In this document: in pieces, positions 1-64,000 of the stretch
Position numbering within the stretch: the first letter of the stretch is position 1
How the letters are laid out: each line of letters starts with the position of its first letter
DNA from: an uncultured Chloroflexia bacterium
Lineage (GTDB): Bacteria > Chloroflexota > Dehalococcoidia > DSTF01 > JALHUB01
Assembly (NCBI GenBank): GCA_963703345.1
Contig: OY969814.1
Location: forward strand, 704,001-768,000
Reading direction: 5' to 3'
Length of the DNA stretch: 64,000 nucleotides
Translations under genes and position numbers: made by a program
The notes under the pieces: generated by a model
The model's input: the letters and a program-made list of their open reading frames with translations, nothing else
Told to the model about the DNA's origin: nothing
The model's database searches: none

Positions 1-366
1 GTAGGTCACCTTCGCCCGATTGGGGTCGACGCGCGCCGGCAGCACCAGCGAGCGCCCGAACATCCCGTAGCATATCTCCATCTGCGCGTGACGGCGGTGC
101 GGATGCGCTTCGCGGTCCACCTTCTCGCCGTGGAACGCGAGCCGGCCGCCGTCGACCTCGATCTCGACCTCCTGCTCGTCGATCCCGGCAATCTCCGCCA
201 CAATCACGACCTCATCCGCCGTCTCGTAGACGTCCGTCGGCGGCGCCAGCGTCGGGCTGCAAAAGCGTGAACGCCCCGATCCTTCCCCGGCGAGTCGCCT
301 CCACATCTGCTCCATCTGCTCGTGCAGACGCTCGAACTCAGAGAATGCCCTTCTAGTGCGGAACAT
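1..366 (-). CDS. Hsp20/alpha-crystallin family small heat shock protein (3' end runs off the window)
   Basis: Manual translation from ATG at 366 (GGAGAG RBS upstream): MFRTRRAFSEFERLHEQMEQMWRR...PPTDVYETADEVVIVAEIAGIDEQEVEIEV...EICYGMFGRSLVLPARVDPNRAKVTY. This is the typical Hsp20 pattern; the ORF track misses it. Confidence 0.9.
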   Translation of the reverse strand, partial: MFRTRRAFSEFERLHEQMEQMWRRLAGEGSGRSRFCSPTLAPPTDVYETADEVVIVAEIAGIDEQEVEIEVDGGRLAFHGEKVDREAHPHRRHAQMEICYGMFGRSLVLPARVDPNRAKVTY

Positions 367-666
367 CGTCCTCTCCGTTCAGTCGCTGCTTCGCGACGAA
401 TAATGCTCTCTAACCTCAGAATAGTCTGGCGAAGGGTGAAATTCAAGCTCGACCGCCGCGCTGCTCCTCGGCGGCCCCCGACGCCATCAACCGGATGCAC
501 CCTGCCGCGATATTTCCGATATCGTCGCTTGTGCTGTTGACAGCGCGAAAACGATAGTATACTTTACAACCCGGTGGCACAACCTTCTCCGAATTCGTGG
601 CGCGCCCGATCTTGAACCCGCAGCATCGATAGTTTTCGTCGCAACAGTAGTCTCCGGAGGTCAACC

Positions 667-3435
667 ATGCACGCTCGAACCCTGGTGCGCCACCTGGTCA
701 TCGTGCTGTTGCTGGCGTTGGCTGTCGGCATTGGGTACTTCAGGACCGAAGGCCCATTCGCCTCCGGAGAGGCCGCTCTGACGCAACGAGCGGGCACGCT
801 CGCGAATGACGCTCCGGTTGCGCCATCCCCGGCCCAACCGACCGCATCCGCGCCCTCTCCCGCGCCGACCATTCTTCCGCCGCCCGCCCTGGCGATCCCT
901 CTTTCCTTTGCGCCGATTCCCAGCCAATCTCAAGACCCCAAGCTCGCGCCTCCGCTGGCGGAACTGCGGGACGCCGCCGTCGCAGCGATAACGAGTGGTC
1001 AGCCCAACGGCCTCGACCTCCCAAGCCAGCTTCCCGACGACCTGAAATCGCTGGTGCAGGGCAAGATGATGAGCATCAACGCGGCGGGCCAGGTTCAGGT
1101 CTACGTGAAAGTCGGCGCCACCGACGCTGCGGTCCTCGAAGCACTGGCTATGGCCGGCATGACCATCGAACGCGTCTCGGGGGACCTGACGCTGGTCCAG
1201 GGCTGGGTTTCCCCCAACGCTCTCAACGCACTGGCCGCCCTGGCGCCGGTCGAATCGGTGAGACTTCCTGACTACGGCTTCCCGCAGGCGGGTTCTGTGA
1301 TGACGGAAGGCGACGCCATCATCCGCGCCGACCTGGTGCGCTCCACCTTCGGCGTTACCGGCGCCGGCATACGCGTCGGTGTGATCTCAACCGGCGTCGG
1401 CGGACTATCCGGCGCGCAGGCAAGCGGCGACCTTGGTTCAGTCGATACGTCCACCTGCAACGTCACGGGGGTCGATCCTACGTCCACAGGAGCCGAAGCC
1501 ACCGCAATGATGGAGATCGTGTACGACATAGCGCCGGGTGCCCAGTTGTACTTCGGCCAGGCTTCTAGATCGTCGGGCATGAGCTCGGTCGATTTCAATG
1601 CCGCTGTGACCTGCCTTGCCGCCCACACCGACGTGGTCGTCAACGACATAAGTTTCTTCGCCGACGGCCTCTACGACGGAACGAGCTCCGTTTCGGCAAA
1701 CACCTCCACCCAACTCAACGCCGCCAGCAACCCCATCAGAGTCTACTCAACGTCCGTGGGCAACTATGCCTGGGGACACTACCAGGAGCAATTCACAGAC
1801 GACAGCGCCCAGGGTTTCCCTGGCTGGAACAAATTCCAGGGCACAGCCAGCACAACCGACGCGTATGCGTTGGGCGTGCAGCCCGTGGACGCGCTGGCGC
1901 TGCAGCCCAACGGCGAGGTCGGGGTGTACCTACAGTGGAACGACAGTTGGGGAGCGTCGTCCAACCACTATAACCTGAATCTCTACAATAATAATGACCT
2001 TGTGCACCCGGTGGCCTCGGGCACGGCTGTCTACGGCAGCAGTTATCCGATCGTGTACCTCCACTACATTAACACCACGGGGTCCGTCACCCAGTTTGAC
2101 ATCGCCGTCGTGAAACAAAGCGGAAGCGCGCGTACACTCGACATGTTTGTGATCCCCATCTCGGGAGGGACGCTACTGGTCAACGACACTCTTCTGAACT
2201 ACAACACCCTCTCCAGCAGCGTTCCCAACCAGTCCGACGCTGGCGGCGGTGTCATCTCCGTCGGCGCCATCGATCAAGCGGACTCCGGCCATGACACCAT
2301 CGAGGTATACAGCGGCCGCGGCACAACGAATGACGGGCGCACCAAGCCGGAGGTCACCGCCATCGACGGCGTGTGCGTTACCGGCGCGGGCGGCTTCGGC
2401 CAAGGGACGTGCCAGAGTATCGGCAAGCAGTTCTTCGGTACCTCCGCTGCTGCGCCTCACCTCGCCGCCGTCGCCGCGTTACTTCTCCAGTGCCGTCCCG
2501 ACTTGAAAGCCGGAGGGGCCACCGCCGCGTCGACAGCCCGGACCAATCTCCGCAACTACATCCTCAACAGCGCCGTCGATCTCGGCACCGGGGGCGTCAA
2601 CAACACCTACGGCAGCGGACGCCTCGACGCCTACGCCGCCGCCGTCGCCGCCGGCTGCACCAGCCCTTCGACCGCCACGCCGACGTTCACCCCAACGGAG
2701 ACGCCTACCCGCACGCCAACACCCACGCCCACGGACACGCCTACGTTTACGCCCACGCCTACGCCAACGCCAACGCGCACACCCACGCTTAGCCCAACGC
2801 CCACCCGCACCCCCACCGCGACCATTCCGGCCTGCACCGGCATAGTCAGCATTCAGTCGAGCAGCATTCTCGCCGGCGCAAGCACAACCGTCCGCTTGCA
2901 AACAGACGGAATCTGCGCGCCGGGCCTCGGGAACTACGCCGTCATCGTGAACTATGATCCGAACATCGTCCACGCCGACTCCTGCGTCTCCAACCCGGGC
3001 GGCGCCTTGACCGGTAGCTGCGACGTCAATTGGGGCACTGGCGCCGTTCTTGCGGTGGGATCGACTTCGACCCCCGGCGCGACCGGCACCGTCCCCTTCG
3101 CCGACATCACCTTCACCGCCGTCGGCAGCGCACCCTTAGTGACCGCGCTGCAGTTGGCCATCAGCCCGTTCCAGGACACGACGGGCACAGACATTCCCTA
3201 CGTGAATAGGGATGGCAGCATTCGGATCGGCGTCCGGGGCGACGCCACTAAGGACGGCAATGTCGCCATGGTCAACGCCATGCGCATCGCCCAGTGCATC
3301 GCCGGGCTGATCGATTGCTCGACACTCGATCAGACGATGGGGGACGTGAACTGCTCGAACAGCCTCACAATGGTGGACGCGATGCTGATAGCGCGCTACG
3401 TCGCCGGCCTGATCACCCAGTTCCCTTGCAGCTAG
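667..3435 (+). CDS. Secreted S8/S53-like serine peptidase with Thr/Pro linker, cohesin-like domain and C-terminal dockerin-like domain
   Basis: GGAGG RBS and signal peptide. Protease motifs [48 protein letters not shown] linker, then cohesin-like [13 protein letters not shown]...[10 protein letters not shown], then duplicated [22 protein letters not shown] dockerin repeats. Confidence 0.85.
2665..2822 (+). repeat. Thr/Pro low-complexity linker repeats (coding)
   Basis: Degenerate acgccn/acnccn units encoding [18 protein letters not shown] inside the S8 gene. Confidence 0.8.
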
Positions 3436-3505
3436 ACCGCGCCGCAATCGCTCGGACCGCCCTAGCCCCGGCGGCCTCGACCAGGGTCAAGCGAACGCTG
3501 CGGCC

Positions 3506-4390
3506 CTAGGGACGCGCTCTTCGCCGTACAAGCAACGCTCCCAAGGCGCCGACCGCTAAGCCCGCTGCGACAACCAGGCCGGTGGGTATCAGCCATCCCG
3601 GCCGGCCCTGAGAACCACCCTGGCTCGCCTGGGGCTTACCAGCGTTCCCGTTGTTCACGACCACGCTCGGCGTCGACTGCGTGCCGGTCGCGCTTCCCTG
3701 CGTGCCTGAAGGCACTGTCGCCGAAGACGAAGGCGAGACCGCCGTCCGCCTCGGCTCGCCCGCGCCTTGCGTCTGGCCCGGCGCCGTGGTGGCTAGAGTT
3801 TGTGCTCCGTTGGGGGGTGCGCTCTCCGTTGGCCCGCCGGGTTTCGCTGTGGCAGCCGGCGTTGTATTCGATTCCGCCGCCGGCGTCGGCGAAGTGACCA
3901 TGACGCCGCTGCCGATGCAGATCGATCCTTCCTCTTCTCTGGAGCTTAGAGGAGCTGCGTTGGGGTCCGTGAGCTCCGCGACGCTCAAGCTCAGTGGCGT
4001 ACAGGCGCCGTCGTGACCAGAGAGCCGAAAGACGATGTCCGCCAGCGCCGCATCTCCCGTAAGTCCTTCAGTTATCTTGTAGCCGCCAACCCGCACGATG
4101 CCCGGCTTGAAAGCGACGTTGCAGACGGCGTTGTCTAGCACGTTCGACGGGTCGCCCTGGCAGGAAACCGGCGAAACGACGGACGCATCGTAGGCGACGT
4201 CGATGGTGAAAGCCCCGAGGCCCGGGTCCGGGATGCCCAGCAGCTCCAGGCGCGCCGTCATCTCGTCTCCCGATTGGCCTGTCAGCGCGCCGATTCGAAC
4301 GGTCGTATCAGGAGCGCTGGCCGCAGCCGAGGGCAGCGATCCGAGCAAAACGACAGTAGCCGCCCAGGCTCCCTTCAACCACAACCTCAT
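3506..4390 (-). CDS. Cohesin-domain surface protein with C-terminal membrane anchor
   Basis: Signal peptide; cohesin-like GLGAFTIDVAYDASVV...LADIVFRLSG...LSVAELTD; S/T/P/G linker; hydrophobic helix followed by RRRARP tail. Confidence 0.75.
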   Translation of the reverse strand: MRLWLKGAWAATVVLLGSLPSAAASAPDTTVRIGALTGQSGDEMTARLELLGIPDPGLGAFTIDVAYDASVVSPVSCQGDPSNVLDNAVCNVAFKPGIVRVGGYKITEGLTGDAALADIVFRLSGHDGACTPLSLSVAELTDPNAAPLSSREEEGSICIGSGVMVTSPTPAAESNTTPAATAKPGGPTESAPPNGAQTLATTAPGQTQGAGEPRRTAVSPSSSATVPSGTQGSATGTQSTPSVVVNNGNAGKPQASQGGSQGRPGWLIPTGLVVAAGLAVGALGALLVRRRARP

Positions 4391-5124
4391 CTCATCCTCC
4401 GCGCTGGCTCAATCTGACTGGCAAACTGCGACAGGTCGCAGGCAGCGCCGACGTTCTGTTGGACGGTCGTCTTCGTCGCCATCGCCGCCAAGTCGTCAGG
4501 CGCGCCAACCACGGTGTAGTGCAGCGTGACGTCAACACCTGACTGGGTAACGACAGCCTCAGCGTCGCCCGTGTCCAGGGTGTTCTTTGCAGCGACGGAG
4601 CTGGCGCGAGACGAAAGGAAGTCGACGACAACGCCGTCGCCCTGCGTGCCGTCCTGGTCGCAGTCCTCGTCGTCGAACGGGCAGGCATTCTGGAAAGAGA
4701 TGCCGGAAGAGAGCCATACGCCCTCGTCCGCGTTTTCGACAAACAGGTCGTCGTTCGTGACGAAGCTGAGGACCCACATGCCCTGGCCGTTGACCAACGT
4801 TGCCCCGGGGGCGGTGCTCGGAGCGTAGCTGTCGTCTCCCAACTGGGCGGCGCTGCCGTTGACTAAGTCGTTATAGGTCGCCGGGTCGTCGACGGCTCCG
4901 TCCAGGTCGCCAGCGATTAGAGCCAGGTTGGCGGGATCCTGGAGGCTGTAGCAGGCGCTTGTGTGCCCGCCGCGTAGGCCGATGATTGAGGCGCAGACGT
5001 CAGGGTTAATAGCGACCACGTGATTCGGCCTGGCTTCCGCCTTGCCCTGGTGGAATGATGCGCCGGCCACGCCGATGACCAGGGCCAGGCTCATCAGACC
5101 TGCTAGTATTGCGAGCTTCTTCAT
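4387..5124 (-). CDS. Secreted hypothetical protein, Cys/Asp-rich, possibly C-terminally truncated
   Basis: ATG at 5124 (MKKLAILAG, GGAGG RBS); signal peptide; DEDCDQDGTQGDG Ca-loop-like motif; stop overlaps the next ATG (ATGA). Confidence 0.65.
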   Translation of the reverse strand: MKKLAILAGLMSLALVIGVAGASFHQGKAEARPNHVVAINPDVCASIIGLRGGHTSACYSLQDPANLALIAGDLDGAVDDPATYNDLVNGSAAQLGDDSYAPSTAPGATLVNGQGMWVLSFVTNDDLFVENADEGVWLSSGISFQNACPFDDEDCDQDGTQGDGVVVDFLSSRASSVAAKNTLDTGDAEAVVTQSGVDVTLHYTVVGAPDDLAAMATKTTVQQNVGAACDLSQFASQIEPARRMR

Positions 5125-5196
5125 GAAACAATCCTCCCTGCTCAACCTACCGGTTCTTTTCCCGCGTCTCTCCTGCTGTGGTCGTTGTCTAACCGG

Positions 5197-7527
5197 CTAG
5201 GATGTCGGCAGCGGGCATGGGAAGCTGGCGAGTCCCGCAACCTTCCGCGCTATCAGCATGGCGTCAACCATCGTCACCCCCTGGTCATTCGGCTGACAGT
5301 AGTTGACGTTCGCCATCTCGGGATTGATCTGGTCCGCGCTGCGGAGGCGGGCGACAACCTGGGCGATGAACATGGCATCTGTCATCGATAGCTGACCGTC
5401 GCGGCGCGCATCCCCCAGCACCCTCGCCGTGGCGCCGAAGTTGATGTTTGAAGTATCCGCTCCTTCCGTGACCGTAACCGGCGTGGCCTGTGTCGAGACG
5501 AAAACACCGTCGTAGTACTTGGTCAAGTAAGCCGGCGTATCCTGCATCCACACCTGATAGCTGGCCGCGGGAAGCGCTGTGATTGTATAGGTGCCGTCGG
5601 CAGTTGTGGTTGCATATGACCAGCCAAAGAAAGCTTGCAAGAGCGACCACCACCAGGGGACGGTGCGATTCACCGGCGAGGCGTTCACGCGTGCGCCGGC
5701 GACGGGATGACCACCCGCGCCGGTCACCACGCCGGATATGCTACCCCCGCCATCGAGCACAAAGTCGATGTTGGGCGTATCCTCGCCGCTAGCCACCTGG
5801 ACGCTTGTTGCGTCTTCCGGCCAGCGTACGCTGATGTAATATTCAGGCGCATACGAGCCGGGCATTGTCCACACGTGGTAGGGGCCGGGGGGAACGTCGG
5901 CAATGGTGTACGAACCGTCAGCCGCCGTCAGTGCCCACAGCCAAACCCCGCTGCTGTTGTCGGGCGGATTGGCGTTGACGTATATCCCCGAGAGAGCACT
6001 ACCCTGTCCATCTCTGACGACGCCCGAGATGCTGCCGCCCACAATAAGATGAATGTCGATCCCGGTCGCATCCAAGTGCGCCTCCGATATTCCCACCGGG
6101 GTCGCATCCTCCGAACTCGACACGTCCTGGTAGTATTGCTGCGCGTAGCCCGAGGCAGCCGCGTAAACGGTGAAAGTAAGGTAATCAAGGTCGGTAATCG
6201 TGTACGTGCCGTCTGCGGCGCTCGTTGCCCAGCCGCAGTAGTCGCCTTCTGGGGGACAAGCTTGGACGTCTGCCCCATCAATCGGATGACCGGCACCATC
6301 CACTATCGTTCCCGAAATAGACCCGCTTGGCTCCAACGCGAAGTCAATTCCGCCTGTCACCTGGCCCTGAGCCACGTGCACGGAGGTGGCGCTTCCCGAG
6401 TCGTAGGCGCCGTCGTAGTACATCTGCGCGTAACCGGAGCATTCATCGAATACGCGATAGTTGCCGGAAGGGAGGCCGCTGTTCGAGTAGTCGCCCTCAG
6501 CATCCGTGTTGCCATAAATGTCTGCCCCGCCTGCCCAGGGCTCGGCTGCCACCTGACAGCCTTCAAGAGGATTGCCTTGACCATCTGTAACCGTGCCGGA
6601 GATCGTTCCTGCTGCCTGAAGGCTGAAGTTGATCCCCGGCGTGTTTTGGCCTTCGACGACGGATACCGGCATCGCATAATCCGCGTTCCATGTGTTGTTG
6701 TAGTAGGTGTGAACGTATCCATCGCAACCCACGTCGACTCCGTAGCTGCCGGTCGTCAGGCCCGTTACGGTGTAGTGTCCGTCGGCGCCTGTATTTCCGG
6801 TGTGGTCCGAACCGGCGCCGCCCCACGACCAGACGACGACCGAGCAGCCCTCCAGCGGATTGTGCTGCGCATCCGTGACCGTGCCGGAGATGGAACCGGA
6901 TGGTCCGACTGTCGTGCTCGCAGTATCGCAACCGCCGTCCACATCGCTGGCGGACGTCGCGCACGCCTCGTTGATAATCATGTCGCCCTCATTAGCGCTC
7001 GTGGTCAGATCGACCACCATCGTAAGGACGACCTGCTCGTCTTTCCCCAGGCTGGAGTCAGTGGTCCACTCGACGGTGCCGGAAGTGTCACAGCCAACGA
7101 TGTCGAAGTTACTGGACGAAATATCGGAGGAAGGATCAACTGAGGCGTCAACGCAATCCGTGTTGGCGGGGATGACGTCATCCACCGTGAGGTCGGTGCA
7201 TCCACCCTGACCGCTGCCTCCATTGTTGACGGCAATCGTATAGGTGATCTGCCCGCCTTCGGCAGCGGTACCGCGATCAGCATATTTCGATATCTGAAGG
7301 TCGCAGTCAGGGTTCACGGTCGGAGTCGCGGAAAGCGTGTTCGCCGCCGCCGCCGGCGTCGCGGAAGCAGTCGGACTCGCGGTAGGCTCATACTGGGCAA
7401 ACGCTCCCCTCGTTCCCCACGACGTCCCGACAAGCAGAGCCGCGGCGAGCAGCGCCAGAACCGTGGCCAGGACCAGCGACAAAGCTGCCACTGATGTGAC
7501 GAATCCTCCGGAGCTTAGTTTTCTCAC
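5197..7527 (-). CDS. Secreted protein: DUF11-like domain, five carboxypeptidase-regulatory-like beta repeats and C-terminal dockerin-like domain
   Basis: DLQISK..GGQITYTIAVNN (DUF11-like); five GSISGTVTD...ADGxYTIxxL...YY repeats; GDARRDGQLSMTDAMFIAQ...[19 protein letters not shown] at the C-terminus. Confidence 0.8.
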   Translation of the reverse strand: MRKLSSGGFVTSVAALSLVLATVLALLAAALLVGTSWGTRGAFAQYEPTASPTASATPAAAANTLSATPTVNPDCDLQISKYADRGTAAEGGQITYTIAVNNGGSGQGGCTDLTVDDVIPANTDCVDASVDPSSDISSSNFDIVGCDTSGTVEWTTDSSLGKDEQVVLTMVVDLTTSANEGDMIINEACATSASDVDGGCDTASTTVGPSGSISGTVTDAQHNPLEGCSVVVWSWGGAGSDHTGNTGADGHYTVTGLTTGSYGVDVGCDGYVHTYYNNTWNADYAMPVSVVEGQNTPGINFSLQAAGTISGTVTDGQGNPLEGCQVAAEPWAGGADIYGNTDAEGDYSNSGLPSGNYRVFDECSGYAQMYYDGAYDSGSATSVHVAQGQVTGGIDFALEPSGSISGTIVDGAGHPIDGADVQACPPEGDYCGWATSAADGTYTITDLDYLTFTVYAAASGYAQQYYQDVSSSEDATPVGISEAHLDATGIDIHLIVGGSISGVVRDGQGSALSGIYVNANPPDNSSGVWLWALTAADGSYTIADVPPGPYHVWTMPGSYAPEYYISVRWPEDATSVQVASGEDTPNIDFVLDGGGSISGVVTGAGGHPVAGARVNASPVNRTVPWWWSLLQAFFGWSYATTTADGTYTITALPAASYQVWMQDTPAYLTKYYDGVFVSTQATPVTVTEGADTSNINFGATARVLGDARRDGQLSMTDAMFIAQVVARLRSADQINPEMANVNYCQPNDQGVTMVDAMLIARKVAGLASFPCPLPTS

Positions 7528-7636
7528 GTCAGCACTCTCCTAGCGCGTGGCTGCCCGTTGTCGCGAGCGCTTCCACACTCGTCCCGCAACGATTTCGCCG
7601 GGCCTCGCTGTTAACGACGGGGAAAGATTAGTGTTT

Positions 7637-7672
7637 GCGCTAGACCCAGGTGGCCGATCCCAGGTCTAGCGC
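7637..7672. terminator. Intergenic hairpin, possible terminator or mRNA stabiliser
   Basis: gcgctagacc...ggtctagcgc inverted repeat between the 7702 and 7527 genes; no clear U-tract. Confidence 0.35.
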
Positions 7673-7701
7673 TTACAGTGTCGAGGAATTCCGGGCAGTC
7701 C

Positions 7702-8793
7702 CTAGCGGTCGCGCTGCCTTCTGCGAATCGAGACCGTCAGGATTCCCGCCGCTCCTGCCAGAGCACCTGCAGCGGCGAAATAAGTCCAGACTCCCGGACC
7801 GTCGCCGTCGCCCCCTGACCCCGTTGCCGGCGCTATCAGGTTGGCCCCTACCGCGCCCGCAGGCGTCGAGGTCGGAGCAACCACCACAACCGTCGTCGGC
7901 GCCTGTGTCATCGTCGGCGTCGCCGGTTTTGGCGTAGGTGTACTCGTCTTGCGGTGGTGTATCGTCGGCACCGGCGTGATCGTTGCCGTTGACGTCGGGC
8001 AGATTCCGCCGGGGCAAGGCGTGGCCGTCGAAGTCGGCGTCCGGGTAGCCGTCGGCGTGTTCGTGGGCGTCTCCGTCGGCGTGTTCGTAGGCGTCGCCGT
8101 CGGTGTATTCGTAGGCGTCTCCGTTGGCGTGTTCGTAGGCGTCGCCGTCGGCGTGTTCGTAGGCGTCTCCGTTGGCGTGTTCGTCGGCGTATCCGTAGGC
8201 GTCTCCGTTGGCGTGTTGGTCGCCGTCGCGGTGGGCGTGTCCGTATCTACGAGGCCGGTCCCCGTTCCGCCCGACGTGGTGTACTCTATGTCCACAGCGT
8301 CCGCATCCGTCAACTCATTCACAACGGGCGTCAGATCGCTGATTCCGGCTCCGACTACTTGGAAAGTGATATCGGCCAGCGCTACGTCCCCTGTGGGGCC
8401 GGTCAGAACCGTGGTGAATCCGGTGACCCTGACCGAATCGGGATTGACGTTATCAGCCTCGAAAGTGGGGTTGCAGACGACGGCAAAGTTCGCGATGTCG
8501 GTTGGGTTCGTGGTGCAAGGATCTATCGCATCCAGGATGGACGGATCGTATTGGACGTCGATATTGAAGGTGCCGACGCCGGGGCTGGCTACGTTCTCGA
8601 CACTGAGGCGCACCACGAAGGTGTCGCCCACCTCTGCCGAGCCGGAGGCGACGTGCACCTCAGTCCCGGTCCCGTCCAGCGTCGCTTCGCTACTGGCGGC
8701 GAAGAGGGGGACAGCCACCGCCAATCCTAGCGCGAGGACTCCTAATCCCGCCAGGAGCCAGATGCCTCGAATCCCTTTAAGCCGATCGTTCAC
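7702..8793 (-). CDS. Cohesin-domain surface protein with Thr/Pro stalk, APATG motif and C-terminal membrane anchor
   Basis: Signal peptide; cohesin-like [16 protein letters not shown]...[20 protein letters not shown]; [10 protein letters not shown] repeats; APATG, then TM helix, then RRRQRDR. Confidence 0.8.
8030..8240 (-). repeat. Tandem 12-nt-period coding repeats ([12 protein letters not shown])
   Basis: Repeated ggcgtgttcgt/ggcgtctccgt units. Confidence 0.85.
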
Positions 8794-9069
8794 TGTATCA
8801 TCTCCTTCCGATCCAGTGGGCCGTCAAATTGGCCATCCCTGGCAGGTCAAACAGCAATTTGGCGCTGCCAGTCGCCGGTCCTTGACCGATCGTTTCTCCC
8901 TTATTGGCTATTGACTTTTGAATCTCTGAGACACGGCGATCTGCTCGCCGCGAAAGCTCCATTAGGTGTTTATCATATCGAGGGGGCTAGTGCAAGTAGT
9001 CGCCCGTGCCAACTGGCGCATGGGCAAGAGGACCCGTTGAGAGGACCACTCGAAGCTCTCGTGGCAGAC

Positions 9070-9555
9070 CTATACGCCGGCGTCATCTTCCGGCTCTTCG
9101 TCCGCCTCCTGCCAGTCGCCCGGCTTTGCCTCCCAGACCGACTTGTAGTTCTCGCCGACGAGCGCCCGCCGGATCTCTTCCTTCTCCAGCGCCAGCAGCT
9201 CCTCGTAGCACGCCTCGCATTCCCGCACGGTGTCCGGGAAGCCCAGGTTCACGAGACGCCCCACCACATGCTGCCACATCCCCAGGATCACCAGGCTCGC
9301 CACGTACTTGGGCCAGGGGATGAGCGTCAGGCTGTCCGGCTTGGGGAAGCGCGGCCGCAGGCGTCGCAGGGAGCGAAAGCGTTCCTCCGGCGTGGCCACC
9401 ATGTCGACGATCTTGACCATCGGCGGATCGACCGCGTTGGAGCGGGCGTCGACGATGAGCGTCTTGCGGAGCAGCGGGAAGTACAGCGCGACGACCTCCG
9501 CCGTATCCAGGGAGTTCGCCATCTCCGCCAGGTCTATCTGAAAGTCGAAGTCCAC
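9070..9555 (-). CDS. Hypothetical protein, co-oriented downstream of tyrS
   Basis: 161-aa ORF with host-like codon usage and an acidic tail, 8 nt after the tyrS stop. Confidence 0.7.
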   Translation of the reverse strand: MDFDFQIDLAEMANSLDTAEVVALYFPLLRKTLIVDARSNAVDPPMVKIVDMVATPEERFRSLRRLRPRFPKPDSLTLIPWPKYVASLVILGMWQHVVGRLVNLGFPDTVRECEACYEELLALEKEEIRRALVGENYKSVWEAKPGDWQEADEEPEDDAGV

Positions 9556-9563
9556 GCCGCCAC

Positions 9564-10862
9564 CTAGCCGTGCTTGTCCGAGTCCACGATCCGCACGAAC
9601 CGGTGCTTGCCGACTCGGATCACCGACCCCTCGCGAAGCGATACGTCGAAGCTGCTGATCGCCTGCCCGTCCACGTCGATAGCCCCCTGCTGAAGCAGCC
9701 GCCGTCCTTCCGCCTTGCTGGGCACGGCCCCGACTGCCAACAGCGTTTCCAGCAGACCGAGTCGTCTGACTTGATCCACGCGAGCTGTGTTCGTGATCGA
9801 CATCGATAGCGATCCCGTCATCCCTAACGAGCCCCCAACGCGAGTCTGCACCTTCTTCCCAAGCGATCCTTCAACCCGAACGACTCCGCGCTGGAAAGTC
9901 CGCTCGAACGCCTCCTCCGCCTTCTGCGCCGCTTCCGCCCCGTGCAGCTCCGTCACGATCTCGCGCGCCAGCCGCTTCTTCACCTCCATCGGGTTCACCG
10001 ACCGCTCCGCCAGCTTCCGCCGCATCTCCTCGATCTCCTCTTGAGGTGTGTCCGTCACCTGCGTGAAGTAATCGAGCATAGCGCCGTCCGGCAGCGACAT
10101 CACTTTGCCGTACATCTCCTCCGGCGGCTCGTTCAGCGCTATGTAGTTGCCCTGTGTCTTCGACATCCGCAGATGCCCGTCCGTCCCGACGAGAATCGGC
10201 ATGCAAATGGCGATCTGTGGCCGCTGCCCGTAGGCCCGCTGCAACGTCCGTCCGGCCATGAGGTTGAAGAGCTGCTCCGTCGCGCCTATCTGCGCATCCG
10301 TCTCGAGGGCGACCGCGTCGTAGGCCTGCATGAAAGCGTAGAAGAACTCGTGCACGTAGATCGGCTCGCTGCGCTCCCGTCGCACGGCGAAGTTGTCGCG
10401 CTGGAGGAACTGCCCGACGGTGAAATGGGAGGCGATCTTGATCAGCTCTTCGAAGGTGAGCTTGCTCAACCACTCGGCGTTGTTGCGGATGACCGTTCGC
10501 TCCGGGTCGAGCACCTTGAACGCCTGGTCCGTATACGTGCGCGCGTTCGCCTCGATCTCCTCGCGCGTCAGCATCGGCCGCGTCGACTCCTTGTCGCTGG
10601 GGTCGCCGACCAGCGCGGTGAAGCCGCCGATCAGCAGTATCGTCTCGTGGCCGAGGCGCTGGAACTGGCGCAGCTTCCGCATCGGCACAGTGTGGCCGAG
10701 CGTCAGGTCCGGCGCCGTCGGGTCGATTCCCAGATAGACACGCAGAGGCCGTCCCTCCGCCAGCCGCTCCCGCAGGTCGCTCTCCATGGCGCGCGCCACG
10801 CCCTCGTCGCCGTAGACGACGCCGCGCATCAGAAGCTGCACCTGCTCATCAATCGATGGCAT
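9564..10862 (-). CDS. tyrS: Tyrosine--tRNA ligase
   Basis: YLGIDPTAPDLTLGH (HIGH-like), QAYDAVAL, RMSKT (KMSKS-like), C-terminal S4 domain SKAEGRRLLQQGAI...VGKHRF. Confidence 0.97.
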   Translation of the reverse strand: MPSIDEQVQLLMRGVVYGDEGVARAMESDLRERLAEGRPLRVYLGIDPTAPDLTLGHTVPMRKLRQFQRLGHETILLIGGFTALVGDPSDKESTRPMLTREEIEANARTYTDQAFKVLDPERTVIRNNAEWLSKLTFEELIKIASHFTVGQFLQRDNFAVRRERSEPIYVHEFFYAFMQAYDAVALETDAQIGATEQLFNLMAGRTLQRAYGQRPQIAICMPILVGTDGHLRMSKTQGNYIALNEPPEEMYGKVMSLPDGAMLDYFTQVTDTPQEEIEEMRRKLAERSVNPMEVKKRLAREIVTELHGAEAAQKAEEAFERTFQRGVVRVEGSLGKKVQTRVGGSLGMTGSLSMSITNTARVDQVRRLGLLETLLAVGAVPSKAEGRRLLQQGAIDVDGQAISSFDVSLREGSVIRVGKHRFVRIVDSDKHG

Positions 10863-10874
10863 GAAATCTCGCGA

Positions 10875-11834
10875 TCAGGCGGGGCTTTCAGCGACGGCTT
10901 CTGGCGTACGCTCGAAGTACTGCCGCGCTGCCTCGACGTCCTTGCCGATCTGCTCGATCAGGGCGTCCGCCCCGGCGAAGCGCTCCTCGCCGCGCAGCCG
11001 CTTCAGCACGTCGACCCGTAGCTCTCGTCCGTAGAGGTCCCCGCCGAAGTCCATTATATGCACCTCGACCGTACGTTCACCATCTTCGAACGTCGGCCGC
11101 CGCCCGATGTTCGTGACCGACTGGTAGCTCTTGCCCTTCACCGAAGCCCGCGTGACGTAGACGCCGAACGGCGGCAGCGCCAGCCCGGAGCCGATAGCGA
11201 TGTTCGCCGTTGGAAAGCCGATGACCCGCCCTCTTTCGACGCCTCTGACGACGGGCCCGGCAAGCGAGAACGGCCGCCCCAGCAGCCGGTTCACCGTCGC
11301 GATCTCCCCCGCTTCCAGTGCGTCGCGAATGGCGGACGAGCTAACGACCAGCCCGTCTTCAACCAGCGGCCCCACCGACTCGACTTCGAAGCCTGCTTCC
11401 GCGCCGAGACGTTGCAGCGCTTCGCCGCCGCCCTCGCGACCGCGCCCCAGCGCAAAGTCCGGCCCGGCGAGGAGGAAGCGCATGCGCAGCCTCTCTTGCA
11501 GCGCCGCCAGAAAGTCGGCCGCGGAAAGGCGTGCCACCTCCGCCGTGAACGTCAGCGGCAGCACGAAGTCGACGCCGCTTGTTCGCAGCAGGCGCACTCT
11601 CTCCTCCAGGCTCGTCAGGTAGGCGATATCCGCCGTCGGGTTTAGGACGAGCGCCGGATGCGGATGCAGCGTGATGACGCCCGTCGCCAGGCCGCGCGCC
11701 GTCGCCCGTTCTCGCAGTATGTGCAGCAAGTACAGATGGCCGCGGTGCACGCCGTCGAAGACGCCCACGGTCAGAGCCGTGTCCCTGGCGAGACCATCGA
11801 CGTGCAGCTCCCCCAGCGGCGCGGCGGCCATCAT
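10875..11834 (-). CDS. ribF: Bifunctional riboflavin kinase/FAD synthetase
   Basis: GVFDGVHRGH, SSSAIR, GRVIGFPTANI, NIGRRPTF, VEVHI motifs. Confidence 0.96.
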   Translation of the reverse strand: MMAAAPLGELHVDGLARDTALTVGVFDGVHRGHLYLLHILRERATARGLATGVITLHPHPALVLNPTADIAYLTSLEERVRLLRTSGVDFVLPLTFTAEVARLSAADFLAALQERLRMRFLLAGPDFALGRGREGGGEALQRLGAEAGFEVESVGPLVEDGLVVSSSAIRDALEAGEIATVNRLLGRPFSLAGPVVRGVERGRVIGFPTANIAIGSGLALPPFGVYVTRASVKGKSYQSVTNIGRRPTFEDGERTVEVHIMDFGGDLYGRELRVDVLKRLRGEERFAGADALIEQIGKDVEAARQYFERTPEAVAESPA

Positions 11835-13045
11835 GATTTCTTCGTCCGCCCGCGCTTTGGTTTCACCGGCAGAGCCGCCGGTGCCGCACGCGGCTTGGCC
11901 TCAGGCGTCCGCCCCCGCTTTGCTTTCACCGGCAGAGCCGCCCGCGCCGCACTCGGCTTGGCCTCAGGCGTCCGCCCTCGCTTTGCTTTCACCGGCGGAG
12001 CCGCACGGGCGGCAGGCTGCTTGGCCTCAGGCGCCCGTCTGCGCCACGCTTTCACCGGCAGGGCCGCCGGCGCCGCGCGCAGGTTGGCCTCCGGCGTCTG
12101 GGGCGGTATCGAGCAGCCCGCGGCGAGGAGAAAGCGCTTGCCGCCGGTCTCCGCCAGCGCCTCCGCGACTTCGGCGGTCACCCGTTCGGGCGTCCCCGCG
12201 CTGACTGTCGCCACCGCAACGCCGCCCATGACCGCCCGCTTCGTCTTCGCCAGGATGTCGCGCAAACTCGGGTTCTCGCCATCGCGGTTCGCCCAGTTGA
12301 AGGCGTGGACCGGGTAGTCGAGCATCGATTCGAGCATATTGTGCTTGCGGCAGACGTGAAGGATGTTGAACTCCGCGGCGGCGACGGCTTCCAGGACTCG
12401 CAGGTCGTACGGTCGCCCGAACTCCCCGTACTGCTCCGCCGTCGCCACGTCGTACGTCCCCCAGTCGACGGTCGCGAAGAAGATGCCGTCGGCGCCCGCT
12501 TCCAGGCAGGCGGCCGCGTAGGTCGCCAGCGTCTGCGCAACGGCGGCCAGCGCGCGATGCAGAGCTTCGCCGTGCTCGCGCATGTGGCGTCGTACGGCCG
12601 CGAAATCGCCGTTCGCCAGCCGGCCGATGACGGACAGGGGCGAAAAGACCGTCTGCACGAACGGCGCTTCGCCGGCAAGCCCTTCGCCGATGAGTCGCAG
12701 CGCTTCGAGTTGTTCCCCAAACGGCCCCGCGCGGGCATCCAGCGGAGCCAGCCTGTCGAGGTCGCGCGCCGACTTAAGGACGTAGTCGACGTTCAGGGGC
12801 CCGTGCAGGGCGTCGCCGGAAGGACGGTAGTGGTTGCCCCACGCCTCGGCGTAGTAGGTGGCGCGCGGGTTGACTTTGACGAAATCCCAGTCGTAGCGCC
12901 GGAAGCGGTCCAGCGTCGCCTCAGCCAGCCCGGCGGGCGTCCACTCCCGCAGGTAGTCGTGGCCCCAGAAAGAGACAGGCGGCCGGTCGACGGCGCTGCC
13001 CGCGAGCGCGGCCTTCACCCTCTCCCGCCTGGTCATCTTCGCCAT
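11831..13045 (-). CDS. Uroporphyrinogen decarboxylase (URO-D/MtaA-like) family protein with basic repetitive C-terminal tail
   Basis: MTRRERVKAAL...VDRPPV, QTVFSPLS, AGADGIF, ILHVC, LAAGCSIP. Start placed at MAKMTRRER (13045). Confidence 0.8.
   Translation of the reverse strand: MAKMTRRERVKAALAGSAVDRPPVSFWGHDYLREWTPAGLAEATLDRFRRYDWDFVKVNPRATYYAEAWGNHYRPSGDALHGPLNVDYVLKSARDLDRLAPLDARAGPFGEQLEALRLIGEGLAGEAPFVQTVFSPLSVIGRLANGDFAAVRRHMREHGEALHRALAAVAQTLATYAAACLEAGADGIFFATVDWGTYDVATAEQYGEFGRPYDLRVLEAVAAAEFNILHVCRKHNMLESMLDYPVHAFNWANRDGENPSLRDILAKTKRAVMGGVAVATVSAGTPERVTAEVAEALAETGGKRFLLAAGCSIPPQTPEANLRAAPAALPVKAWRRRAPEAKQPAARAAPPVKAKRGRTPEAKPSAARAALPVKAKRGRTPEAKPRAAPAALPVKPKRGRTKKS
11845..12100 (-). 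repeat. Four tandem 63-bp (21-aa) repeats
   Basis: tttcaccggc recurs at 11861, 11924, 11987 and 12050; the units encode TPEAKPxAAxAALPVKAKRGR. Confidence 0.92.
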
Positions 13046-13419
13046 CTCGATTGCCCCGCGGAAGGCGACGACTTGTTTCAGCGGCAAAATAAGGAGGGGA
13101 ATTCCCCTCCCTGCCTGCGCCTTCTGCAGGCATGATACTAGCATCAGCCCTAAAGGCGATCAAGGCGGCGCGCCGGGCCGGCCCCCGACTGTCCGGCTTG
13201 AAGAGTCGCCTCGCGCTACATCTGGCCGCGCCAGGCGCCTGTCTCGTGTCCTCGCCGAATCCACGGCCACCGCACGTCGCAGCCGCCCGTTTTGCTAAGA
13301 CGACTACTCCCTTTCCCCCTCCATCTTGTCGCATGAAGTCTTCACGAATAACTACTCCAACATCACGCTGCCGCCACGATTGCCGCCTATCGTAAGTATA
13401 TGTCGCAGAGGTCGGCGGA

Positions 13420-13848
13420 ATGATGAGAATGTGTTATGAAAAGATAAGGCACCGGAAAGTGCTCGTAGTCGAAGACGACTGCGCGGTGAACAAAGTACTC
13501 TGTCTGTCGCTGAAATACGGCGGTTTCGAAACGGCGCAGGCCGAATCGGGCGGCGAGGCGCTGCGGAAGCTCGACTCCGACGGCTTCGACGCCGTCATCC
13601 TTGACCTGTGCCTTCCTGACGGCCTCGGCGGCGACGTCCTCCACCGTCTGCAAGCGACGGGCAGTCCCGTCTGGATCGCCATGTCCGCCCTCGACGAAGA
13701 CGAAGCCGCCAGGCGCTACGGCCCGCTGCAGGGGCCCTTCCTCGCCAAGCCGTTCAATCCCTGGGACCTGATAGGCCTTCTCGACAGCCTTCTCGCCAAC
13801 GACGTCGAGGACCGAAGGAACATGCGGGAACGCCGCATCGCCTCCTGA
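13420..13848 (+). CDS. Single-domain response regulator (REC only)
   Basis: KVLVVEDD, AVILDLCLPD, MSA, LAKPF; no output domain. Confidence 0.88.
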   Translation: MMRMCYEKIRHRKVLVVEDDCAVNKVLCLSLKYGGFETAQAESGGEALRKLDSDGFDAVILDLCLPDGLGGDVLHRLQATGSPVWIAMSALDEDEAARRYGPLQGPFLAKPFNPWDLIGLLDSLLANDVEDRRNMRERRIAS

Positions 13849-13969
13849 GCCGCGGCTTTCACGTTTTCTTTACGGCCGAGCGCGAGCACTTCACATCATC
13901 TACACGCCCGTTGTCTACATTGAGATGTGAAGTTCCCGACGTCACACTAGTCCGAATGGGAGGCGGTCG

Positions 13970-14311
13970 GTGCTGAATGCGCGGGTACATGAACGGACGG
14001 AGATCGCCAAGAGCCGCGGCAGGCCTCATGCGTATTCGCCGGCGGACTGTATGCCGCTGACTGTCTTGCTCGGAAAGTACACCGAGCGCGTCAGGCGCTC
14101 GAAGGGCAAGACGCAGGCCCAGATCGCCCGCGATTCCTGGTTGGGCGATAGCTACGTGTCGCGACTGCTTTCCGGCGAACGGCTCAACCCTAGTCGCGAC
14201 GCTCTTGTCCTGCTCGGCTGCTGGGGCCTCGAGCTCAGCGTCGACGAGATGGACGAGCTGCTTATCGCCGCCGAATACAAGCCGCTGGTCTTGCCGGCGA
14301 CCATTCGCTAG
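13970..14311 (+). CDS. XRE-family helix-turn-helix protein
   Basis: GKTQAQIARDSWLGDSYVSRLLSGERLNPSRD; GGGAGG RBS. Confidence 0.8.
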   Translation: MLNARVHERTEIAKSRGRPHAYSPADCMPLTVLLGKYTERVRRSKGKTQAQIARDSWLGDSYVSRLLSGERLNPSRDALVLLGCWGLELSVDEMDELLIAAEYKPLVLPATIR

Positions 14312-14564
14312 GTGAGGGGTCATACTCCAGGCTGAGGAGCAGCCAGAACAAGAAGAGGGAATGAGGCGAGCAAGCTGACCCGGGCGACAGGGAGGTCGCG
14401 GCTCGGCGCCGAGGGAAAGGAAAGCCGGTGGCGTCGGTAGGGTCTACGGCGGTTCGTCTTTGGAAATGGTGGGGAGGTCGAGAGGTGGTTTTCTCTCGGC
14501 CTTCTCGTTTCCGTCCTCAAAGGCGCCCATCACGACGCGGGGACGGCAAGAAAGGGGGGCCGCC

Positions 14565-15383
14565 ATGCCCCGATCGATTTGGAGCGGTGTCATCAGCTTC
14601 GGGATGGTCAGCATCCCGGTCAACCTGTACACCGCGACTCAGGAAAAAGACATAGCCTTCCACCTGCTGCACGAAAGCTGCGGCAACCGACTCAAGCAAT
14701 TGCGCTGGTGCCCCCTGCACGAACGCGAAGTCGAGTGGGACGAAGTCGCCCGCGGCTACGAATACGCTAAGGACCAGTACGTCCTCCTGACCGACGAAGA
14801 CTTCGAGAAGCTCCCCCTGCCCAGCAAGCGCACCATCGGCCTCTCCGCCTTCGTCCGCAGCCAGGAGATCGACCCGATCTACTACGACAAGAGCTACTAC
14901 CTCGAACCGCGAGAAGGAGGGCTCAAGGCCTTCGCGCTGCTCATGCGCGTCCTCCAGGAGAAGGCGCTCGTGGGCATAGCGAAGATCGCCATCCGCAACA
15001 AGGAGCAGCTTTGCGCCCTGCGACCGCAAGGCCACGGGCTCGTCCTCGAGACGCTCTACTACCCCGATGAAATACGCGCCGAAACAGGCGTCGACGCGGA
15101 CAGCGTCGACGTCTCCCAGCGCGAAATCGAGCTTGCCATGACCCTGGTCGGCGCCCTCTCCGAAAGCTTCAAGCCGGAGCAGTACCACGATGATTACCGC
15201 CGGGCGCTGATGGAGCTCATCGAGGCCAAGCGAAAGGGCCAGGAGGTCGTAGCGCCCGCGCCGCCGCCCGGCAAGGTCATCGACCTGATGGCCGCCCTCC
15301 GCGAAAGCGTTGAAGCCGCGAAGAAGCAGAAGCCCGCGCCAATACGCGACCGCGACGAGCGCGAACGCCGCAAGGCCGGCTAG
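14565..15383 (+). CDS. ku: Non-homologous end-joining protein Ku
   Basis: MPRSIWSGVISFGMVSIPV, IDPIYYDKSYYL, VIDLMAALRESV. Confidence 0.96.
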   Translation: MPRSIWSGVISFGMVSIPVNLYTATQEKDIAFHLLHESCGNRLKQLRWCPLHEREVEWDEVARGYEYAKDQYVLLTDEDFEKLPLPSKRTIGLSAFVRSQEIDPIYYDKSYYLEPREGGLKAFALLMRVLQEKALVGIAKIAIRNKEQLCALRPQGHGLVLETLYYPDEIRAETGVDADSVDVSQREIELAMTLVGALSESFKPEQYHDDYRRALMELIEAKRKGQEVVAPAPPPGKVIDLMAALRESVEAAKKQKPAPIRDRDERERRKAG

Positions 15384-15385
15384 CG

Positions 15386-18160
15386 ATGCCGCAAACGAAG
15401 GTCAACGCCGGACTCGACGAATACGCTAGCAAGCGCCGTCTGAAGCGGACCGCCGAGCCGCCGCCGGAGCGCAAACCGGCCGGCTCCGGGCTGCTTCGCT
15501 TCGTCGTCCACAAGCACGCCGCCGGCCGCCTGCACTACGACTTGCGACTGGAGGCGGAAGGCGTCCTCAAGTCCTGGGCCGTGCCGAAAGGCCCGTCGCT
15601 GGACCCGAGCGAGAAGCGGCTCGCCGTCATGGTCGAAGACCATCCCATCGACTACGCCGCCTTCGAAGGTGTCATCCCGGAAGGAGAATACGGCGCCGGC
15701 GAAGTCATCGTCTGGGACCGCGGCAGCTACGCCCCCGAAGAGGACGGCCACCGCGCCTTCGACCGCCGCCAGGCGGAGCGAATCGTCCGGGAGGGCCTCG
15801 CCCGTGGGAAGCTTGGCTTCTACCTCAGCGGCGAGAAGCTGAAAGGTTCCTGGGCCCTCGTCAAGTCGAGCCGCGGCCAGAAGGACTGGCTCCTCATAAA
15901 GCACCGCGACGATACCCCCGTCCGCAACGTCCTGAGCGAAGGGCGCTCCGTCCTCTCCGGCCTGACCATCGAAGACCTGAAGGCGGGTGGCCGGCCCGAG
16001 CCGGCGGCGCAGCGACCCGACGCGGAAGGCCCGCAGTCCCTGCCGCAGGCCCGCAAAGCTCCCTTCCCGCGCACGCTCGCGCCGATGCTGGCCACGCTCG
16101 CCAGAGCGCCGTTCTCGCACCCGGACTGGCTCTTCGAGCCGAAGCTGGACGGCCTGCGGGCCATCGCCTTCCTGCGCGACGGCAAGGTCAGGCTCCTCTC
16201 GCGCGGCGGCAGGGACGCCACGAAAGGCTACCCCTCGCTCGCAGCGGAGCTCACCGAGCAGCCCGCCCTTGAGGCAGTCTTCGACGGCGAAATCATCGCT
16301 CCCGACGAGCAAGGACGCCCTTCCTTCCAGCGCCTCCAGCAGCGAATGAACCTCCAGAACGAGGAGGACATTCGCCGCGCCGATTCCCAGGTGCCCGTCC
16401 TCTACTACGTCTTCGATATCCTCTACCTGGACGGCTACGACCTGCTCGCCGTCCCCCTCGAGGCGCGCCGCCGCCAGCTAGAGCGCGCACTCGTCCCGGG
16501 CCGGCGCGTCCGGCTCATCGAGCAGTTCCAGCAAGAGGGAGAGACGGCCTTCCAGGTCGCCGTCGAGCACGGCCTGGAAGGCGTAATGGCCAAGAAACGC
16601 GACAGCGCCTACCGTCCCGGCGAACGCTCCCACGTCTGGCTCAAGGTCAAGGCGACCCTCAGCGACGAGTTCGTAGTCGGCGGCTACACGCGCGGCACCG
16701 GCGCCCGCGCCCTTACCTTCGGTTCCCTCCTCCTCGGCCAGTACGATGGCCAGGGGAAGCTCCGCTATGCCGGCAACGTCGGCAGCGGCTTCGACGACCG
16801 CCTGCTGGAGGAACTGCTGGCGCGCCTGGACAAGCTGCGCGCAAGCCGCTCCCCCTTCACCGGCGAAGTCAACGACCGTGGACGCGAAGCGACCTGGGTG
16901 AAGCCGGAGCTCGTGGCGGAAGTGAAGTTCGCGCAGTGGACCGACGACGGCAGGCTCCGCGCGCCCGTCTTCCTGCGCCTCCGCGAAGACAAGCCGAAAG
17001 AGGAGGTCGAGCGCGTCGACGTCGTGGACGCGCCTTCGGGCGGCGGCACAGGCGACCCGACGCCGGCGCGGCCCGTCGTAGACCAGCGCGACGTGGAAGC
17101 GGTGCTCGACCAGCTATCCTCGGCGAAGAGGAAGCTCACGCTCAAGGTGCAGGGCCACCAGATAACGCTCAACAACCTCGACAAGCCCCTCTGGCCAGCC
17201 TTCGGCAAGCGGCGCGCTCTCACCAAGCTGGACCTCCTCGTCTACCTGACGAAGGCCTCGCCCTGCCTGCTGCCGCATTTGAAAGACCGTCCGCTTACCC
17301 TCAAACGCTATCCCAACGGCATCGACGGCGAGAGCTTCTTCCAGAAACACTATGAAAACGGCGCGCCGCCCTTCGTTGAGAAAGTCCTGCTCTTCTCCGA
17401 CACGGAAGGCGACCAGGAGTATCTGCTCTGCAACAACCTGCCGACGCTCCTCTGGCTCGGGCAGATCGCCGACATCGAGCTCCATACCTGGTACTCCCGC
17501 ACCAGCCCGGAGCCCGACGGCACGCATCTGACGACCGATTTCAGCGGCTCGTTCGATAACATTCTGGGTTCCACGCTCAACTACCCGGACTTCATCGTCT
17601 TCGACCTCGACCCGTATCTCTACTCGGGCCAAGAGCAAGAGGGAGCGGAGCCGGAGCTGAACCGGGCCGCCTTCGCAAAGACGCGCGAAGTCGCCGGCTG
17701 GCTCCGCGAAGCGCTGGCCTCGCTTTCGTTGCCGGCCTTCATCAAGACTTCCGGTCGCACCGGCCTGCATGTCTACGTGCCCATCCAGCGCCGCTTCACC
17801 TTCGACGAAGTGCGCGCCGCGGCGGGCAGCATCGGCCGCTACTTGATGCAGCAGCACCCGAACGACATCACGATGGAGTGGTCGGTGAGCAAGCGGAAGG
17901 GGAAGGTCTTCTTCGACCACAACCAGAACTCGCGCGGCAAAACCCTCGCCTCCGCCTATTCGCCGCGGCCCTCGCCGGAAGCAAGCGTCTCCGTGCCGCT
18001 CTTGTGGGAAGAGCTCTCTCACGTCTATCCCACCGACTTTACGATTCTCAACGTCCCGGACCGCCTGGCGTCGATGGGCGACCCGTGGCAGGGGATCCTA
18101 TCGGCTAAGCACGACCTCGGCAGCCTGCTGTCGAAAGGACCGGAGGCCGCCGCCCAATGA
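15386..18160 (+). CDS. ligD: DNA ligase D (phosphoesterase-ligase-polymerase)
   Basis: HAAGRLHYDLRLE (PE), EPKLDGLR and EGVMAK (LIG), RYPNG, FDLDP and KTSGRTGLH (POL); starts 2 nt after ku. Confidence 0.96.
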   Translation: MPQTKVNAGLDEYASKRRLKRTAEPPPERKPAGSGLLRFVVHKHAAGRLHYDLRLEAEGVLKSWAVPKGPSLDPSEKRLAVMVEDHPIDYAAFEGVIPEGEYGAGEVIVWDRGSYAPEEDGHRAFDRRQAERIVREGLARGKLGFYLSGEKLKGSWALVKSSRGQKDWLLIKHRDDTPVRNVLSEGRSVLSGLTIEDLKAGGRPEPAAQRPDAEGPQSLPQARKAPFPRTLAPMLATLARAPFSHPDWLFEPKLDGLRAIAFLRDGKVRLLSRGGRDATKGYPSLAAELTEQPALEAVFDGEIIAPDEQGRPSFQRLQQRMNLQNEEDIRRADSQVPVLYYVFDILYLDGYDLLAVPLEARRRQLERALVPGRRVRLIEQFQQEGETAFQVAVEHGLEGVMAKKRDSAYRPGERSHVWLKVKATLSDEFVVGGYTRGTGARALTFGSLLLGQYDGQGKLRYAGNVGSGFDDRLLEELLARLDKLRASRSPFTGEVNDRGREATWVKPELVAEVKFAQWTDDGRLRAPVFLRLREDKPKEEVERVDVVDAPSGGGTGDPTPARPVVDQRDVEAVLDQLSSAKRKLTLKVQGHQITLNNLDKPLWPAFGKRRALTKLDLLVYLTKASPCLLPHLKDRPLTLKRYPNGIDGESFFQKHYENGAPPFVEKVLLFSDTEGDQEYLLCNNLPTLLWLGQIADIELHTWYSRTSPEPDGTHLTTDFSGSFDNILGSTLNYPDFIVFDLDPYLYSGQEQEGAEPELNRAAFAKTREVAGWLREALASLSLPAFIKTSGRTGLHVYVPIQRRFTFDEVRAAAGSIGRYLMQQHPNDITMEWSVSKRKGKVFFDHNQNSRGKTLASAYSPRPSPEASVSVPLLWEELSHVYPTDFTILNVPDRLASMGDPWQGILSAKHDLGSLLSKGPEAAAQ

Positions 18161-18193
18161 GGAGACAACAAGTAGCCACCAAGGGAGGACACA

Positions 18194-18553
18194 ATGGCCG
18201 AATTCCTTGACCCATTCCGAGGCAATCTCCCGGACCGTCCGCTGAATATGGGAGAGCTCATCCGCGCCATCAGGCAGGACATCGTCGCGGAAGAGGAAGC
18301 GACCTTTCTCTACACGGCCCAGGCGGAGGCCACGGACAACGAGCTCGCCAAACGCGTGCTCCTGGATATCGCCGACGAGGAACGCGTCCACATCGGCGAG
18401 TTCTCGCGCCTGCTCAGCATACTGACCGAAGGCGAAGAGGACAGGTTCCTGGCCGAGGGCGCCCAGGAGGTCAACGAGATGGCCGGCCGGGCCGGCGCCC
18501 AGCCCGAAGAGCAGCCCGGCAACGCCATGACCGTCGGCTCCCTCAAAGACTGA
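18194..18553 (+). CDS. Encapsulin-associated ferritin-like protein with cargo-loading peptide
   Basis: EEEATFLY...DEERVHIGE ferroxidase-type motif; C-terminal MTVGSLKD matches the LTVGSL-type targeting peptide; lies directly upstream of the encapsulin. Confidence 0.9.
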   Translation: MAEFLDPFRGNLPDRPLNMGELIRAIRQDIVAEEEATFLYTAQAEATDNELAKRVLLDIADEERVHIGEFSRLLSILTEGEEDRFLAEGAQEVNEMAGRAGAQPEEQPGNAMTVGSLKD

Positions 18554-18599
18554 CAGGCGCGACACAACTGCAATAACTCACTCTCAAGGAGGAGCGAAA

Positions 18600-19391
18600 A
18601 TGGAAGAGAAGTTCTTGGCCAGGGATGAAGCCCCCATAGCGCTCGATACCTGGAAGGCGATGGACGCCGCTATGGTGGAGACGGCGCGGGGAATCCTCGT
18701 CGGCCGGAGGATACTGCCCATCGAAGGGCCCTACGGCTTCGGACTCAAGTCCGTTCCGATGGAGGACGTCCAGCTCGAAGACGACGTCTACGCCAGCTCG
18801 TCGATCCCGCTGGCGGCCATCGAAGTGGGCTTCACACTCGGAAAGCGCGACCTCGTCGCCTACGAGAGGGACGGCCTGCCGCTAAACCTCAACCGGCTTG
18901 TCGATGCCGCCATCCGCGCCTCGACCCTGGAGGACGGCATCGTCCTCAACGGCGGCCCCCGCCTGTACGGCCTGCTGAACTGTGAAGGAATCAACCGCCA
19001 GGCCCTCTCGCCCTGGGATGAGCTGGGGACCGCTCCCGCCGACATCATCAAGGCCATCATCGACCTCGACAACGCCGGCTACCACGGACCCTACGCCGTC
19101 GCCCTCTCGCCGCCCCGCTACGACACGCTGTACCGGCGCCATCCCATCGGCGCCTTCAGCGAGCTGGAGCAGATCCAGACGATTGCGACGGAAGGCGTCT
19201 TCAAGGCGCCCGTGCTGGAGAAGGGCGGCTTGCTGCTCAACGTCGGCCGCGTCTATGCGTCCATCGTCCTGGGACAGGACATGACGATATCCTTCGTCGG
19301 GCCGACGAAAGAGGACCTGGAGTTCGCCATAGTCGAGAGCGTTGCCCTGCTCGTGCGGAGGCCCGGCGCCATCTGCGCCCTGACGGAGTAG
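18600..19391 (+). CDS. Family 1 encapsulin nanocompartment shell protein (linocin M18 type)
   Basis: FLARDEAP..W, GRRILPIEGPYGFG, GYHGPYAVAL, LGQDMTI; 263 aa. Confidence 0.92.
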   Translation: MEEKFLARDEAPIALDTWKAMDAAMVETARGILVGRRILPIEGPYGFGLKSVPMEDVQLEDDVYASSSIPLAAIEVGFTLGKRDLVAYERDGLPLNLNRLVDAAIRASTLEDGIVLNGGPRLYGLLNCEGINRQALSPWDELGTAPADIIKAIIDLDNAGYHGPYAVALSPPRYDTLYRRHPIGAFSELEQIQTIATEGVFKAPVLEKGGLLLNVGRVYASIVLGQDMTISFVGPTKEDLEFAIVESVALLVRRPGAICALTE

Positions 19392-19622
19392 AGCCGAAAG
19401 TCGTAGTCCGGTGCGTTCCTACCGCGACCGCCCGGTCCGGCGCGGTGCAGACGGCATGAAGATGCGAGCGATGGCCGTGACAGAATCGTGAAAGATCGTA
19501 TTGTTATGTTGACTATGCGTCTTTCTTCACGAAACCCTCACGAACTCGTCATTCTTCTTCACAACGCGGCCACGGAGAGGACCTAGACTTTGGCTTAGGT
19601 TATTCTGTACGTTTCTTGGGGA

Positions 19623-20051
19623 GTGATGGGACCGGGAAAAGAAGGCGCAAACCAGGGTAAGGTACTGATTGTAGAGGATGATCCGGCCGTAACTAGGATC
19701 CTCAGAGTTTGTCTCCAGAACGTCGGCTTCGAGACAGCGCACGCAGAAACGGGCGGAGAAGCGCTCCAGAAGTTAGACGGCACGCCTTTCGACGCTGTCC
19801 TCCTTGATCTGGGTCTTCCTGACGGCCGCGGCGGAGACGTTCTCAAGAAGCTGCAGGCTGAACCGACAGATGGCTGCCCCGCCTGGGTCATCATATCGGC
19901 CCTCGACGAGGATGAGGCCGCTAGGCGCTATGGCCCCCTCAAGGGCGTCTACGTCCCCAAGCCCTTCGACCCCTGGGAGCTGATCCGCACGCTCCAGGGG
20001 CTCATTGCGCGTCGGCACGCCGCCGCGGACGAACCTCCTTCGGATACTTGA
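19623..20051 (+). CDS. Single-domain response regulator (paralog of 13420)
   Basis: KVLIVEDD, LLDLGLPD, PKPF; shares SALDEDEAARRYGPL with the 13420 protein. Confidence 0.88.
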   Translation: MMGPGKEGANQGKVLIVEDDPAVTRILRVCLQNVGFETAHAETGGEALQKLDGTPFDAVLLDLGLPDGRGGDVLKKLQAEPTDGCPAWVIISALDEDEAARRYGPLKGVYVPKPFDPWELIRTLQGLIARRHAAADEPPSDT

Positions 20052-20281
20052 CAGTTATGTTACTATTGTGATTGCCGTATTCGTTTGGGGTATAACGAAG
20101 TCTCTCCCCGCGTCTTCTGTTGTTCTAAGGCAAGGAACGGCTGAGAGCGATTTTTCCCCGTTAGGAAAGGCGTCCCAGGGTCCGGTGCCGGGCAGCGGTC
20201 TCGGCGGCAAGCAAGGGGCATTGAAAGGCCTTCCCGAAAACGCCGGCAAGCAAAGCAAACAGGCACGAAAGGTCGAATTAC

Positions 20282-20662
20282 TTGACAGAGCGCTCGCTTC
20301 AGTCGCCCCTTCGCCTCCTCAACGATGCGGCGCACATGCTGGAGTCGCTCGATGAGCCGCAAGCCCGCCTGGAGGGCATCGTGCGCCTTCTCGAGTGCCT
20401 CGTGCCCTGTGACGGCTGCGTCCTGCTGGAGGCCGCGAACGGCGATGAGCCGAGGTTCACGTTCCTGCCGAAGCCTGCAAACGGAGACCCCTCGACCCTA
20501 AAGGCTGCGATGACGCGCTGTCTCCAGATGATTGCCAGCGAAGGCTCGGGCCCGCTCACCGGCGAAACGACGCCCCAGATACCCTCCCGATCGCAGAGCC
20601 GGCGTCCGAAACGGCGGATGGATAGAGAGGCTTTCACAATCGCGCTGCGGCTGTTAACGTAG
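20282..20662 (+). CDS. Hypothetical protein, possible truncated GAF-domain fragment
   Basis: LRLLNDAAHMLESLDEPQARLEGIVRLLECLVPCDGCVLL resembles a GAF N-terminus; TTG start. Confidence 0.35.
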   Translation: MTERSLQSPLRLLNDAAHMLESLDEPQARLEGIVRLLECLVPCDGCVLLEAANGDEPRFTFLPKPANGDPSTLKAAMTRCLQMIASEGSGPLTGETTPQIPSRSQSRRPKRRMDREAFTIALRLLT

Positions 20663-20707
20663 ATTGTTAAGGCCGCGCCCACAGAGGGCGGGCCGATTGA
20701 AACAGGG

Positions 20708-23700
20708 ATGAGAAGAACACCAATGACCGAAGAACAAAAGCCGCCGGCGCGCCGGCGAGGCGGCGGGCAGTCAGCCGTCGCCGCACCACCTTCCGACGGC
20801 GCTGAGATGGAGCGCAGACAGGCGGAAATAGAGGCCCTCCTCGAATCGTCGCGGGCGGTTCTGAAACATCGCCAGTTCGCCGAGGCCGCGCGCGTGATAT
20901 TCGACCGCTGCAAAGCCCTCATCGGCGCCACCGCCGGCTACGTCGCCCTCCTGTCCTCCAAGCGCACGGAGAACGAGCTCGTATTCCTCGACGCCGGCGG
21001 CATTCCCTGCGATGTCAACCCCGACCTGCCCATGCCCATCCGCGGGCTGCGGGGGCAGGTCTACGAGAACGGCCGCGCCGCCTACGAGAACGATTTCGCC
21101 CATAGCCCGTGGCTGGACCTTCTGCCCGAGGGTCACGCGGCCCTGGACAACGTCTTGTTCGCGCCTCTGATCATCGAAGGCGCCACCGTAGGCCTGCTCG
21201 GAATCGCCAACAAGCCCGGAGGCTTCACTGAAGACGACCTCCGTTTAGCGACGGCCTTCGGTGAGCTGGCTGCGGTCGCCCTGGACAACAGCCGCACCCT
21301 GGGGGCCCTTCAGAGCGGCGAGCACCGCTTCCACTCCCTCGTCGAGACCGCGAGCGACGCCATCATCTGCGCGAACAGCGACGGCGAGATCATCCTCTGG
21401 AACCGCGGCGCCGAATCGATCTTCGGCTACACCGCGGCGGAGGCCGTTGGACAGCCGCTCACGTTCGTCATGCCGGAGCGGTTCCGCGACAAGCACCGGG
21501 AGGGATTCAGGCGTTTCCTCGCCACCAACCGGCCGCGCCTCATCGGCAAGACCGTCGAGATGACGGCCCTCCGCAAGGACGGCACGGAATTTCCCGCCGA
21601 GCTCTCCGTCACCACCTGGAACGCAAAGCAAGACAAGTTCTTCGGCAGCATCATCCGCGACATCAGCCAGCGCAAACAAGCCGAGAAGGCCCTGCGCGAG
21701 AGCGAGGAGCAGTACCGCCGCCTCGTTGAGAGCCTGCAGGAGGGCGTCTGGTCGCTCGATGAGCATCGGAAGGCCACATTCGTGAATCCGCGTATGGCGG
21801 AGATGCTCGGCTACCTTCCGAAGGAGATGATCGGGAAGAGCCAACTCGACTTCGCTGCCCCCGACAGCATCCGGCCCCTAGAAGACGCTTGGGAGCGCCG
21901 GCGACTCGGCGAGATGGAGCAGTTCGACGCCTCTTTCCTGAAGAAAGACGGCAGCCTTCGCCATTTCCGCATCTCCGCGATGCCGCTCTTCGACGACCAG
22001 CGGAAGTTCGTCGGCGCGGTGGACGCCATCACCGACGTAACGGAGCGCCGCGTCGCTAATCAGGCACTGCGCGAGAGCGAGGAGCAGTACCGCCTCCTGG
22101 CCGAGAACGCCACCGACGGCATCTACCGCTTCCGCCTCGACCCGCCCGGCTACGAGTACGTCAGCCCGGCCATGACAACGCTTTTCGGCTACGAGCGCGA
22201 GGAATGGCTGGCGGACCCGGACCTCGACCACAAGATCGTCCATGCCGATGACCAGGCGCTCATCGACAGGATGCACTCGGAGCCGGCTCAGTTCGTCGGG
22301 CCCATTATCCTGCGCTGCCGGCACAAAGACGGCCATCCCATCTGGATTGAGCACCACAACGCGCCCATCTTCGACGCCGGCGGCAAGCTGATTGCTACCC
22401 AGGGCATCGTGCGCGACGTGACCGGACGCATGCAATCGCTGGAGGACCTGGAGAAGCTCCGCAGCGAGTTCCTGGCCATGGTAACGCACGAGCTCAAGAC
22501 CCCCCTGGCCGCAATCAAAGGCTCCGCGGCCACCGCGCTCCACAGCCCGCGCCCGCTCGATCCGGAAGAAGGGCGGGAGCTATTCCAGATAATCGACGAG
22601 CAGTCGGACCGGCTGCGCGACCTCGCCGATAACCTCCTCGACATGAGCCGCATCGAGGCCGGCTCCCTCTCCGTCAAGCCCGAGCCAATCGATCTCGCCA
22701 CCGCAATCCAAGAGTCGCAATCGACGCTGGCGCGTGGCGGACGCTCCCAGCGCATCGACGTCGAGATGCCGGAGGGCATGCCGGCCGTTAACGCCGACAA
22801 GCGGCGCCTGGTGCAGGTGCTGACGAACCTCCTCACCAACGCCGCCAAGTTCTCGCCGGCCGCGTCGCCGATAACCATCAACGTCGAGCATGACGCCGTC
22901 CACGCCACCATTCGCGTCCGCGATCAGGGCCAGGGCATCGACCCGGCGAAGCTGCCGCTCCTCTTCCAGAAGTTCTCCCAACTCCACGACGCCGGCCGCG
23001 GTGCCGGGACCGGCCTGGGGCTGGCCATATGCAAGGGAATAGTCGAAGCCCACGGCGGCCGCATCTGGGCCGAGAGCGAGGGCGAAGGCAAGGGCGCAAC
23101 GTTCACCTTCACCCTGCCTGTGGCGGCCGAAAGCGCCGCCCGACCCGCCGCGGCTGCCGCCCCGGCGCATGCGCCTGCTGGCGTGCGCCGCGGCGAGAGA
23201 TTGCGCATCCTCGCCGTCGACGACGAGCTGCCCATCCTGCGCTACCTCCAGCACTCCCTCGACCAGGCCGGCTACCAGTGCATCGTTACCAGCGACCCGT
23301 CACAGGTCACCAGATTTGTGGAGATCGAACAGCCGGACCTCATCCTGCTGGACCTCCGCCTGCCCGGCGTCAGCGGCTTCGACCTGCTGGCGCGCATCCG
23401 CGAGTTCTCCGCCGCGCCCGTCATCTTCCTGACCGCCAGCGACAGCAGCGAGGACACCGTGCGGGCGCTGAAGATGGGCGCCGACGACTACGTGACCAAG
23501 CCCTTCGCGCCGTCGGAGCTGCTCGCCCGCATCGAGGCCGCGCTGCGACGTCGCTCCCTGCCGGGCGCCAGCGACTCGCGGCCGCCCTTTACCGTGAAGG
23601 ACCTGACGATCAACTTCGCCGAGCGACGCGTGATCCTCGACGGCCACGACATCTCGCTCTCAGCCACCGAGTACAAGCTTCTCTACGAGCTCGCCACCCA

Positions 23701-23884
23701 TGCCGGCCTGGTCCTCACCTTCGACCAGATCCTCCAGCGCGTCTGGGGCGCCGAATACGCCGGCGAGACGGAGCTCGTTCGCTCGTTCATCCGCAATCTC
23801 CGGCACAAGCTTAATGACGACGCCAAGAACCCGCGCTACATCCTCACGGAGCGGCAGATCGGCTACCGGATGGTAAGGGAATAG
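20708..23884 (+). CDS. Cytoplasmic hybrid regulator: GAF, 3 PAS, HisKA, HATPase, REC, OmpR-type winged helix
   Basis: VTHELKTPL (H-box), NLLTNAAKF, GTGLGLAI, LILLDLRLP, LSATEYKLL...RVWG...ILTERQIGY; no TM segment seen. Confidence 0.92.
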   Translation: MRRTPMTEEQKPPARRRGGGQSAVAAPPSDGAEMERRQAEIEALLESSRAVLKHRQFAEAARVIFDRCKALIGATAGYVALLSSKRTENELVFLDAGGIPCDVNPDLPMPIRGLRGQVYENGRAAYENDFAHSPWLDLLPEGHAALDNVLFAPLIIEGATVGLLGIANKPGGFTEDDLRLATAFGELAAVALDNSRTLGALQSGEHRFHSLVETASDAIICANSDGEIILWNRGAESIFGYTAAEAVGQPLTFVMPERFRDKHREGFRRFLATNRPRLIGKTVEMTALRKDGTEFPAELSVTTWNAKQDKFFGSIIRDISQRKQAEKALRESEEQYRRLVESLQEGVWSLDEHRKATFVNPRMAEMLGYLPKEMIGKSQLDFAAPDSIRPLEDAWERRRLGEMEQFDASFLKKDGSLRHFRISAMPLFDDQRKFVGAVDAITDVTERRVANQALRESEEQYRLLAENATDGIYRFRLDPPGYEYVSPAMTTLFGYEREEWLADPDLDHKIVHADDQALIDRMHSEPAQFVGPIILRCRHKDGHPIWIEHHNAPIFDAGGKLIATQGIVRDVTGRMQSLEDLEKLRSEFLAMVTHELKTPLAAIKGSAATALHSPRPLDPEEGRELFQIIDEQSDRLRDLADNLLDMSRIEAGSLSVKPEPIDLATAIQESQSTLARGGRSQRIDVEMPEGMPAVNADKRRLVQVLTNLLTNAAKFSPAASPITINVEHDAVHATIRVRDQGQGIDPAKLPLLFQKFSQLHDAGRGAGTGLGLAICKGIVEAHGGRIWAESEGEGKGATFTFTLPVAAESAARPAAAAAPAHAPAGVRRGERLRILAVDDELPILRYLQHSLDQAGYQCIVTSDPSQVTRFVEIEQPDLILLDLRLPGVSGFDLLARIREFSAAPVIFLTASDSSEDTVRALKMGADDYVTKPFAPSELLARIEAALRRRSLPGASDSRPPFTVKDLTINFAERRVILDGHDISLSATEYKLLYELATHAGLVLTFDQILQRVWGAEYAGETELVRSFIRNLRHKLNDDAKNPRYILTERQIGYRMVRE

Positions 23885-24194
23885 CCAGGAATCACCTCAC
23901 TACGTACTCGCGATAGCACTCCGGCTTGATTCCATCCAGACACTAGGAGGCGACCAGAAGTCGCCGTAGCGGTCGTCGCCTTTTGCGGCCGAAGCGTCGG
24001 TCGTAAAAGCATGTATCGGCGCTATGAGAAAGATGGCGTTCATTCACACTTCTTGCACGTAATTCAACGGGCCGTTCATACGCCGTGCATGCCCCGCGCC
24101 TAATATGAGACATGGTTTCGGGCTCCCCGAACCAGTCCGGTGAAGGAACAGCGGGCAAGGAAGAGGAACGCTGGGAGAGCGGAAAGGAGCAAGG

Positions 24195-24419
24195 ATGATG
24201 ATGTGGTTCAAAGCCTGCCCGCGCTGTCGCGGAGACTTGTTCTTGGACTCGGACTATTACGGACCGGCAGTATCCTGTATTCAATGCGGCCACACCCTCC
24301 AGGAGCCGCTCTCTGCAGCGCAGCCGTTTCGCTTCGCTGACAAACCGCCCGCCGCCATGCCTCCGACGAGGCTGAGCCTGAGCCTCTCCGCCTGCGAGAG
24401 AAAAGTCAGGGTAGCCTGA
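24195..24419 (+). CDS. Small zinc-ribbon protein (CPRC...CIQCG)
   Basis: AAGGAG RBS; MMMWFKACPRCRGDLFLDSDYYGPAVSCIQCG. Confidence 0.75.
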   Translation: MMMWFKACPRCRGDLFLDSDYYGPAVSCIQCGHTLQEPLSAAQPFRFADKPPAAMPPTRLSLSLSACERKVRVA

Positions 24420-24430
24420 GGGAGACGGCG

Positions 24431-24727
24431 ATGACTCATCGGAGACCGTGCGCCATCACTGCCGACGAGACAGTCGGCCGGACGGGGAAGCGTTCAGGCA
24501 GGGCCGGAAGAGAAGACCTCCTGCTGGCCTGCATATCGCTGGTGAAAGACGGCCGCAACTACGCTGAACCGGCCGATTTCGTCAGCGACGTCGCGTTGAC
24601 GTTCCAGGCCCTGACAGCCGGAACGTCGCAAGACGGCGATATCCAAGTATCCCCCGCGATGCCGGCGTCAATCATTTCAGGTCCAAACACGCTCGGGACC
24701 GGGCGCGACTGGCCGGTGGCAAGCTAG
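24431..24727 (+). CDS. Hypothetical protein
   Basis: GGGAGA RBS; 98-aa ORF in operon position. Confidence 0.5.
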   Translation: MTHRRPCAITADETVGRTGKRSGRAGREDLLLACISLVKDGRNYAEPADFVSDVALTFQALTAGTSQDGDIQVSPAMPASIISGPNTLGTGRDWPVAS

Positions 24728-24816
24728 TGCGGCGGGCTCTTCGGCCTATCCGGTGCTCGCCATCGTATGGCGTCAGTCACCCTGGAACAGGCCTGGTGCA
24801 AGGAAAGGAAACTAAG

Positions 24817-26334
24817 GTGCTCAGCTATACACGACCGGCTCTGCTTTCCCGACCGAGCGTCGCGGTCCCGCAGCAGCCGTTGCTGATCGTAAGCAATCGC
24901 GGTCCGGTCGAATACTACCACGACGCGACAGGCAGGTTGCGCCGGCGACAGGCCAGCGGTGGCGTCGCCAGCGCCCTCACCGCCGTCGCCAACTCGGCGC
25001 CGATTAGCTGGATCGCTAGCGCCGCCAGCGAAGCCGACCGCGAAGTCGCCCTGGCCGGCGCCGTCCTCGACGTCAACGAAGGCACGCAGCTCCGGCTTAT
25101 CGCGCCTCCCAGGGAAGCCTACGACCTTTATTACGGCACCTTTTGCAATCCCATACTCTGGTTCCTCCAGCATTCGATGTGGAATCGCCTGGACCGTCCC
25201 GATGCCCGCCGCGAGGCGCTTCACGCCTGGGAGCACGGCTACCTGCCCGTAAACCAGGCAATCGCCGAGGTCGCCGCCGGCGAGTTTCGCACCGGACGCA
25301 ACTGCGGCTCCATCATGCTGCACGATTACCACCTTTACGCGGCGCCGCTTTTCATTCGCAACCTTTGCCCCGGCGTCGCCCTTCAGCACTTCATCCATAT
25401 TCCCTGGCCCGGCCTCGAGGCCTGGCAGGACCTGCCGCGCCAGATCGTCGACTCCATCTGCGAAGGCCTGCTTGCCAACGACAGCGTCGTCTTCCAGACG
25501 GAGAAGTGGGCGCAGGACTTCCTTCTCACCTGCTGGGCGTTCTTCCCCAGCGCCCGCATCGACTTCACCGACGGCATCGTCACCTACCGCGGCCGGCGCA
25601 CGAAGGTTTCCGCGAACCCCATCTCCGTCAACGTCTTCGACCTGCGCAGCCAGCTCTCCTCGCCCGAAGCGCGACCCTATTTCCACAAACTGGCCGCGGA
25701 AACGGCCGAGAAGACGATCGTCCGCGTCGACCGCCTCGACCCCAGCAAGAACATCGACGCCGGCTTCCGCGCCTTCGACCTGCTGCTGCAATCGCATCCT
25801 GAGTGGACCGGGCGCGTGCGCCTGCTTTCCTTCCTCGTGCCGTCACGCGGGGCCGTCCCTGAGTACCGTTCCTACGCCGAGGAAGTCTTCGCCCTCGCGG
25901 ACGAGATAAACGCGCGTCACGGCACGAAGAGCTGGACGCCCATCAAGCTGTTCTACGAGCACAACCGTCTGCAAGCGCTGGTCGCCCTCAGTCTGTACGA
26001 CGTACTCATGGTGAACCCGCTCGTCGACGGCATGAGCCTCGTTTCCAAAGAGGGGCCCGTGCTGAACCGGCGCGACGGCGCGCTCGTACTCTCCGAAGCG
26101 GCGGGCTCATTCGAGGAGCTGCGCGGCGGCGCAATCGGCGTCTGCCCGGAGGACGTGGAGGCCACGGCCGATGCCCTGCACACGGCGCTCACCCTCCCGG
26201 AAGGCGAACGCCGCGAGCGTGCCGCCCTCCTGCGACGTGCCGTCCTCAAGCACGATATCGGACGCTGGCTCCAGGTCCAGCTCGAAGACCTGGCGTCTAT
26301 CGATGACACCAAACCTGCACCTGCTGCGGCGTGA
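24817..26334 (+). CDS. Trehalose-6-phosphate synthase-like glycosyltransferase (GT20, OtsA/GgpS family)
   Basis: IVSNRGP, HDYHLY, HFIHIPWP, RVDRLDPSKN, DGMSLVSKE, LVLSEAAG; GTG start at 24817 after an AAGGAAAGGA RBS. Confidence 0.9.
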   Translation: MLSYTRPALLSRPSVAVPQQPLLIVSNRGPVEYYHDATGRLRRRQASGGVASALTAVANSAPISWIASAASEADREVALAGAVLDVNEGTQLRLIAPPREAYDLYYGTFCNPILWFLQHSMWNRLDRPDARREALHAWEHGYLPVNQAIAEVAAGEFRTGRNCGSIMLHDYHLYAAPLFIRNLCPGVALQHFIHIPWPGLEAWQDLPRQIVDSICEGLLANDSVVFQTEKWAQDFLLTCWAFFPSARIDFTDGIVTYRGRRTKVSANPISVNVFDLRSQLSSPEARPYFHKLAAETAEKTIVRVDRLDPSKNIDAGFRAFDLLLQSHPEWTGRVRLLSFLVPSRGAVPEYRSYAEEVFALADEINARHGTKSWTPIKLFYEHNRLQALVALSLYDVLMVNPLVDGMSLVSKEGPVLNRRDGALVLSEAAGSFEELRGGAIGVCPEDVEATADALHTALTLPEGERRERAALLRRAVLKHDIGRWLQVQLEDLASIDDTKPAPAAA

Positions 26335-26385
26335 GTGAGCAGGGAAGCTCATTCCGCCGCATTACTGCTGACATAAAGGAGGCAC

Positions 26386-26586
26386 ATGATGAAGCCAAGC
26401 TGGAACACCCGAGCAAGGTGCCCGCGCTGTCACGGCAACCTCGGCCTGGAATACGATCCGCCGGGAAGCTGGGATGTCGTCTGTCTGCAATGCGGATTCC
26501 GGCGCGTCGCGGTCAACCAGCTCCGATCCGTTGACAGCCGCGCTCTCTTCGAAACACAATCGATGCGCGGGGAGAAGGCGGCCTGA
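26386..26586 (+). CDS. Small zinc-ribbon protein (CPRC...CLQCG)
   Basis: AAGGAGG RBS; CPRCHGNLGLEYD...CLQCG. Confidence 0.75.
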   Translation: MMKPSWNTRARCPRCHGNLGLEYDPPGSWDVVCLQCGFRRVAVNQLRSVDSRALFETQSMRGEKAA

Positions 26587-26626
26587 TCCGCTGTCTTCGC
26601 GACCTCGCTAGTAAGGGGAATCGCGA

Positions 26627-27091
26627 GTGCCTACGAAGCGAGAGGAGCTCGAGTGGCATGAGAATGCCTACCGCGAGGTCCGCTCGCTCGTCGATTCAAT
26701 CGAAGAGCCCCGCTTCGAGGAGCCGTGGCTCGACGGCCGCTGGGGCGTCCGCGAGATCGTCGCCCACCTCGCTGGCTGGCATCGGGAGATGGGCGCAGGG
26801 CTGGAGCGCATGACCCGCGGCGAACGGCCCACGCGCGAAGGCGTCGACTGGAGCGACGTCCAGGCCTGGAACGACCGTTTCGCCCGCGAGGCGCAGGGCA
26901 AGAGCAAGGCCGATGTGCTGCGGGAGTTCGACGCAGCGGTCGCCCGCTTCCGCGAGTTCGGCGCTCAACTGCCCGAAGAGCGCTTCGGGCCCGGCAAAAC
27001 GGCGAACGGCATAATCGAAGGAGCGGGCACCAACCATTTTCGCGAGCACATGGCTATGATCAATAGCTGGCTGGTTCGACAGCCGGCCTGA
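26627..27091 (+). CDS. DinB/YfiT-like four-helix metalloprotein (ClbS/DfsB-like)
   Basis: WGVREIVAHLAGW and NHFREH motifs. Confidence 0.8.
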   Translation: MPTKREELEWHENAYREVRSLVDSIEEPRFEEPWLDGRWGVREIVAHLAGWHREMGAGLERMTRGERPTREGVDWSDVQAWNDRFAREAQGKSKADVLREFDAAVARFREFGAQLPEERFGPGKTANGIIEGAGTNHFREHMAMINSWLVRQPA

Positions 27092-27141
27092 AAAGCAGAA
27101 TCGCCCGTAGGGCAACTGCAGGAAAGGAGGGAACCCCCCTA

Positions 27142-27714
27142 GTGTACGAGGCAAAGGACTACTCTCGTCTCATCGGCATGGACGGCTTCAGCGAGACCCT
27201 GCTGAAGAACCACTTCACCCTCTACCAGGGCTACGTCACCAACACCAACAAGCTCCGCGATTCCCTTGCCCAGATGGCGAAGGAGAGCAAGCACGCCACG
27301 CCTGAATACGCCGAGCTAAAGCGCCGCCTCGGCTTCGAATGGGACGGCATGCGACTGCACGAGTACTACTTCGAGAACCTCGGCGGCAAAGGCGACCTGT
27401 CGCAATCGCAGAAGCTCGCCCAGGCGGTCGCGTCCGACTTCGGCGGCTTCGAGGCCTGGCTGGCCGACTTCAAAGGCGTCGGTGCCATGCGCGGCATCGG
27501 CTGGGCCATCCTCTACCGCGACGGCGCCTCGGGCGCCCTCATCAACCAGTGGATCAACGAGCACCAGAACAACCACCTGGCCGGCTGCATGCCCATCCTG
27601 GTGATGGACGTCTTTGAGCACGCCTACATGCTCGACTATGGCCTCAAGCGCGCTGACTACATCGAAGCATTCCTGCGAAACGTCGACCGCGGCGTCGTGG
27701 AGAGCCGCCTGTAG
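27142..27714 (+). CDS. Fe/Mn superoxide dismutase (short, ChrC-like type)
   Basis: NHFTLY, LHEYYFENL, GIGWAIL, MDVFEHAY metal-ligand motifs. Confidence 0.92.
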   Translation: MYEAKDYSRLIGMDGFSETLLKNHFTLYQGYVTNTNKLRDSLAQMAKESKHATPEYAELKRRLGFEWDGMRLHEYYFENLGGKGDLSQSQKLAQAVASDFGGFEAWLADFKGVGAMRGIGWAILYRDGASGALINQWINEHQNNHLAGCMPILVMDVFEHAYMLDYGLKRADYIEAFLRNVDRGVVESRL

Positions 27715-27776
27715 CAATCCCGCCTGCTCTCGACGCTCTGCATTGGGGGGAACAGAAAGCGCTTTGGAGGTGATAC

Positions 27777-28142
27777 GTGAGACGCACAATCGTGCACTTC
27801 GAGATCCCAGCGAATGACCCCGAGAAACTCGCTTCATTCTATCGCAGCGTCTTCGAGTGGAAGATCGAGAAGGACGCCGCGATGGACTACTGGCTCATCC
27901 GCACCGGCGACGACGAAGGTGGGCCGAACGGCGGCATGATGGCCAGGATGGAGGGATGGCAATGCCCGCTCAACTACATCGGCGTGGAATCCGTTGACGA
28001 CTTCTCGAAGAAGGTGACCTCGCTGGGCGGGCAGGTCATGATGGAGAAACGTCCGGTGCCGACGATGGGCTGGTTCGCGGTCTGCCAGGACCCGGACGGA
28101 AACCCGTTCGCCCTGTGGGAGATGGACACAAACGCCGCTTAG
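27777..28142 (+). CDS. VOC/glyoxalase family protein
   Basis: IVHFEIPANDP, FYRSVFEW, QDPDGNPFALWE. Confidence 0.9.
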   Translation: MRRTIVHFEIPANDPEKLASFYRSVFEWKIEKDAAMDYWLIRTGDDEGGPNGGMMARMEGWQCPLNYIGVESVDDFSKKVTSLGGQVMMEKRPVPTMGWFAVCQDPDGNPFALWEMDTNAA

Positions 28143-28221
28143 GCGCGTCTATCCGAGGAACAGACGGTCAGAAAGGATTCGACCTCGTCGATAGAGCTGG
28201 GGGCTACGGGTAGGAAGCCTG

Positions 28222-28422
28222 CTAGCCCCTGGTCGTTGCCCTAGCTATCCGCTTGCGCGCCCGACGCGTCGCCTTCGCCTTCGCGAGACGTCGCACTTCC
28301 GACTTCGAGATGAAGTGACGCCTCTTCTTAATCTCCCTTAGCACCCCGTTTCGCTGCATCGTCTGCCGGAAACGGGATAGCAAATGTTCCTGAGTTTCGC
28401 CGTCTCTGAGCTCTACGAACAA
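28222..28422 (-). CDS. rpsU: 30S ribosomal protein bS21
   Basis: TTG start at 28422 after AAGGGA; VELRDGETQEHLLSRFRQTMQRNGVLREIKKRRHFISKSEVRR. Confidence 0.85.
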   Translation of the reverse strand: MFVELRDGETQEHLLSRFRQTMQRNGVLREIKKRRHFISKSEVRRLAKAKATRRARKRIARATTRG

Positions 28423-28435
28423 ATGCGGTCCCTTC

Positions 28436-28762
28436 TTAGAATCGCTCTGGCCTGCTCGGAGAGCGGCGCGAGAAGCAATCGAAACAGTAGACGGGGCGGT
28501 CTCCCCGCGGCTCGAACGGGACCTCGGTAGCCTGGCCGCACTCGGCGCAGACCGCCGGGAACATCTGCCGTCGTCCACCGCCGGCGGAGCTCCCGCCGCC
28601 GCGCGACCCGCCTCGTTCCGCCTTCCGCGCCGACCGGCAAGTCGGGCAGCGCTTCGGCTCATTCGTAAAGCCGCGGCTCGCGTGGTACTCCTGGTCCTCT
28701 GCCGTGAACGTGAATGTTGCGCCGCAATCGACGCACGTTAGATCTCTGTCGGTGTAAGGCAC
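28436..28762 (-). CDS. Zinc-ribbon / CxxC-x17-CxxC domain protein
   Basis: DRDLTCVDCG..FTFTAEDQ...NEPKRCPTCR and MFPAVCAECG..VPFEP..RPVYCFDCF. Confidence 0.9.
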   Translation of the reverse strand: MPYTDRDLTCVDCGATFTFTAEDQEYHASRGFTNEPKRCPTCRSARKAERGGSRGGGSSAGGGRRQMFPAVCAECGQATEVPFEPRGDRPVYCFDCFSRRSPSRPERF

Positions 28763-28986
28763 TCGACGACCTCCTTCTGCTGAACTTCCTTGTCATCGAG
28801 TGCGAGCGAAATGGGGGACCCTTCGCGACGACTGAAGACGCGGAAATCTGACCAATCGAAGGTAGTTTATCATACAAGCCAGGAACTGACAATACGACGG
28901 ACCTGGCAAACCCTTCCTCTCAATGGTTCGGCTGCTCGGCCCGGTTCTTGAGGGTGCTTGAGAATGCGAATCGCGGCAAATTCGCT

Positions 28987-29658
28987 TTACAGGCACAGGT
29001 CGCGCCGCTCACAGTAGTCGCAGGAAGAGCCCTCCGCCGGCGTCAGCACGTCCTCCCCCAGCGCTACGGCGAAGGCGATGCTCTTGAACGGATGCAACAC
29101 CCCCGATTCCCGCGCCTCGACGCCTATCTCCCGCGCTCCCACCAGCTCCGCGATCGCCCGCTGCCCCGAAAGCGGCCAATGGCTAGTTCCGGGGTTGAGC
29201 GGAATGCTCGCCTTCACGCCCCGCGCCCGGGCCATCTCTTCGATGAGCGCGTAGCCGGCTTCGCCCGTCTTGCCCAGCGCCACCGATCCGACGGCGTCGA
29301 GGGCGAAGGCGACCGGGTACTCGCGCTGCGCCGCCAGCTCGTCCACCCGCGCCTCCAGCAAAGGCCCTATCGTGTACACCATCAGGACGACCTCGCCCGC
29401 GCTGCCGAACAGCACCGCAACGACCGCACTCTCCAGCGCCGCGCCGTCGCCGACGACCAGTCGCGAGGGGTCGACCGCTGTCACCGGCAAGACCTCGTAC
29501 GCGATTGCCGGCCGCGCCAGCCGCCTGCCCTCCGCCAGCGCCGCATCGACCGCTTTCAGCCAGGCATCGTCGCCCTGCGGCAGGCCCGGCCGCTGCCGCA
29601 GCAGCCGCAGCACCGATTCTCGCTCCAGCTCAACCTCAAAGCCCGTGACCAGCGGCAA
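28987..29658 (-). CDS. B12-dependent methionine synthase activation-domain-like protein
   Basis: YTIGPLLE, ALDAVGS, PLNPG..W, LHPFKS, C-terminal CDYCERRDLC; divergent from the corrinoid protein gene. Confidence 0.75.
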   Translation of the reverse strand: MPLVTGFEVELERESVLRLLRQRPGLPQGDDAWLKAVDAALAEGRRLARPAIAYEVLPVTAVDPSRLVVGDGAALESAVVAVLFGSAGEVVLMVYTIGPLLEARVDELAAQREYPVAFALDAVGSVALGKTGEAGYALIEEMARARGVKASIPLNPGTSHWPLSGQRAIAELVGAREIGVEARESGVLHPFKSIAFAVALGEDVLTPAEGSSCDYCERRDLCL

Positions 29659-29809
29659 GATCGTCCTCCTGTTCGCGATCCCAATCTAAGCCTGCCTCTC
29701 GCGCCCGTCAAACGCCCTCAGGGTTGACGCGTCTTTGAACGATCAGGTAGGCTGAATTGCCGTTGGCCGCAATCGCTCCGACCATCCGACGCGACAGGCC
29801 GGGAAAGAA

Positions 29810-30439
29810 ATGGAACTCGCCGACATTACCCGCAGCCTCATCGAAGGCGACGCCCCGGGCACGGCCGCCCTCACGCAGCAGGCCCTCGACGCCGGCCAGC
29901 CCGCTCACACCATCCTCGACGACGCCCTCATCCCCGGAATGACCCAGGTCGGCGAGCTCTTCGAGAAGAACGAGTACTTCGTGCCGGAGCTCCTGCTCGC
30001 CGCCCGCGCCATGTACGCCGCCCTCGACCTCCTGCGTCCCAGGCTGACCGAGGGCGACTATGAGCCCACCGGCAAAGCGGTCATCGGCACCGTCCAGGGC
30101 GACCTGCACGACATCGGCAAGAAGCTGGTCGGCATCATGCTCGAAGGCAACGGCTTCGCGGTCGTCGACCTTGGTGCGGACGTGGCGCCGGAGAAGTTCC
30201 TGGAGGCCGTGCGGCAGAGCGGCGCCAGGATTGTCGGTCTGTCTGCGCTCCTCACGACGACGCTCCCGTCGATGGAGAAGACCGTCCGCGCCCTCAAGGA
30301 GGTCGACCCGTCGCTGAAGGTCATGGTCGGTGGCGCGCCCGTCACCCAGGCCTTCGCCGACAGCATCGGTGCTGACGGCTACGGCCGCGACGCCAGCGCC
30401 GCCGTCACCCTTGCGCGCCGGCTGCTCGGGAATGCCTGA
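29810..30439 (+). CDS. Corrinoid (B12-binding) methyltransferase cognate protein
   Basis: Cap domain plus GTVQGDLHDIGK (DxHxxG), SALLTTT, MVGGAPV. Confidence 0.95.
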   Translation: MELADITRSLIEGDAPGTAALTQQALDAGQPAHTILDDALIPGMTQVGELFEKNEYFVPELLLAARAMYAALDLLRPRLTEGDYEPTGKAVIGTVQGDLHDIGKKLVGIMLEGNGFAVVDLGADVAPEKFLEAVRQSGARIVGLSALLTTTLPSMEKTVRALKEVDPSLKVMVGGAPVTQAFADSIGADGYGRDASAAVTLARRLLGNA

Positions 30440-32087
30440 AAACGCCCAGCCGCGACTCCTGCGCGTCGCCGTCGACGGCCTCGACCTCGAAATCCTGGTC
30501 GCCGCCGGCGCCTCCCTACTCGACGCCCTGCGCTCAGGCGGAATCGCTGTCGACTCCGAATGCGGCGGTCGGGGCACTTGCGGCGAATGTCGCGTCCGTT
30601 TCCTCGAAGGCGCGCCCCCGCCGACAGTTGAGGACGCCGCCCTTCTTTCCCAGGACGACCTTGCCGCCGGCTGGCGCCTCGCCTGCCTGACGTTCCTCGC
30701 CGCCGACTGCCGCGTCGCCATCCCCCAGCGAGTCGCCCGCGCCCGCCGCGCCCGCATCCGCATCCTGACCGAAGCAACGGCCGCGCCCATCGCTCGCGCC
30801 GAGCAGCGAAGGCGAGCCGGCTACGGCATCGCTGTCGATGTCGGGACTACCACCGTCGTCTGCTACCTGATGGACTTGTCGAAAGCCCTCCAGCTCGGCG
30901 TCGCCTCCTTCGCCAACCCGCAGTCCGCGTTCGGGCCCGATGTCGTCTCCCGCATCGCCTATGCCCATCGCGGCCCGGCGGAGCTGCGCGAGCTGCAGCG
31001 ACGCCTCGTCTCGCACCTGGAAAAGAGCTTCGCCTCGCTCTGCCGGAGCGCGGGCGTGTCTCCCGCCGCCGTCTCAATGATAACGGCGGCGGGAAACATG
31101 ACGATGATGCACCTCCTCCGCGGCGTCGACCCCTGGCCGCTCGGCGTTGCGCCCTACGAGCCGGTCTTCACGGAGCTTCCGCCGTTCCCCGCCCGCGAGA
31201 TCGGCTTCAAGCGATTCGACGGCTGTGAGCTCCAGGTGCTGCCCGGCGTGGGCGGCCATGTCGGCTCCGACATCGTTGCCGGCGTGCTCGGCCTCGACCT
31301 CGCGCGGCGGCCCGGCCTCTCGCTCTTCATCGACCTCGGCACCAACGGCGAAGTCGTCCTCGCCGCGAAGCGAATCATGGCCGGCGCCTCCTGTGCTGCC
31401 GGCCCCGCCTTCGAAGGCGTGCACATCGCCAGCGGCATGCCCGCCCTGCCCGGCGCCATCGAGCGCGTTGACGAAGAAGATGGACGCCTCCGGCTCGACG
31501 CCATAGACGGCGCCGCGCCCGCCGGCCTCTGCGGCAGCGGTCTCATCGACGCCGTCGCCCTGCTGCTTCGTTGCGGCTTGATCCTGCCGTCGGGCCGGTT
31601 CGTCGCGCCCGCGAAAGCCCCCGACGCCTTGCCGCTCGACCTTCGCCGTCGCCTGCGCGAGGACGGTGGAGAGCGCCGCTTCCTCCTCGTCGAGGACGGC
31701 GCGCGCGGCGACATCGCCATCACCCAGCAGGACATTCGCGAGGTGCAGCTCGCCAAGGCCGCCGTCCGCGCCACCATCGACCTCCTCCTTCGCGAAGCGA
31801 GCCTGGAGCCGGAGGCAATCGACGCCGTTTTCGTCGCCGGCGGATTCGGCAGCTCCCTGCGTAGCGAGAGCATCCTGACCCTCGGCATCGTGCCTGAGGG
31901 CGTGCGCGGCCGGATTCACGCCGCCGGCAACACCGCCGGCCTCGGAGCGAAGCTGGCGCTCGTCTACCCGGCGCGCATGCGGGAAGCGCATCGCCTGGCG
32001 CGACGGATGCGGCATGTCGAGCTCGTCAGTCGCGAGGACTTCCGGCAGGCCTTCGCCGAAAGCATGGTCTTCCCTGCACCCGCCTAG
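30432..32087 (+). CDS. ASKHA-domain reductive activator of corrinoid proteins (RamA/RACo, DUF4445) with N-terminal 2Fe-2S domain
   Basis: CGGRGTCGEC...RLAC, DVGTT, DLGTNGE, AAGPAFEG, GLCGSG, QLAKAA, AGGFG; ATG overlaps the upstream gene's 3' end. Confidence 0.92.
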   Translation: MPENAQPRLLRVAVDGLDLEILVAAGASLLDALRSGGIAVDSECGGRGTCGECRVRFLEGAPPPTVEDAALLSQDDLAAGWRLACLTFLAADCRVAIPQRVARARRARIRILTEATAAPIARAEQRRRAGYGIAVDVGTTTVVCYLMDLSKALQLGVASFANPQSAFGPDVVSRIAYAHRGPAELRELQRRLVSHLEKSFASLCRSAGVSPAAVSMITAAGNMTMMHLLRGVDPWPLGVAPYEPVFTELPPFPAREIGFKRFDGCELQVLPGVGGHVGSDIVAGVLGLDLARRPGLSLFIDLGTNGEVVLAAKRIMAGASCAAGPAFEGVHIASGMPALPGAIERVDEEDGRLRLDAIDGAAPAGLCGSGLIDAVALLLRCGLILPSGRFVAPAKAPDALPLDLRRRLREDGGERRFLLVEDGARGDIAITQQDIREVQLAKAAVRATIDLLLREASLEPEAIDAVFVAGGFGSSLRSESILTLGIVPEGVRGRIHAAGNTAGLGAKLALVYPARMREAHRLARRMRHVELVSREDFRQAFAESMVFPAPA

Positions 32088-32932
32088 CCCAGCTCGATCT
32101 GGAAGCGGTCGCGGAAGCGCGAGAGCACGTCCAGCACCGGCCGTCCGACCGCGACGATGAGTACGACGTTCGCCAGCGCCCGCCAGACGTCCCAGCCCGC
32201 CGATGTCAGCAGGTAGAACGACCAGTAGTGTCGCAGCGTCTCGCCCAGCCCCAGACCCGGCTGCCACGAGATGCTTTCGCCCGAGGCCATGAACGGCCAG
32301 AACCACAGGTTCATCGCCGCGCCGAAGAGAAATCCCCAGCCGACCCCAAACGTGCACAGGCAGCCCAGCTCCAGCAAGCGGTGTCGGCCCAGCGTGCCGC
32401 GGAACGCCCCCAGCCAGCCGGCCGTCATTCCCACCCAGCCGGCGCAGAACACCTGGAACGGCAGCCATGGCCCGAAGCCGCCGATAGCGAACGTCGAGAC
32501 GAACATCGCGCCCGCGCCCAGCAAGAATCCGAAGCGCGCCCCGAACACGTACCCGCCCAGGATGACCGCGAAGAAGAACGCCGTCGCGCCCGCCGGCAGC
32601 GTCGGGATCCGCAGCACCGCCGCCAGCATCATCAGCGTTGCCAGCGCCGACGCTGTCTTAGCGTTCATCCCCTGGCTTCCCAGCTCCAGCACGAAGAGAA
32701 GGAGCGTCAGCGCCAGCGTCAGCCCGAACAGGAGCGGCGCGTCGCTGGTGTGCGGCTGCCCCATGCTCGACGATCTGGTCCCGCCGGAGAGGAACAGCGG
32801 GTACAGGAAGGCGACGAGCCCTACGATGCTGGTCGCCGCCAGCGTCACGCCCGACCAGACGCCCAGCGACGGCGCAGCGCGTCCGCCCGCCCGCCCCTCG
32901 ACGGCCCCTAAGAGCGCTTCAGCCCTAGCCAC
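32084..32932 (-). CDS. ECF transporter S component (CbrT-like, cobalamin)
   Basis: Multi-TM; GARFGFLLG, GGFGPWLPFQ, MNLWFWPF; last gene of the riboswitch operon. Confidence 0.82.
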   Translation of the reverse strand: MARAEALLGAVEGRAGGRAAPSLGVWSGVTLAATSIVGLVAFLYPLFLSGGTRSSSMGQPHTSDAPLLFGLTLALTLLLFVLELGSQGMNAKTASALATLMMLAAVLRIPTLPAGATAFFFAVILGGYVFGARFGFLLGAGAMFVSTFAIGGFGPWLPFQVFCAGWVGMTAGWLGAFRGTLGRHRLLELGCLCTFGVGWGFLFGAAMNLWFWPFMASGESISWQPGLGLGETLRHYWSFYLLTSAGWDVWRALANVVLIVAVGRPVLDVLSRFRDRFQIELG

Positions 32933-33698
32933 GTCCGCGCCCCCTGAAGAGTACGAGCGACGTCATCGCCAGCGCCGACGCCACGGCCGCGAAGAGCGCG
33001 ATCTGCCACGTGGGCCTGCTTCCGAAGCCGCCGCCGCTCGCCGGGGCAATTGTTAACGTAGCCGACGGAGAGGGACCGGCTGTCGACGTTGGCGCTGCGA
33101 CAATCCTGGGCGTTTCAACCTGAGCCGTTGAAACTCGCACCGGCGTAGCTGTTGCGCCCGGTTGCGCGACAACGCCTTCGACGTGGGAATCGGGCGTCGC
33201 CGTCGGAGGAGGCGTCGGCGTAAGCGGTGGACAGATCGCGTCGAAGCTGCTCGCCGCCGGCTGCGTGCCCGTCCCGATGCCGCCGGCGCCCCATGCCCAG
33301 CCGTCGACGTCGCCGTCGTGCACCTTGCGCAGCGACGACCCCACGGCGGAGTACCGCCAGCCGCCGTCTTCGAGCGTGTAGTACGCCCAGTAGCGGCAGC
33401 CGCCGCCGTGGCACTGGCAGAAGCAGTCGCCGGGGTTCTCGCAGCCCACGCCGTCGATGCCGCACACGGCCGCGCCCCCGCTCCCGCTCATCGTGACGAT
33501 CTGCAGTCCGGCGCGACTCAGCAGCTCCGCGCCGCTGATCTCCGCCTCCGTGAACTCGACGCAGACGCTCTCGCTGCGCCCGTCCTCGAAGCTTACGACA
33601 ACGCCCGCGCTGTTCGGCCCCTCGGCGCTCCCTCTCGACGGCGCCGCAAGAGATACGAGGATCGCGATGCAGGCGACGACGAGTCCCAATCGCCTCAT
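32925..33698 (-). CDS. Membrane-anchored Cys-rich extracellular protein (DUF4430-like)
   Basis: Signal peptide; VCGIDGVGC, YWAYY...WRYSAVG...DGDVDGWAW; C-terminal TM. Confidence 0.65.
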   Translation of the reverse strand: MRRLGLVVACIAILVSLAAPSRGSAEGPNSAGVVVSFEDGRSESVCVEFTEAEISGAELLSRAGLQIVTMSGSGGAAVCGIDGVGCENPGDCFCQCHGGGCRYWAYYTLEDGGWRYSAVGSSLRKVHDGDVDGWAWGAGGIGTGTQPAASSFDAICPPLTPTPPPTATPDSHVEGVVAQPGATATPVRVSTAQVETPRIVAAPTSTAGPSPSATLTIAPASGGGFGSRPTWQIALFAAVASALAMTSLVLFRGRGRG

Positions 33699-35284
33699 GA
33701 CTGCTTCTCCCCGAGCACGTCTTCCACCGTCAGGTAGCGCCCTCCGAACAGCTTGTTCACCTGCGTGCTGAACGTAACCGACTCCGTCAGAACGTCACGC
33801 ACGCCGCCGCTCGCCACCACCCTGCCCTCCGCCAGCAGCACCACCCGCTGCGCACAGCCCGCCACGAGCTCGACGTCGTGGCTGGCCAGCAGCACGGCGC
33901 ACCCCTCGCGGCAACGACGCCGCAGGTTCGCGATGAGCAGCTCCTTCGTCTCGTAGTCCATGCCGCGCGTCGGCTCGTCCAGCAGGATGACTTGAGGCTG
34001 GCCCGCCAGCATCGCCGCCAGCGCCGCCCGCTGCCTTTCGCCGGCGCTCAGGTCCCGCGGGTGCGCCCGTCGCAGCGACTCCAGCCGCCATTCCGTCATG
34101 GCCTCGTCCACCGTCCCCGGCCGGCCGGTCCCGCGCAGCGTGTCGGCCACCTCCGCCTCGACGCTGTCGCGGAAGAGCACCGACGCCGGGTCCTGGGGCA
34201 CGAACGCCACCGCGCGGCAGAGCTCCTCCGTGCTGCTCTTGCCGGTCTCGCGGTCAAGCACCCGCAGCGACCCCTTTCGCGGCGCCATCAACCCGACCAA
34301 CGACCGCAGCAGCGTCGTCTTGCCGGCGCCGTTCCTTCCCATGAGGGCGACGATCTCTCCCGCCTCAACTTCGAGCGACACGTCCGCCAGCGCGTCGCGA
34401 CTGCCGTAAGAGGCGCAGAGGCCTTCCACTCGCACCCTGCTTCCATCGACCGCGACGGCCGGCTCCTCCGGGAAGACGCCGTCCCGCCCTCGCTCTCCGA
34501 CGAAGCGCTTCCCTTCCCGCACCGACAGCGGCAGCGGCTGCCAGCCCAACGCTCTCCCCAGCCGAGCGACCGGCGGCGCCAGCGGCAGACGCGCCATCGC
34601 CTCCCGCACGGGATACGACGCCAGGGAGCCGTCGCCGGGCAAATAAAGCACGCGGTCGACGTACTGCACCACGCGCTCCAGCCGGTGCTCCGCAATGACC
34701 ACGGTCAGCCCCAGGTCGCTGTTGAGTCGCTGCACGGTCGTCAGCACCTCTTCCGCCGCCTGCGGGTCGAGTTGCGACGTGGGCTCGTCCAGCACCAGCG
34801 TCTTCGGCTGCATCGTCAGCACGGCGCCGATTGCCACCCGCTGCAACTCGCCGCCGGAGAGCGTGTCCAGCCGCCGCCTTCGCAGGTGGCTGATGCCGAG
34901 CACGTCCAGCGCCTCCTCCACCCGCTTGCGCATCGTCAGGCGCGGCACGCCCAGGTTCTCCATCCCGAACGCCAGCTCGTCCTCAACCACGTCGGCCACG
35001 AACTGGCTTTCCGGGTCCTGGAACACCATCCCCACGCTCCGCGCCAGGTCGCGCGGCTGCCGGCTCAACGTGTCCAGCCCGTCGACGACGACCCGTCCGG
35101 CGAATTGCCCGCCGTGGAAGTGCGGTACAAGGCCGTTCAAACAGCGCAGGAACGTCGACTTCCCGCCGCCCGACGGCCCGACAACCAGCACCGCCTCGCC
35201 GTCCGCAATCGACAGCGACAGGTCGCTCAGGATGGGCCTCGAGGCGTGCGGATAAGTGAAAGTCAGGCCGCTAATCTCAATCAT
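33695..35284 (-). CDS. ECF transporter tandem ATPase
   Basis: Two ABC cassettes: GPSGGGKS/LSGGE/LDEPT and GRNGAGKT/LSAGE/LDEPT; start at MIEISG. Confidence 0.93.
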   Translation of the reverse strand: MIEISGLTFTYPHASRPILSDLSLSIADGEAVLVVGPSGGGKSTFLRCLNGLVPHFHGGQFAGRVVVDGLDTLSRQPRDLARSVGMVFQDPESQFVADVVEDELAFGMENLGVPRLTMRKRVEEALDVLGISHLRRRRLDTLSGGELQRVAIGAVLTMQPKTLVLDEPTSQLDPQAAEEVLTTVQRLNSDLGLTVVIAEHRLERVVQYVDRVLYLPGDGSLASYPVREAMARLPLAPPVARLGRALGWQPLPLSVREGKRFVGERGRDGVFPEEPAVAVDGSRVRVEGLCASYGSRDALADVSLEVEAGEIVALMGRNGAGKTTLLRSLVGLMAPRKGSLRVLDRETGKSSTEELCRAVAFVPQDPASVLFRDSVEAEVADTLRGTGRPGTVDEAMTEWRLESLRRAHPRDLSAGERQRAALAAMLAGQPQVILLDEPTRGMDYETKELLIANLRRRCREGCAVLLASHDVELVAGCAQRVVLLAEGRVVASGGVRDVLTESVTFSTQVNKLFGGRYLTVEDVLGEKQS

Positions 35285-36407
35285 CGCCGCCCTCGCTTGC
35301 GTCTCCCGACGACGCCGTCGCGCGAAAAGCCGGCGCCAGAAGAAGGAGCACGGCAATCACGACGGCGGGGCTGAACTGCGGCAGCGACGCCGTCGGATAG
35401 GGGAAATAGTCGATGTCCGCGACGCCAAGGACCCGGAGCGCCGCCAGCATCACCACCGCCAGCAGCGCGCAGCCGGCGACCAGCGCCGAAGGCATCGGGA
35501 GCGGCTCCTGCGAATAGCGCGTCGCCTCGACCCCGCGACCGCGCGTCTTCAGCGCCAGCATCGCCGCCACAGCGCTTGCAGCTACGGCTGTGAACGCCGG
35601 CAGCGCGAAGTGTCGGTCGTAAGCGTAGGCGGACACGCCGCCGGCCAGCAGCGCGACGGACGCGGTCGCTGCGAGCCGCGTCGTCCAACCCAAAACAGCG
35701 GGCCCCGCGCCGAAGCCGCGCGCATCCAGCGATTCCGCCCTTTGGATCGACCGCTCCAGCGCTCCGGCAAGCACCGGAACGACGAACGCGCCGGCGTCCC
35801 TCACGCCCCGCAGTCGCCGCCCGCGGAGGCGCTGCGCTTGAGATACCGCCCTTGCCTGGGCGAAAGCCTGCGGCAGCAGCAGCACGGAGACCGTCACGAT
35901 GACGCCTAGCTGTCGGAGCGCGCGCGGAACCAGTCGCAGCAGGCGATAGTGGTCGACGCCGACGTTGAAGGCCGTCGCGAACAGCAGCAGCGCGATGAGT
36001 CGCAAAGCGCGGCTCGTGGCGTACAGTAGCGCTTCCAGCGTCGCGTCGCCGCCGAAAGTCACGCCGCCGAGCCAGTTAGGGAAGGTCAGCCGCGGCAGCT
36101 CGACCAGCGTCGTCGAGCCGCTGCTGCCGGTGAGCACGTTAAACGGCACGCTCAGCACCGCGAAGAAAAGCCCTATCTTCACGATGAAGCCGTAGGCGCC
36201 GCGCCGCCGTCGCGCCGGTAGCGACGCGTAGACCACCAGCCCGACGAGGCAGGCGGTCGCCAGGTAGAGCGGGTTCGCCGTCAGAAACACGCCGACGGAG
36301 GCCGCGAGCAGCCACGCCGACCACGCCTTCGCCTGAAGGGGAGGCGCTGCCGCCTTCGCCCTCGACGCCCGAACGACCCTGCTCGATGCCGCCTCGCTGC
36401 GCGCCAT
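35277..36407 (-). CDS. ECF transporter T component
   Basis: Multi-TM with AQRLRG and AESLDARGF coupling motifs. Confidence 0.88.
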   Translation of the reverse strand: MARSEAASSRVVRASRAKAAAPPLQAKAWSAWLLAASVGVFLTANPLYLATACLVGLVVYASLPARRRRGAYGFIVKIGLFFAVLSVPFNVLTGSSGSTTLVELPRLTFPNWLGGVTFGGDATLEALLYATSRALRLIALLLFATAFNVGVDHYRLLRLVPRALRQLGVIVTVSVLLLPQAFAQARAVSQAQRLRGRRLRGVRDAGAFVVPVLAGALERSIQRAESLDARGFGAGPAVLGWTTRLAATASVALLAGGVSAYAYDRHFALPAFTAVAASAVAAMLALKTRGRGVEATRYSQEPLPMPSALVAGCALLAVVMLAALRVLGVADIDYFPYPTASLPQFSPAVVIAVLLLLAPAFRATASSGDASEGGDD

Positions 36408-36409
36408 GC

Positions 36410-37645
36410 CTACCGCCTCCGCGAGACGCCCATAAGCGCGCCGCCGCCCAGACAGACGGCAGCGACGAGCAAGAGCGCCGTCGTCGCTGCCGGCGTTCCG
36501 GCGTCCGCCCCCTGGCCGGCGGAAACGAGCGCCCGCGGCGCGTCAAGCGGAGCCGCATCCCCTGGCGCGACCGTCGCCGACAACACAACCGAAACCGGCG
36601 TTGCCTCCGGCGACGGCATGGAAGCCACCGCTGGCACGGGCGTCAACGTCGGTTCCGGCGTCCTCGTTCTCGTCGCGACCGGCGTGCGCGTGGGGTGCGG
36701 CGTCGCCGTCGATTTCGGCGGCAGGAGGAGCGGCTGCAGCAGCAGCGCCGGGACGGCCTGATAGGTGGCGTAGGCGTTGTCATCGCCGGCGTAAGTGAAA
36801 GCGCCGGTTGTGGCGTCGCGGAAGGCGAGCAGCGCCTGCATCGGCGTCTGGCCCGCCTTCTCCCATGGCTCGCCGGCGTCGATGTCCTCGCCCGCCGCGA
36901 CGAGCGCCTGCAGGACGAACGCCGTCGAGTTCGCATCAGAATCGCCGGGCGCGACGTACGGGAAGCCGCAGTCGCCATTCTGCGACGCCTTAAAGTACGC
37001 TATGGCCGCCTGCACCGCGCCGTCGGACTTCGACACGCCGGCCGCCAGCAGCGCTTGAAGTACCATCGCCGTGCTGTTCGTATCGCAGCCGAAGCCATCG
37101 CTGAACTCCCAACAACCGCCCGCCTGCTGCTTCGAATCGAGGACCCCCACGCTGCCGGCAGCCGGCGCCAGCCGTAGGCTCTTCCGCGCCAGCAGGTACA
37201 GCGCCTGGTCGATGACCTGCACACCGTAGACGTGCGTCGCGCCGTCGTAGAACGACTCCATCTTCGCCACGTAGTCCGTCCCCGCGAAGTCGTGCGGGTC
37301 TTGAGATACCGCCTTCAGCACGATGACCAGCTTCGCCGCGTGGTCTGCCGACGCCGCGTAAGCCGCTGCCTGAGTCTCCATATAGTCGAGCGGCGAATGA
37401 CCGCCCTTCCTGACGTCGTCCGGGTCGACCCCCGCGGCCGCGAACGCCAGCATCGCGTCGAGCGTTCCGCCCGCCGACGAGTCGCTGCCGTACGAAGGGA
37501 AGCCCCCGTCCGCGTTCTGGAGCGTGCGGATGTAGTCCAGCGCCTGCTGCGCGGCGTCGTGCTGAGGCGTCGCCCCCAGCGCCGTCGTCGCGCCGGCGAA
37601 CACGCAGGCAAATGCAAGCAATAAAGCCATGATTCGGCGAGACAC
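36410..37645 (-). CDS. Secreted/anchored prenyltransferase-squalene-oxidase-repeat (alpha/alpha barrel) protein
   Basis: QNADGGF, QQAGGCW, QNGDCGF repeats, DTNSTA/DANSTA; signal peptide and C-terminal TM; GTG start after AAAGGA. Confidence 0.8.
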   Translation of the reverse strand: MSRRIMALLLAFACVFAGATTALGATPQHDAAQQALDYIRTLQNADGGFPSYGSDSSAGGTLDAMLAFAAAGVDPDDVRKGGHSPLDYMETQAAAYAASADHAAKLVIVLKAVSQDPHDFAGTDYVAKMESFYDGATHVYGVQVIDQALYLLARKSLRLAPAAGSVGVLDSKQQAGGCWEFSDGFGCDTNSTAMVLQALLAAGVSKSDGAVQAAIAYFKASQNGDCGFPYVAPGDSDANSTAFVLQALVAAGEDIDAGEPWEKAGQTPMQALLAFRDATTGAFTYAGDDNAYATYQAVPALLLQPLLLPPKSTATPHPTRTPVATRTRTPEPTLTPVPAVASMPSPEATPVSVVLSATVAPGDAAPLDAPRALVSAGQGADAGTPAATTALLLVAAVCLGGGALMGVSRRR

Positions 37646-37699
37646 GAGAATTCCTTTCGCTATGTCCCAAGTGGCAGCCTGGCTGGAGGCTGGAGGGCA

Positions 37700-37730
37700 C
37701 AAAAACGCCCGGCCTGGCGACCGGGTTGCG
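37700..37730 (-). terminator. Intrinsic terminator, likely the riboswitch expression platform
   Basis: Minus strand cccggtcgccaggccggg hairpin followed by cgTTTTT. Confidence 0.6.
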
Positions 37731-37787
37731 CTACGTCGGAGCGCCCATGATATCCGTCCCCCTTTCAAGCGAAGGTACTCGGATCGA

Positions 37788-37898
37788 ACAGGGGCGGGTA
37801 TCCTGGCTCGTCGGTCAACGCCGACTTACAGTTGCGCGACAGCGCCGGACTCTCACCGGCTTCCCCCGACATGATCCGCCCGCGGCGGACCCCCCTGT
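37788..37898 (-). ncRNA. Cobalamin riboswitch
   Basis: Minus strand GGGAA-GCCGGTGAGAGTCCGGC-GCTGTCGCGCAACTGT...GAGCCAGGA (B12 box), upstream of the ECF operon. Confidence 0.92.
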
Positions 37899-38103
37899 CG
37901 GCCCCCTATGTGGTTGTTACCGCCAATGTACCAGCCGCTGCGGCCGCCCGTCAACCGCGACGCCGCGACCCCATCGACGGCCCTCTTCCGGCCGTCCGCC
38001 TCAATTCGCCGAATCTACGCCATCCGAAGTAGGGGAGTCTGTGAGCCGAAGTAGGTGATTGTCTGATTCTTCGGCGACACCCGCTCCTGGATAATGGCCG
38101 CTT

Positions 38104-38841
38104 GTGAGTGCTTCGCCGGGATCGGGAGGCGCGAAGCGGCACGGGGATAAGGTTCTCCGCGGGCAAGACGCCTCCGCCCAACCAGCACGGCCCGCTCAAC
38201 CGCCACCCATAACGAGCGGGGCCCAACAGCCGGCCGCCACAGCTAGAGCGGCGCCGGCCAGCCCCTCTTCCGGCGAAGGCCCCTTACGACCGCGACGCCT
38301 CGGCCTGCTTCTTGCCGCTTACCTGCTCAGCGCCTTCGCCCTCGTCCTCTCCCGCGACGCCCTGGCGACCGCGACGCCCCGCAGCTCCTTCGACAGCCGC
38401 GCCATGGTAGCGCGAGTCGTCGTCGGCGTCTCCCAGGCGCGCGCCGACACCGTCCGGCAGGTCCTCGCTGCCGAAGCGACGCGCCCGACACCGCCTCCGC
38501 CCGCGCCGACGCCCGCTACCGATGTCAGCCCGCCGTCCGCGAGCTCCGACGGCGCAGTGCACGGCATCGCCACCTGGTACGGCGGTTCCGATGGCTACGA
38601 CTCCGACGACACCATGGCCGACGGCTCGCCCTTCAACCCCGACGACCCGACAATCGCCGCCGCCAACGACTGGCCGCTCGGCGCCTGGCTTGCCGTCTGC
38701 CACGAAGCCCGCTGCATCCGCGTCCGCGTCAGCGACCGCGGCAGCTTCAGCCACGCCGTCGACCTCTCCCGCGGCGCCTTCGCCCAGTTGGCCCCCCTCT
38801 CCAGCGGCGTCATCGACGTCACCGTCCGGCCCCTCTCCTGA
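38104..38841 (+). CDS. RlpA-like double-psi beta-barrel protein (start uncertain)
   Basis: GIATWYG, TMADG, AAA..WPLG, VRVSDRG, VDLSRGAFAQLA; a TM/signal segment upstream. Confidence 0.8.
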   Translation: MSASPGSGGAKRHGDKVLRGQDASAQPARPAQPPPITSGAQQPAATARAAPASPSSGEGPLRPRRLGLLLAAYLLSAFALVLSRDALATATPRSSFDSRAMVARVVVGVSQARADTVRQVLAAEATRPTPPPPAPTPATDVSPPSASSDGAVHGIATWYGGSDGYDSDDTMADGSPFNPDDPTIAAANDWPLGAWLAVCHEARCIRVRVSDRGSFSHAVDLSRGAFAQLAPLSSGVIDVTVRPLS

Positions 38842-38880
38842 TTGACGCTTGAGGCTGTCGCCCCCTACACTTGAATCGAG

Positions 38881-39144
38881 ATGCCTACCGAAGAGGAGAA
38901 GCGCGAGCCCCGCATGACCGAGACCGTCCGCGAATACAGCAACGGGGAAGTGACGATTATCTGGAAGCCGGACCTCTGCATCCACGCCACCTGCTGCTTC
39001 GTCGACCTGCCTGAGGTGTTCGACCCGAACAAACGCCCCTGGGTAAACCCTCGCGGCGCGACCACCGAGGCGATCATCGCCCAGGTCGAGCGCTGTCCTT
39101 CCGCCGCCCTCTCCTACCGCTGGAACACGCCCGCCAGCGAGTAG
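38881..39144 (+). CDS. YjdI-like divergent 4Fe-4S mono-cluster protein
   Basis: EYSNGEVTIIWKPDLCIHATCC...VFDPNKRPWV...RCPSAALSY. Confidence 0.88.
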   Translation: MPTEEEKREPRMTETVREYSNGEVTIIWKPDLCIHATCCFVDLPEVFDPNKRPWVNPRGATTEAIIAQVERCPSAALSYRWNTPASE

Positions 39145-39297
39145 CCGCCAGCGTTCCGACGTCTAGCGCCGACCCCTTACTTGTCCCCCGGCTCCCCTTG
39201 CGCAGCTCATCGTCATACCCTTAAATGTGCACATCAGACATAGCGAAGGGAGGACAGGAGGTGCGACATCAGCGAACAGAATGCTGAGCCAGAGGGC

Positions 39298-39810
39298 GTG
39301 AAAGGGCATCCTGCGCTTAGGGGCGTCTGGGACAACATCGACATGGCGAAGTTTTTCATGGCGAAAGCTAGAGCAGCCCGGAGAGGTGAGCATGACATAC
39401 GGTTTAGGTGGTGCCTCAACATCGCGGCGGGCGGGTTGTGGTCGGCGATGGATACCTTCATCCGCAACGTGAAGATTGAAGGGATGGCAACCTCTGCTAA
39501 CAAGTGGTTCAACCAGAAGGAGAAGCTTGTCAATCAGATCCGCCACGGAGCGGTGCACTACGCCTGGGCTCACGGAGTAGGACAGACTTTCTCTCCGCGA
39601 GGGCGAGATGGTGATGACACGAAGGTGTTTAGGGTGTTTTCTCCAGGGGTGGACGATGACGACACGACCTCTTTCTTGTGGATTGGCGAGGGGTCGCGGC
39701 AGAAGCAGATTCCGATCGATGAGGTGCTCTCGCGGCTAGACACTGCGTGCGAACTTCTGAAGGACACGATTCTCGAACAGACGACCGCAGGGTTTATCAG
39801 GTTCGCGTGA
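39298..39810 (+). CDS. Hypothetical protein, candidate HEPN-like domain
   Basis: Atypical codon usage; Rx4H motif in NQIRHGAVH. Confidence 0.5.
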   Translation: MKGHPALRGVWDNIDMAKFFMAKARAARRGEHDIRFRWCLNIAAGGLWSAMDTFIRNVKIEGMATSANKWFNQKEKLVNQIRHGAVHYAWAHGVGQTFSPRGRDGDDTKVFRVFSPGVDDDDTTSFLWIGEGSRQKQIPIDEVLSRLDTACELLKDTILEQTTAGFIRFA

Positions 39811-39865
39811 GAGCCATATCATCATGTCGGCTGAGCGGGCCAGACGTGCGAAGCGCGGAAGTAGC

Positions 39866-41092
39866 CTACCCCTGCCGGCGCCTCCTCGCATACCACCCGC
39901 CGACGCCAAGCGCCGCGAACGCCGCACTCAGGCCAAAAGCGAGGGCCGCATACGGGCTAGCCGTCCGGCCGGACTCCTCGGCCGATCCACGGGACTCAGC
40001 AGCGATGGCGGCGGGCGGCAGCATGACCTTACCGCCAACCACCGGTGGCTGTGTGGGTGTGGGTGTGGGAGTAACGTCGTTTGGGTCCGCTATCACTGAC
40101 ACCGTGTCATCACGCGTGTTCGTCATATATATGCGGTTGGTGTTGGGATTCATGGCCACACCCGAAGGGTAATTCCCCACCGCTACGGTGGCCCGGACCG
40201 TGTTGCTGGCCCCGTCCATGACGAAGACGCTGTTGGTGCCCACGTTCGTCACGTAGATCCGGTTCGTGTCAGGGTTTATGGCTACGCCCCGGGGGTTACC
40301 CCCGACCGCCACGCTGGCGACGACCGTGTTGGTGGCGCCGTCGATCACCGAGACGCTGCCGCTTACGAGATTGGCCACGTAGATGCGGTCGGTATTGGGG
40401 TTCACGGCCGCGTCGTAGGGGTCACTCCCGACCCCTACGGTAGCGACGACCGCGTTGGTGGCGCCGTCAATGACGGAGGCGTTGCCGCTAGAATTGTTGG
40501 AGACGTAGATGCGGTTGGTGGTGGGGCTGACGCCGACGCCATTGGCCCCGTACCCGACTGCTACCGTGGCCACCACGCTATCAGTAGCGCCGTCGATGAC
40601 AGAGACGCTGCCGCCGGAGTAGTTGGCGACGTAGATGAGGTTCGTGTTGGGGTTGACGGCTATGCCCATCGGCCACTCCCCAACCGCTACGGTGGCGACG
40701 ACTGTGTTGCTGGCGGCGTCGATGACCGAAACGCTGCCGCTGCTGTCATAGTTCGTCACGTAGATGCGGTCGGTATTGGGGTTCACGGCCACGCCCCAGG
40801 GGTTACTCCCGACCGCTACGGTGGCGACGACCGTGTTGGTGGCCCCGTTGATGACGGAGACGCTATTGCCGTACCGGTTCGTCACGTAGATGCGGTTGGT
40901 GATGCGGTTGACGGCCACGCTCCAGGGCCCACTTGCCACAGATACAGTAGCAATGACGGCAGGGTTACCGTCGGCAGCGCCCGAGACGGTTGCTGGCCCT
41001 CGCAGGGCAACAACACTGGCCACTAACGGGAGGGCCAACGTTCCCGCCAGCACGATAAGGAACAGCCGCAAAGCGTTCCGAGCGCGCATCAT
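39866..41092 (-). CDS. YVTN/YncE beta-propeller surface protein with C-terminal anchor
   Basis: Seven ~42-aa repeats (NPNTNRIYVTN..SVSVIDGATNTVVATVAVG); signal peptide; VGG...TM...WYARRRR tail. Confidence 0.9.
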   Translation of the reverse strand: MMRARNALRLFLIVLAGTLALPLVASVVALRGPATVSGAADGNPAVIATVSVASGPWSVAVNRITNRIYVTNRYGNSVSVINGATNTVVATVAVGSNPWGVAVNPNTDRIYVTNYDSSGSVSVIDAASNTVVATVAVGEWPMGIAVNPNTNLIYVANYSGGSVSVIDGATDSVVATVAVGYGANGVGVSPTTNRIYVSNNSSGNASVIDGATNAVVATVGVGSDPYDAAVNPNTDRIYVANLVSGSVSVIDGATNTVVASVAVGGNPRGVAINPDTNRIYVTNVGTNSVFVMDGASNTVRATVAVGNYPSGVAMNPNTNRIYMTNTRDDTVSVIADPNDVTPTPTPTQPPVVGGKVMLPPAAIAAESRGSAEESGRTASPYAALAFGLSAAFAALGVGGWYARRRRQG

Positions 41093-41296
41093 GCACCTCC
41101 GGGGGGCATCAGTGCCATCGAAAAGGCGGGGATAGCGCAACAATAGGCCGTCCCCGAAGGTTTGTCAAGAAGCAATTGGGCTACCATTCGTCCTACGGCC
41201 GAAAGTGTTACATCTCCTTAGCGTTCGACTCTCTCGCTGAGAGGACGGCGGCGCGAGTGTTGGGTCCGCGTCGCGCGGCTTGGGGGACTTGCTATG

Positions 41297-41400
41297 AATT
41301 ATGCGCTATTGGTCCAACGCGTGAAGAGTCGATAAGTATGGGGTTTTCGGTGAGGGTCTGCAAGTTTGGAGGACAGCGGGGAGAGCGGGCTGTTTGGGAA
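41297..41400 (+). repeat. Direct repeat 'L', copy 1 (~104 bp, ends in TTGGGAA)
   Basis: aattatgcgctatt...aacgcgtgaagagtcgataa...ggacagcggggagagcgggctgtttgggaa; matches 42417-42519. Confidence 0.92.
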
Positions 41401-41448
41401 TAACGGGGCGCATTATACTTAGGTGGCGGTTGAGAAAGAGGTGGGAAA

Positions 41449-42234
41449 ATGGCTCGGTCAAAGCGTGTGGCGCTAATCTTCGTCGTGTTGGTCGGCTCGG
41501 TCATGCTCGTGTCTGCTTGCACAGAGAATGCAGAGGCGCCGCCGAAGACCCCGACAGCCGTCGCCGCCGCTACCCTGGCGCCTGACGTGACGGTGCAACC
41601 GGGATCGGCCACCATCATCAGTCCGAAAGAGGGCGAGAGAGTGCGCGTGCCGATAACCGTCTCGGGGACCGCCAGTGTTTCTGAAGGGGCTATCGTCGTC
41701 ATCGAAATCCAAAGCACTGATGGCAATCGCACCTACTGCCGCGCATTCACAACGGCCAGCCGAGGCGCCCCCGATACCGGCACTTTTGAAGCAATGCTTG
41801 CGTTTCCTCCTCCGCCTTTTACCCCACCTCTCAGCTTGGGCGCTACAGTGCATATCTTGACCGTCAGCCCCGAAGATGGCAGCAAACAGGAGTTGGCCAG
41901 CGTGCCGTTCGTCATTACCGCCGAAGAGCCGGACGTACTCATCAACTCACCATTGTGCGGTGCTTCGGTGAAGAGCCCCGTCACCATTACCGGCACCGCC
42001 AGCGCCTTCGAAGGGGCGCTGACAGTCTCGGTCAAGGATTGGACCGGCAACGAGATGGCAAGCGCTGACGTCAAAGCCTCGGAGGGCGCACAGGGAAGAG
42101 GTGATTTTTCCCAGGAGCTGAGCTTCTCGCTGTCCGGCGGAATTCAGCCGGGCAGGATCGAGGCGTACAGTCACAGTGCGGAGGACGGCAGCGTCATCAA
42201 CCTCTTCTCCGTGCCGGTCATACTGACGCCGTAG
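41449..42234 (+). CDS. Lipoprotein with two Gmad2-like Ig domains
   Basis: Lipobox VSAC; two (V/I)SP..G..V..P(I/V)T(V/I)(S/T)GTA...EG domains. Confidence 0.75.
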   Translation: MARSKRVALIFVVLVGSVMLVSACTENAEAPPKTPTAVAAATLAPDVTVQPGSATIISPKEGERVRVPITVSGTASVSEGAIVVIEIQSTDGNRTYCRAFTTASRGAPDTGTFEAMLAFPPPPFTPPLSLGATVHILTVSPEDGSKQELASVPFVITAEEPDVLINSPLCGASVKSPVTITGTASAFEGALTVSVKDWTGNEMASADVKASEGAQGRGDFSQELSFSLSGGIQPGRIEAYSHSAEDGSVINLFSVPVILTP

Positions 42235-42240
42235 GCGCAG

Positions 42241-42408
42241 CTACTGCGATCTCTTTAGCCGCACCACGACCGGCGTGACCGTCACGGGGGTCTCCGGGTC
42301 CAGCAGTCACGCGGCGTTGCCGAGCGGCATTGCCACCTCCAGGTAACCGCTACTGTCGATGAGCGCAACCAGATCGTCGCCGTCGCCCTAGGTTGTCGCC
42401 AGTGGAAC
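42241..42408 (-). pseudogene. Fragment of a SAM hydrolase/halogenase (SAM hydroxide adenosyltransferase) C-terminus
   Basis: Minus-strand translation VPLATT*GDGDDLVALIDSSGYLEVAMPLGNAA*LL, with two in-frame stops. Confidence 0.6.
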
Positions 42409-42416
42409 CGGCTGTC

Positions 42417-42519
42417 AATTATGCGCTATTCGGCTAACGCGTGAAGAGTCGATAACTGTGCGTTTTCGTTGGGGGGCTGCAAGTCTAGCGGACAGCGGGG
42501 AGAGCGGGCTGTTTGGGAA
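42417..42519 (+). repeat. Direct repeat 'L', copy 2
   Basis: Homologous to 41297-41400; runs into element R through the shared TTGGGAA core. Confidence 0.92.
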
Positions 42520-42803
42520 GCAGCTGCTCCACCAGTCAAGCTGCGGCTAACCCTTCGAGTGCCGCGAACCCCTTACAACTCCTCCCCCGCTCTGCTATCC
42601 TGACCTCACACCCTTCGGAAGGCCACCCGACGCTATGCACATGACACCCTCGCTCCCGCCCGCTTGCCCGTCCGGGCTCGCCCATCGACGCGCCCCGCCG
42701 CCCCGGCGACTGCGCATTTTTGCGCAACTCCTCAGATTCAAACCGACACCATCCAGATTCAAGCAACAACGCAAAAAATAATTGAATTCAATGGGTCAAT
42801 TAA
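42513..42803 (+). repeat. Dispersed element 'R', copy A (antisense degenerate tRNA-Gly half, sigma70-like promoter, AT-rich palindromic end)
   Basis: ccttacaactcctcccccgctctgctatcctgac...aattgaattcaatgggtcaatta; homologous to the reverse complements of 52956-53199 and 58852-59175. Confidence 0.9.
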
Positions 42804-42929
42804 GGCCGGATTCCCCCTATCATGCCGCAGGCCTGCCCGTAGGGCTTCAGCCCGCGGTGCAGATGAGCCTTCCCTCCCCGATGCCCGCCGCCCTATACTG
42901 GTGCCACCCCATCGACAGGAGGACCATCC

Positions 42930-43811
42930 ATGCTGACAAGGCTGTCTTCGGCCACAAAGGAAGTCGTCATCGGCCAGGGACCCACCGTCCTCATCGGCGA
43001 GCGCATCAACCCAACCGGTAAGAAGAAGCTCGCCGCCGCCCTCATGGAAGGCGACATGGACCTCGTCCGCCTCTCCGCCATCGCCCAGGTCGAAGCCGGC
43101 GCCGACGTCCTCGACGTCAACATCGGCCTCGCCGGCCTCGACCAGGTGAAGGTCCTGCCCATCGCCCTCAAGACCGTCATGGACGCCGTCAACGTGCCCA
43201 TCAGCATCGATAGCAACAACCCGGAGGCCCTCACAGCCGCCCTCAAAGTCTACCGCGGCAAGCCCATCATCAACTCCATCACCGGCGAAGAGAAAGCCAT
43301 GGCCGCCCTCCTGCCGCTCGTCAAAGAGTACGGAACCGCCTTCATCGGCCTCTGCATGGACGACGAAGGCATCCCGACCAGCGCCGACCGACGCGTCGCC
43401 ATCGCCCACAAGATCGTCGACCGCGCCGTCTCGATGGGCATTCCGCAGGAAGACGTAATCGTCGACTGCCTGGTGATGACCGTCGCCACCGACCACACGG
43501 CCGCGGCGATGACTCTGGAGGCCGTCCGGCGCGTGCGCACCGAGATCGGCCAGAACGTGACCGCCGGCGTCAGCAACGTCTCCTTCGGCCTGCCCGACCG
43601 CGACCTGATCAACTCGACCTCCCTGGCCCTGCTCATCGGCGCCGGCGTCAACTGCCCGATCATCGACGTGGCGAAAGCGCGTCCCCTCGTCCTTGCCGCC
43701 GACATGCTGCTCGGCCGCGACGAGTACTCCGCCCGCTACATCAAAGCCTTCCGCGAACGCCAGAAAGCCCTCGAAGCGCAGCAAGCCGCTGAGCAAGCTT
43801 CGCCCCCCTAG
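42930..43811 (+). CDS. Pterin-binding methyltetrahydrofolate:corrinoid methyltransferase (AcsE/MetH pterin-domain type)
   Basis: LIGERINPTGKK, DVLDVNIG, ISIDS, IINS, GVSNVSFGLP. Confidence 0.9.
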   Translation: MLTRLSSATKEVVIGQGPTVLIGERINPTGKKKLAAALMEGDMDLVRLSAIAQVEAGADVLDVNIGLAGLDQVKVLPIALKTVMDAVNVPISIDSNNPEALTAALKVYRGKPIINSITGEEKAMAALLPLVKEYGTAFIGLCMDDEGIPTSADRRVAIAHKIVDRAVSMGIPQEDVIVDCLVMTVATDHTAAAMTLEAVRRVRTEIGQNVTAGVSNVSFGLPDRDLINSTSLALLIGAGVNCPIIDVAKARPLVLAADMLLGRDEYSARYIKAFRERQKALEAQQAAEQASPP

Positions 43812-44037
43812 ACTGACCCACTCGGGAATAACTTCGGGGGATGTGGAGAGGCGGAATCGCCATTCTGTCGCAAGAGGCCGCAGCTCGCTGCTGCCGACGT
43901 TCTCAACCACTAGCTGAGGGATTCATCCCTCAGAACTGTTACCCGTCTCCAGCAATCCGCCGAACAGCCATCGACGGCGTAGACCGCCTCTTCTGGAATA
44001 GTGGGGGAGTGCTGCGGACCTACGTCCGCGGGAGAAA

Positions 44038-46653
44038 CTAGCCTTTGCGGCCCTTCGACTGCGGCCCCTTCGACGGCGGGGCCTTCGCGTTCTTCGTGCC
44101 CTTCGCGCTCTTCCCGTCGCCGCTCTTGTCCGGTTCCGCCGCCTTCTTCTTCCCCTCGGCCGGCGCGCCCTTGTTAGGCGCCTGCCCGACCTCGAAGACC
44201 GATATCGACGCAACCAGGTCGCCCGGCCCGACGCCCATCAGGTGCACGCCCTGCGTCCCGCGTCCCACCGACGAAATGCTGTCGATCCGCGTCCGCAGGA
44301 TGATGCCGGAAGCGGAGATGATCATCAGCTCCTGCATCTCGTTGACAGAGCGCGCCGCCACGACCGGCCCCGTCTTGTCCGTTATCTGATGCGTCACGAC
44401 GCCGGCGCCGCCGCGATGATGGCGCGGGTAGCCGTCGAAAGGCGTCCGCTTGCCGAAGCCGTTCGCCGTCACCGTCAGCAACTGCATCTTCGGCGTCACG
44501 ACCTCCATCCCGACCACGCTCTCGTCCTTGGCGAGTTGCATGCCCCGCACGCCGCCGCTCGCCCGCGACGCCGCCCGCAGCTCCTTGACCGAGAAGCGCA
44601 CCGCCTTCCCGCGATTGCTGACGAGGACGACGTCGTCGTCTTCCGCCACCTGCTTCGCCGTGACCAGCTCGTCGCCCGGCTCCAGGTCCATGCAGATGAG
44701 TCCGGCCCGTCGCACCGACTCGAACTCGGAGAGTGACGTCTTCTTCACCTCGCCGCGTCTGGTGGCCTGCACCAGGTAGTCCTTCTCAAAGCTGCGTACG
44801 CCGACCTGCGCGGTAACGGTGTCGCCCTGGGGCATCTCGATCAGGTTGACCAGCGCGTCACCCTTCGCCTGCCGCTTGGCGTCCGGCAAGTCATACGCCC
44901 GCAACTGGAAGACGCAGCCGCGACCGGTGAAGAAGAGCAGGCTGTCATGCGTGTCCGCCACGAGTAGCCGCAGCACGGCATCGGCCTCCCGCGTCGTCAT
45001 GCCCGTGATGCCACGGCCGCCTCGCCGCTGCAACCGGTACGTGTCGAGCGGGATGCGCTTGATGTAGCCGCGATTGCTCAGCGTGACGACGATCTCCTGG
45101 TGCGGCACCAGGTCCTCCGCCGTCAGCTCCACGAGCTCCTGGTCGATGATGCGTGTCCGGCGCGGGTCGCCGAAGCGCTTCTTGATGTCCTGCGCGTCCT
45201 CTTTGATGAGGTAGTCGATCTTCCGCGGGTTGCCCAGCAGGTCCTCCAGGTAGGCGATCTGCTGGATGATGGCGTTGTACTCCTCCTCGATCTTCTGACG
45301 CTCCAGCCGCGCCAGCCGGCGCAACTGCATGTCTAGCACCGCCTGCGCCTGGCGGTCGCTCAGCTTGAACGGCGCCTTCATCAGCCGTTCCTTAGCGTCC
45401 TCCGCCGACTGCGCCTTGCGAATCGTCTGGATTATCTCGTCCAGGTTCTGAAGCGCCTTCATCAGCCCCTGGAGTATGTGCTCGCGTTCCCTCGCCCGCT
45501 CCAGCTCAAACTGTGAGCGACGCCGAATAACCTCGCGCCGGAAGCCGATATAGTGCTCCAGCACGCGCTTCAGGCTCAACGTCCGCGGCTGGCTGTCGAC
45601 CAGCGCCAGCATGTTTATCGGGAATGACGATTGCATGCCGGTGAAGCGATAGAGCTGGTTCAGCACCTCCTGCGCCTGGCCCGCCCGGCTTAGCTCGACG
45701 ACGATGCGCATTCCGTGCCGGTCCGATTCGTCCCGCAGATCGCTGATGCCGTCGATGCGCTTGCTCCGCGCCAGATCAGCGATACGCTCGACCAGGGACG
45801 CCTTGTTCGTCATGTAGGGCAGCTCCGTGACGATGATCTGCTGCCGGCCGCCGCGCGTCGTCTCCTCGATGTGGGTGCAGGCGCGCATCATGACGCGTCC
45901 GCGGCCGTCGCGGTACGCCTCTCTTATAGCGTCCTCTCGCGCCTCCGCGCCGTCCTTGCGCACTTGCTCGTATCTGAAGATGAAGCCGCCGGTGGGGAAA
46001 TCGGGTCCCTTGACCACGTCCGCCAACTCATCCATCGTCGCGTCCGGCTTCTCGATGAGGCGGCAGACGGCGTCGCAGACCTCGCCCAGGTTGTGCGGCG
46101 GCACGTTCGTCGCCATGCCGACGGCGATGCCGTAGGCGCCGTTGACGAGGAGGTTTGGTAGCCGCGAAGGTAGGACTGTTGGCTCATTGTTCTCAGCATT
46201 GTAGGTGGGCGCGAAATCCACGGTCTCCTTGTCGATGTCGGCGAGCATCTCCTCGGCAGTCGCGGTGAGGCGGGCTTCGGTGTACCGGTAGGCCGCTGGC
46301 GGGTCTCCATCTATGCTGCCAAAGTTCCCCTGACCGTCGACGAGCGGGTAACGAAGCGAAAAGTCCTGCGCCATGCGTACCATCGCCTCGTACACGGGCT
46401 CATCGCCGTGCGGGTGGTACTTCCCCAACACCTCGCCGACAGTCGTAGCGGATTTCCTGTAGGGGGTCCTAGAACTCAGGTGAAGCTCAGACATTGCATA
46501 GAGAATGCGACGCTGTACCGGTTTCAGCCCGTCGCGCACGTCCGGCAGCGCGCGTGACACGATAACGCTCATCGCGTAGTCCAGGTAGGACGCGCGCATC
46601 TCGTCCTCAATCTTGATGGGACGCACGTTGCCAATGCCGGTGTCGGTTGTCAT
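44038..46653 (-). CDS. gyrA: DNA gyrase subunit A
   Basis: [40 protein letters not shown], GyrA-box QRRGGRG. Confidence 0.97.
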
Positions 46654-46781
46654 GTTCCGGCCCTAATGTGGGATTTTCGGCAGCGCCATTGTATCACAAT
46701 CGAATCTAATGGTCTCTCGCCTGTGCATCCTGTGGAGCGACATCCATCGCCCTGCTATACTCCGGCAAGGGAGGCAGTCAC

Positions 46782-47663
46782 GTGACGGCCAAGACTATCG
46801 ATGGGCGGGCAATCTCGCAGGAGATACGCGCGGAGCTGCGCGAGCGCGTGGACGCTCTTAAACGACGTGGCATCACGCCCGGGCTGGCCTTCGTGCTCGT
46901 CGGCGATAACCCTGCTTCGCTCTCCTACGTCGCCTCGAAGAACCAGGGCGCCGCCGAAGTCGGCATCAACTCCCAGACCTTCCAGATTCCCGGCGACGCG
47001 CCCCGGGAGCAGGTCATGGACCTCGTGCGACGCCTCAACGCCGACCCCACCTGGAATGGCATCCTTGTACAGCTCCCGCTGCCGTCATCACTCAGCGAGG
47101 ACGCCGTGATCAACGCCATCGCCGTCGAAAAAGACGTTGACGGCATCCATCCCGCGAACGTCGGCCGGCTCCTGCGCGGCGAGCCCACGTTCAAGCCTGC
47201 GACCCCCGCCGGGGTGCAGCAGCTCCTCATCCGCTCCGGCTACAACCCCGAAGGAAAGCACGTCGTCATTTGCGGCCGCTCCAACATCGTCGGCAAGCCA
47301 CTGGCCGCCATCCTGATGCAGAAGGCGCCAGGGGCCAACGCCACCGTCACCGTTTGCCACACGCGCACGGCGGACCTGGCGAAAATGACGCTTCAGGCGG
47401 ACATCCTTGTCGCCGCGATGGGAGCGGCCCGGGCCATTACGGCCGAGATGGTGAGGGAAGGGACGGTGGTGATCGACGTGGGCAATAACCGGATCGAAGA
47501 CCCGTCGCGAAAAAGCGGCTACCGGCTGGTCGGCGACGTCGACTACGACGCGGTGGCTGAGAAGGCGGCGGCGATAACGCCCGTCCCCGGGGGCGTCGGC
47601 CCTATGACCGTGACCATGCTGCTCTACAACACCGTGATGGCGGCAGAGGGAGGCATCGAGTAG
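46782..47663 (+). CDS. folD: Bifunctional methylene-THF dehydrogenase/cyclohydrolase
   Basis: GILVQLPLP, KDVDG, PATPAG, GRSNIVGKP, TPVPGGVGPMT. Confidence 0.97.
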   Translation: MTAKTIDGRAISQEIRAELRERVDALKRRGITPGLAFVLVGDNPASLSYVASKNQGAAEVGINSQTFQIPGDAPREQVMDLVRRLNADPTWNGILVQLPLPSSLSEDAVINAIAVEKDVDGIHPANVGRLLRGEPTFKPATPAGVQQLLIRSGYNPEGKHVVICGRSNIVGKPLAAILMQKAPGANATVTVCHTRTADLAKMTLQADILVAAMGAARAITAEMVREGTVVIDVGNNRIEDPSRKSGYRLVGDVDYDAVAEKAAAITPVPGGVGPMTVTMLLYNTVMAAEGGIE

Positions 47664-47690
47664 AACATAGACAGCGCGCCAGGTGCTCAC

Positions 47691-47725
47691 AAGAAGGGCG
47701 TCGTCCTTCGGGGCGACGCCCTTCT
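47691..47725. terminator. Hairpin between convergent genes (likely bidirectional terminator)
   Basis: agaagggcgtcgtcc-TTCG-gggcgacgcccttct. Confidence 0.75.
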
Positions 47726-47764
47726 CATCTCAACCGCGCAACAGAGGTGTCGTGTCTCTGTCGA

Positions 47765-50700
47765 CTAAGGACTGTAGGCCGCAGACTCCTGCCCGACCAG
47801 GTTCACCAGGTTGCCCATTCCCAGGCCGGCGTCATAGAGGTGCAACCCCCAATCGGCACCGATTGTCTCCGTCACAAGTGGCCTCGGATCGCCCGGGATA
47901 TTGGTGGGGTCAACCTGCAGCCAATTGGCGCCGCCGGAACTCACGCAGTGGGCCGTGTAGAGACCGGGGAAGGCCACATACGGCGTCGGCCAACCCGACG
48001 GGGGTGGCAGGTAGGGGCCGAGTGACCCAGGGAAAGGAGCGGTGCCGAAGTAGGGCAGCAGTGCGCCGGTTCCTCCTGAAAGCGACGCCGGGTTGGTGCA
48101 CAGCACGTCTTCGGTATTCGGGTCGCCCGGCGTCAGGCCGTTCCCCACCCTGCCAAACATGCTAGTGGGCGGTGGCGGCTCAAGCCAGCTGGAGTAAGCC
48201 ACCACGCAGCCTGTTTGGGTGGTAGACCGGCAGGCTGGAATGTTCTGGAAGTCGCCGCCGGCATCCTGGCCTTTGGCGACCAAGACGTTGCCGCCGAGGA
48301 TCAGGGCCGAGACAAGCTTGGCACGCACCGCCGGGTTGGGGTCGATCTCGTTGTGGACCAGTTGCCTCATCATGAACGACCCTTGCGAGTGGCTGATGAG
48401 GACAACCCCTCGGCCGTTGTTGTAGTTAGCCATATAGTCCTGCCAAGCGGCGAGGACGTCACTGTATGCCAGATCAAAGACCGCCGGCGTAATCCATCCG
48501 AGACTGATCGCGGGGAGCGTGAACTGCCGGTACACCGGGGCGTACATCTTGCACACCTTGGAGAAGTGCGCATACTGGTTGGCGATCGCTATCTCCTCCG
48601 GATCGATGTTCAGATTGGCGTTGGGGGTGAACTGGCTGCTCACGGTCGGGTAGACGAAGAAGCAGTCGATCGGTGGGTCCGGCGTCGGCACCGGTGGTGG
48701 CTCAAGCACAATCGTGCCGTCGGCGTAGATCACGTCGGTGGTAAGATCGGTCACGCAGGGGTTGTCGGCCATCCCGGGGCGGCACAGCCAGACGGGCGCG
48801 GGACCGGCCGGTAGCGGAGTGACCGTATTGGTGGCGGTCGCCGTCGGCGGCCGCGGCGTCGCGGTGAGGGTCGAGGTGGCCGTCGGGGCAGGCGGCGGCG
48901 GCGTTCCTGACGCCCCGCCGGAACCTGCCTGGTCGTCAGGTATGGGCAGGTCGCAGGTGCTGTAGTTGCGACCGAAGACGAACTGGAGGTCCTTGATGTC
49001 GATGTCGTTGTCGGACCACTTGGGCTCCAGGTCGTACCACTGGTCGTAACCGTTCAGGCCGAGTGTCAAGCCGTACCGGAAGGCCTCTGCCTGGTCGTCC
49101 GCAACATCGACCGTGCAGTCGAGGTTGAGGTCACCCTCGAGCATCCGGAGCGTGATGAAGGCGCTACCGCACACCGTGGTGAGCTGGCCGGGGAGGGTAC
49201 CCTGGATCTGCTCGCCCTGGGTGTCGGTAACTTCGCAGTCCTTGTCGGCGATGGTAGTTACCACGCCGTTGTCCTTCGTCGGCCGGAAGTGAGCGGTGTA
49301 GATCAGGTTGGCCAAGTTCGGCGTGATGTAGATCTCTGACACCACGCCGTTCGGGCTGCTGACTGTGCAGCCGGGGTCAACACCCACCTGGCACCCGTTA
49401 GGTCCGGGCTTGTTCTGCGGCACCAACGACCACGTCTGCGTCACCGGGTCGTACACCCAGGCCAACGCATCCTTGGTCACGCAGCCTTCGAGAATCGAGG
49501 TCTCGGTCTGGACGGTGACGAAACAGCCGCCTGCCTCGTTGACGTTAACGACGCGGCCGCCGCTGGTGAGCCAGGCGTTGTCCGGAGCCGTTGACACGGA
49601 GACGAACTGCTTGTCCCAGAAGATCTCGTGCTCCCAGGCGCCGAGTCCCTCAGGAATGTTGTCGGAGTCGTTCGAGTTGTCCTTGTCGAAGATGCCGGTG
49701 ACGTACTCGTCAATCTTCAGGCAGCCCTTGCCATTGGCGGCGAGGGCCTTCGCCGGGTCAATTACGGGCTGGCCCAGGCTGTCCAAAACGACGTGGCCGT
49801 TCGCGTCAAGCAGCCAGCAACCGGCCTTCGTGAGCCACAGGACGGCGCTGTCCTGGACACCCTCCGAGTGAATGTCGGCGTCCTTCTGCATCTTCACGCC
49901 GGGAACCGTAGTGGCCGTCGCCGTGTTCGTCGGCGTGTCGGTGACAGTCGGCGTGTCAGTCGGCGTGTTCGTCGGCGTGTTCGTCGGCGTCTCAGTCGGC
50001 GTGTTCGTCGGCGTGTTCGTCGGCGTCTGCGTCGGCGTTAGCGTCGGCGTGTTCGTGATCGTCGGCGTGTTCGTGTTCGTCTTCGTGGGCGTTGGCGTCC
50101 ACGTCGGCGGCTCGCCCTTGAAGTCCAGCCCGTCGAAGCACCTGTTCAACTCACCTGTGTTGGGCGGGCAGCTTATGTTCTGGTTCGTGCCCTTGTCCGC
50201 CTCGGTGGCTTCGATCACGGTCAGGGTGTCGATGCCCTCTGCCAGGCTCTTGAACGAGATCTCGGCGAGAGGCGCTGCGACTAGGTCGCCCGTGGGCAGG
50301 GTGGGAGTACCGCTCCCCATGAAGCAGCCGAGATAGGCCACGCCCCTAGGACCGCTGGGGTCAAGGTCACAGGTCGGCAGTGCGTTGCCGGAGGCGGTGC
50401 AATCCCAGTTGAGGGAAGTGCCCAGGTTGGGCGAGGTCATCGAGGACGTGCCGGTGTTGGCGTCCGGGTTGGAATCCAAGTTGAAGTCAGTGACTCCGTC
50501 CGTCACGCACTCGTTCAGAGTTCTGTCGTACGACACCTGGAAGTCGAAGGCAGCCGGTGGTCCGTTGGTGCCACCCACCGATGTGCCGGCGCCAACCAGA
50601 CAGACGGCGACCTTGTAGGTTGTGCCAACCGGGTACACAGTGGTGGGGTAATCGCCGGGGACTTGCGGCGTTACCGGGTTGCAGTCCTTGCTGCCGTTGG

Positions 50701-51427
50701 TGACGACGCCATCGGTGACGTCCATGTCCAGAGCGATGTGGACATCACCGGCGTCGCAGACCAGGTCCTGGTTGATGTCGCAGGCCGGATCCGGGATCTT
50801 CCAGGCGGCGTCCAGAATGGCGCCCCAGGGGGTAACCGCGGTCCCGTCAAGGTTGCCACACGCCAGGTGCTGGATACGCGCGATCGCGGTGTAGTCCTGC
50901 GCGGGGTTGAAGCCCGGCAGCGTGGAGATTCCCACGCTCTTGATGCCCGAGAGGTAGCCAGTGTACGGGGCCTTCGTGACCGTGTTGATCACGACGTCGT
51001 AGCCGCCCGTGACCGCCAGGTTGCCGAGCGTGAGGCTGTTGTCCGCGTTCTGCGTGACGCCGTGGAAGTACGCGGTCGGGAGGTCCAGGAACAGGCCCTG
51101 GTCAGCCGCGGCCGCGTGGTACACGCCCATGCCTACGACGTCCTGTATCAGGCAGTCATTCGCGCCAAAGTAGAAGACTCCCGGCAGGTTCGGGTAGAAA
51201 GGCGTAAGGCCCCATGCAGTTTCCTGCGAGATCACGATGCCGCCCCCGGCGTCCAACATCGAGATGGCGCCGGTTACACCGCTCGCGGCAGCGCCCGGGA
51301 TGGACGACACCATGACCGTGGTCGGCGTGACCGCCTTGGCCGAGCCGCTGTGGCCGAAGAGCGAGAATCCACCAAGGATCAGGCCCATGACCGAGACGGC
51401 TGTTATGACTAGTAACGAACGCTTCAT
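47765..51427 (-). CDS. Large secreted protein: two cohesin-like domains, T/P linkers, dockerin-like domain, C-terminal DUF3089-type alpha/beta hydrolase
   Basis: ATG at 51427 (MKRSLLV, GGAGG RBS). [10 protein letters not shown]...LAEISFK and [12 protein letters not shown] (cohesin-like); [13 protein letters not shown]...[10 protein letters not shown] (dockerin-like); [30 protein letters not shown] (DUF3089-like). Confidence 0.75.
49915..50100 (-). repeat. Thr/Pro/Asn coding linker repeats
   Basis: Repeated gtcggcgtgttc units encoding TPTN. Confidence 0.85.
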
Positions 51428-51713
51428 TTGTCCGTCACCTCCCCCGATCACTTCGAGCGGACGTCTGCGGGGCCACGGCTCGCCATCACAGCGACGAATA
51501 TAAAGAACTGCAAGCCAAGCGCAAGGCGCCGGCCTACCGATTCTCTCACGCACGGGCGGGGAACTAATGCTGAACCACCAGTGTCGCGAGTATAAGTCGC
51601 GTTTTCAGATTTGTCAAGTGGATTCGTTGGAATGCCCAGAATCTGTCCCGAGATAACAAGAAAGGCCTGGACAGCTCCAGACCTTCTACCCGAACGGCTC
51701 ACTTCACCGCAGA

Positions 51714-52556
51714 TTATTCCTCGAATCCCTCCTCCGCGTCATCCTCGCCTTCCGTGGCCTCCTGGTAGTCTTGCAGCGTCATGTCCCCTTCGCTCGCCAC
51801 CGTCTCGGACTCCCACTCTTCGCCCTCTTCCGGCTCCTCCGCCGCGACCTCTTCCTCCTCCAGTTCGCGTCGCACCAGCCTGTCCTTAACGTAAGGCCGC
51901 ACCGTCTCGCCGCTGACTGCCGGGAAGGAAGGTCGGCCCTGCTGGCTGGGATGCTGGTAGATCTCGCGAATGATGACCCGTTGGTCCGACAAACTCGCCA
52001 CCGCCACGACGTAACGGTTACCCCCGTCCATAAGACGCGAGAGGCGTAGCCCCAGCTTCGGCTCGAGTTGCCCGACGTACTCGCCGTCCAGGGTGACGAC
52101 CGCCAGCGTGTTGTCCCGCGGCCTCAACCCCAGCGTATCGCCAGCCGTCAGGCGGCCCAGGGCCTCCGGTGCGACAAATCGCAGATTCGCGATGCCTGTC
52201 TTGCCGGTCTCGGCGATGAACAGAGCGGGGTCTATCCGGCGCGGCCCGTCGGCCTGCGCCGCCGCCGCCTTCGCTCGCACTTCCAGCCGTTCGAGGTTCT
52301 TGCGGGCTATGCTGTTCAGAGGCTCAAGCTCCAGCGCTCTCTCGTAGGCCATGCGCGCATCCTCGTACTTGCCCATCTCCATCAGCGCCTTGCCCAGCCG
52401 GTTGTAGGCATCGACGTCCGACGGGAACATGCTAATTAGCGAGCGGTTGACTGCCACCGCCTCTTTCCAGCGACTCTCCAGAGCCAACTGAATCGCCTGC
52501 TCCACGCGCTGGCGTCTCAGCCGAGTCGTCTCGCCGGTCTGGTAGTTCATCACCAT
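51714..52556 (-). CDS. Tetratricopeptide repeat protein with acidic C-terminal tail
   Basis: DAYNRLGKALMEMGKYEDARMAYERALELEPLNSIA TPR; FIAETGKTG; start at MVMNYQ. Confidence 0.85.
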   Translation of the reverse strand: MVMNYQTGETTRLRRQRVEQAIQLALESRWKEAVAVNRSLISMFPSDVDAYNRLGKALMEMGKYEDARMAYERALELEPLNSIARKNLERLEVRAKAAAAQADGPRRIDPALFIAETGKTGIANLRFVAPEALGRLTAGDTLGLRPRDNTLAVVTLDGEYVGQLEPKLGLRLSRLMDGGNRYVVAVASLSDQRVIIREIYQHPSQQGRPSFPAVSGETVRPYVKDRLVRRELEEEEVAAEEPEEGEEWESETVASEGDMTLQDYQEATEGEDDAEEGFEE

Positions 52557-52744
52557 CGCATCATCCCATCTACCTATTGTAGCTCGGCTATCTTGTGCCG
52601 AACTTGAGTGTTTCTGAAGAAACTGTGAGAAAAACACTCGATAGCGGGCGTGCGGCCATCGCACCCTCGATTCAAGAGCGACAAATACCGGAATTCCAGC
52701 CATTTGTCAAGCAGGAGGGGTTATTGGATGTTCGAGAAGGAGGC

Positions 52745-52822
52745 TGGTCGGGGTGGGCAGATTTGAACTGCCGACCTCACGGTCCCGAACCGTGCGCTCT
52801 AGCCTAACTGAGCTACACCCCG
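52745..52822 (-). tRNA. tRNA-Pro (anticodon CGG)
   Basis: CGGGGTGTAGCTCAGTTAGGCTAGAGCGCACGGTTCGGGACCGTGAGGTCGGCAGTTCAAATCTGCCCACCCCGACCA; full cloverleaf with encoded CCA. Confidence 0.97.
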
Positions 52823-52955
52823 CGACCAAAGAAGCGTCGCGATCTCCCGACCGTTCGGACGGGAGGGCGCCGGCGTCAACGATGATAGCAGACGGCCGCG
52901 AAGGTGTCGAGGCGGAACCGGCGCTCGGGGTGGGAGGCGATGGCCTGCGGTGTCG

Positions 52956-53199
52956 CCTAATTGACCCATTGAATTCAATTGTTTCTTGCGTTGTCTTCTG
53001 AATCTGGATGATGTCGGTCTGAATCTGCGAAAGTGGCGCAAAAGTGCGCGTTTTGGGGCGTCGCGGAAAGCGGAGGCGAGGTGTCCCAGATCCGGACAAG
53101 GTGAACGGGCGGACGGAGTGCATGGCGTCGAAGGCCTTTCGGGAGTTGTCGGAGGTGAGGATAGCAGAGGCGAGGGGGATTTGGAAGCGGCTGGTGGCA
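52956..53199 (-). repeat. Dispersed element 'R', copy B (lacks the tRNA half; abuts the ATPase stop codon)
   Basis: Reverse complement ctctgctatcct...atgcac...cagattcagaccgacatcatccagattc...aattgaattcaatgggtcaatta aligns with copy A. Confidence 0.88.
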
Positions 53200-55683
53200 C
53201 TAAGGAGACTGCCGCTTCTTGAGGTTCCAAGACGTGCCCCCGCAATTGCATCGAACTGCTTCTTGGACTCGGCTCTCAGGCGAAACAACGACATGCAACA
53301 TTCCCTCGCATTGAGCACATCTGAACAGGTTCCAGAGGTCGTGAAATGCGTCCGCAACAACCCGGAAGTCCGCAGGGCTCAAGTTGTGCCAATTGTTATA
53401 GTGCACGCTAGCGTCAACCTGCCACATGTCAGCTCCAGATCTGCGCTTGACATCCGCAGCGGTCGCCTCAAGGACACCGAGACTCTGGATCCGGTCCCTG
53501 TCGTCCCACGAGTTCGCAGCGTCCTTTGCCGTCCTGACTAATGCACCGTGACGCTCTAACGCGGGGGGTAACAGGTCACCCAGCTCCCAGTTGGCACGAG
53601 GCTTGCACACAACTCGTGCCAAAAGAGATTCGCACGCGAGGGTAAAGAACTGCTCGGACGCCCGGCGCAGTTCAGAGGCCGCATCGGGGATCTGGTTGCG
53701 CTCGATATGTTGCTCTATGTGCAGCCACGTGTCGAGATTATTGTCCCATTTGGGTCCGGTCTGAACATTCCAGCCGAAGAACTCGACGAGATTGCGTTGC
53801 GCGACTACACCCTCACTCCTCAATGAGAAAGCCCAACTCCTATCGTGTGTCGTGATAAGGAACTGTCTGTCAGGGAACTCCGTAGCGAGCACTCTACAGA
53901 TCTCTCTCCTGTGACCCTCGTCGACCGACGTCACTATGTCGTCCAAGACGACTAGATCGATGAGGCCTGCGGTGAGCCGCTCCGCGAGGGCCAGGTAAAG
54001 GCACAAGCCCATGCTGTCCTGATGCCCTTCGCTGTGAAGGGCCTGAGGCGGATATTGTCCAAGACCGTAAAAGTCGACCGCCAGTTTGAGGGCTGCACCA
54101 GCCGGTTCGAGTTTAGCATCGAATGTGCCCTCGTCGTCTTTGTGCAATTGACGGTAGAGCGCGACGAAGCGGTCCTTGATTTCGTCATAGAGTTTGCTTA
54201 GGACTTCGTTTCGGGCAGCCTCAAAACATTCAAGAAGCACGCCCGCTTTGCCTTCAGCCGCTGTTATGCGCGCAAGGTAGGCCTCGGAGCTTTCGAGGAC
54301 CTTTGCATTGCTTTCCAATGTGGTCAGAGTATCCCAGGCGGTCCACTCTGGCGGTGTCTCCGGGCAACAACTGCTTACGGCATCTTCAACAAGGCCCACC
54401 GTTGCGGCGGCTTCAGGGGGGGCAAACAATCGCATGACGGCAAACTCGCTCTCTGAAAGCCGCTCATACTCTTCCACTGGAGACTCCAGCGCGGTCAGGA
54501 ATTCATTGAGTTTCGATTGCCACGTAACTAAAGGCTGACATTTCGTCTCGATGCCCAAGTTGCGCGCTGGTGCTAAGAGAACCTGTATATTGGCAGCAGC
54601 CACTTGCACTGGCCCAACGAGAGAGTCGCTCAGTTCGTCAATCGTCTTCTGTTGGTCCGCAGCGAGCCTCGCTTGAGAAAGCCTCCGTTCTAGGTGCTTG
54701 CGCAGTTCGTCCTCGGGCCAAGGCGTTTCGCATAGGGGGCAAGCGCCGCTCTCATCGATAAGGTCGACGCCCATTTCGATCAACTGACGTACTGTCAAGT
54801 CACGGCGCATCTGCGCATCTTCTCGGACCTGATTGACGGTTGCCAGAAGATTGCGCTGGGCCGTCACTAGGCGCTCTGCCGAATCGCCGGGATCCATCAA
54901 CGGCCTGAGACTAGCGATAGCGCGTTCAACTGCTTTGCGATCGATTGGTCTGCTCTCCGAGCTCGGCTTTGCTGGTGGCACCAGTGCGCCTTTCAGAGTT
55001 GTGCTGGAGAGTCGCTCTATCGCTTGGCCGCCCAAAGCGACCCGGAGTTCGTTAGCGCGCTTCAGGACAGCTTCACCGTTGTAGAGTGGTAGCCCAAGAG
55101 TGGCTGCGATGGTTGCCCGCCCGCGGCCAACCTCTTTTTTCAGCGATGATATTTGGTCTTCGAGTTGGCGTCTTGCGTTGACCAGTGCACGGCGAACTTC
55201 CTCTACCTCTGAAATGTTCAGCAACCTTTGAACTTGCTCGCCTCGCTCCCCTGCACGGGATGTGACGTATCTGTGCAGCTCCCGGCGGGTAAGAACATAT
55301 TGTCCCCTCTTCGCAACAGATAGGACTCTGTCAACGAAGGGCCGAACCGCCTCATCGCAGTCCAGGCTACGTGGCGAAGCCATGTTTCGTGAGATCGTTA
55401 CCTCGATCGGTTGGGAATCGCCCTGTATCAGAAGCCGGGCTCTCACAGTGGCTTGTGATAGCTCGTGGCCCGCATGGGGTCCGTGTTCCTCAAGCGAGAC
55501 GCCTTCTGTGCCAGCGCCGGTAAGCCGCGATATCTGGCCTGTGAGCAAGAAATCAAGGGCGTCAACAACGCCACTCTTCCCGCATCCGTTGGGTCCCCAG
55601 ATGACAAGGTTTCTGCCTTCCGCCTGAAGCGGTAGTGCGCATATCCCGCGAACGTTCTCGACCGCCAGCTCAAGGAGTCTCAT
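53200..55683 (-). CDS. Rad50/SMC-like ABC ATPase with zinc hook and C-terminal extension (RloC-like candidate)
   Basis: Walker A GPNGCGKS, coiled coils, CPLC hook, signature HSEGH, Walker B VVLDD, ITTHD; C-terminal LRRASE...VHYNNW plus CAQC/CNC; atypical codon usage. Confidence 0.8.
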   Translation of the reverse strand: MRLLELAVENVRGICALPLQAEGRNLVIWGPNGCGKSGVVDALDFLLTGQISRLTGAGTEGVSLEEHGPHAGHELSQATVRARLLIQGDSQPIEVTISRNMASPRSLDCDEAVRPFVDRVLSVAKRGQYVLTRRELHRYVTSRAGERGEQVQRLLNISEVEEVRRALVNARRQLEDQISSLKKEVGRGRATIAATLGLPLYNGEAVLKRANELRVALGGQAIERLSSTTLKGALVPPAKPSSESRPIDRKAVERAIASLRPLMDPGDSAERLVTAQRNLLATVNQVREDAQMRRDLTVRQLIEMGVDLIDESGACPLCETPWPEDELRKHLERRLSQARLAADQQKTIDELSDSLVGPVQVAAANIQVLLAPARNLGIETKCQPLVTWQSKLNEFLTALESPVEEYERLSESEFAVMRLFAPPEAAATVGLVEDAVSSCCPETPPEWTAWDTLTTLESNAKVLESSEAYLARITAAEGKAGVLLECFEAARNEVLSKLYDEIKDRFVALYRQLHKDDEGTFDAKLEPAGAALKLAVDFYGLGQYPPQALHSEGHQDSMGLCLYLALAERLTAGLIDLVVLDDIVTSVDEGHRREICRVLATEFPDRQFLITTHDRSWAFSLRSEGVVAQRNLVEFFGWNVQTGPKWDNNLDTWLHIEQHIERNQIPDAASELRRASEQFFTLACESLLARVVCKPRANWELGDLLPPALERHGALVRTAKDAANSWDDRDRIQSLGVLEATAADVKRRSGADMWQVDASVHYNNWHNLSPADFRVVADAFHDLWNLFRCAQCEGMLHVVVSPESRVQEAVRCNCGGTSWNLKKRQSP

Positions 55684-55867
55684 GATCGGTGCCTCCCTTT
55701 TTCAACAATGCGACCAGTAGCTCGGGCTTGCGAAACCCGCCCGAACCGGCCAGATCCACTAAGGCCTCGATCTCGCTGGGTTGGAAGACTTTGCGACGTT
55801 CAACTAGATCAAGCGTCTTAGCTAGGATTTGGGAGGGGAGGGATGGAGGAATGTCTTGATCAGCCAT
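55670..55867 (-). CDS. Small protein translationally coupled to the ATPase
   Basis: AAGGAGA RBS; 65 aa; its 3' end overlaps the ATPase start. Confidence 0.7.
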   Translation of the reverse strand: MADQDIPPSLPSQILAKTLDLVERRKVFQPSEIEALVDLAGSGGFRKPELLVALLKKGGTDHETP

Positions 55868-56112
55868 GATTTAGTCTCCTTCGGTTCATCATGAGCCGAA
55901 CCGCCGTGCGGATCTCCCAGATTATACCACTGGTTCTGGGACGATGAAGCCAGCGAAAGGAGGAGGGAGCGGAGGTCGGGCGGTTGCGGCTTGCGCGCTG
56001 TGAGGAGCGAAGGGCGGGTGCAGGCCGTGAAACTTAGGGGATTGCCGCCGGAGCGGTCCAGCGGCAATCGGCGTCAGCGCGACGAGCAGTAGCCCGCCTT
56101 GCGGCGCGGCAT

Positions 56113-56382
56113 CTACATGTGCTGTTCGTGCGCCTTGCGGATATCCTCCGGCGTGAACTTCGTCAACGGCGTGACCTTCGTCCGGCTGCGACGGCTGGCG
56201 GGCACGAAGCCCAACGCGCTCGACTCGCTGTCCGCCTGCACTATCGCCACGGCGCGGTGCTCCCCGGATAGACAGCCAAATTCGAGGGTGTCAAAGACCT
56301 TCGGGTCTTCCTTGATTATTGTGTCCATCTCCAGCAGACACTCTTCGGGCGTATGGGTGGACTCTATCAGGTAATCCGACAT
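56113..56382 (-). CDS. Small hypothetical protein
   Basis: AAGGAG RBS; YLIESTHTPEEC...FGCLSGEH. Confidence 0.7.
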   Translation of the reverse strand: MSDYLIESTHTPEECLLEMDTIIKEDPKVFDTLEFGCLSGEHRAVAIVQADSESSALGFVPASRRSRTKVTPLTKFTPEDIRKAHEQHM

Positions 56383-56631
56383 TTCAGTACTCCTTCTTTT
56401 CTCAGTCTCTTACCGACCTTTCAATATAGAGCGGCGGGATGCCGGAAGCGTGATTCGCCCGTTGACGCCCGTGAAGGAAGCGTGAAGAACGCCCGACCGA
56501 CGCGCCCGGCGCGGCCGCCGCTGTAACGGCGTTCGACGGCGGCCGTTCTTCTTTAGTGGGAGAGGCAGCAGCCTATCCCAGGACAGTCTGTTGAGGCGCT
56601 GAACCGAGGGCATGCCTCCCTGTTGGGGGCG

Positions 56632-56700
56632 TGGCGGCAAGCTGCGGCGGGTCGCTTGGTCACCGAGACCCTCGGCGAGCCAGTGGTGAAACCGGCAACA
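56632..56700 (+). ncRNA. Candidate c-di-GMP-II-like riboswitch
   Basis: GCAAGCTG...GGGTC/GACCC stem with a TGGTCACC loop, followed by GAGCCAGTGGTGAAACCGGC (possible TCACC/GGTGA pseudoknot). Confidence 0.4.
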
Positions 56701-56801
56701 GCGGATCCGAGAGATCGGGTCGGGGAGTTGCCGGTTTCATGTTCTTTCCACTGCCGGGGTCAGCGCTAAAGAGACTGCGACGGCTCGCGCCTCGCCTTCT
56801 G

Positions 56802-57494
56802 ATGCCGCGGGGTCTTCTTGGCCTCCTCGCCCTGTTCGTCTTCCTGCCCCTGCTGACGGCCGCCCAGCCGGTCTGCCAGGTGCAACAGGCCCGCGACGGC
56901 TACGGGGTCGAGATCGTGATGGACGGCCAGACCTGGGACGACGCCAGCCTGAACGCTATCATCGACGCACTGGGAAAGCTGCCGCCGCACGTCGTCAACC
57001 AGCTCGGGAGCCGCGTGTACGGCCGCCTCTACATCCTGTCCAACGACGAGTCGCGCACCATGTCGGGGAGCAAGGTCTACTCCAGCGGCGCCAACTTCTA
57101 CTCAAACAACGACGGTCGCAACGAGCTGGTCCTTTATCCAGACCAGGGCACCCTGACCGTCCTCCACGAGCTCGGTCACGCCTACCAGCTTCGGATGGTC
57201 CCGCCCGGTCGCTATGCCTGGGTCTTCTTTCAGGAGGAGATGCGCGATTTCATGGCCGCCACCGGCTGGCGCCTCCTCAGCAGCGACGCCGAAGTGGCCG
57301 CGGCCGTCGACCAGACGCAGCTCAGCTTCGCCTACGACGGCCCGCAGGTCTGGCAGTTTATGTCGAACAACGACCCGCTGGAGGACTACGCGAACTCCTT
57401 CGCCCTCTTCTTCTACGACCCGCAGCAGCTCCAGCAGCTCTCGCCCGCCCGCTACCAGTGGATGCAGGCCAACGTCGCCACCGAGGCCCGCTGA
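56802..57494 (+). CDS. Secreted zinc metallopeptidase (HExxH...E)
   Basis: Signal peptide; VLHELGH; downstream PLEDYANSF; start uncertain. Confidence 0.75.
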   Translation: MPRGLLGLLALFVFLPLLTAAQPVCQVQQARDGYGVEIVMDGQTWDDASLNAIIDALGKLPPHVVNQLGSRVYGRLYILSNDESRTMSGSKVYSSGANFYSNNDGRNELVLYPDQGTLTVLHELGHAYQLRMVPPGRYAWVFFQEEMRDFMAATGWRLLSSDAEVAAAVDQTQLSFAYDGPQVWQFMSNNDPLEDYANSFALFFYDPQQLQQLSPARYQWMQANVATEAR

Positions 57495-57498
57495 CGAG

Positions 57499-58770
57499 CT
57501 AGGGCAGCGTCTTCTCCAGCAGGTGCGGGTCCGCCCGCGGTCCGACCAACGCCACAGCAACGTTGTCGCGGCGGAACAGACGCTTCGCTACGCGCCGGAC
57601 GTCGTCGCTGGTGATCGCCTGTAGCTTGGCGACCACGTCCTCGATCTGCTCGATCTCGCCCATCGTGACCAGGTTCTCGCCCGTCCACTGCGTCAGCGCC
57701 ATCGTCGTCTCCAGGCCAAGGCGGAAGTTGCCCACGGTGAAGTCGCGGGCGCGCGTCATCTCATCCTCCGGCACCGGCTCGTCGACAAGCTTGAACACCT
57801 GCTCCAGGATGACCTTGCCGGCCTCCTCCACCTTCTCCGGGCTGACGCCGGCGCTGACCGCCATGGAGCCCGTGTCGCGGTGGCGGCTGACCGACGACCC
57901 GATGGAGTAGGCAAGCCCGCGGCGCTCGCGCACCTCTTTGAAGAGGCGGGAGCTCATGCCGCGACCGAGCAGCGTGTTGAGGATGGTGAGGGCGTAGCGG
58001 TCCGGGTCGGTGCGGGAGAGGGCGCGCAGTCCGTACGCCAGGTTCGACTGGTCAGTCTCCCGCGACTCGACCTGCACGCGGTCCGGCGGCAGGCCCGGCG
58101 CCGCGGCCGCGATGGACGGGAGCGAGCGGCTCTCCAGATCGGCCGCCCTCTCCGCGATGAGCGCCAGCACCTGCTCGGCCGTCGTATTGCCGGCGACGGC
58201 GACGACGATGTTCTCCGGCGCGTACCACCTCTCGCGGTGCTCCAGGAAGTCGTCGCGCCTGATCCCCTCGACCGTCTCCTCCGTGCCCGCGATGGGCCAG
58301 CCGATGGGTTGGTCGCCGTAGCAGGCGCGGGAGAGCAACTCCGCCGTCCAGGCTGACGGCTGGTCGTGCGTGCGACGTATCTCCTGCTCAACCACCGTGC
58401 GCTCGCGGTCGATCTCGACGCTGTCTAGGAGCGGGTCGCGCACCATGTCCGCCAGGACGTCGATAGCCAGGTCCAGGCGGTCGTAGGGGACGTGCGCCCA
58501 GTAGCCGGTCATCTCCTTGTCGGTGAAGGCGTTGAGCGCGCCGCCGGCGCCTTCGATGGCCTCGGAGATCGCCTGGGCGCTGGGCCGCTTGGCGCTGCCC
58601 TTGAAGAGCATGTGCTCCAGATAGTGGCAGATGCCGTTGACGCGTCGGTCCTCCATGCGGGAGCCGACGCCGACGAAGATGCAGACGTTGGCCGATTGCG
58701 CCGTCGGCATGGGCGTGGTGACGACGCGGAGTCCGTTGTCCAGGGTATCGATCTGCCAGGTGGTGGTCAT
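57499..58770 (-). CDS. M16 (pitrilysin) family peptidase
   Basis: HYLEHMLFKG (HxxEH), LNAFT, MSSRLFKEVRERRGLAY. Confidence 0.95.
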   Translation of the reverse strand: MTTTWQIDTLDNGLRVVTTPMPTAQSANVCIFVGVGSRMEDRRVNGICHYLEHMLFKGSAKRPSAQAISEAIEGAGGALNAFTDKEMTGYWAHVPYDRLDLAIDVLADMVRDPLLDSVEIDRERTVVEQEIRRTHDQPSAWTAELLSRACYGDQPIGWPIAGTEETVEGIRRDDFLEHRERWYAPENIVVAVAGNTTAEQVLALIAERAADLESRSLPSIAAAAPGLPPDRVQVESRETDQSNLAYGLRALSRTDPDRYALTILNTLLGRGMSSRLFKEVRERRGLAYSIGSSVSRHRDTGSMAVSAGVSPEKVEEAGKVILEQVFKLVDEPVPEDEMTRARDFTVGNFRLGLETTMALTQWTGENLVTMGEIEQIEDVVAKLQAITSDDVRRVAKRLFRRDNVAVALVGPRADPHLLEKTLP

Positions 58771-58851
58771 GGGTCCCTCCAAAGACGAGAGTGGTGTTCC
58801 TCCTCATCATAATGCAGAGAGGCGTGCGCAGTCATGCCGCCGCAGCCGCGT

Positions 58852-59175
58852 CTAATTGACCAATTGAATTCAATTGTTTTTCGTGGTGCTTTCCGAACCT
58901 GAACGAGGGTGGTGTGAATCCCTACGGGCAGGCTGGGAATGGCGCGAAATGGCGTCGAAAAGGGGCGAAACGGGGCCGAAAGGGGTCGCTGGCGCGTCGA
59001 CGTGCGCTGTGGCCCTACGGGCGGGTTGGCCGGGGTGAGGTTGTTGGTGCATGGGGTTGGCGGCCTCCGAAGGCTCTCTCAAGTCAGGATAGCAGAGCGG
59101 GGGAGGAGTTGTAAGGGATTGGTGACACCCGGAAGGGTGCGCGGCAGCCCAGTTGATAGAGCATCCGCTTCCCAA
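58852..59175 (-). repeat. Dispersed element 'R', copy C (with degenerate tRNA-Gly(CCC) 5' half at 59138-59175 on the + strand)
   Basis: Shares the exact segment ccttacaactcctcccccgctctgctatcctgac and the aattgaattcaat.ggtcaatta end with copy A. Confidence 0.9.
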
Positions 59176-59347
59176 TTACACCTCCCGAATGCCTCTAAGC
59201 CTCCGTGCGTTTAGGTACGGCGACAGCGAATCTGGCGATGCCTCTTAGCCAAAAGCAGATGCTCCCTTTTTGTTCGTCGCTGGCAAACGGACTACCGACC
59301 GGTTCCGCGTATTGTAGGTGCATTTCCCGCTCCCTGTCGCGGCGGCA

Positions 59348-59376
59348 TTGACAAAATCTCCAAGCAGGCATAGAAT
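59348..59376 (+). promoter_or_regulatory. Sigma70-type promoter of the SDH-PIN operon
   Basis: TTGACA-17 bp-TAGAAT. Confidence 0.75.
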
Positions 59377-59491
59377 ACGCAAACGCAGGATCCGAACGGA
59401 GTTCGGATCCTGCGTGGAACTCCTCGCCAAGTGTATTTGCCAGTCACACCCGCGCTCTTCCTAACCGACAGAATCAGAGGCAAGAGGGAAT

Positions 59492-60592
59492 ATGTCTGTA
59501 CGGCAGCGGTGGGACGCCATACGGAAACTCGAAGAGATACGCTCGTCCCGAGTTCTGGTCTATTTCCTGAGCGACCGGCGGGTTGCCCTTGGCGTGCCCG
59601 TGCCCGGTGTTAGTGCCCAACTTGGTGGGGACGCTTACCCGTTCCTTTATGAGCACATCCGCTCCTTCGGTCAGCCGCAGAGATTGGATTTGTTCTTGCA
59701 CACTGCTGGAGGTCATCTCGATGCAGTCTGGCCGCTGGTGCAGCTTCTTCGCTCCGCCACGAAGCAGTTTTGCGTCATAGTGCCGATGAGCGCGCTCAGC
59801 GGGGGGACTTTGATCTGCTTGGGTGCGGATAAGATCGTGATGACCGTGCCTGCACATCTCAGCCCAGTCGACCCGTCAACCGCCAATGTCTTCAATCCAA
59901 TGGAAGGAAATCAGAAGATTCCGATTAGCGTGGAGGACGTCACTTCTTACCTAGACCTTGCGCGAGGAGGGGAGGATTCGGACGACCGTGCCAGCGCCGG
60001 GTTGACAGCAGATGAGCATATCGTTCAGGTATTCAAAATCCTTGCAGATAAGGTTCATCCTCTGGCGCTAGGAAACGTGAAGCGGGTCTACAAACAGATT
60101 CGAGACATAAGTAGAAAGCTGCTGGAACTTCATCTGACTGGAGATGCGGCGGATATTCGGATTGATAAAATTGTGAAGACGCTGACGCAGGGGCTGCAGT
60201 CGCATTCCCACCTAATCGGCCGGACTGAAGCGACCGATATTTTGGGAAAGGAGATCGTCGCTGCGCCATCTAAGGAGGAAGAAGCAGCGATATGGGGACT
60301 GTTCAACCTATATGAAGAACGCTTTGATCTGCGGAAGACCTTCTCGGTCAAGGAGTGGCTCGGAGGCGATGTCGAGAAGGACTACGACGCTCTGGGCGGT
60401 GCTATCGAAAGTGCTGACCTTTCGCATTTCTTCCGGGCAAAGAGCACGATCAGGCAAATATCACAGTTGCCGCAGGGAGTTCAGATTCAAATCCCCCCCG
60501 GCCAACGGATGCCATTAGTGCCAGGCTTGCCGGTAGGTATCAACATTGAACCTGTTTCGGAGGGCTGGTACACTAACAGTGAAGGAGATTAG
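59492..60592 (+). CDS. SDH family Clp-fold serine protease
   Basis: LDLFLHTAGG, ALSGGTLICLGAD (nucleophile Ser), LSPVDP (Asp), HPLALG, SHSHLI (His). Confidence 0.85.
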   Translation: MSVRQRWDAIRKLEEIRSSRVLVYFLSDRRVALGVPVPGVSAQLGGDAYPFLYEHIRSFGQPQRLDLFLHTAGGHLDAVWPLVQLLRSATKQFCVIVPMSALSGGTLICLGADKIVMTVPAHLSPVDPSTANVFNPMEGNQKIPISVEDVTSYLDLARGGEDSDDRASAGLTADEHIVQVFKILADKVHPLALGNVKRVYKQIRDISRKLLELHLTGDAADIRIDKIVKTLTQGLQSHSHLIGRTEATDILGKEIVAAPSKEEEAAIWGLFNLYEERFDLRKTFSVKEWLGGDVEKDYDALGGAIESADLSHFFRAKSTIRQISQLPQGVQIQIPPGQRMPLVPGLPVGINIEPVSEGWYTNSEGD

Positions 60593-60596
60593 TGGC

Positions 60597-60821
60597 ATGC
60601 AGGGCGAAGACATATACAGCAGTTTGATCAATATGTACGATGCTCGCATGGTCAGGAGTACAAACGCCTCGGACGCATCGTTCTGTTTTGGCAACAACGT
60701 GCTTGTCCCGTCAGATGAAGCCGCGGCAGACCCCCACCTCACTGGCAAGACGTTGCGTGTTGTTGACGGCCAATTGTTCGTCGTCGATCCCGGATCCCCG
60801 CCTTCCTCTGACAATCAGTAG
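60597..60821 (+). CDS. Small hypothetical protein (74 aa)
   Basis: GAAGGAG RBS; ATG 4 nt after the protease stop; MQGEDIYSSL... Confidence 0.6.
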   Translation: MQGEDIYSSLINMYDARMVRSTNASDASFCFGNNVLVPSDEAAADPHLTGKTLRVVDGQLFVVDPGSPPSSDNQ

Positions 60822-60848
60822 GTAATCGCCCGAAGTATCGCAGTACCC

Positions 60849-61298
60849 GTGCGTGGCGCTTTTGTCTCTGGCGTGCCGGGCACGCTTTACGAGCGTGCCG
60901 TCATGATGGATACGTCCGCCTACCTTGGACTCAAGGAGGATCATCAGGACGTCATCCTGTGCTCGCATTCCGTTTCTGCTACGCGGCTCCCGAAGTACGT
61001 CAGCTCCATGGTCGTCGCAGAAACGCACCGACGGCTTCTGTACGATTATGGGCGGAAGGCGGCGTTGGACTTCCTCCGAGACCTCTATGCCAATGACACC
61101 ACGATTGTCCGTCCGGATCGTCATGATGAAGACGAGGCCATTCGCATGTTGAAGCAGTATCGGGAACATCGCATTAGCCTTTGCGACGCCCTAACCTTCG
61201 CACTTATGCTGCGTCTTGGCATTAAGCGTGCCTTCACCCTCGACTGCAATCACTTCTGGACAATTGGCTTCACCGTGATTCCGCCGTTCGACCTTTAA
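60849..61298 (+). CDS. PIN-domain (VapC-like) ribonuclease
   Basis: MDTSA, VVAET, SLCDA, AFTLD..HF acidic tetrad. Confidence 0.88.
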   Translation: MRGAFVSGVPGTLYERAVMMDTSAYLGLKEDHQDVILCSHSVSATRLPKYVSSMVVAETHRRLLYDYGRKAALDFLRDLYANDTTIVRPDRHDEDEAIRMLKQYREHRISLCDALTFALMLRLGIKRAFTLDCNHFWTIGFTVIPPFDL

Positions 61299-61397
61299 GC
61301 GGGATCCCCTTCGGCGTTCTTGCTGGGTCTGTCTTCACTACTAGTCGCGCCGGAGCACCCGTGAGCGGGTCGCTGGACGGTAGCACGCTCCGTCGCG

Positions 61398-61426
61398 TTG
61401 ACAACGGGTTGCGCGGCCGCTATACT
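61398..61426 (+). promoter_or_regulatory. Sigma70-type promoter of the ilv leader
   Basis: TTGACA-17 bp-TATACT. Confidence 0.8.
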
Positions 61427-61442
61427 GAATCGCACATAAGAC

Positions 61443-61710
61443 AAAGGCCGTGATGGGGAGTAGTAAGGCCAGCTTCCTGTCTCAGAGAGCCGGCATTCTG
61501 GTGAGAGCCGGCGACACGAAGAGCCCCAACTCGCCCCGGAGCCGCCGGACTCAGTCCACCTGAGGCGGATGTACCCAGACGGGTGCACCCGGACGGGTGC
61601 AGGCCCGGACGGAAAGCGACCGTTATCGCGCTGAAACCGGTTCGCCTGAGGCGAACAAAAAGGGTGGTACGGTCCCGTCCCATGGGATCCCTTTGGGACG
61701 GGTCTTTTCT
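61443..61710 (+). ncRNA. T-box leader with terminator (probable Leu CTC specifier)
   Basis: AGAGA and GGTGAGA stem I motifs, CTC at 61530, CCGTTA, AGGGTGGTAC T-box at 61661, cccgtccca/tgggacggg hairpin plus TCTTTTCT. Confidence 0.88.
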
Positions 61711-62032
61711 TAGAGTCGCGAAAAGTCGAGAATAGACACATGGCTCACTCTTCGACAAATCCTCTTCAAGGAGCGTCAGCGGTCTCGGTGACGACGCGGG
61801 CCGGCGTGAACGGCCACTTCGTTGCCCGGGACCGCGCCGTAGCTTTGCTCCCCTTACGCCGTCTCCCGCTGGGCGGTGGCTCGCTAGCCCGCGGGACGCT
61901 GGTTCTCGGCGAGCCCGCGCTGCTCGCCTTATCCTAGCAGCGCTCGTCCGCCACCGACTGGAACCAAGAGAATCTCCCAACTCGTTCGAACAGCGTCGCC
62001 TTAGACGCATTGCCTTAAAGGGGGTTTCGATT

Positions 62033-63750
<1,718 letters not shown>

Positions 63751-63754
<4 letters not shown>

Positions 63755-64000
63755 AAGGCACAAGACACACTATAGTCGCCCTTGTCCAGAACAAGCCCGG
63801 CGTCCTCAACCGCATTGTCAGCAAGTGGCGCCAGCGGGGCTTCAACATCGAAAGCCTGACTGTCGGACACAGCGAAGTCCCCGGCCTCTCGCGCATGACC
63901 TTCGTGCTCGGCGGCGCGGCAAGCGAAGTCGAGCAGGTGACGAAGCAGCTCTTCAAGGTCGTCGACATCGTCAAGATCAGCGACCTGGCGGAAGACGAGA
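63751..64000 (+). CDS. ilvN: Acetolactate synthase small subunit (partial)
   Basis: MKGTRHTIVALVQNKPGVLNRI...RGFNIESLTVG...SRMT; ATGA overlap with ilvB. Confidence 0.95.

Follow-up and report, generated by a model that had tools for sequence, protein, structure and literature searches.

Three ORF-less sequences in the window (the whole 64,000-nt stretch of DNA that was analysed, whose numbering is used throughout) are copies of a dispersed mini-element, here called A, B and C. In the reading that we tentatively prefer from sequence comparison, this element goes back to the leading part of the host's GTA-like packaging regulon, and serves both to start packaging and to anchor recombination of the DNA that lies 5' of it. 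The genome that holds the window is G000; other G numbers denote its relatives. We found no description of the element in the literature that was searched.

A dispersed element with dissimilar ends

The three copies are homologous, A matching B at 72.5% identity over 255 nt (E 1.9e-26) and C at 73.4% over 188 nt (E 1.8e-20), and they belong to a family of 15 in G000 with a promoter at the 5' end and an AT-rich 3' end (Table 1). A sequence-only reading of this DNA had proposed a multi-copy, non-autonomous family without ORFs, one end of which faces variable DNA, and had reported no integrase in the window. All of this was borne out, the window giving no match to a tyrosine or large serine recombinase. 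Its extents for A and C took in a tRNA-Gly half and are corrected here, as the true starts (42559 in A, 53200 in B and 59128 in C) place that half outside the element.

Two CAGATTC boxes at fixed positions (−69 and −48) and the end motif are almost invariant, the middle of the element varies freely, and the promoter is the best-conserved 5' feature. Copies retain the 3' end and vary in their 5' extent; at the short extreme a 99-bp copy forms an in-frame insert in imuB, absent from five of five more distant genomes, where filled and empty sites reveal microhomology joins and no target duplication. The two ends are unrelated and terminal inverted repeats were not found, so that, together with the imuB joins, the element does not qualify as a MITE. 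When ends were compared by pairwise identities, the nearest neighbour came from the same site for 18/28 5' ends and 15/28 3' ends, indicating that the ends are mosaic. The closed genome G140 holds 20 dispersed copies, and sites persist across species that are 82–92% identical. An Rfam search of the copies gave no match, no conserved RNA structure was detected in the element (0/7 pairs covary) and its end motif had 0 exact matches in viral contigs. Locus L159 of G002 matched the promoter pattern alone and was excluded from the family.

Table 1. Features of the element copies, tRNA-Gly scars and islands (window numbering; island limits approximate)
Feature	Position	Strand	Remarks
Element copy A, ORF-less	42559..42806	+	Orthologues in G001/G005 with full gene
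Copy A, promoter parts			GTGNCAY-type box 42559-65; -35 42573-78; extended -10 42593-601
Copy A, 3' parts			CAGATTC boxes 42733, 42754 (21 bp apart); terminal motif 42780-802
Element copy B, ORF-less	52954..53200	-	No tRNA half
Copy B, parts			Box 53194-200; CAGATTC boxes 53019-27, 52998-53006; terminal motif 52958-80
Element copy C, ORF-less	58849..59128	-	
Copy C, parts			Box 59122-28; terminal motif 58853-75
Degenerate tRNA-Gly(CCC) 5' half at A, attL-type scar outside element	42513..42550	-	Core 42513-19; 24/30
Degenerate tRNA-Gly(CCC) 5' half at C, outside element	59138..59175	+	Core 59169-75; 27/30
Left arm of 5'-fragment tRNA-Gly island family	42411..42512	-	77% over 125 nt to G000:2237096-2237217, E 2.8e-18
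Second core and island arm, no tRNA half	41291..41400	-	Core 41394-400; 86% over 110 nt to first
Variable island, site A	39135..42868	.	Three relatives rejoin shared backbone at 39120-39134
SAM hydroxide adenosyltransferase gene, 3' fragment	42235..42393	-	Captured with Gmad2 gene; 71% to G000:1793489-1793694
Cargo A, Gmad2 lipoprotein gene	41449..42234	+	58% identical to copy in core-gene setting elsewhere in genome
Cargo A, NHL/YVTN beta-propeller surface protein	39866..41143	-	
Cargo A, 170-aa ORF	39298..39810	+	No family identified
Variable island, site B, upstream of tRNA-Pro	52915..56035	.	Empty in G001, G005, G006
Cargo B, 827-aa SMC-like ATPase	53200..55683	-	Stop abuts element; weak LmuB/PtuA-type defence matches
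Variable island, site C	58842..61393	.	75-bp spacer in G005; 195 bp in G001
Cargo C, SDH-type serine protease and PIN-domain genes	59492..61298	+	Low GC

Variable DNA lies on the promoter side

The promoter end of A, B and C faces accessory DNA in all three cases, and this polarity extends to the rest of the family: foreign-looking DNA lies on the 5' side of 14 of the 15 copies in G000, or 11 of 12 when the window's three are set aside. At 19 loci compared in relatives, synteny holds for the 3' flank in 18 and for the 5' flank in 2. Cargo has been swapped between species, and gains and losses are seen at orthologous sites. Defence genes are frequent among the neighbours of the copies, and other repeats and tRNA fragments accumulate at the same places. 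The next gene on the 3' side is co-oriented with the element in eight copies and convergent in seven, that is, without orientation bias.

Most cargo labels given by the sequence-only reading (Gmad2, NHL/YVTN, SDH protease, PIN) were confirmed, and relatives of the NHL/YVTN protein occur 5' of elements at other sites in other species. Two labels were not: the 'ATPase pair' at site B is one SMC-like ATPase with a single Walker A motif plus a 65-aa ORF, and the 'HEPN-like' ORF at site A has no Pfam or PADLOC match, its Atlas leads all being under 0.9. When public contigs were compared with site A, no run contained more than a quarter of the words and no informative joint emerged. Genes for Ku and LigD are present in the window at 14460-18160.

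A small protein with a terminase motif

At site A, relatives G001 and G005 carry the full element, which contains a gene of about 100 codons with a terminase-small-subunit motif. All 15 aligned members of the protein family match the NCBIfam TerS model NF040601 and 14 of 15 match PHROG 1889, all of them weakly; scores fell far short of the NF040601 cut-off (query 25 versus 120 bits; best E 3.3e-6 among the 15). The protein shares the motif GAPxGNxNAxK with proteins encoded beside terL (hhalign probability 97.6 over 29 columns). No HTH is predicted, the predicted structure is a helical model (pTM 0.41), and fold searches of BFVD and PDB returned no significant match, which does not prove a new fold. 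Values of dN/dS were 0.14–0.42 in the five closest gene pairs and 0.37–1.5 in distant pairs, indicating purifying selection in the close ones. Among 61 more distant, Chloroflexota-titled loci of the family, a large terminase lies directly downstream in eight and a major capsid gene in two; the motif ORF overlaps the start of terL in G155 and that of the portal gene in G080. No element copy in G000 lies directly upstream of terL.

A promoter box shared with the host head cluster

The element promoter and the host's conserved phage-head (GTA-like) operons have in common a GTGNCAY box placed exactly 7 bp before the -35 hexamer. This spacing occurs at 18 sites and every other spacing from 2 to 13 at 0–4; the 18 include 11 elements, three head-cluster promoters and one site before a gene whose place in G001 is within the cluster. 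A model of the box trained on the cluster promoters of eight relatives only placed the 11 element promoters at ranks 6–36 of 2,648 candidates. A full 20-nt model built from the relatives' element promoters ranked the cluster promoters 24, 133 and 167 of 227, and for this reason the promoter link rests on the box and its spacing. terL is present in 17 of 18 family genomes. Within clusters the end motif was matched once, in G001, where it has been inserted ahead of the capsid gene.

The tRNA-Gly half is a scar on some copies

A 30-mer of the 5' half of tRNA-Gly(CCC), ending at the anticodon loop, matches 24/30 positions at A, 27/30 at C and 12/30 at B. Of 20,000 random 75-nt genome windows, four scored at least 24 and no window fell in the range 20–23, so the matches at A and C are significant. 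The A/C homology does stop directly after the TTCCCAA core. The further proposal that the family itself derives from this tRNA failed: the half is missing from 13 of 15 copies in G000 and 32 of 35 scored, including C's orthologue in G003 and, among relatives, five of the six copies at A, polarity is unchanged in its absence, and the full element has the terminase-motif gene. Only four copies in 18 genomes carry it. In these four it stands a constant 38–40 nt from the element boundary, with the 7-nt core unchanged and different DNA beyond, and their 5' ends are alike (1.3% of random quartets as high), their 3' ends not. Breakpoints map to the core in the tRNA-half copies, as predicted, but the core is not the general landing site of the family.

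At A, the tRNA 5' fragment stops at the anticodon loop, and the DNA beyond the core is the arm known from a family of 5'-fragment tRNA-Gly islands; a second core with its arm is present nearby. The arm matches the integrase-bearing island at 1464494 more weakly (72%, E 0.004). A search for a tyrosine integrase near tRNA-Gly had been suggested, and an intact one was found in the family member at G000:1464485-1470266. An intact member of the family sits at tRNA-Gly(TCC). The half at A is an attL scar of this island family, whose integrase lies elsewhere in G000. Site C has the tRNA 5' fragment, and its DNA beyond the core matches no arm in G000. Neither an attR nor a tRNA 3' half closes island A or C, and a restored tRNA gene with an integrase was not found at the other island end. 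The idea that the element lies divergently next to the native tRNA-Gly(CCC) gene was rejected, with no element match in any tRNA-Gly gene or attL locus examined; site A and the tRNA share a contig in G001 and G005, but they are about 5 kb apart and co-oriented. A core-like match at G000:175466 falls within a coding gene and was treated as a chance match.

Proposed packaging start or passive anchor

In the packaging reading, the few intact copies would supply the small protein. By binding both the CAGATTC boxes, with their 21-bp spacing, and the AT-rich end on every copy, this protein would bring in the large terminase of the host. Cutting would take place close to the 3' end, and packaging would proceed across the element and on into the cargo. 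Once in a recipient, the DNA fragment would either recombine with a copy already resident or use microhomology for entry (Ku and LigD are present); the 5' side would thereby be replaced and the 3' side would stay as it is. The tRNA-Gly half probably became joined to a single 5' end on one occasion and was carried along as that end spread; judging by the repeated core-plus-arm at A, a tRNA-Gly integrase probably still acted on the core from time to time.

Several findings count against packaging. The cluster of G000 is itself broken (two frameshifts in terL, a split portal), an intact gene is missing in 11 of its 15 copies, and site C has cargo without the element in two relatives. The sub-threshold TerS score, the lack of a predicted HTH or a fold match, the ranks of the cluster promoters under the 20-nt model and the higher dN/dS of distant pairs weigh on this side too. 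No end motif was found beside terL in 16 family loci, the SOS-like site of the cluster and type II promoters is missing in A, B and C, and the likeness of the small protein to terL-adjacent proteins is confined to the 29 columns. The usual packaging direction is from terS to terL, and the proposed direction of the element would be the opposite. The broken terL and the element-free cargo, with the mosaic ends, the duplication-free imuB joins and the other repeats and tRNA fragments at the same places, would suit passive anchors: remnants of a packaging module, reduced to a decayed promoter and terS, that play no part in packaging today and spread rarely by illegitimate recombination while foreign DNA turns over beside them. 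The 5' side would then be renewed because a multi-copy repeat offers homology to incoming DNA and because change is poorly tolerated on the 3' side, where core promoters and gene ends lie. We consider this account rather unlikely, though a serious contender, given the near-invariant boxes and end motif around a free middle, the purifying selection in close gene pairs and the 20 dispersed copies of G140.

Other origins find less room. A non-autonomous one-ended transposon, on which a rolling-circle (IS91/ISCR-like) or other enzyme acting in trans begins at the 3' end and frequently runs past the 5' end into the flank, would explain 3'-anchored truncations, the lack of target duplication and cargo on the 5' side only. 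It is improbable all the same: G000 has no Y1 transposase (the Y2 search had no working positive control), 80 neighbours include one IS30 gene and no recurrent mobility gene, the sites persist across species, and gene and promoter point to packaging. A retro-element origin was rejected, as G000 has no reverse transcriptase. We give similarly little credence to a regulatory or defence gene, acting either as a mobile promoter of the gene downstream or through a TerS decoy by which phage or GTA packaging is jammed, with the ends as control sites. The well-kept promoter, the lack of a predicted HTH and the defence genes nearby fit it; the even split of downstream orientations, which led us to reject the mobile-promoter role, and the lack of covarying structure do not, and polarity and the 3'-only copies would be left unexplained. 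Very improbable, finally, are tRNA-Gly-derived att pads at which a tRNA-Gly integrase inserts cassettes in trans. The constant spacing and core of the four tRNA-half copies, the core-plus-arm repeat and the existence of a cognate integrase speak for them, but the half is rare, copies without it are equally polar and islands A and C lack a closing end; the idea may hold for the A and C subset.

A broader form of the packaging reading appears doubtful to us: Dehalococcoidia would use dispersed terS-plus-pac mini-elements, co-regulated with a domesticated head cluster, to aim a GTA-like particle at chosen hot spots, so that 5'-side defence and surface genes are preferentially packaged and swapped, the tRNA-Gly att core of some copies letting island integrases load cargo. 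If true, this would amount to directed gene transfer, in which dispersed start elements steer a particle encoded by the host to defence and surface islands, and would explain island turnover at fixed spots without an integrase. Independently of any packaging role, the element is a marker for variable islands in an uncultured lineage.

Comparison with known systems

SaPI/PICI phage satellites have their own TerS and pac site, with lateral transduction of defence islands (PMC12829572); the element resembles them in its small terminase-like gene, in the SOS-like site of some promoters and in defence cargo along a packaging direction. It differs in its size (250–800 bp), in lacking replication genes and, with no recombinase in or beside the copies, an integrase and att pair of its own, and in its many copies per chromosome, most of them gene-less, with a promoter box common to the host cluster. 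According to the RcGTA small terminase paper (PMC6854486), GTAs package DNA at random, and discrete packaging start sites were not known as of 2019. The conserved host head cluster, with its widespread terL, and a TerS-like protein lacking an N-terminal HTH recall RcGTA (PMC6854486); here, by contrast, the candidate start sites are dispersed and polar.

The tRNA half, the anticodon-loop core and the arm at A are those of 5'-fragment tRNA islands, which make up 159 of 3,919 islands in the Islander paper (PMC4383910). Our scars differ in lying at least 0.7 Mb from the cognate tRNA gene, in being degenerate and fused to another element, and in having no closing attR. With MITEs, with Correia/ERIC-type repeats and with putative mobile promoters (PMC3575422) the element has in common that it is short, multi-copy, intergenic, promoter-bearing and non-autonomous, one copy lying in frame in a gene. 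Unlike them, it has asymmetric ends, neither terminal inverted repeats nor target duplication, a terminase-like parent gene and no preferred orientation relative to the gene downstream. Integrons are fixed platforms whose cargo changes on one side. The element differs from them in having no adjacent integrase, no attC-type repeats and a promoter that points away from the cargo, but shares with them the fixed platform and the one-sided change of cargo, and at A the core-plus-arm repeat separates two cargo genes.

Anatomy and distribution of the element

The three ORF-less copies A, B and C belong to a real, dispersed mini-element that is probably packaging-derived and is not tRNA-derived. Their homology, proposed in the sequence-only reading, is borne out (A–B 72.5% over 255 nt; A–C 73.4% over 188 nt), and the single-contig, 2.28-Mb genome that holds the window (G000, in which the window is 704001-768000) carries 15 copies in total: profiles trained on 12 G000 copies and 25 copies of relatives recover 13 3′ ends and 8 promoter ends, and two further copies of an older end type were reached via the protein. 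From its promoter (5′) end, the element consists of a GTGNCAY-type box, a 7-bp gap, the −35, an extended −10, a variable middle, a pair of CAGATTC boxes (−69 and −48 counted from the element end), an A-tract and the terminal motif AATTGAATTCAATKGGTCAAT. CAGATTC pairs at this spacing occur seven times in the G000 genome, 7/7 inside elements, and eight other spacings give 0–1; one subtype has both boxes inverted in place. The end motif is found in 6/8 same-genus genomes, 7/17 family genomes and 0/43 genomes of other families, and the promoter end in 8/8 same-genus genomes and 11/17 in the family. No Rfam family and no conserved (covarying) RNA structure fits the copies.

Coordinates of the features discussed (window positions unless a locus, L, or a genome, G, is named)
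Feature	Location	Strand	Remark
Copy A	42559..42806	+	
Copy B	52954..53200	-	
Copy C	58849..59128	-	
Ku and LigD genes	14460-18160		non-homologous end joining
Cobalamin riboswitch	37776-37911	-	
Repeated core + arm	41291-41400		between captured Gmad2 segment and NHL gene
folD and DUF3089 protein (1,262 aa)	46782-51553		between gyrA and TPR gene
c-di-GMP-II-GAG riboswitch	56583-56706	+	
Head cluster	G000, 617-647 kb		capsid, scaffold-like, adaptor, portal and terL genes
Frameshifted terL; split portal gene	L123:12800-18600, L124:4400-20000		G000
Two more genes behind box promoter	L007:10447-11498 and G000:663814-664381		345-aa protein without Pfam family; orphan
imuB-like gene insert	L004:9110-9205		
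Site C cargo, G002 and G008	L063:8900-9604, L057:7756-9354		
Island at tRNA-Gly(CCC)	L011:3080-7660 (G000:2237080-2241657)		integrase-less, 5′-fragment type; signal peptidase, secreted proteins, inverted typA 3′ fragment joined to arm
Tandem islands after tRNA-Gly(CCC)	L047:11902-16418		integrase, ParB-methyltransferase, second terL-like gene
Seven tRNA-Gly(CCC) 3′ halves	G000:C1:8437, 1028567, 1034301, 1062704, 1308652, 1910844, 2277374		dispersed, most remote from gene
tRNA-Val(TAC) 3′ halves	G000:C1:1252877-1259653; 1919367, 1920561, 1981987		tandem and dispersed
tRNA-Lys mini-island, G074	L129:6790-9305		2.5 kb

The full-length form and its terminase-motif gene

In the relatives G001 and G005, the site orthologous to A has the same promoter end followed by a repeat-filled leader, a terminase-motif gene and the 3′ end; A, B and C are therefore copies that lack this gene. 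The motif, GAPKGNLNA(L/I)KTG, is encoded by a gene of 105–122 aa in four G000 copies, with a remnant in one more. The protein matches TerS models weakly. In its predicted structure the N terminus is unstructured and there are four helices, with no fold match found. Its dN/dS, calculated for 28 pairs, is 0.14–0.42 in the five closest and 0.37–1.5 in the others.

The closest protein matches come from records titled Dehalococcoidia or Chloroflexota, and a profile search returned 408 representatives at E 0.001. Matches occur in 21/151 genomes of the class, the closed genome G140 having 20. Viral contigs contributed 22 matching loci, almost all confined to the motif region; a long gene lies immediately behind in 5 of the 22, and three short Chloroflexota-like ORFs lie 0.6–1.3 kb ahead of a large terminase. 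Of 80 protein-family loci, 61 were retained by record title; terL lies downstream in 8 and a capsid gene in 2, and a tyrosine integrase was seen in 0/61. Scanning 80 of 107 called neighbours (threshold E 1e-25) identified a single IS30 transposase and no recurrent mobility gene. The tRNA-Lys mini-island of G074 contains an integrase, a terminase-motif ORF, hairpins and a possible replication gene, and is possibly a minimal satellite.

A promoter link to the host head cluster

The GTA-like head cluster of G000 has a portal gene interrupted by a 14-kb island that carries a serine recombinase; terL is detected in 17/18 family genomes, mostly intact. A box-promoter with an SOS-like site stands ahead of the terL operon in G000 and in 9/15 relatives' loci, two of those without it being cut short. 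A similar site lies at G000 lexA; the usual name for such a site is LexA box. Because the initial pattern had been composed with knowledge of both element and cluster promoters, the box was tested further. It lies at exactly 7 bp before a −35 at 18 sites, and at each other spacing at 0–4. A box model built from 8 relatives' cluster promoters ranks the G000 cluster promoters 1, 2 and 4 of 2,648, and eleven element promoters 6–36. Under the reverse model, built from element promoters with spacer and −35 included, the cluster promoters reach no better than ranks 24, 133 and 167 of 227, so the link between element and head cluster is one of box and spacing and not of overall sequence. Of the two further genes behind a box promoter, the orphan has a homologue in the G001 head cluster.

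Polarity and turnover of the flanking DNA

That one end of each copy faces foreign-looking DNA holds beyond the window as well: by our own hexamer coding score, the 5′ 2 kb is less host-like in 14/15 copies (the 5′ limit of one being approximate) and in 11/12 when A, B and C are left out, and it is lower in GC in 13/15. The next 3′ gene is co-oriented in 8 copies and convergent in 7. Among the 19 relatives' loci retained, those in which both ends and 900 bp of either flank are present, synteny with G000 is seen in 18 for the 3′ flank and 2 for the 5′ flank (18 and 4 when matched anywhere in G000), counts that overstate independence because the genomes are kin.

At site A the element is present in 6/6 same-genus genomes examined, and the cargo, the foreign-looking genes on its 5′ side, differs from that of G000 wherever the contig reaches. 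Site B is empty in three relatives and filled in three; site C is empty in two, holds cargo without the element in three and the element in one. Across species, an NHL-protein gene is found on the 5′ side of the element at five different sites, and element ends are mosaic. An imuB-like Y-family polymerase gene of G000, G002, G003 and G008 contains an in-frame 99-bp piece (33 codons) of the element 3′ end, with no target duplication; the piece is missing in 5/5 more distant genomes. In G002 and G008 the site C cargo lies between the copies of a 9-bp direct repeat overlapping a −35 hexamer. The folD–DUF3089 segment, a variable insert without the element, is missing at that place in G001, G005, G006 and G010.

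tRNA-Gly halves at four copies

The tRNA-Gly(CCC) 5′ halves outside the element at A and C are real (24/30 and 27/30). The derivation of the whole family from tRNA did not stand: of 35 scored copies, A, C and the copy at site A of G006 (25/30) carry a half, and the other 32 score 11–16/30. A fourth half, beyond these 35, lies at another site in G007 (24/30). When 18 family genomes were searched for the pattern, 24 matches came up, comprising tRNA genes, two attL beside their tRNA, the four element halves and one coding match. In all four tRNA-half copies the anticodon-loop core TTCCCAA is unchanged and lies 38–40 nt from the element boundary, and the DNA beyond it is of three kinds. At A this DNA is the arm of an island class in which the 5′ tRNA fragment is displaced, a rare type for which PMC4383910 gives 159 of 3,919 islands; in G000 one such island, at tRNA-Gly(CCC), is decayed, and another, at tRNA-Gly(TCC), has an intact integrase. 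The 5′ ends of the four copies are more alike than in random sets and the 3′ ends are not, which fits a single fusion that may then have spread by recombination. The tRNA-Val(TAC) 3′ halves of G000, spaced at ~1.2 kb with small genes in the intervals and no integrase nearby, look like a cassette array.

A proposed packaging mechanism and its main rival

We propose that the element protein would bind the 3′ boxes and recruit host TerL, that DNA would be packaged starting at the element 3′ end and continuing through the cargo, and that packaged fragments would enter either by recombination with a resident copy or by microhomology joining; genes for Ku and LigD are present in the window. Such a mechanism accounts for the fixed 3′ ends, the variable 5′ extent and the exchange of cargo. 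Its weak points are the broken head cluster of G000 and a direction opposite to that in which packaging usually runs, and the main rival is passive anchoring by the element copies. Neither an HUH Y1 transposase nor a reverse transcriptase was found in G000. No description of the element turned up in the literature searched, whose scope excluded most subscription papers; relative to that literature, it is an undescribed mini-element variant of probable packaging origin.

Follow-up and report, generated by a model that had tools for sequence, protein, structure and literature searches.

A mobile SDH protease–small protein–PIN ribonuclease unit from a Chloroflexota bacterium and many other uncultured bacteria: a candidate protease-gated toxin–antitoxin module

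Introduction

Can a type II toxin be placed under the control of a protease of its own? The question is raised by three adjacent genes in the stretch of DNA analysed here (the window, 64,000 nucleotides from an uncultured Chloroflexia bacterium), which encode an SDH-type serine protease, a 74 amino acid protein and a PIN ribonuclease. There is dispute over the way in which antitoxins let go of type II toxins, and a module that combines a transferable tag with a protease of its own would make the question directly testable with three small genes. Antitoxin cleavage under stress is described in a 2023 review as being without experimental evidence (PMC10532202).

An initial annotation of the locus proposed that a dedicated protease senses a trigger, such as a phage protein, and cleaves the small protein to unleash the nuclease. 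Our own reading, which we regard as evenly poised between right and wrong, is that the three genes, which form a conserved mobile unit, work as a protease-gated type II toxin–antitoxin module. The small protein would keep the PIN ribonuclease inactive, probably by binding it; following a trigger, cleavage at an S-T-A-type tag of the small protein would be carried out by the dedicated SDH protease; and loss of the antitoxin would free the PIN to stop translation, perhaps as a form of abortive phage defence.

The locus and its setting

The window's genome is a single contig of 2.28 Mb with a GC content of 64%, and the closest named relative of the locus among the matches listed is a Dehalococcoidia bacterium (L001). 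The cassette occupies a slot between an M16 peptidase gene and a T-box-led ilvB gene, in which element R, a tRNA fragment, a promoter-like site, a hairpin and the three ORFs follow one another in this order:

57499–58782, minus strand: M16 peptidase gene, the upstream flank of the cassette
58849–59127, plus strand: element R, a dispersed non-coding repeat of ~250 bp with its core in 13 copies in the window's genome
59138–59176, plus strand: decayed 5' part of tRNA-Gly(CCC), by sequence identity, stopping at the anticodon loop
59348–59376, plus strand: sigma-70-type promoter-like site TTGACA-17-TAGAAT, 11/12 consensus match, kept in L081
59383–59415, no strand assigned: 15-bp inverted repeat, perfect and with 3 nt in its loop, where transcription probably starts
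59492–60592, plus strand: SDH-type ClpP-fold serine protease, 366 amino acids (Pfam SDH_protease, 62.8 bits, cut-off 31.3)
60597–60821, plus strand: 74 amino acid partner protein, AAGGAG ahead of its ATG
60849–61298, plus strand: PIN/VapC ribonuclease, 149 amino acids (Pfam PIN, 34.8 bits, cut-off 23.6)

Several features claimed in the initial annotation are borne out here. The three plus-strand ORFs (366, 74 and 149 amino acids) stand in tight series, with gaps of 4 and 27 nt, and their composition is foreign: GC is 54–56% and GC3 0.60–0.67, whereas the M16 peptidase and ilvB genes on either side have 66–69% and 0.91–0.93. The consensus promoter ascribed to the unit was found as a promoter-like site, of a kind that occurs 4 times in 5 kb versus 1.1 times in shuffled sequence. 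The tRNA-like core noted beside element R is the decayed 5' part of tRNA-Gly(CCC): 27 of the 30 positions at 59146–59175 agree with the tRNA-Gly(CCC) of this genome and likewise with its perfect 5' duplicate, which lies ~4.5 kb ahead of the tRNA. The fragment is likely to be an attachment-site relic. The 15-bp inverted repeat is a candidate 5' hairpin or operator; as a conserved operator it can be ruled out, since of the triad loci examined L081 alone retains it. All three ORFs appear to be under purifying selection, dN/dS against L081 being 0.07 for the protease, 0.22 for the small protein and 0.09 for the PIN (rough values, with synonymous sites near saturation).

Element R also lies at 52954–53200 and about 42513–42802 of the window, with 10 further copies in the genome. 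Its core reads AATTGACC.ATTGAATTCAATT, and its far end is conserved too. Low-GC cargo often adjoins the copies, two of which are followed by decayed tRNA-Gly 5' parts, and the element is possibly a non-autonomous mobile element or a cargo-capture site. In L081, the closest relative, element R is again found directly upstream of the cassette at a different chromosomal site: the two together are 77% identical in DNA over 2.1 kb and sit between different flanking genes. The M16–ilvB slot was fetched from 10 relatives; it is empty in four (G404, G401, G409, G270), holds other cargo in four (G402, with element R in the slot, G058, G332 and G392) and gave no ilvB match in the stretch in the remaining two. 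The cassette is mobile.

Other features of the surroundings can be noted. The slot in G332 is occupied by a DUF5678-like and retropepsin-like gene pair (L229, 5922–7165); one similar to it lies after an SDH protease elsewhere (L036, 7067–7936). The perfect tRNA-Gly(CCC) 5' duplicate and the intact gene enclose an island of ~4.5 kb (G000:C1 2237080–2241657) with signal-peptidase-like and TasA-like ORFs, as read by eye. Downstream of the cassette, 61398–61710 contains a second promoter-like site and the T-box leader of ilvB (Rfam 75.4 bits, E = 8e-16, under the gathering score of 93), whose antiterminator, GGGUGGU-ACGGU, departs from consensus; both belong to the core genome and lie outside the cassette. 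At 53200–55867, a low-GC gene on the minus strand encodes an 827 amino acid SMC/ABC-type ATPase with weak LmuB/PtuA-like PADLOC matches, has a 65 amino acid ORF upstream and adjoins element R and tRNA-Pro; a second defence island in this region is possible. A c-di-GMP-II-GAG riboswitch match (56583–56706) precedes a gene for a 287 amino acid protein with an HELGH motif, and a cobalamin riboswitch is located at 37776–37911.

The SDH protease

The first ORF is a member of the SDH family (PF01972), with a profile match above the curated cut-off. Its score of 74.5 bits against NCBIfam NF047768 does not reach the equivalog threshold (250 bits) and, judged by sequence, it represents a longer, divergent subfamily relative to that model. 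The AlphaFold model (pLDDT 90.9) resembles SppA, 1510-N and ClpP in fold. The catalytic Ser, Asp and His, intact as the initial annotation had it, correspond to S103, D127 and H238, and are kept in 168 of 168 SDH ORFs of at least 300 amino acids. The protein is predicted, from sequence and model, to be a protease with a ClpP/SppA fold and conserved Ser, Asp and His. No PDB sequence match was found for it, and the family is structurally unsolved.

Relatives of the protease are found in other settings. The closest viral structural matches of the model (m7a35baedd105) in BFVD are giant-virus SDH proteinases. A second, distant SDH protease of 309 amino acids is encoded in the window's genome (L175 4117–5348; G000:C1 about 1746116–1747347, minus strand), where it interrupts a stretch with a succinate dehydrogenase-like gene on one side and a fumarate hydratase-like gene on the other; a different, 95 amino acid ORF follows it, and the locus gave no PIN match. 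An archaeal group of slowly evolving SDH proteases has a fixed chromosomal context (L007, L009–L011, L013–L022, L024–L029 and related loci); no small plus-strand partner and no toxin was found at the loci of this group.

The PIN ribonuclease

The PIN ORF starts with GTG and has no clear ribosome-binding site. Its acidic motifs, also described as intact at the outset, comprise D21, E58, D113 and D132, invariant in 35 of 35 sequences. The nearest solved structures are those of VapC20 (E = 3.5e-20) and VapC26, toxins described as cleaving 23S rRNA at its sarcin–ricin loop (PMC5175351), and by analogy the same loop would be the target here.

VapC20-like PIN genes are present in 59 of 401 genomes of the class. 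Most of the best 29 non-self loci have an antitoxin-like neighbour that, read by eye, has an RHH/HTH/Phd-type start and a DPLWxIIG...HDxYL end. These 29 ordinary PINs branch apart from the triad PINs (support 95, quick tree). The triad PINs, in addition, commonly carry an N-terminal extension with an aliphatic and an aromatic residue at –8/–7, seen in 32 of 41 triad PINs versus 1 of 29 ordinary VapCs.

The small middle protein

No match to the 74 amino acid protein was found in Pfam, NCBIfam, PADLOC or PHROG, and the ESM Atlas gave no usable match either for it (P0002) or for a second member of its family (P0223). Its family is unnamed; a profile of the family searched against 1.84 billion representatives returned 264 matches at E 0.001. 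Among the 150 matches listed, nearly all are 60–115 amino acids long; four long matches of about 900–1200 amino acids and one of 142, being repeats or matching in part, were excluded before motifs were counted. In the family consensus, QLS(Y/F)STADIExxxF(Y/F)G is separated by a variable linker from a V(V/I)DGE hairpin and Pro-Pro, which PLTxxSGLF often follows. A tag of the form [ST]T[AG][DEQG] is present in 37 of 55 small proteins versus 1.3 in shuffles, and in 145 family members among the matches listed the T is kept in 89% and the A in 86%. The absence of an RHH, AbrB or Phd pattern, remarked on from the first, extends to the family: no Pfam match under E 0.05, to a DNA-binding domain or otherwise, was obtained in 37 members.

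In the window's own copy the sequence is RMVRSTNASDASFCFG, and the protein terminates behind Pro-Pro; tag and tail are thus both reduced. Its tag is degenerate (S21-T22-N23 against S-T-A-D/E in the family), as it is across the window's subclade, and it lacks the PLTxxSGLF-type C-terminal tail present in about 33 of 55 relatives. The family tail bears a weak likeness to the neutralising motif of VapB20-type antitoxins (hhalign probability 4.7%, E = 0.008). Modelled alone, with low confidence outside the hairpin (pLDDT 61), the protein is predicted to be disordered except for a beta-hairpin at residues 52–63, followed by Pro-Pro; this hairpin and the N-terminal extension of the PIN are candidate contact surfaces.

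Recurrence and co-divergence of the triad

Whether the three genes belong together was addressed by fetching 174 loci with relatives of the protease (the best 80 of 97 genomes, the best 80 of 534 metagenome contigs and 14 viral contigs), of which 148, with at least 800 nt downstream of the protease, were informative. A PIN of the same clade lies 200–450 nt after the protease in 42 of the 148, always with a small ORF between, and this ORF is profile-detected as the small protein in 39 and simply in place in the other three. The proportion of triads rises with protease identity, from 1/58 (under 36%) through 13/57 (36–40%) and 21/26 (40–45%) to 7/7 (45% or more); at 40% identity or above, 28 of 33 loci are triads. 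Chloroflexota, Acidobacteriota and Deltaproteobacteria are among the named hosts, and locus GC ranges from 33 to 68%. In a FastTree phylogeny of 129 proteases, which omits short ORFs and short contigs and keeps five members of an archaeal group, a single SDH clade of 46 (support 89) is made up of 43 triads, two loci where the small gene is present and an intact PIN ORF is lacking, and one swap of the toxin. The neighbourhood search suggested in the initial annotation, which took a non-conserved triad as refuting its proposal, thus yields a triad that recurs across phyla, and its parts co-diverge: SDH and PIN distances are strongly correlated over 38 loci (Mantel rho 0.78, with 0 of 2000 permutations as high), and the nearest neighbours of SDH and PIN are common to both in 25 of the 38.

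It might be objected that an orphan protease happens to stand beside an unrelated VapBC pair, VapC20-like genes being as common in the class as noted above. The recurrence of the triad, kept down to 34% protease identity, the co-divergence of SDH and PIN and the single clade holding 43 triads refute this explanation, which we consider barely credible; moreover, none of the 29 ordinary PIN loci, most of them with VapB-like neighbours and all on their separate branch, has an SDH gene within a 1.5-kb flank.

Against our reading, distances between small proteins are weakly related to those between proteases (rho 0.25) and those between PINs (rho 0.27). That SDH and PIN co-diverge so much more tightly with each other than either does with the small protein would suit a different arrangement, in which the PIN is a direct client of SDH, latent until bound or trimmed (its N-terminal extension being one possible site), while the small protein serves the protease as adaptor or inhibitor and is no antitoxin. 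The prevalence of that extension among triad PINs fits such a scheme, as does the lack of a VapB-like tail in the window's small protein. However, the SDH–PIN correlation shows co-inheritance and not by itself contact, short disordered proteins give noisy distances, and the small proteins of sister clades plainly carry antitoxin-like tails. We think it unlikely that the PIN is such a client. The protease-gated toxin–antitoxin reading, in which the small protein is likely to be both protease substrate and antitoxin, draws on those same sister clades.

Toxin swaps and toxin-free pairs

In non-triad SDH loci, the layout of a protease, a small Ser/Thr-rich ORF and a toxin recurs with other toxins. 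From 59 proteins picked by hand and eye out of 114 candidates and other lists, 22 downstream ORFs reach Pfam cut-offs, as PIN (16), PemK/MazF (5) or Fic (1); weaker cases include RelE-like, HicA/HicB-like and further PIN-like proteins. The small proteins of the sister clades are composed of an N-terminal tag and a toxin-specific, antitoxin-like tail. A profile built from 15 partners without a toxin, searched against 9,888 ORFs, matches the N-terminal part of toxin-linked partners at four loci: L048 (MazF, E = 1e-13), L067 (VapC, 1e-8), L066 (RelE-like by eye, 1e-4) and L080 (VapC, 3e-3). The proteases of these four form one clade (support 98), and their partners end in different tails, read by eye as MazE-like, RelB-like or DUF2281-like; in a neighbouring clade, the tail at L060 matches DUF2281 above cut-off and is the sole tail with a library match. 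Within the triad clade itself, L143 has MazF in place of the PIN; its partner, still weakly similar to that of the triad (E = 0.06), carries a new tail, which resembles the tail at L243, where a MazF-like ORF also follows the partner.

One tag preceding differing tails, taken with the swap at L143, indicates that the tag belongs to the protease and that toxins were joined to it several times via the fused neutralising end of an antitoxin. The small protein is clearly a partner of the SDH protease. The part of the initial proposal that stands is accordingly protease-linked control of a toxin, supported by antitoxin-like tails before several unrelated toxins in related clades. The protease as sensor and a phage protein as trigger found no support, and neither did neutralisation of the PIN by the window's own small protein, with its VapB-like tail absent and its tag degenerate. 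No fourth or sensor gene recurs in the triad loci scanned, so sensing would have to lie in the protease or in the small protein.

Tagged partners without a toxin are common, 34 rows of the tree being labelled small-only by eye, so the tag has some role besides toxin release; one related tag family occurs without a toxin, and the small protein may thus be an inhibitor of the protease beyond being its substrate. A cultured-host example of the two-gene form is found in an E. coli lambdoid prophage-like replicon (L237 3995–5162, NZ_CP081794.1), where a full-length SDH protease lies between Q and holin with an unannotated, overlapping 59 amino acid Ser/Thr-rich ORF beside it. Pairs of this kind, including the one in the Q–holin slot, lend themselves to a view of the small protein as a double antitoxin, inhibiting a protease that is toxic when free as well as blocking the PIN; if the labile small protein were lost (for instance in host shut-off), both would be freed, and the protease would amplify the switch without sensing anything. 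The naming of a two-gene SDH system, FS_HP_SDH_sah, among defence genes is in keeping with this, yet there is no sign here of protease toxicity, and the repeated fusion of tails to the tag is more simply explained by recruitment of toxins as cleavage outputs. A double antitoxin seems to us rather unlikely, and cleavage of an antitoxin by its dedicated protease remains the preferred account.

Extending that account, we suggest tentatively, and with some doubt, that SDH is a general plug-in switch: a tag replacing the DNA-binding domain of an antitoxin may put any type II toxin under a phage-triggered protease, making up an undescribed toxin–antitoxin–protease class of defence system. The toxins so covered might be several VapC groups, MazF, Fic/Doc and probably RelE and HicA, and the present triad, with its likely ribosome-cutting VapC, might be the largest such branch found here. 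The triad family, with its protease and tag, would give the SDH proteases their first candidate substrate motif, and would provide laboratory strains with a modular growth switch under protease control.

Defence or addiction

A role in phage defence is possible on grounds of context. Integrase, transposase, phage or restriction–modification genes neighbour about 14 of the 36 triad loci scanned (Pfam labels, hand-read), four of the 14 viral-contig loci carry the triad, and an SDH system figures in DefenseFinder output. More than half of the 36 loci have housekeeping surroundings and no defence neighbour, and these many solitary insertions, like the patchy distribution of the genes (a protease match in 25 of 401 genomes of the phylum, only 2 of the 25 loci being triads), would be expected of a selfish module for addiction or stress, using the same wiring to stabilise mobile DNA or to arrest growth and having no anti-phage role. 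Housekeeping Lon and Clp already suffice for plain addiction, for which a dedicated, invariant protease would be costly, and copies also occupy accessory positions in prophages and stand beside restriction genes. We hold a purely selfish or stress-related role to be distinctly unlikely, and continue to favour a protease-gated module with a possible part in defence.

Comparison with known systems

No PADLOC 2.0 model matches the three genes, and no description of an SDH–small protein–PIN system was found in the literature searched, though a supplement may contain one. The closest named system is FS_HP_SDH_sah, which reportedly originates from a PICI in work of Fillol-Salom et al. in 2022. Like the triad it pairs a protease of the SDH type with a partner that belongs to no known family; in gene content it differs in having two genes and no nuclease. 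It is listed as a two-gene DefenseFinder system among defence genes (PMC13532340). The mechanism proposed for the triad would suggest one for this system too.

With VapBC20 and VapBC26, the triad has in common the kinship of its PIN and a small gene that, within a single operon, lies directly upstream of the toxin. Unlike those pairs, its small protein has no RHH, HTH or Phd domain, no conserved operator and, in the window, no VapB20-type tail; its operon is headed by a dedicated protease, and its PINs form a group of their own with an N-terminal extension.

Two further systems have a comparable logic. TAC (HigBA–SecB) consists of three genes, and a short tag on its antitoxin ties it to a dedicated third protein. 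The triad likewise has three genes and a tag on the putative antitoxin that would link it to a dedicated third protein, but that protein is the chaperone SecB in TAC and a ClpP-fold protease with an invariant active site in the triad, whose tag is N-terminal and takes the place of a DNA-binding domain. In modules of the CalpL–CalpT–CalpS type, a protease cuts a small inhibitor or latent protein and an effector is released, as cleavage of the small protein would free the PIN in the proposal made here. The triad differs in having no SAVED, CRISPR, STAND or other sensor, in the clan of its protease and in its type II toxin output. No SAVED–Lon sensor protease domain was found in the protease or among 150 neighbours from 36 triad loci, and the main text of PMC12642450, which names CalpT, does not contain SDH, ClpP or PIN as whole words. 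The triad is thus likely to be an undescribed toxin system, and is probably best seen as a type II toxin–antitoxin-like pair with a dedicated third gene that falls outside both the TAC and the CalpL–CalpT groups.
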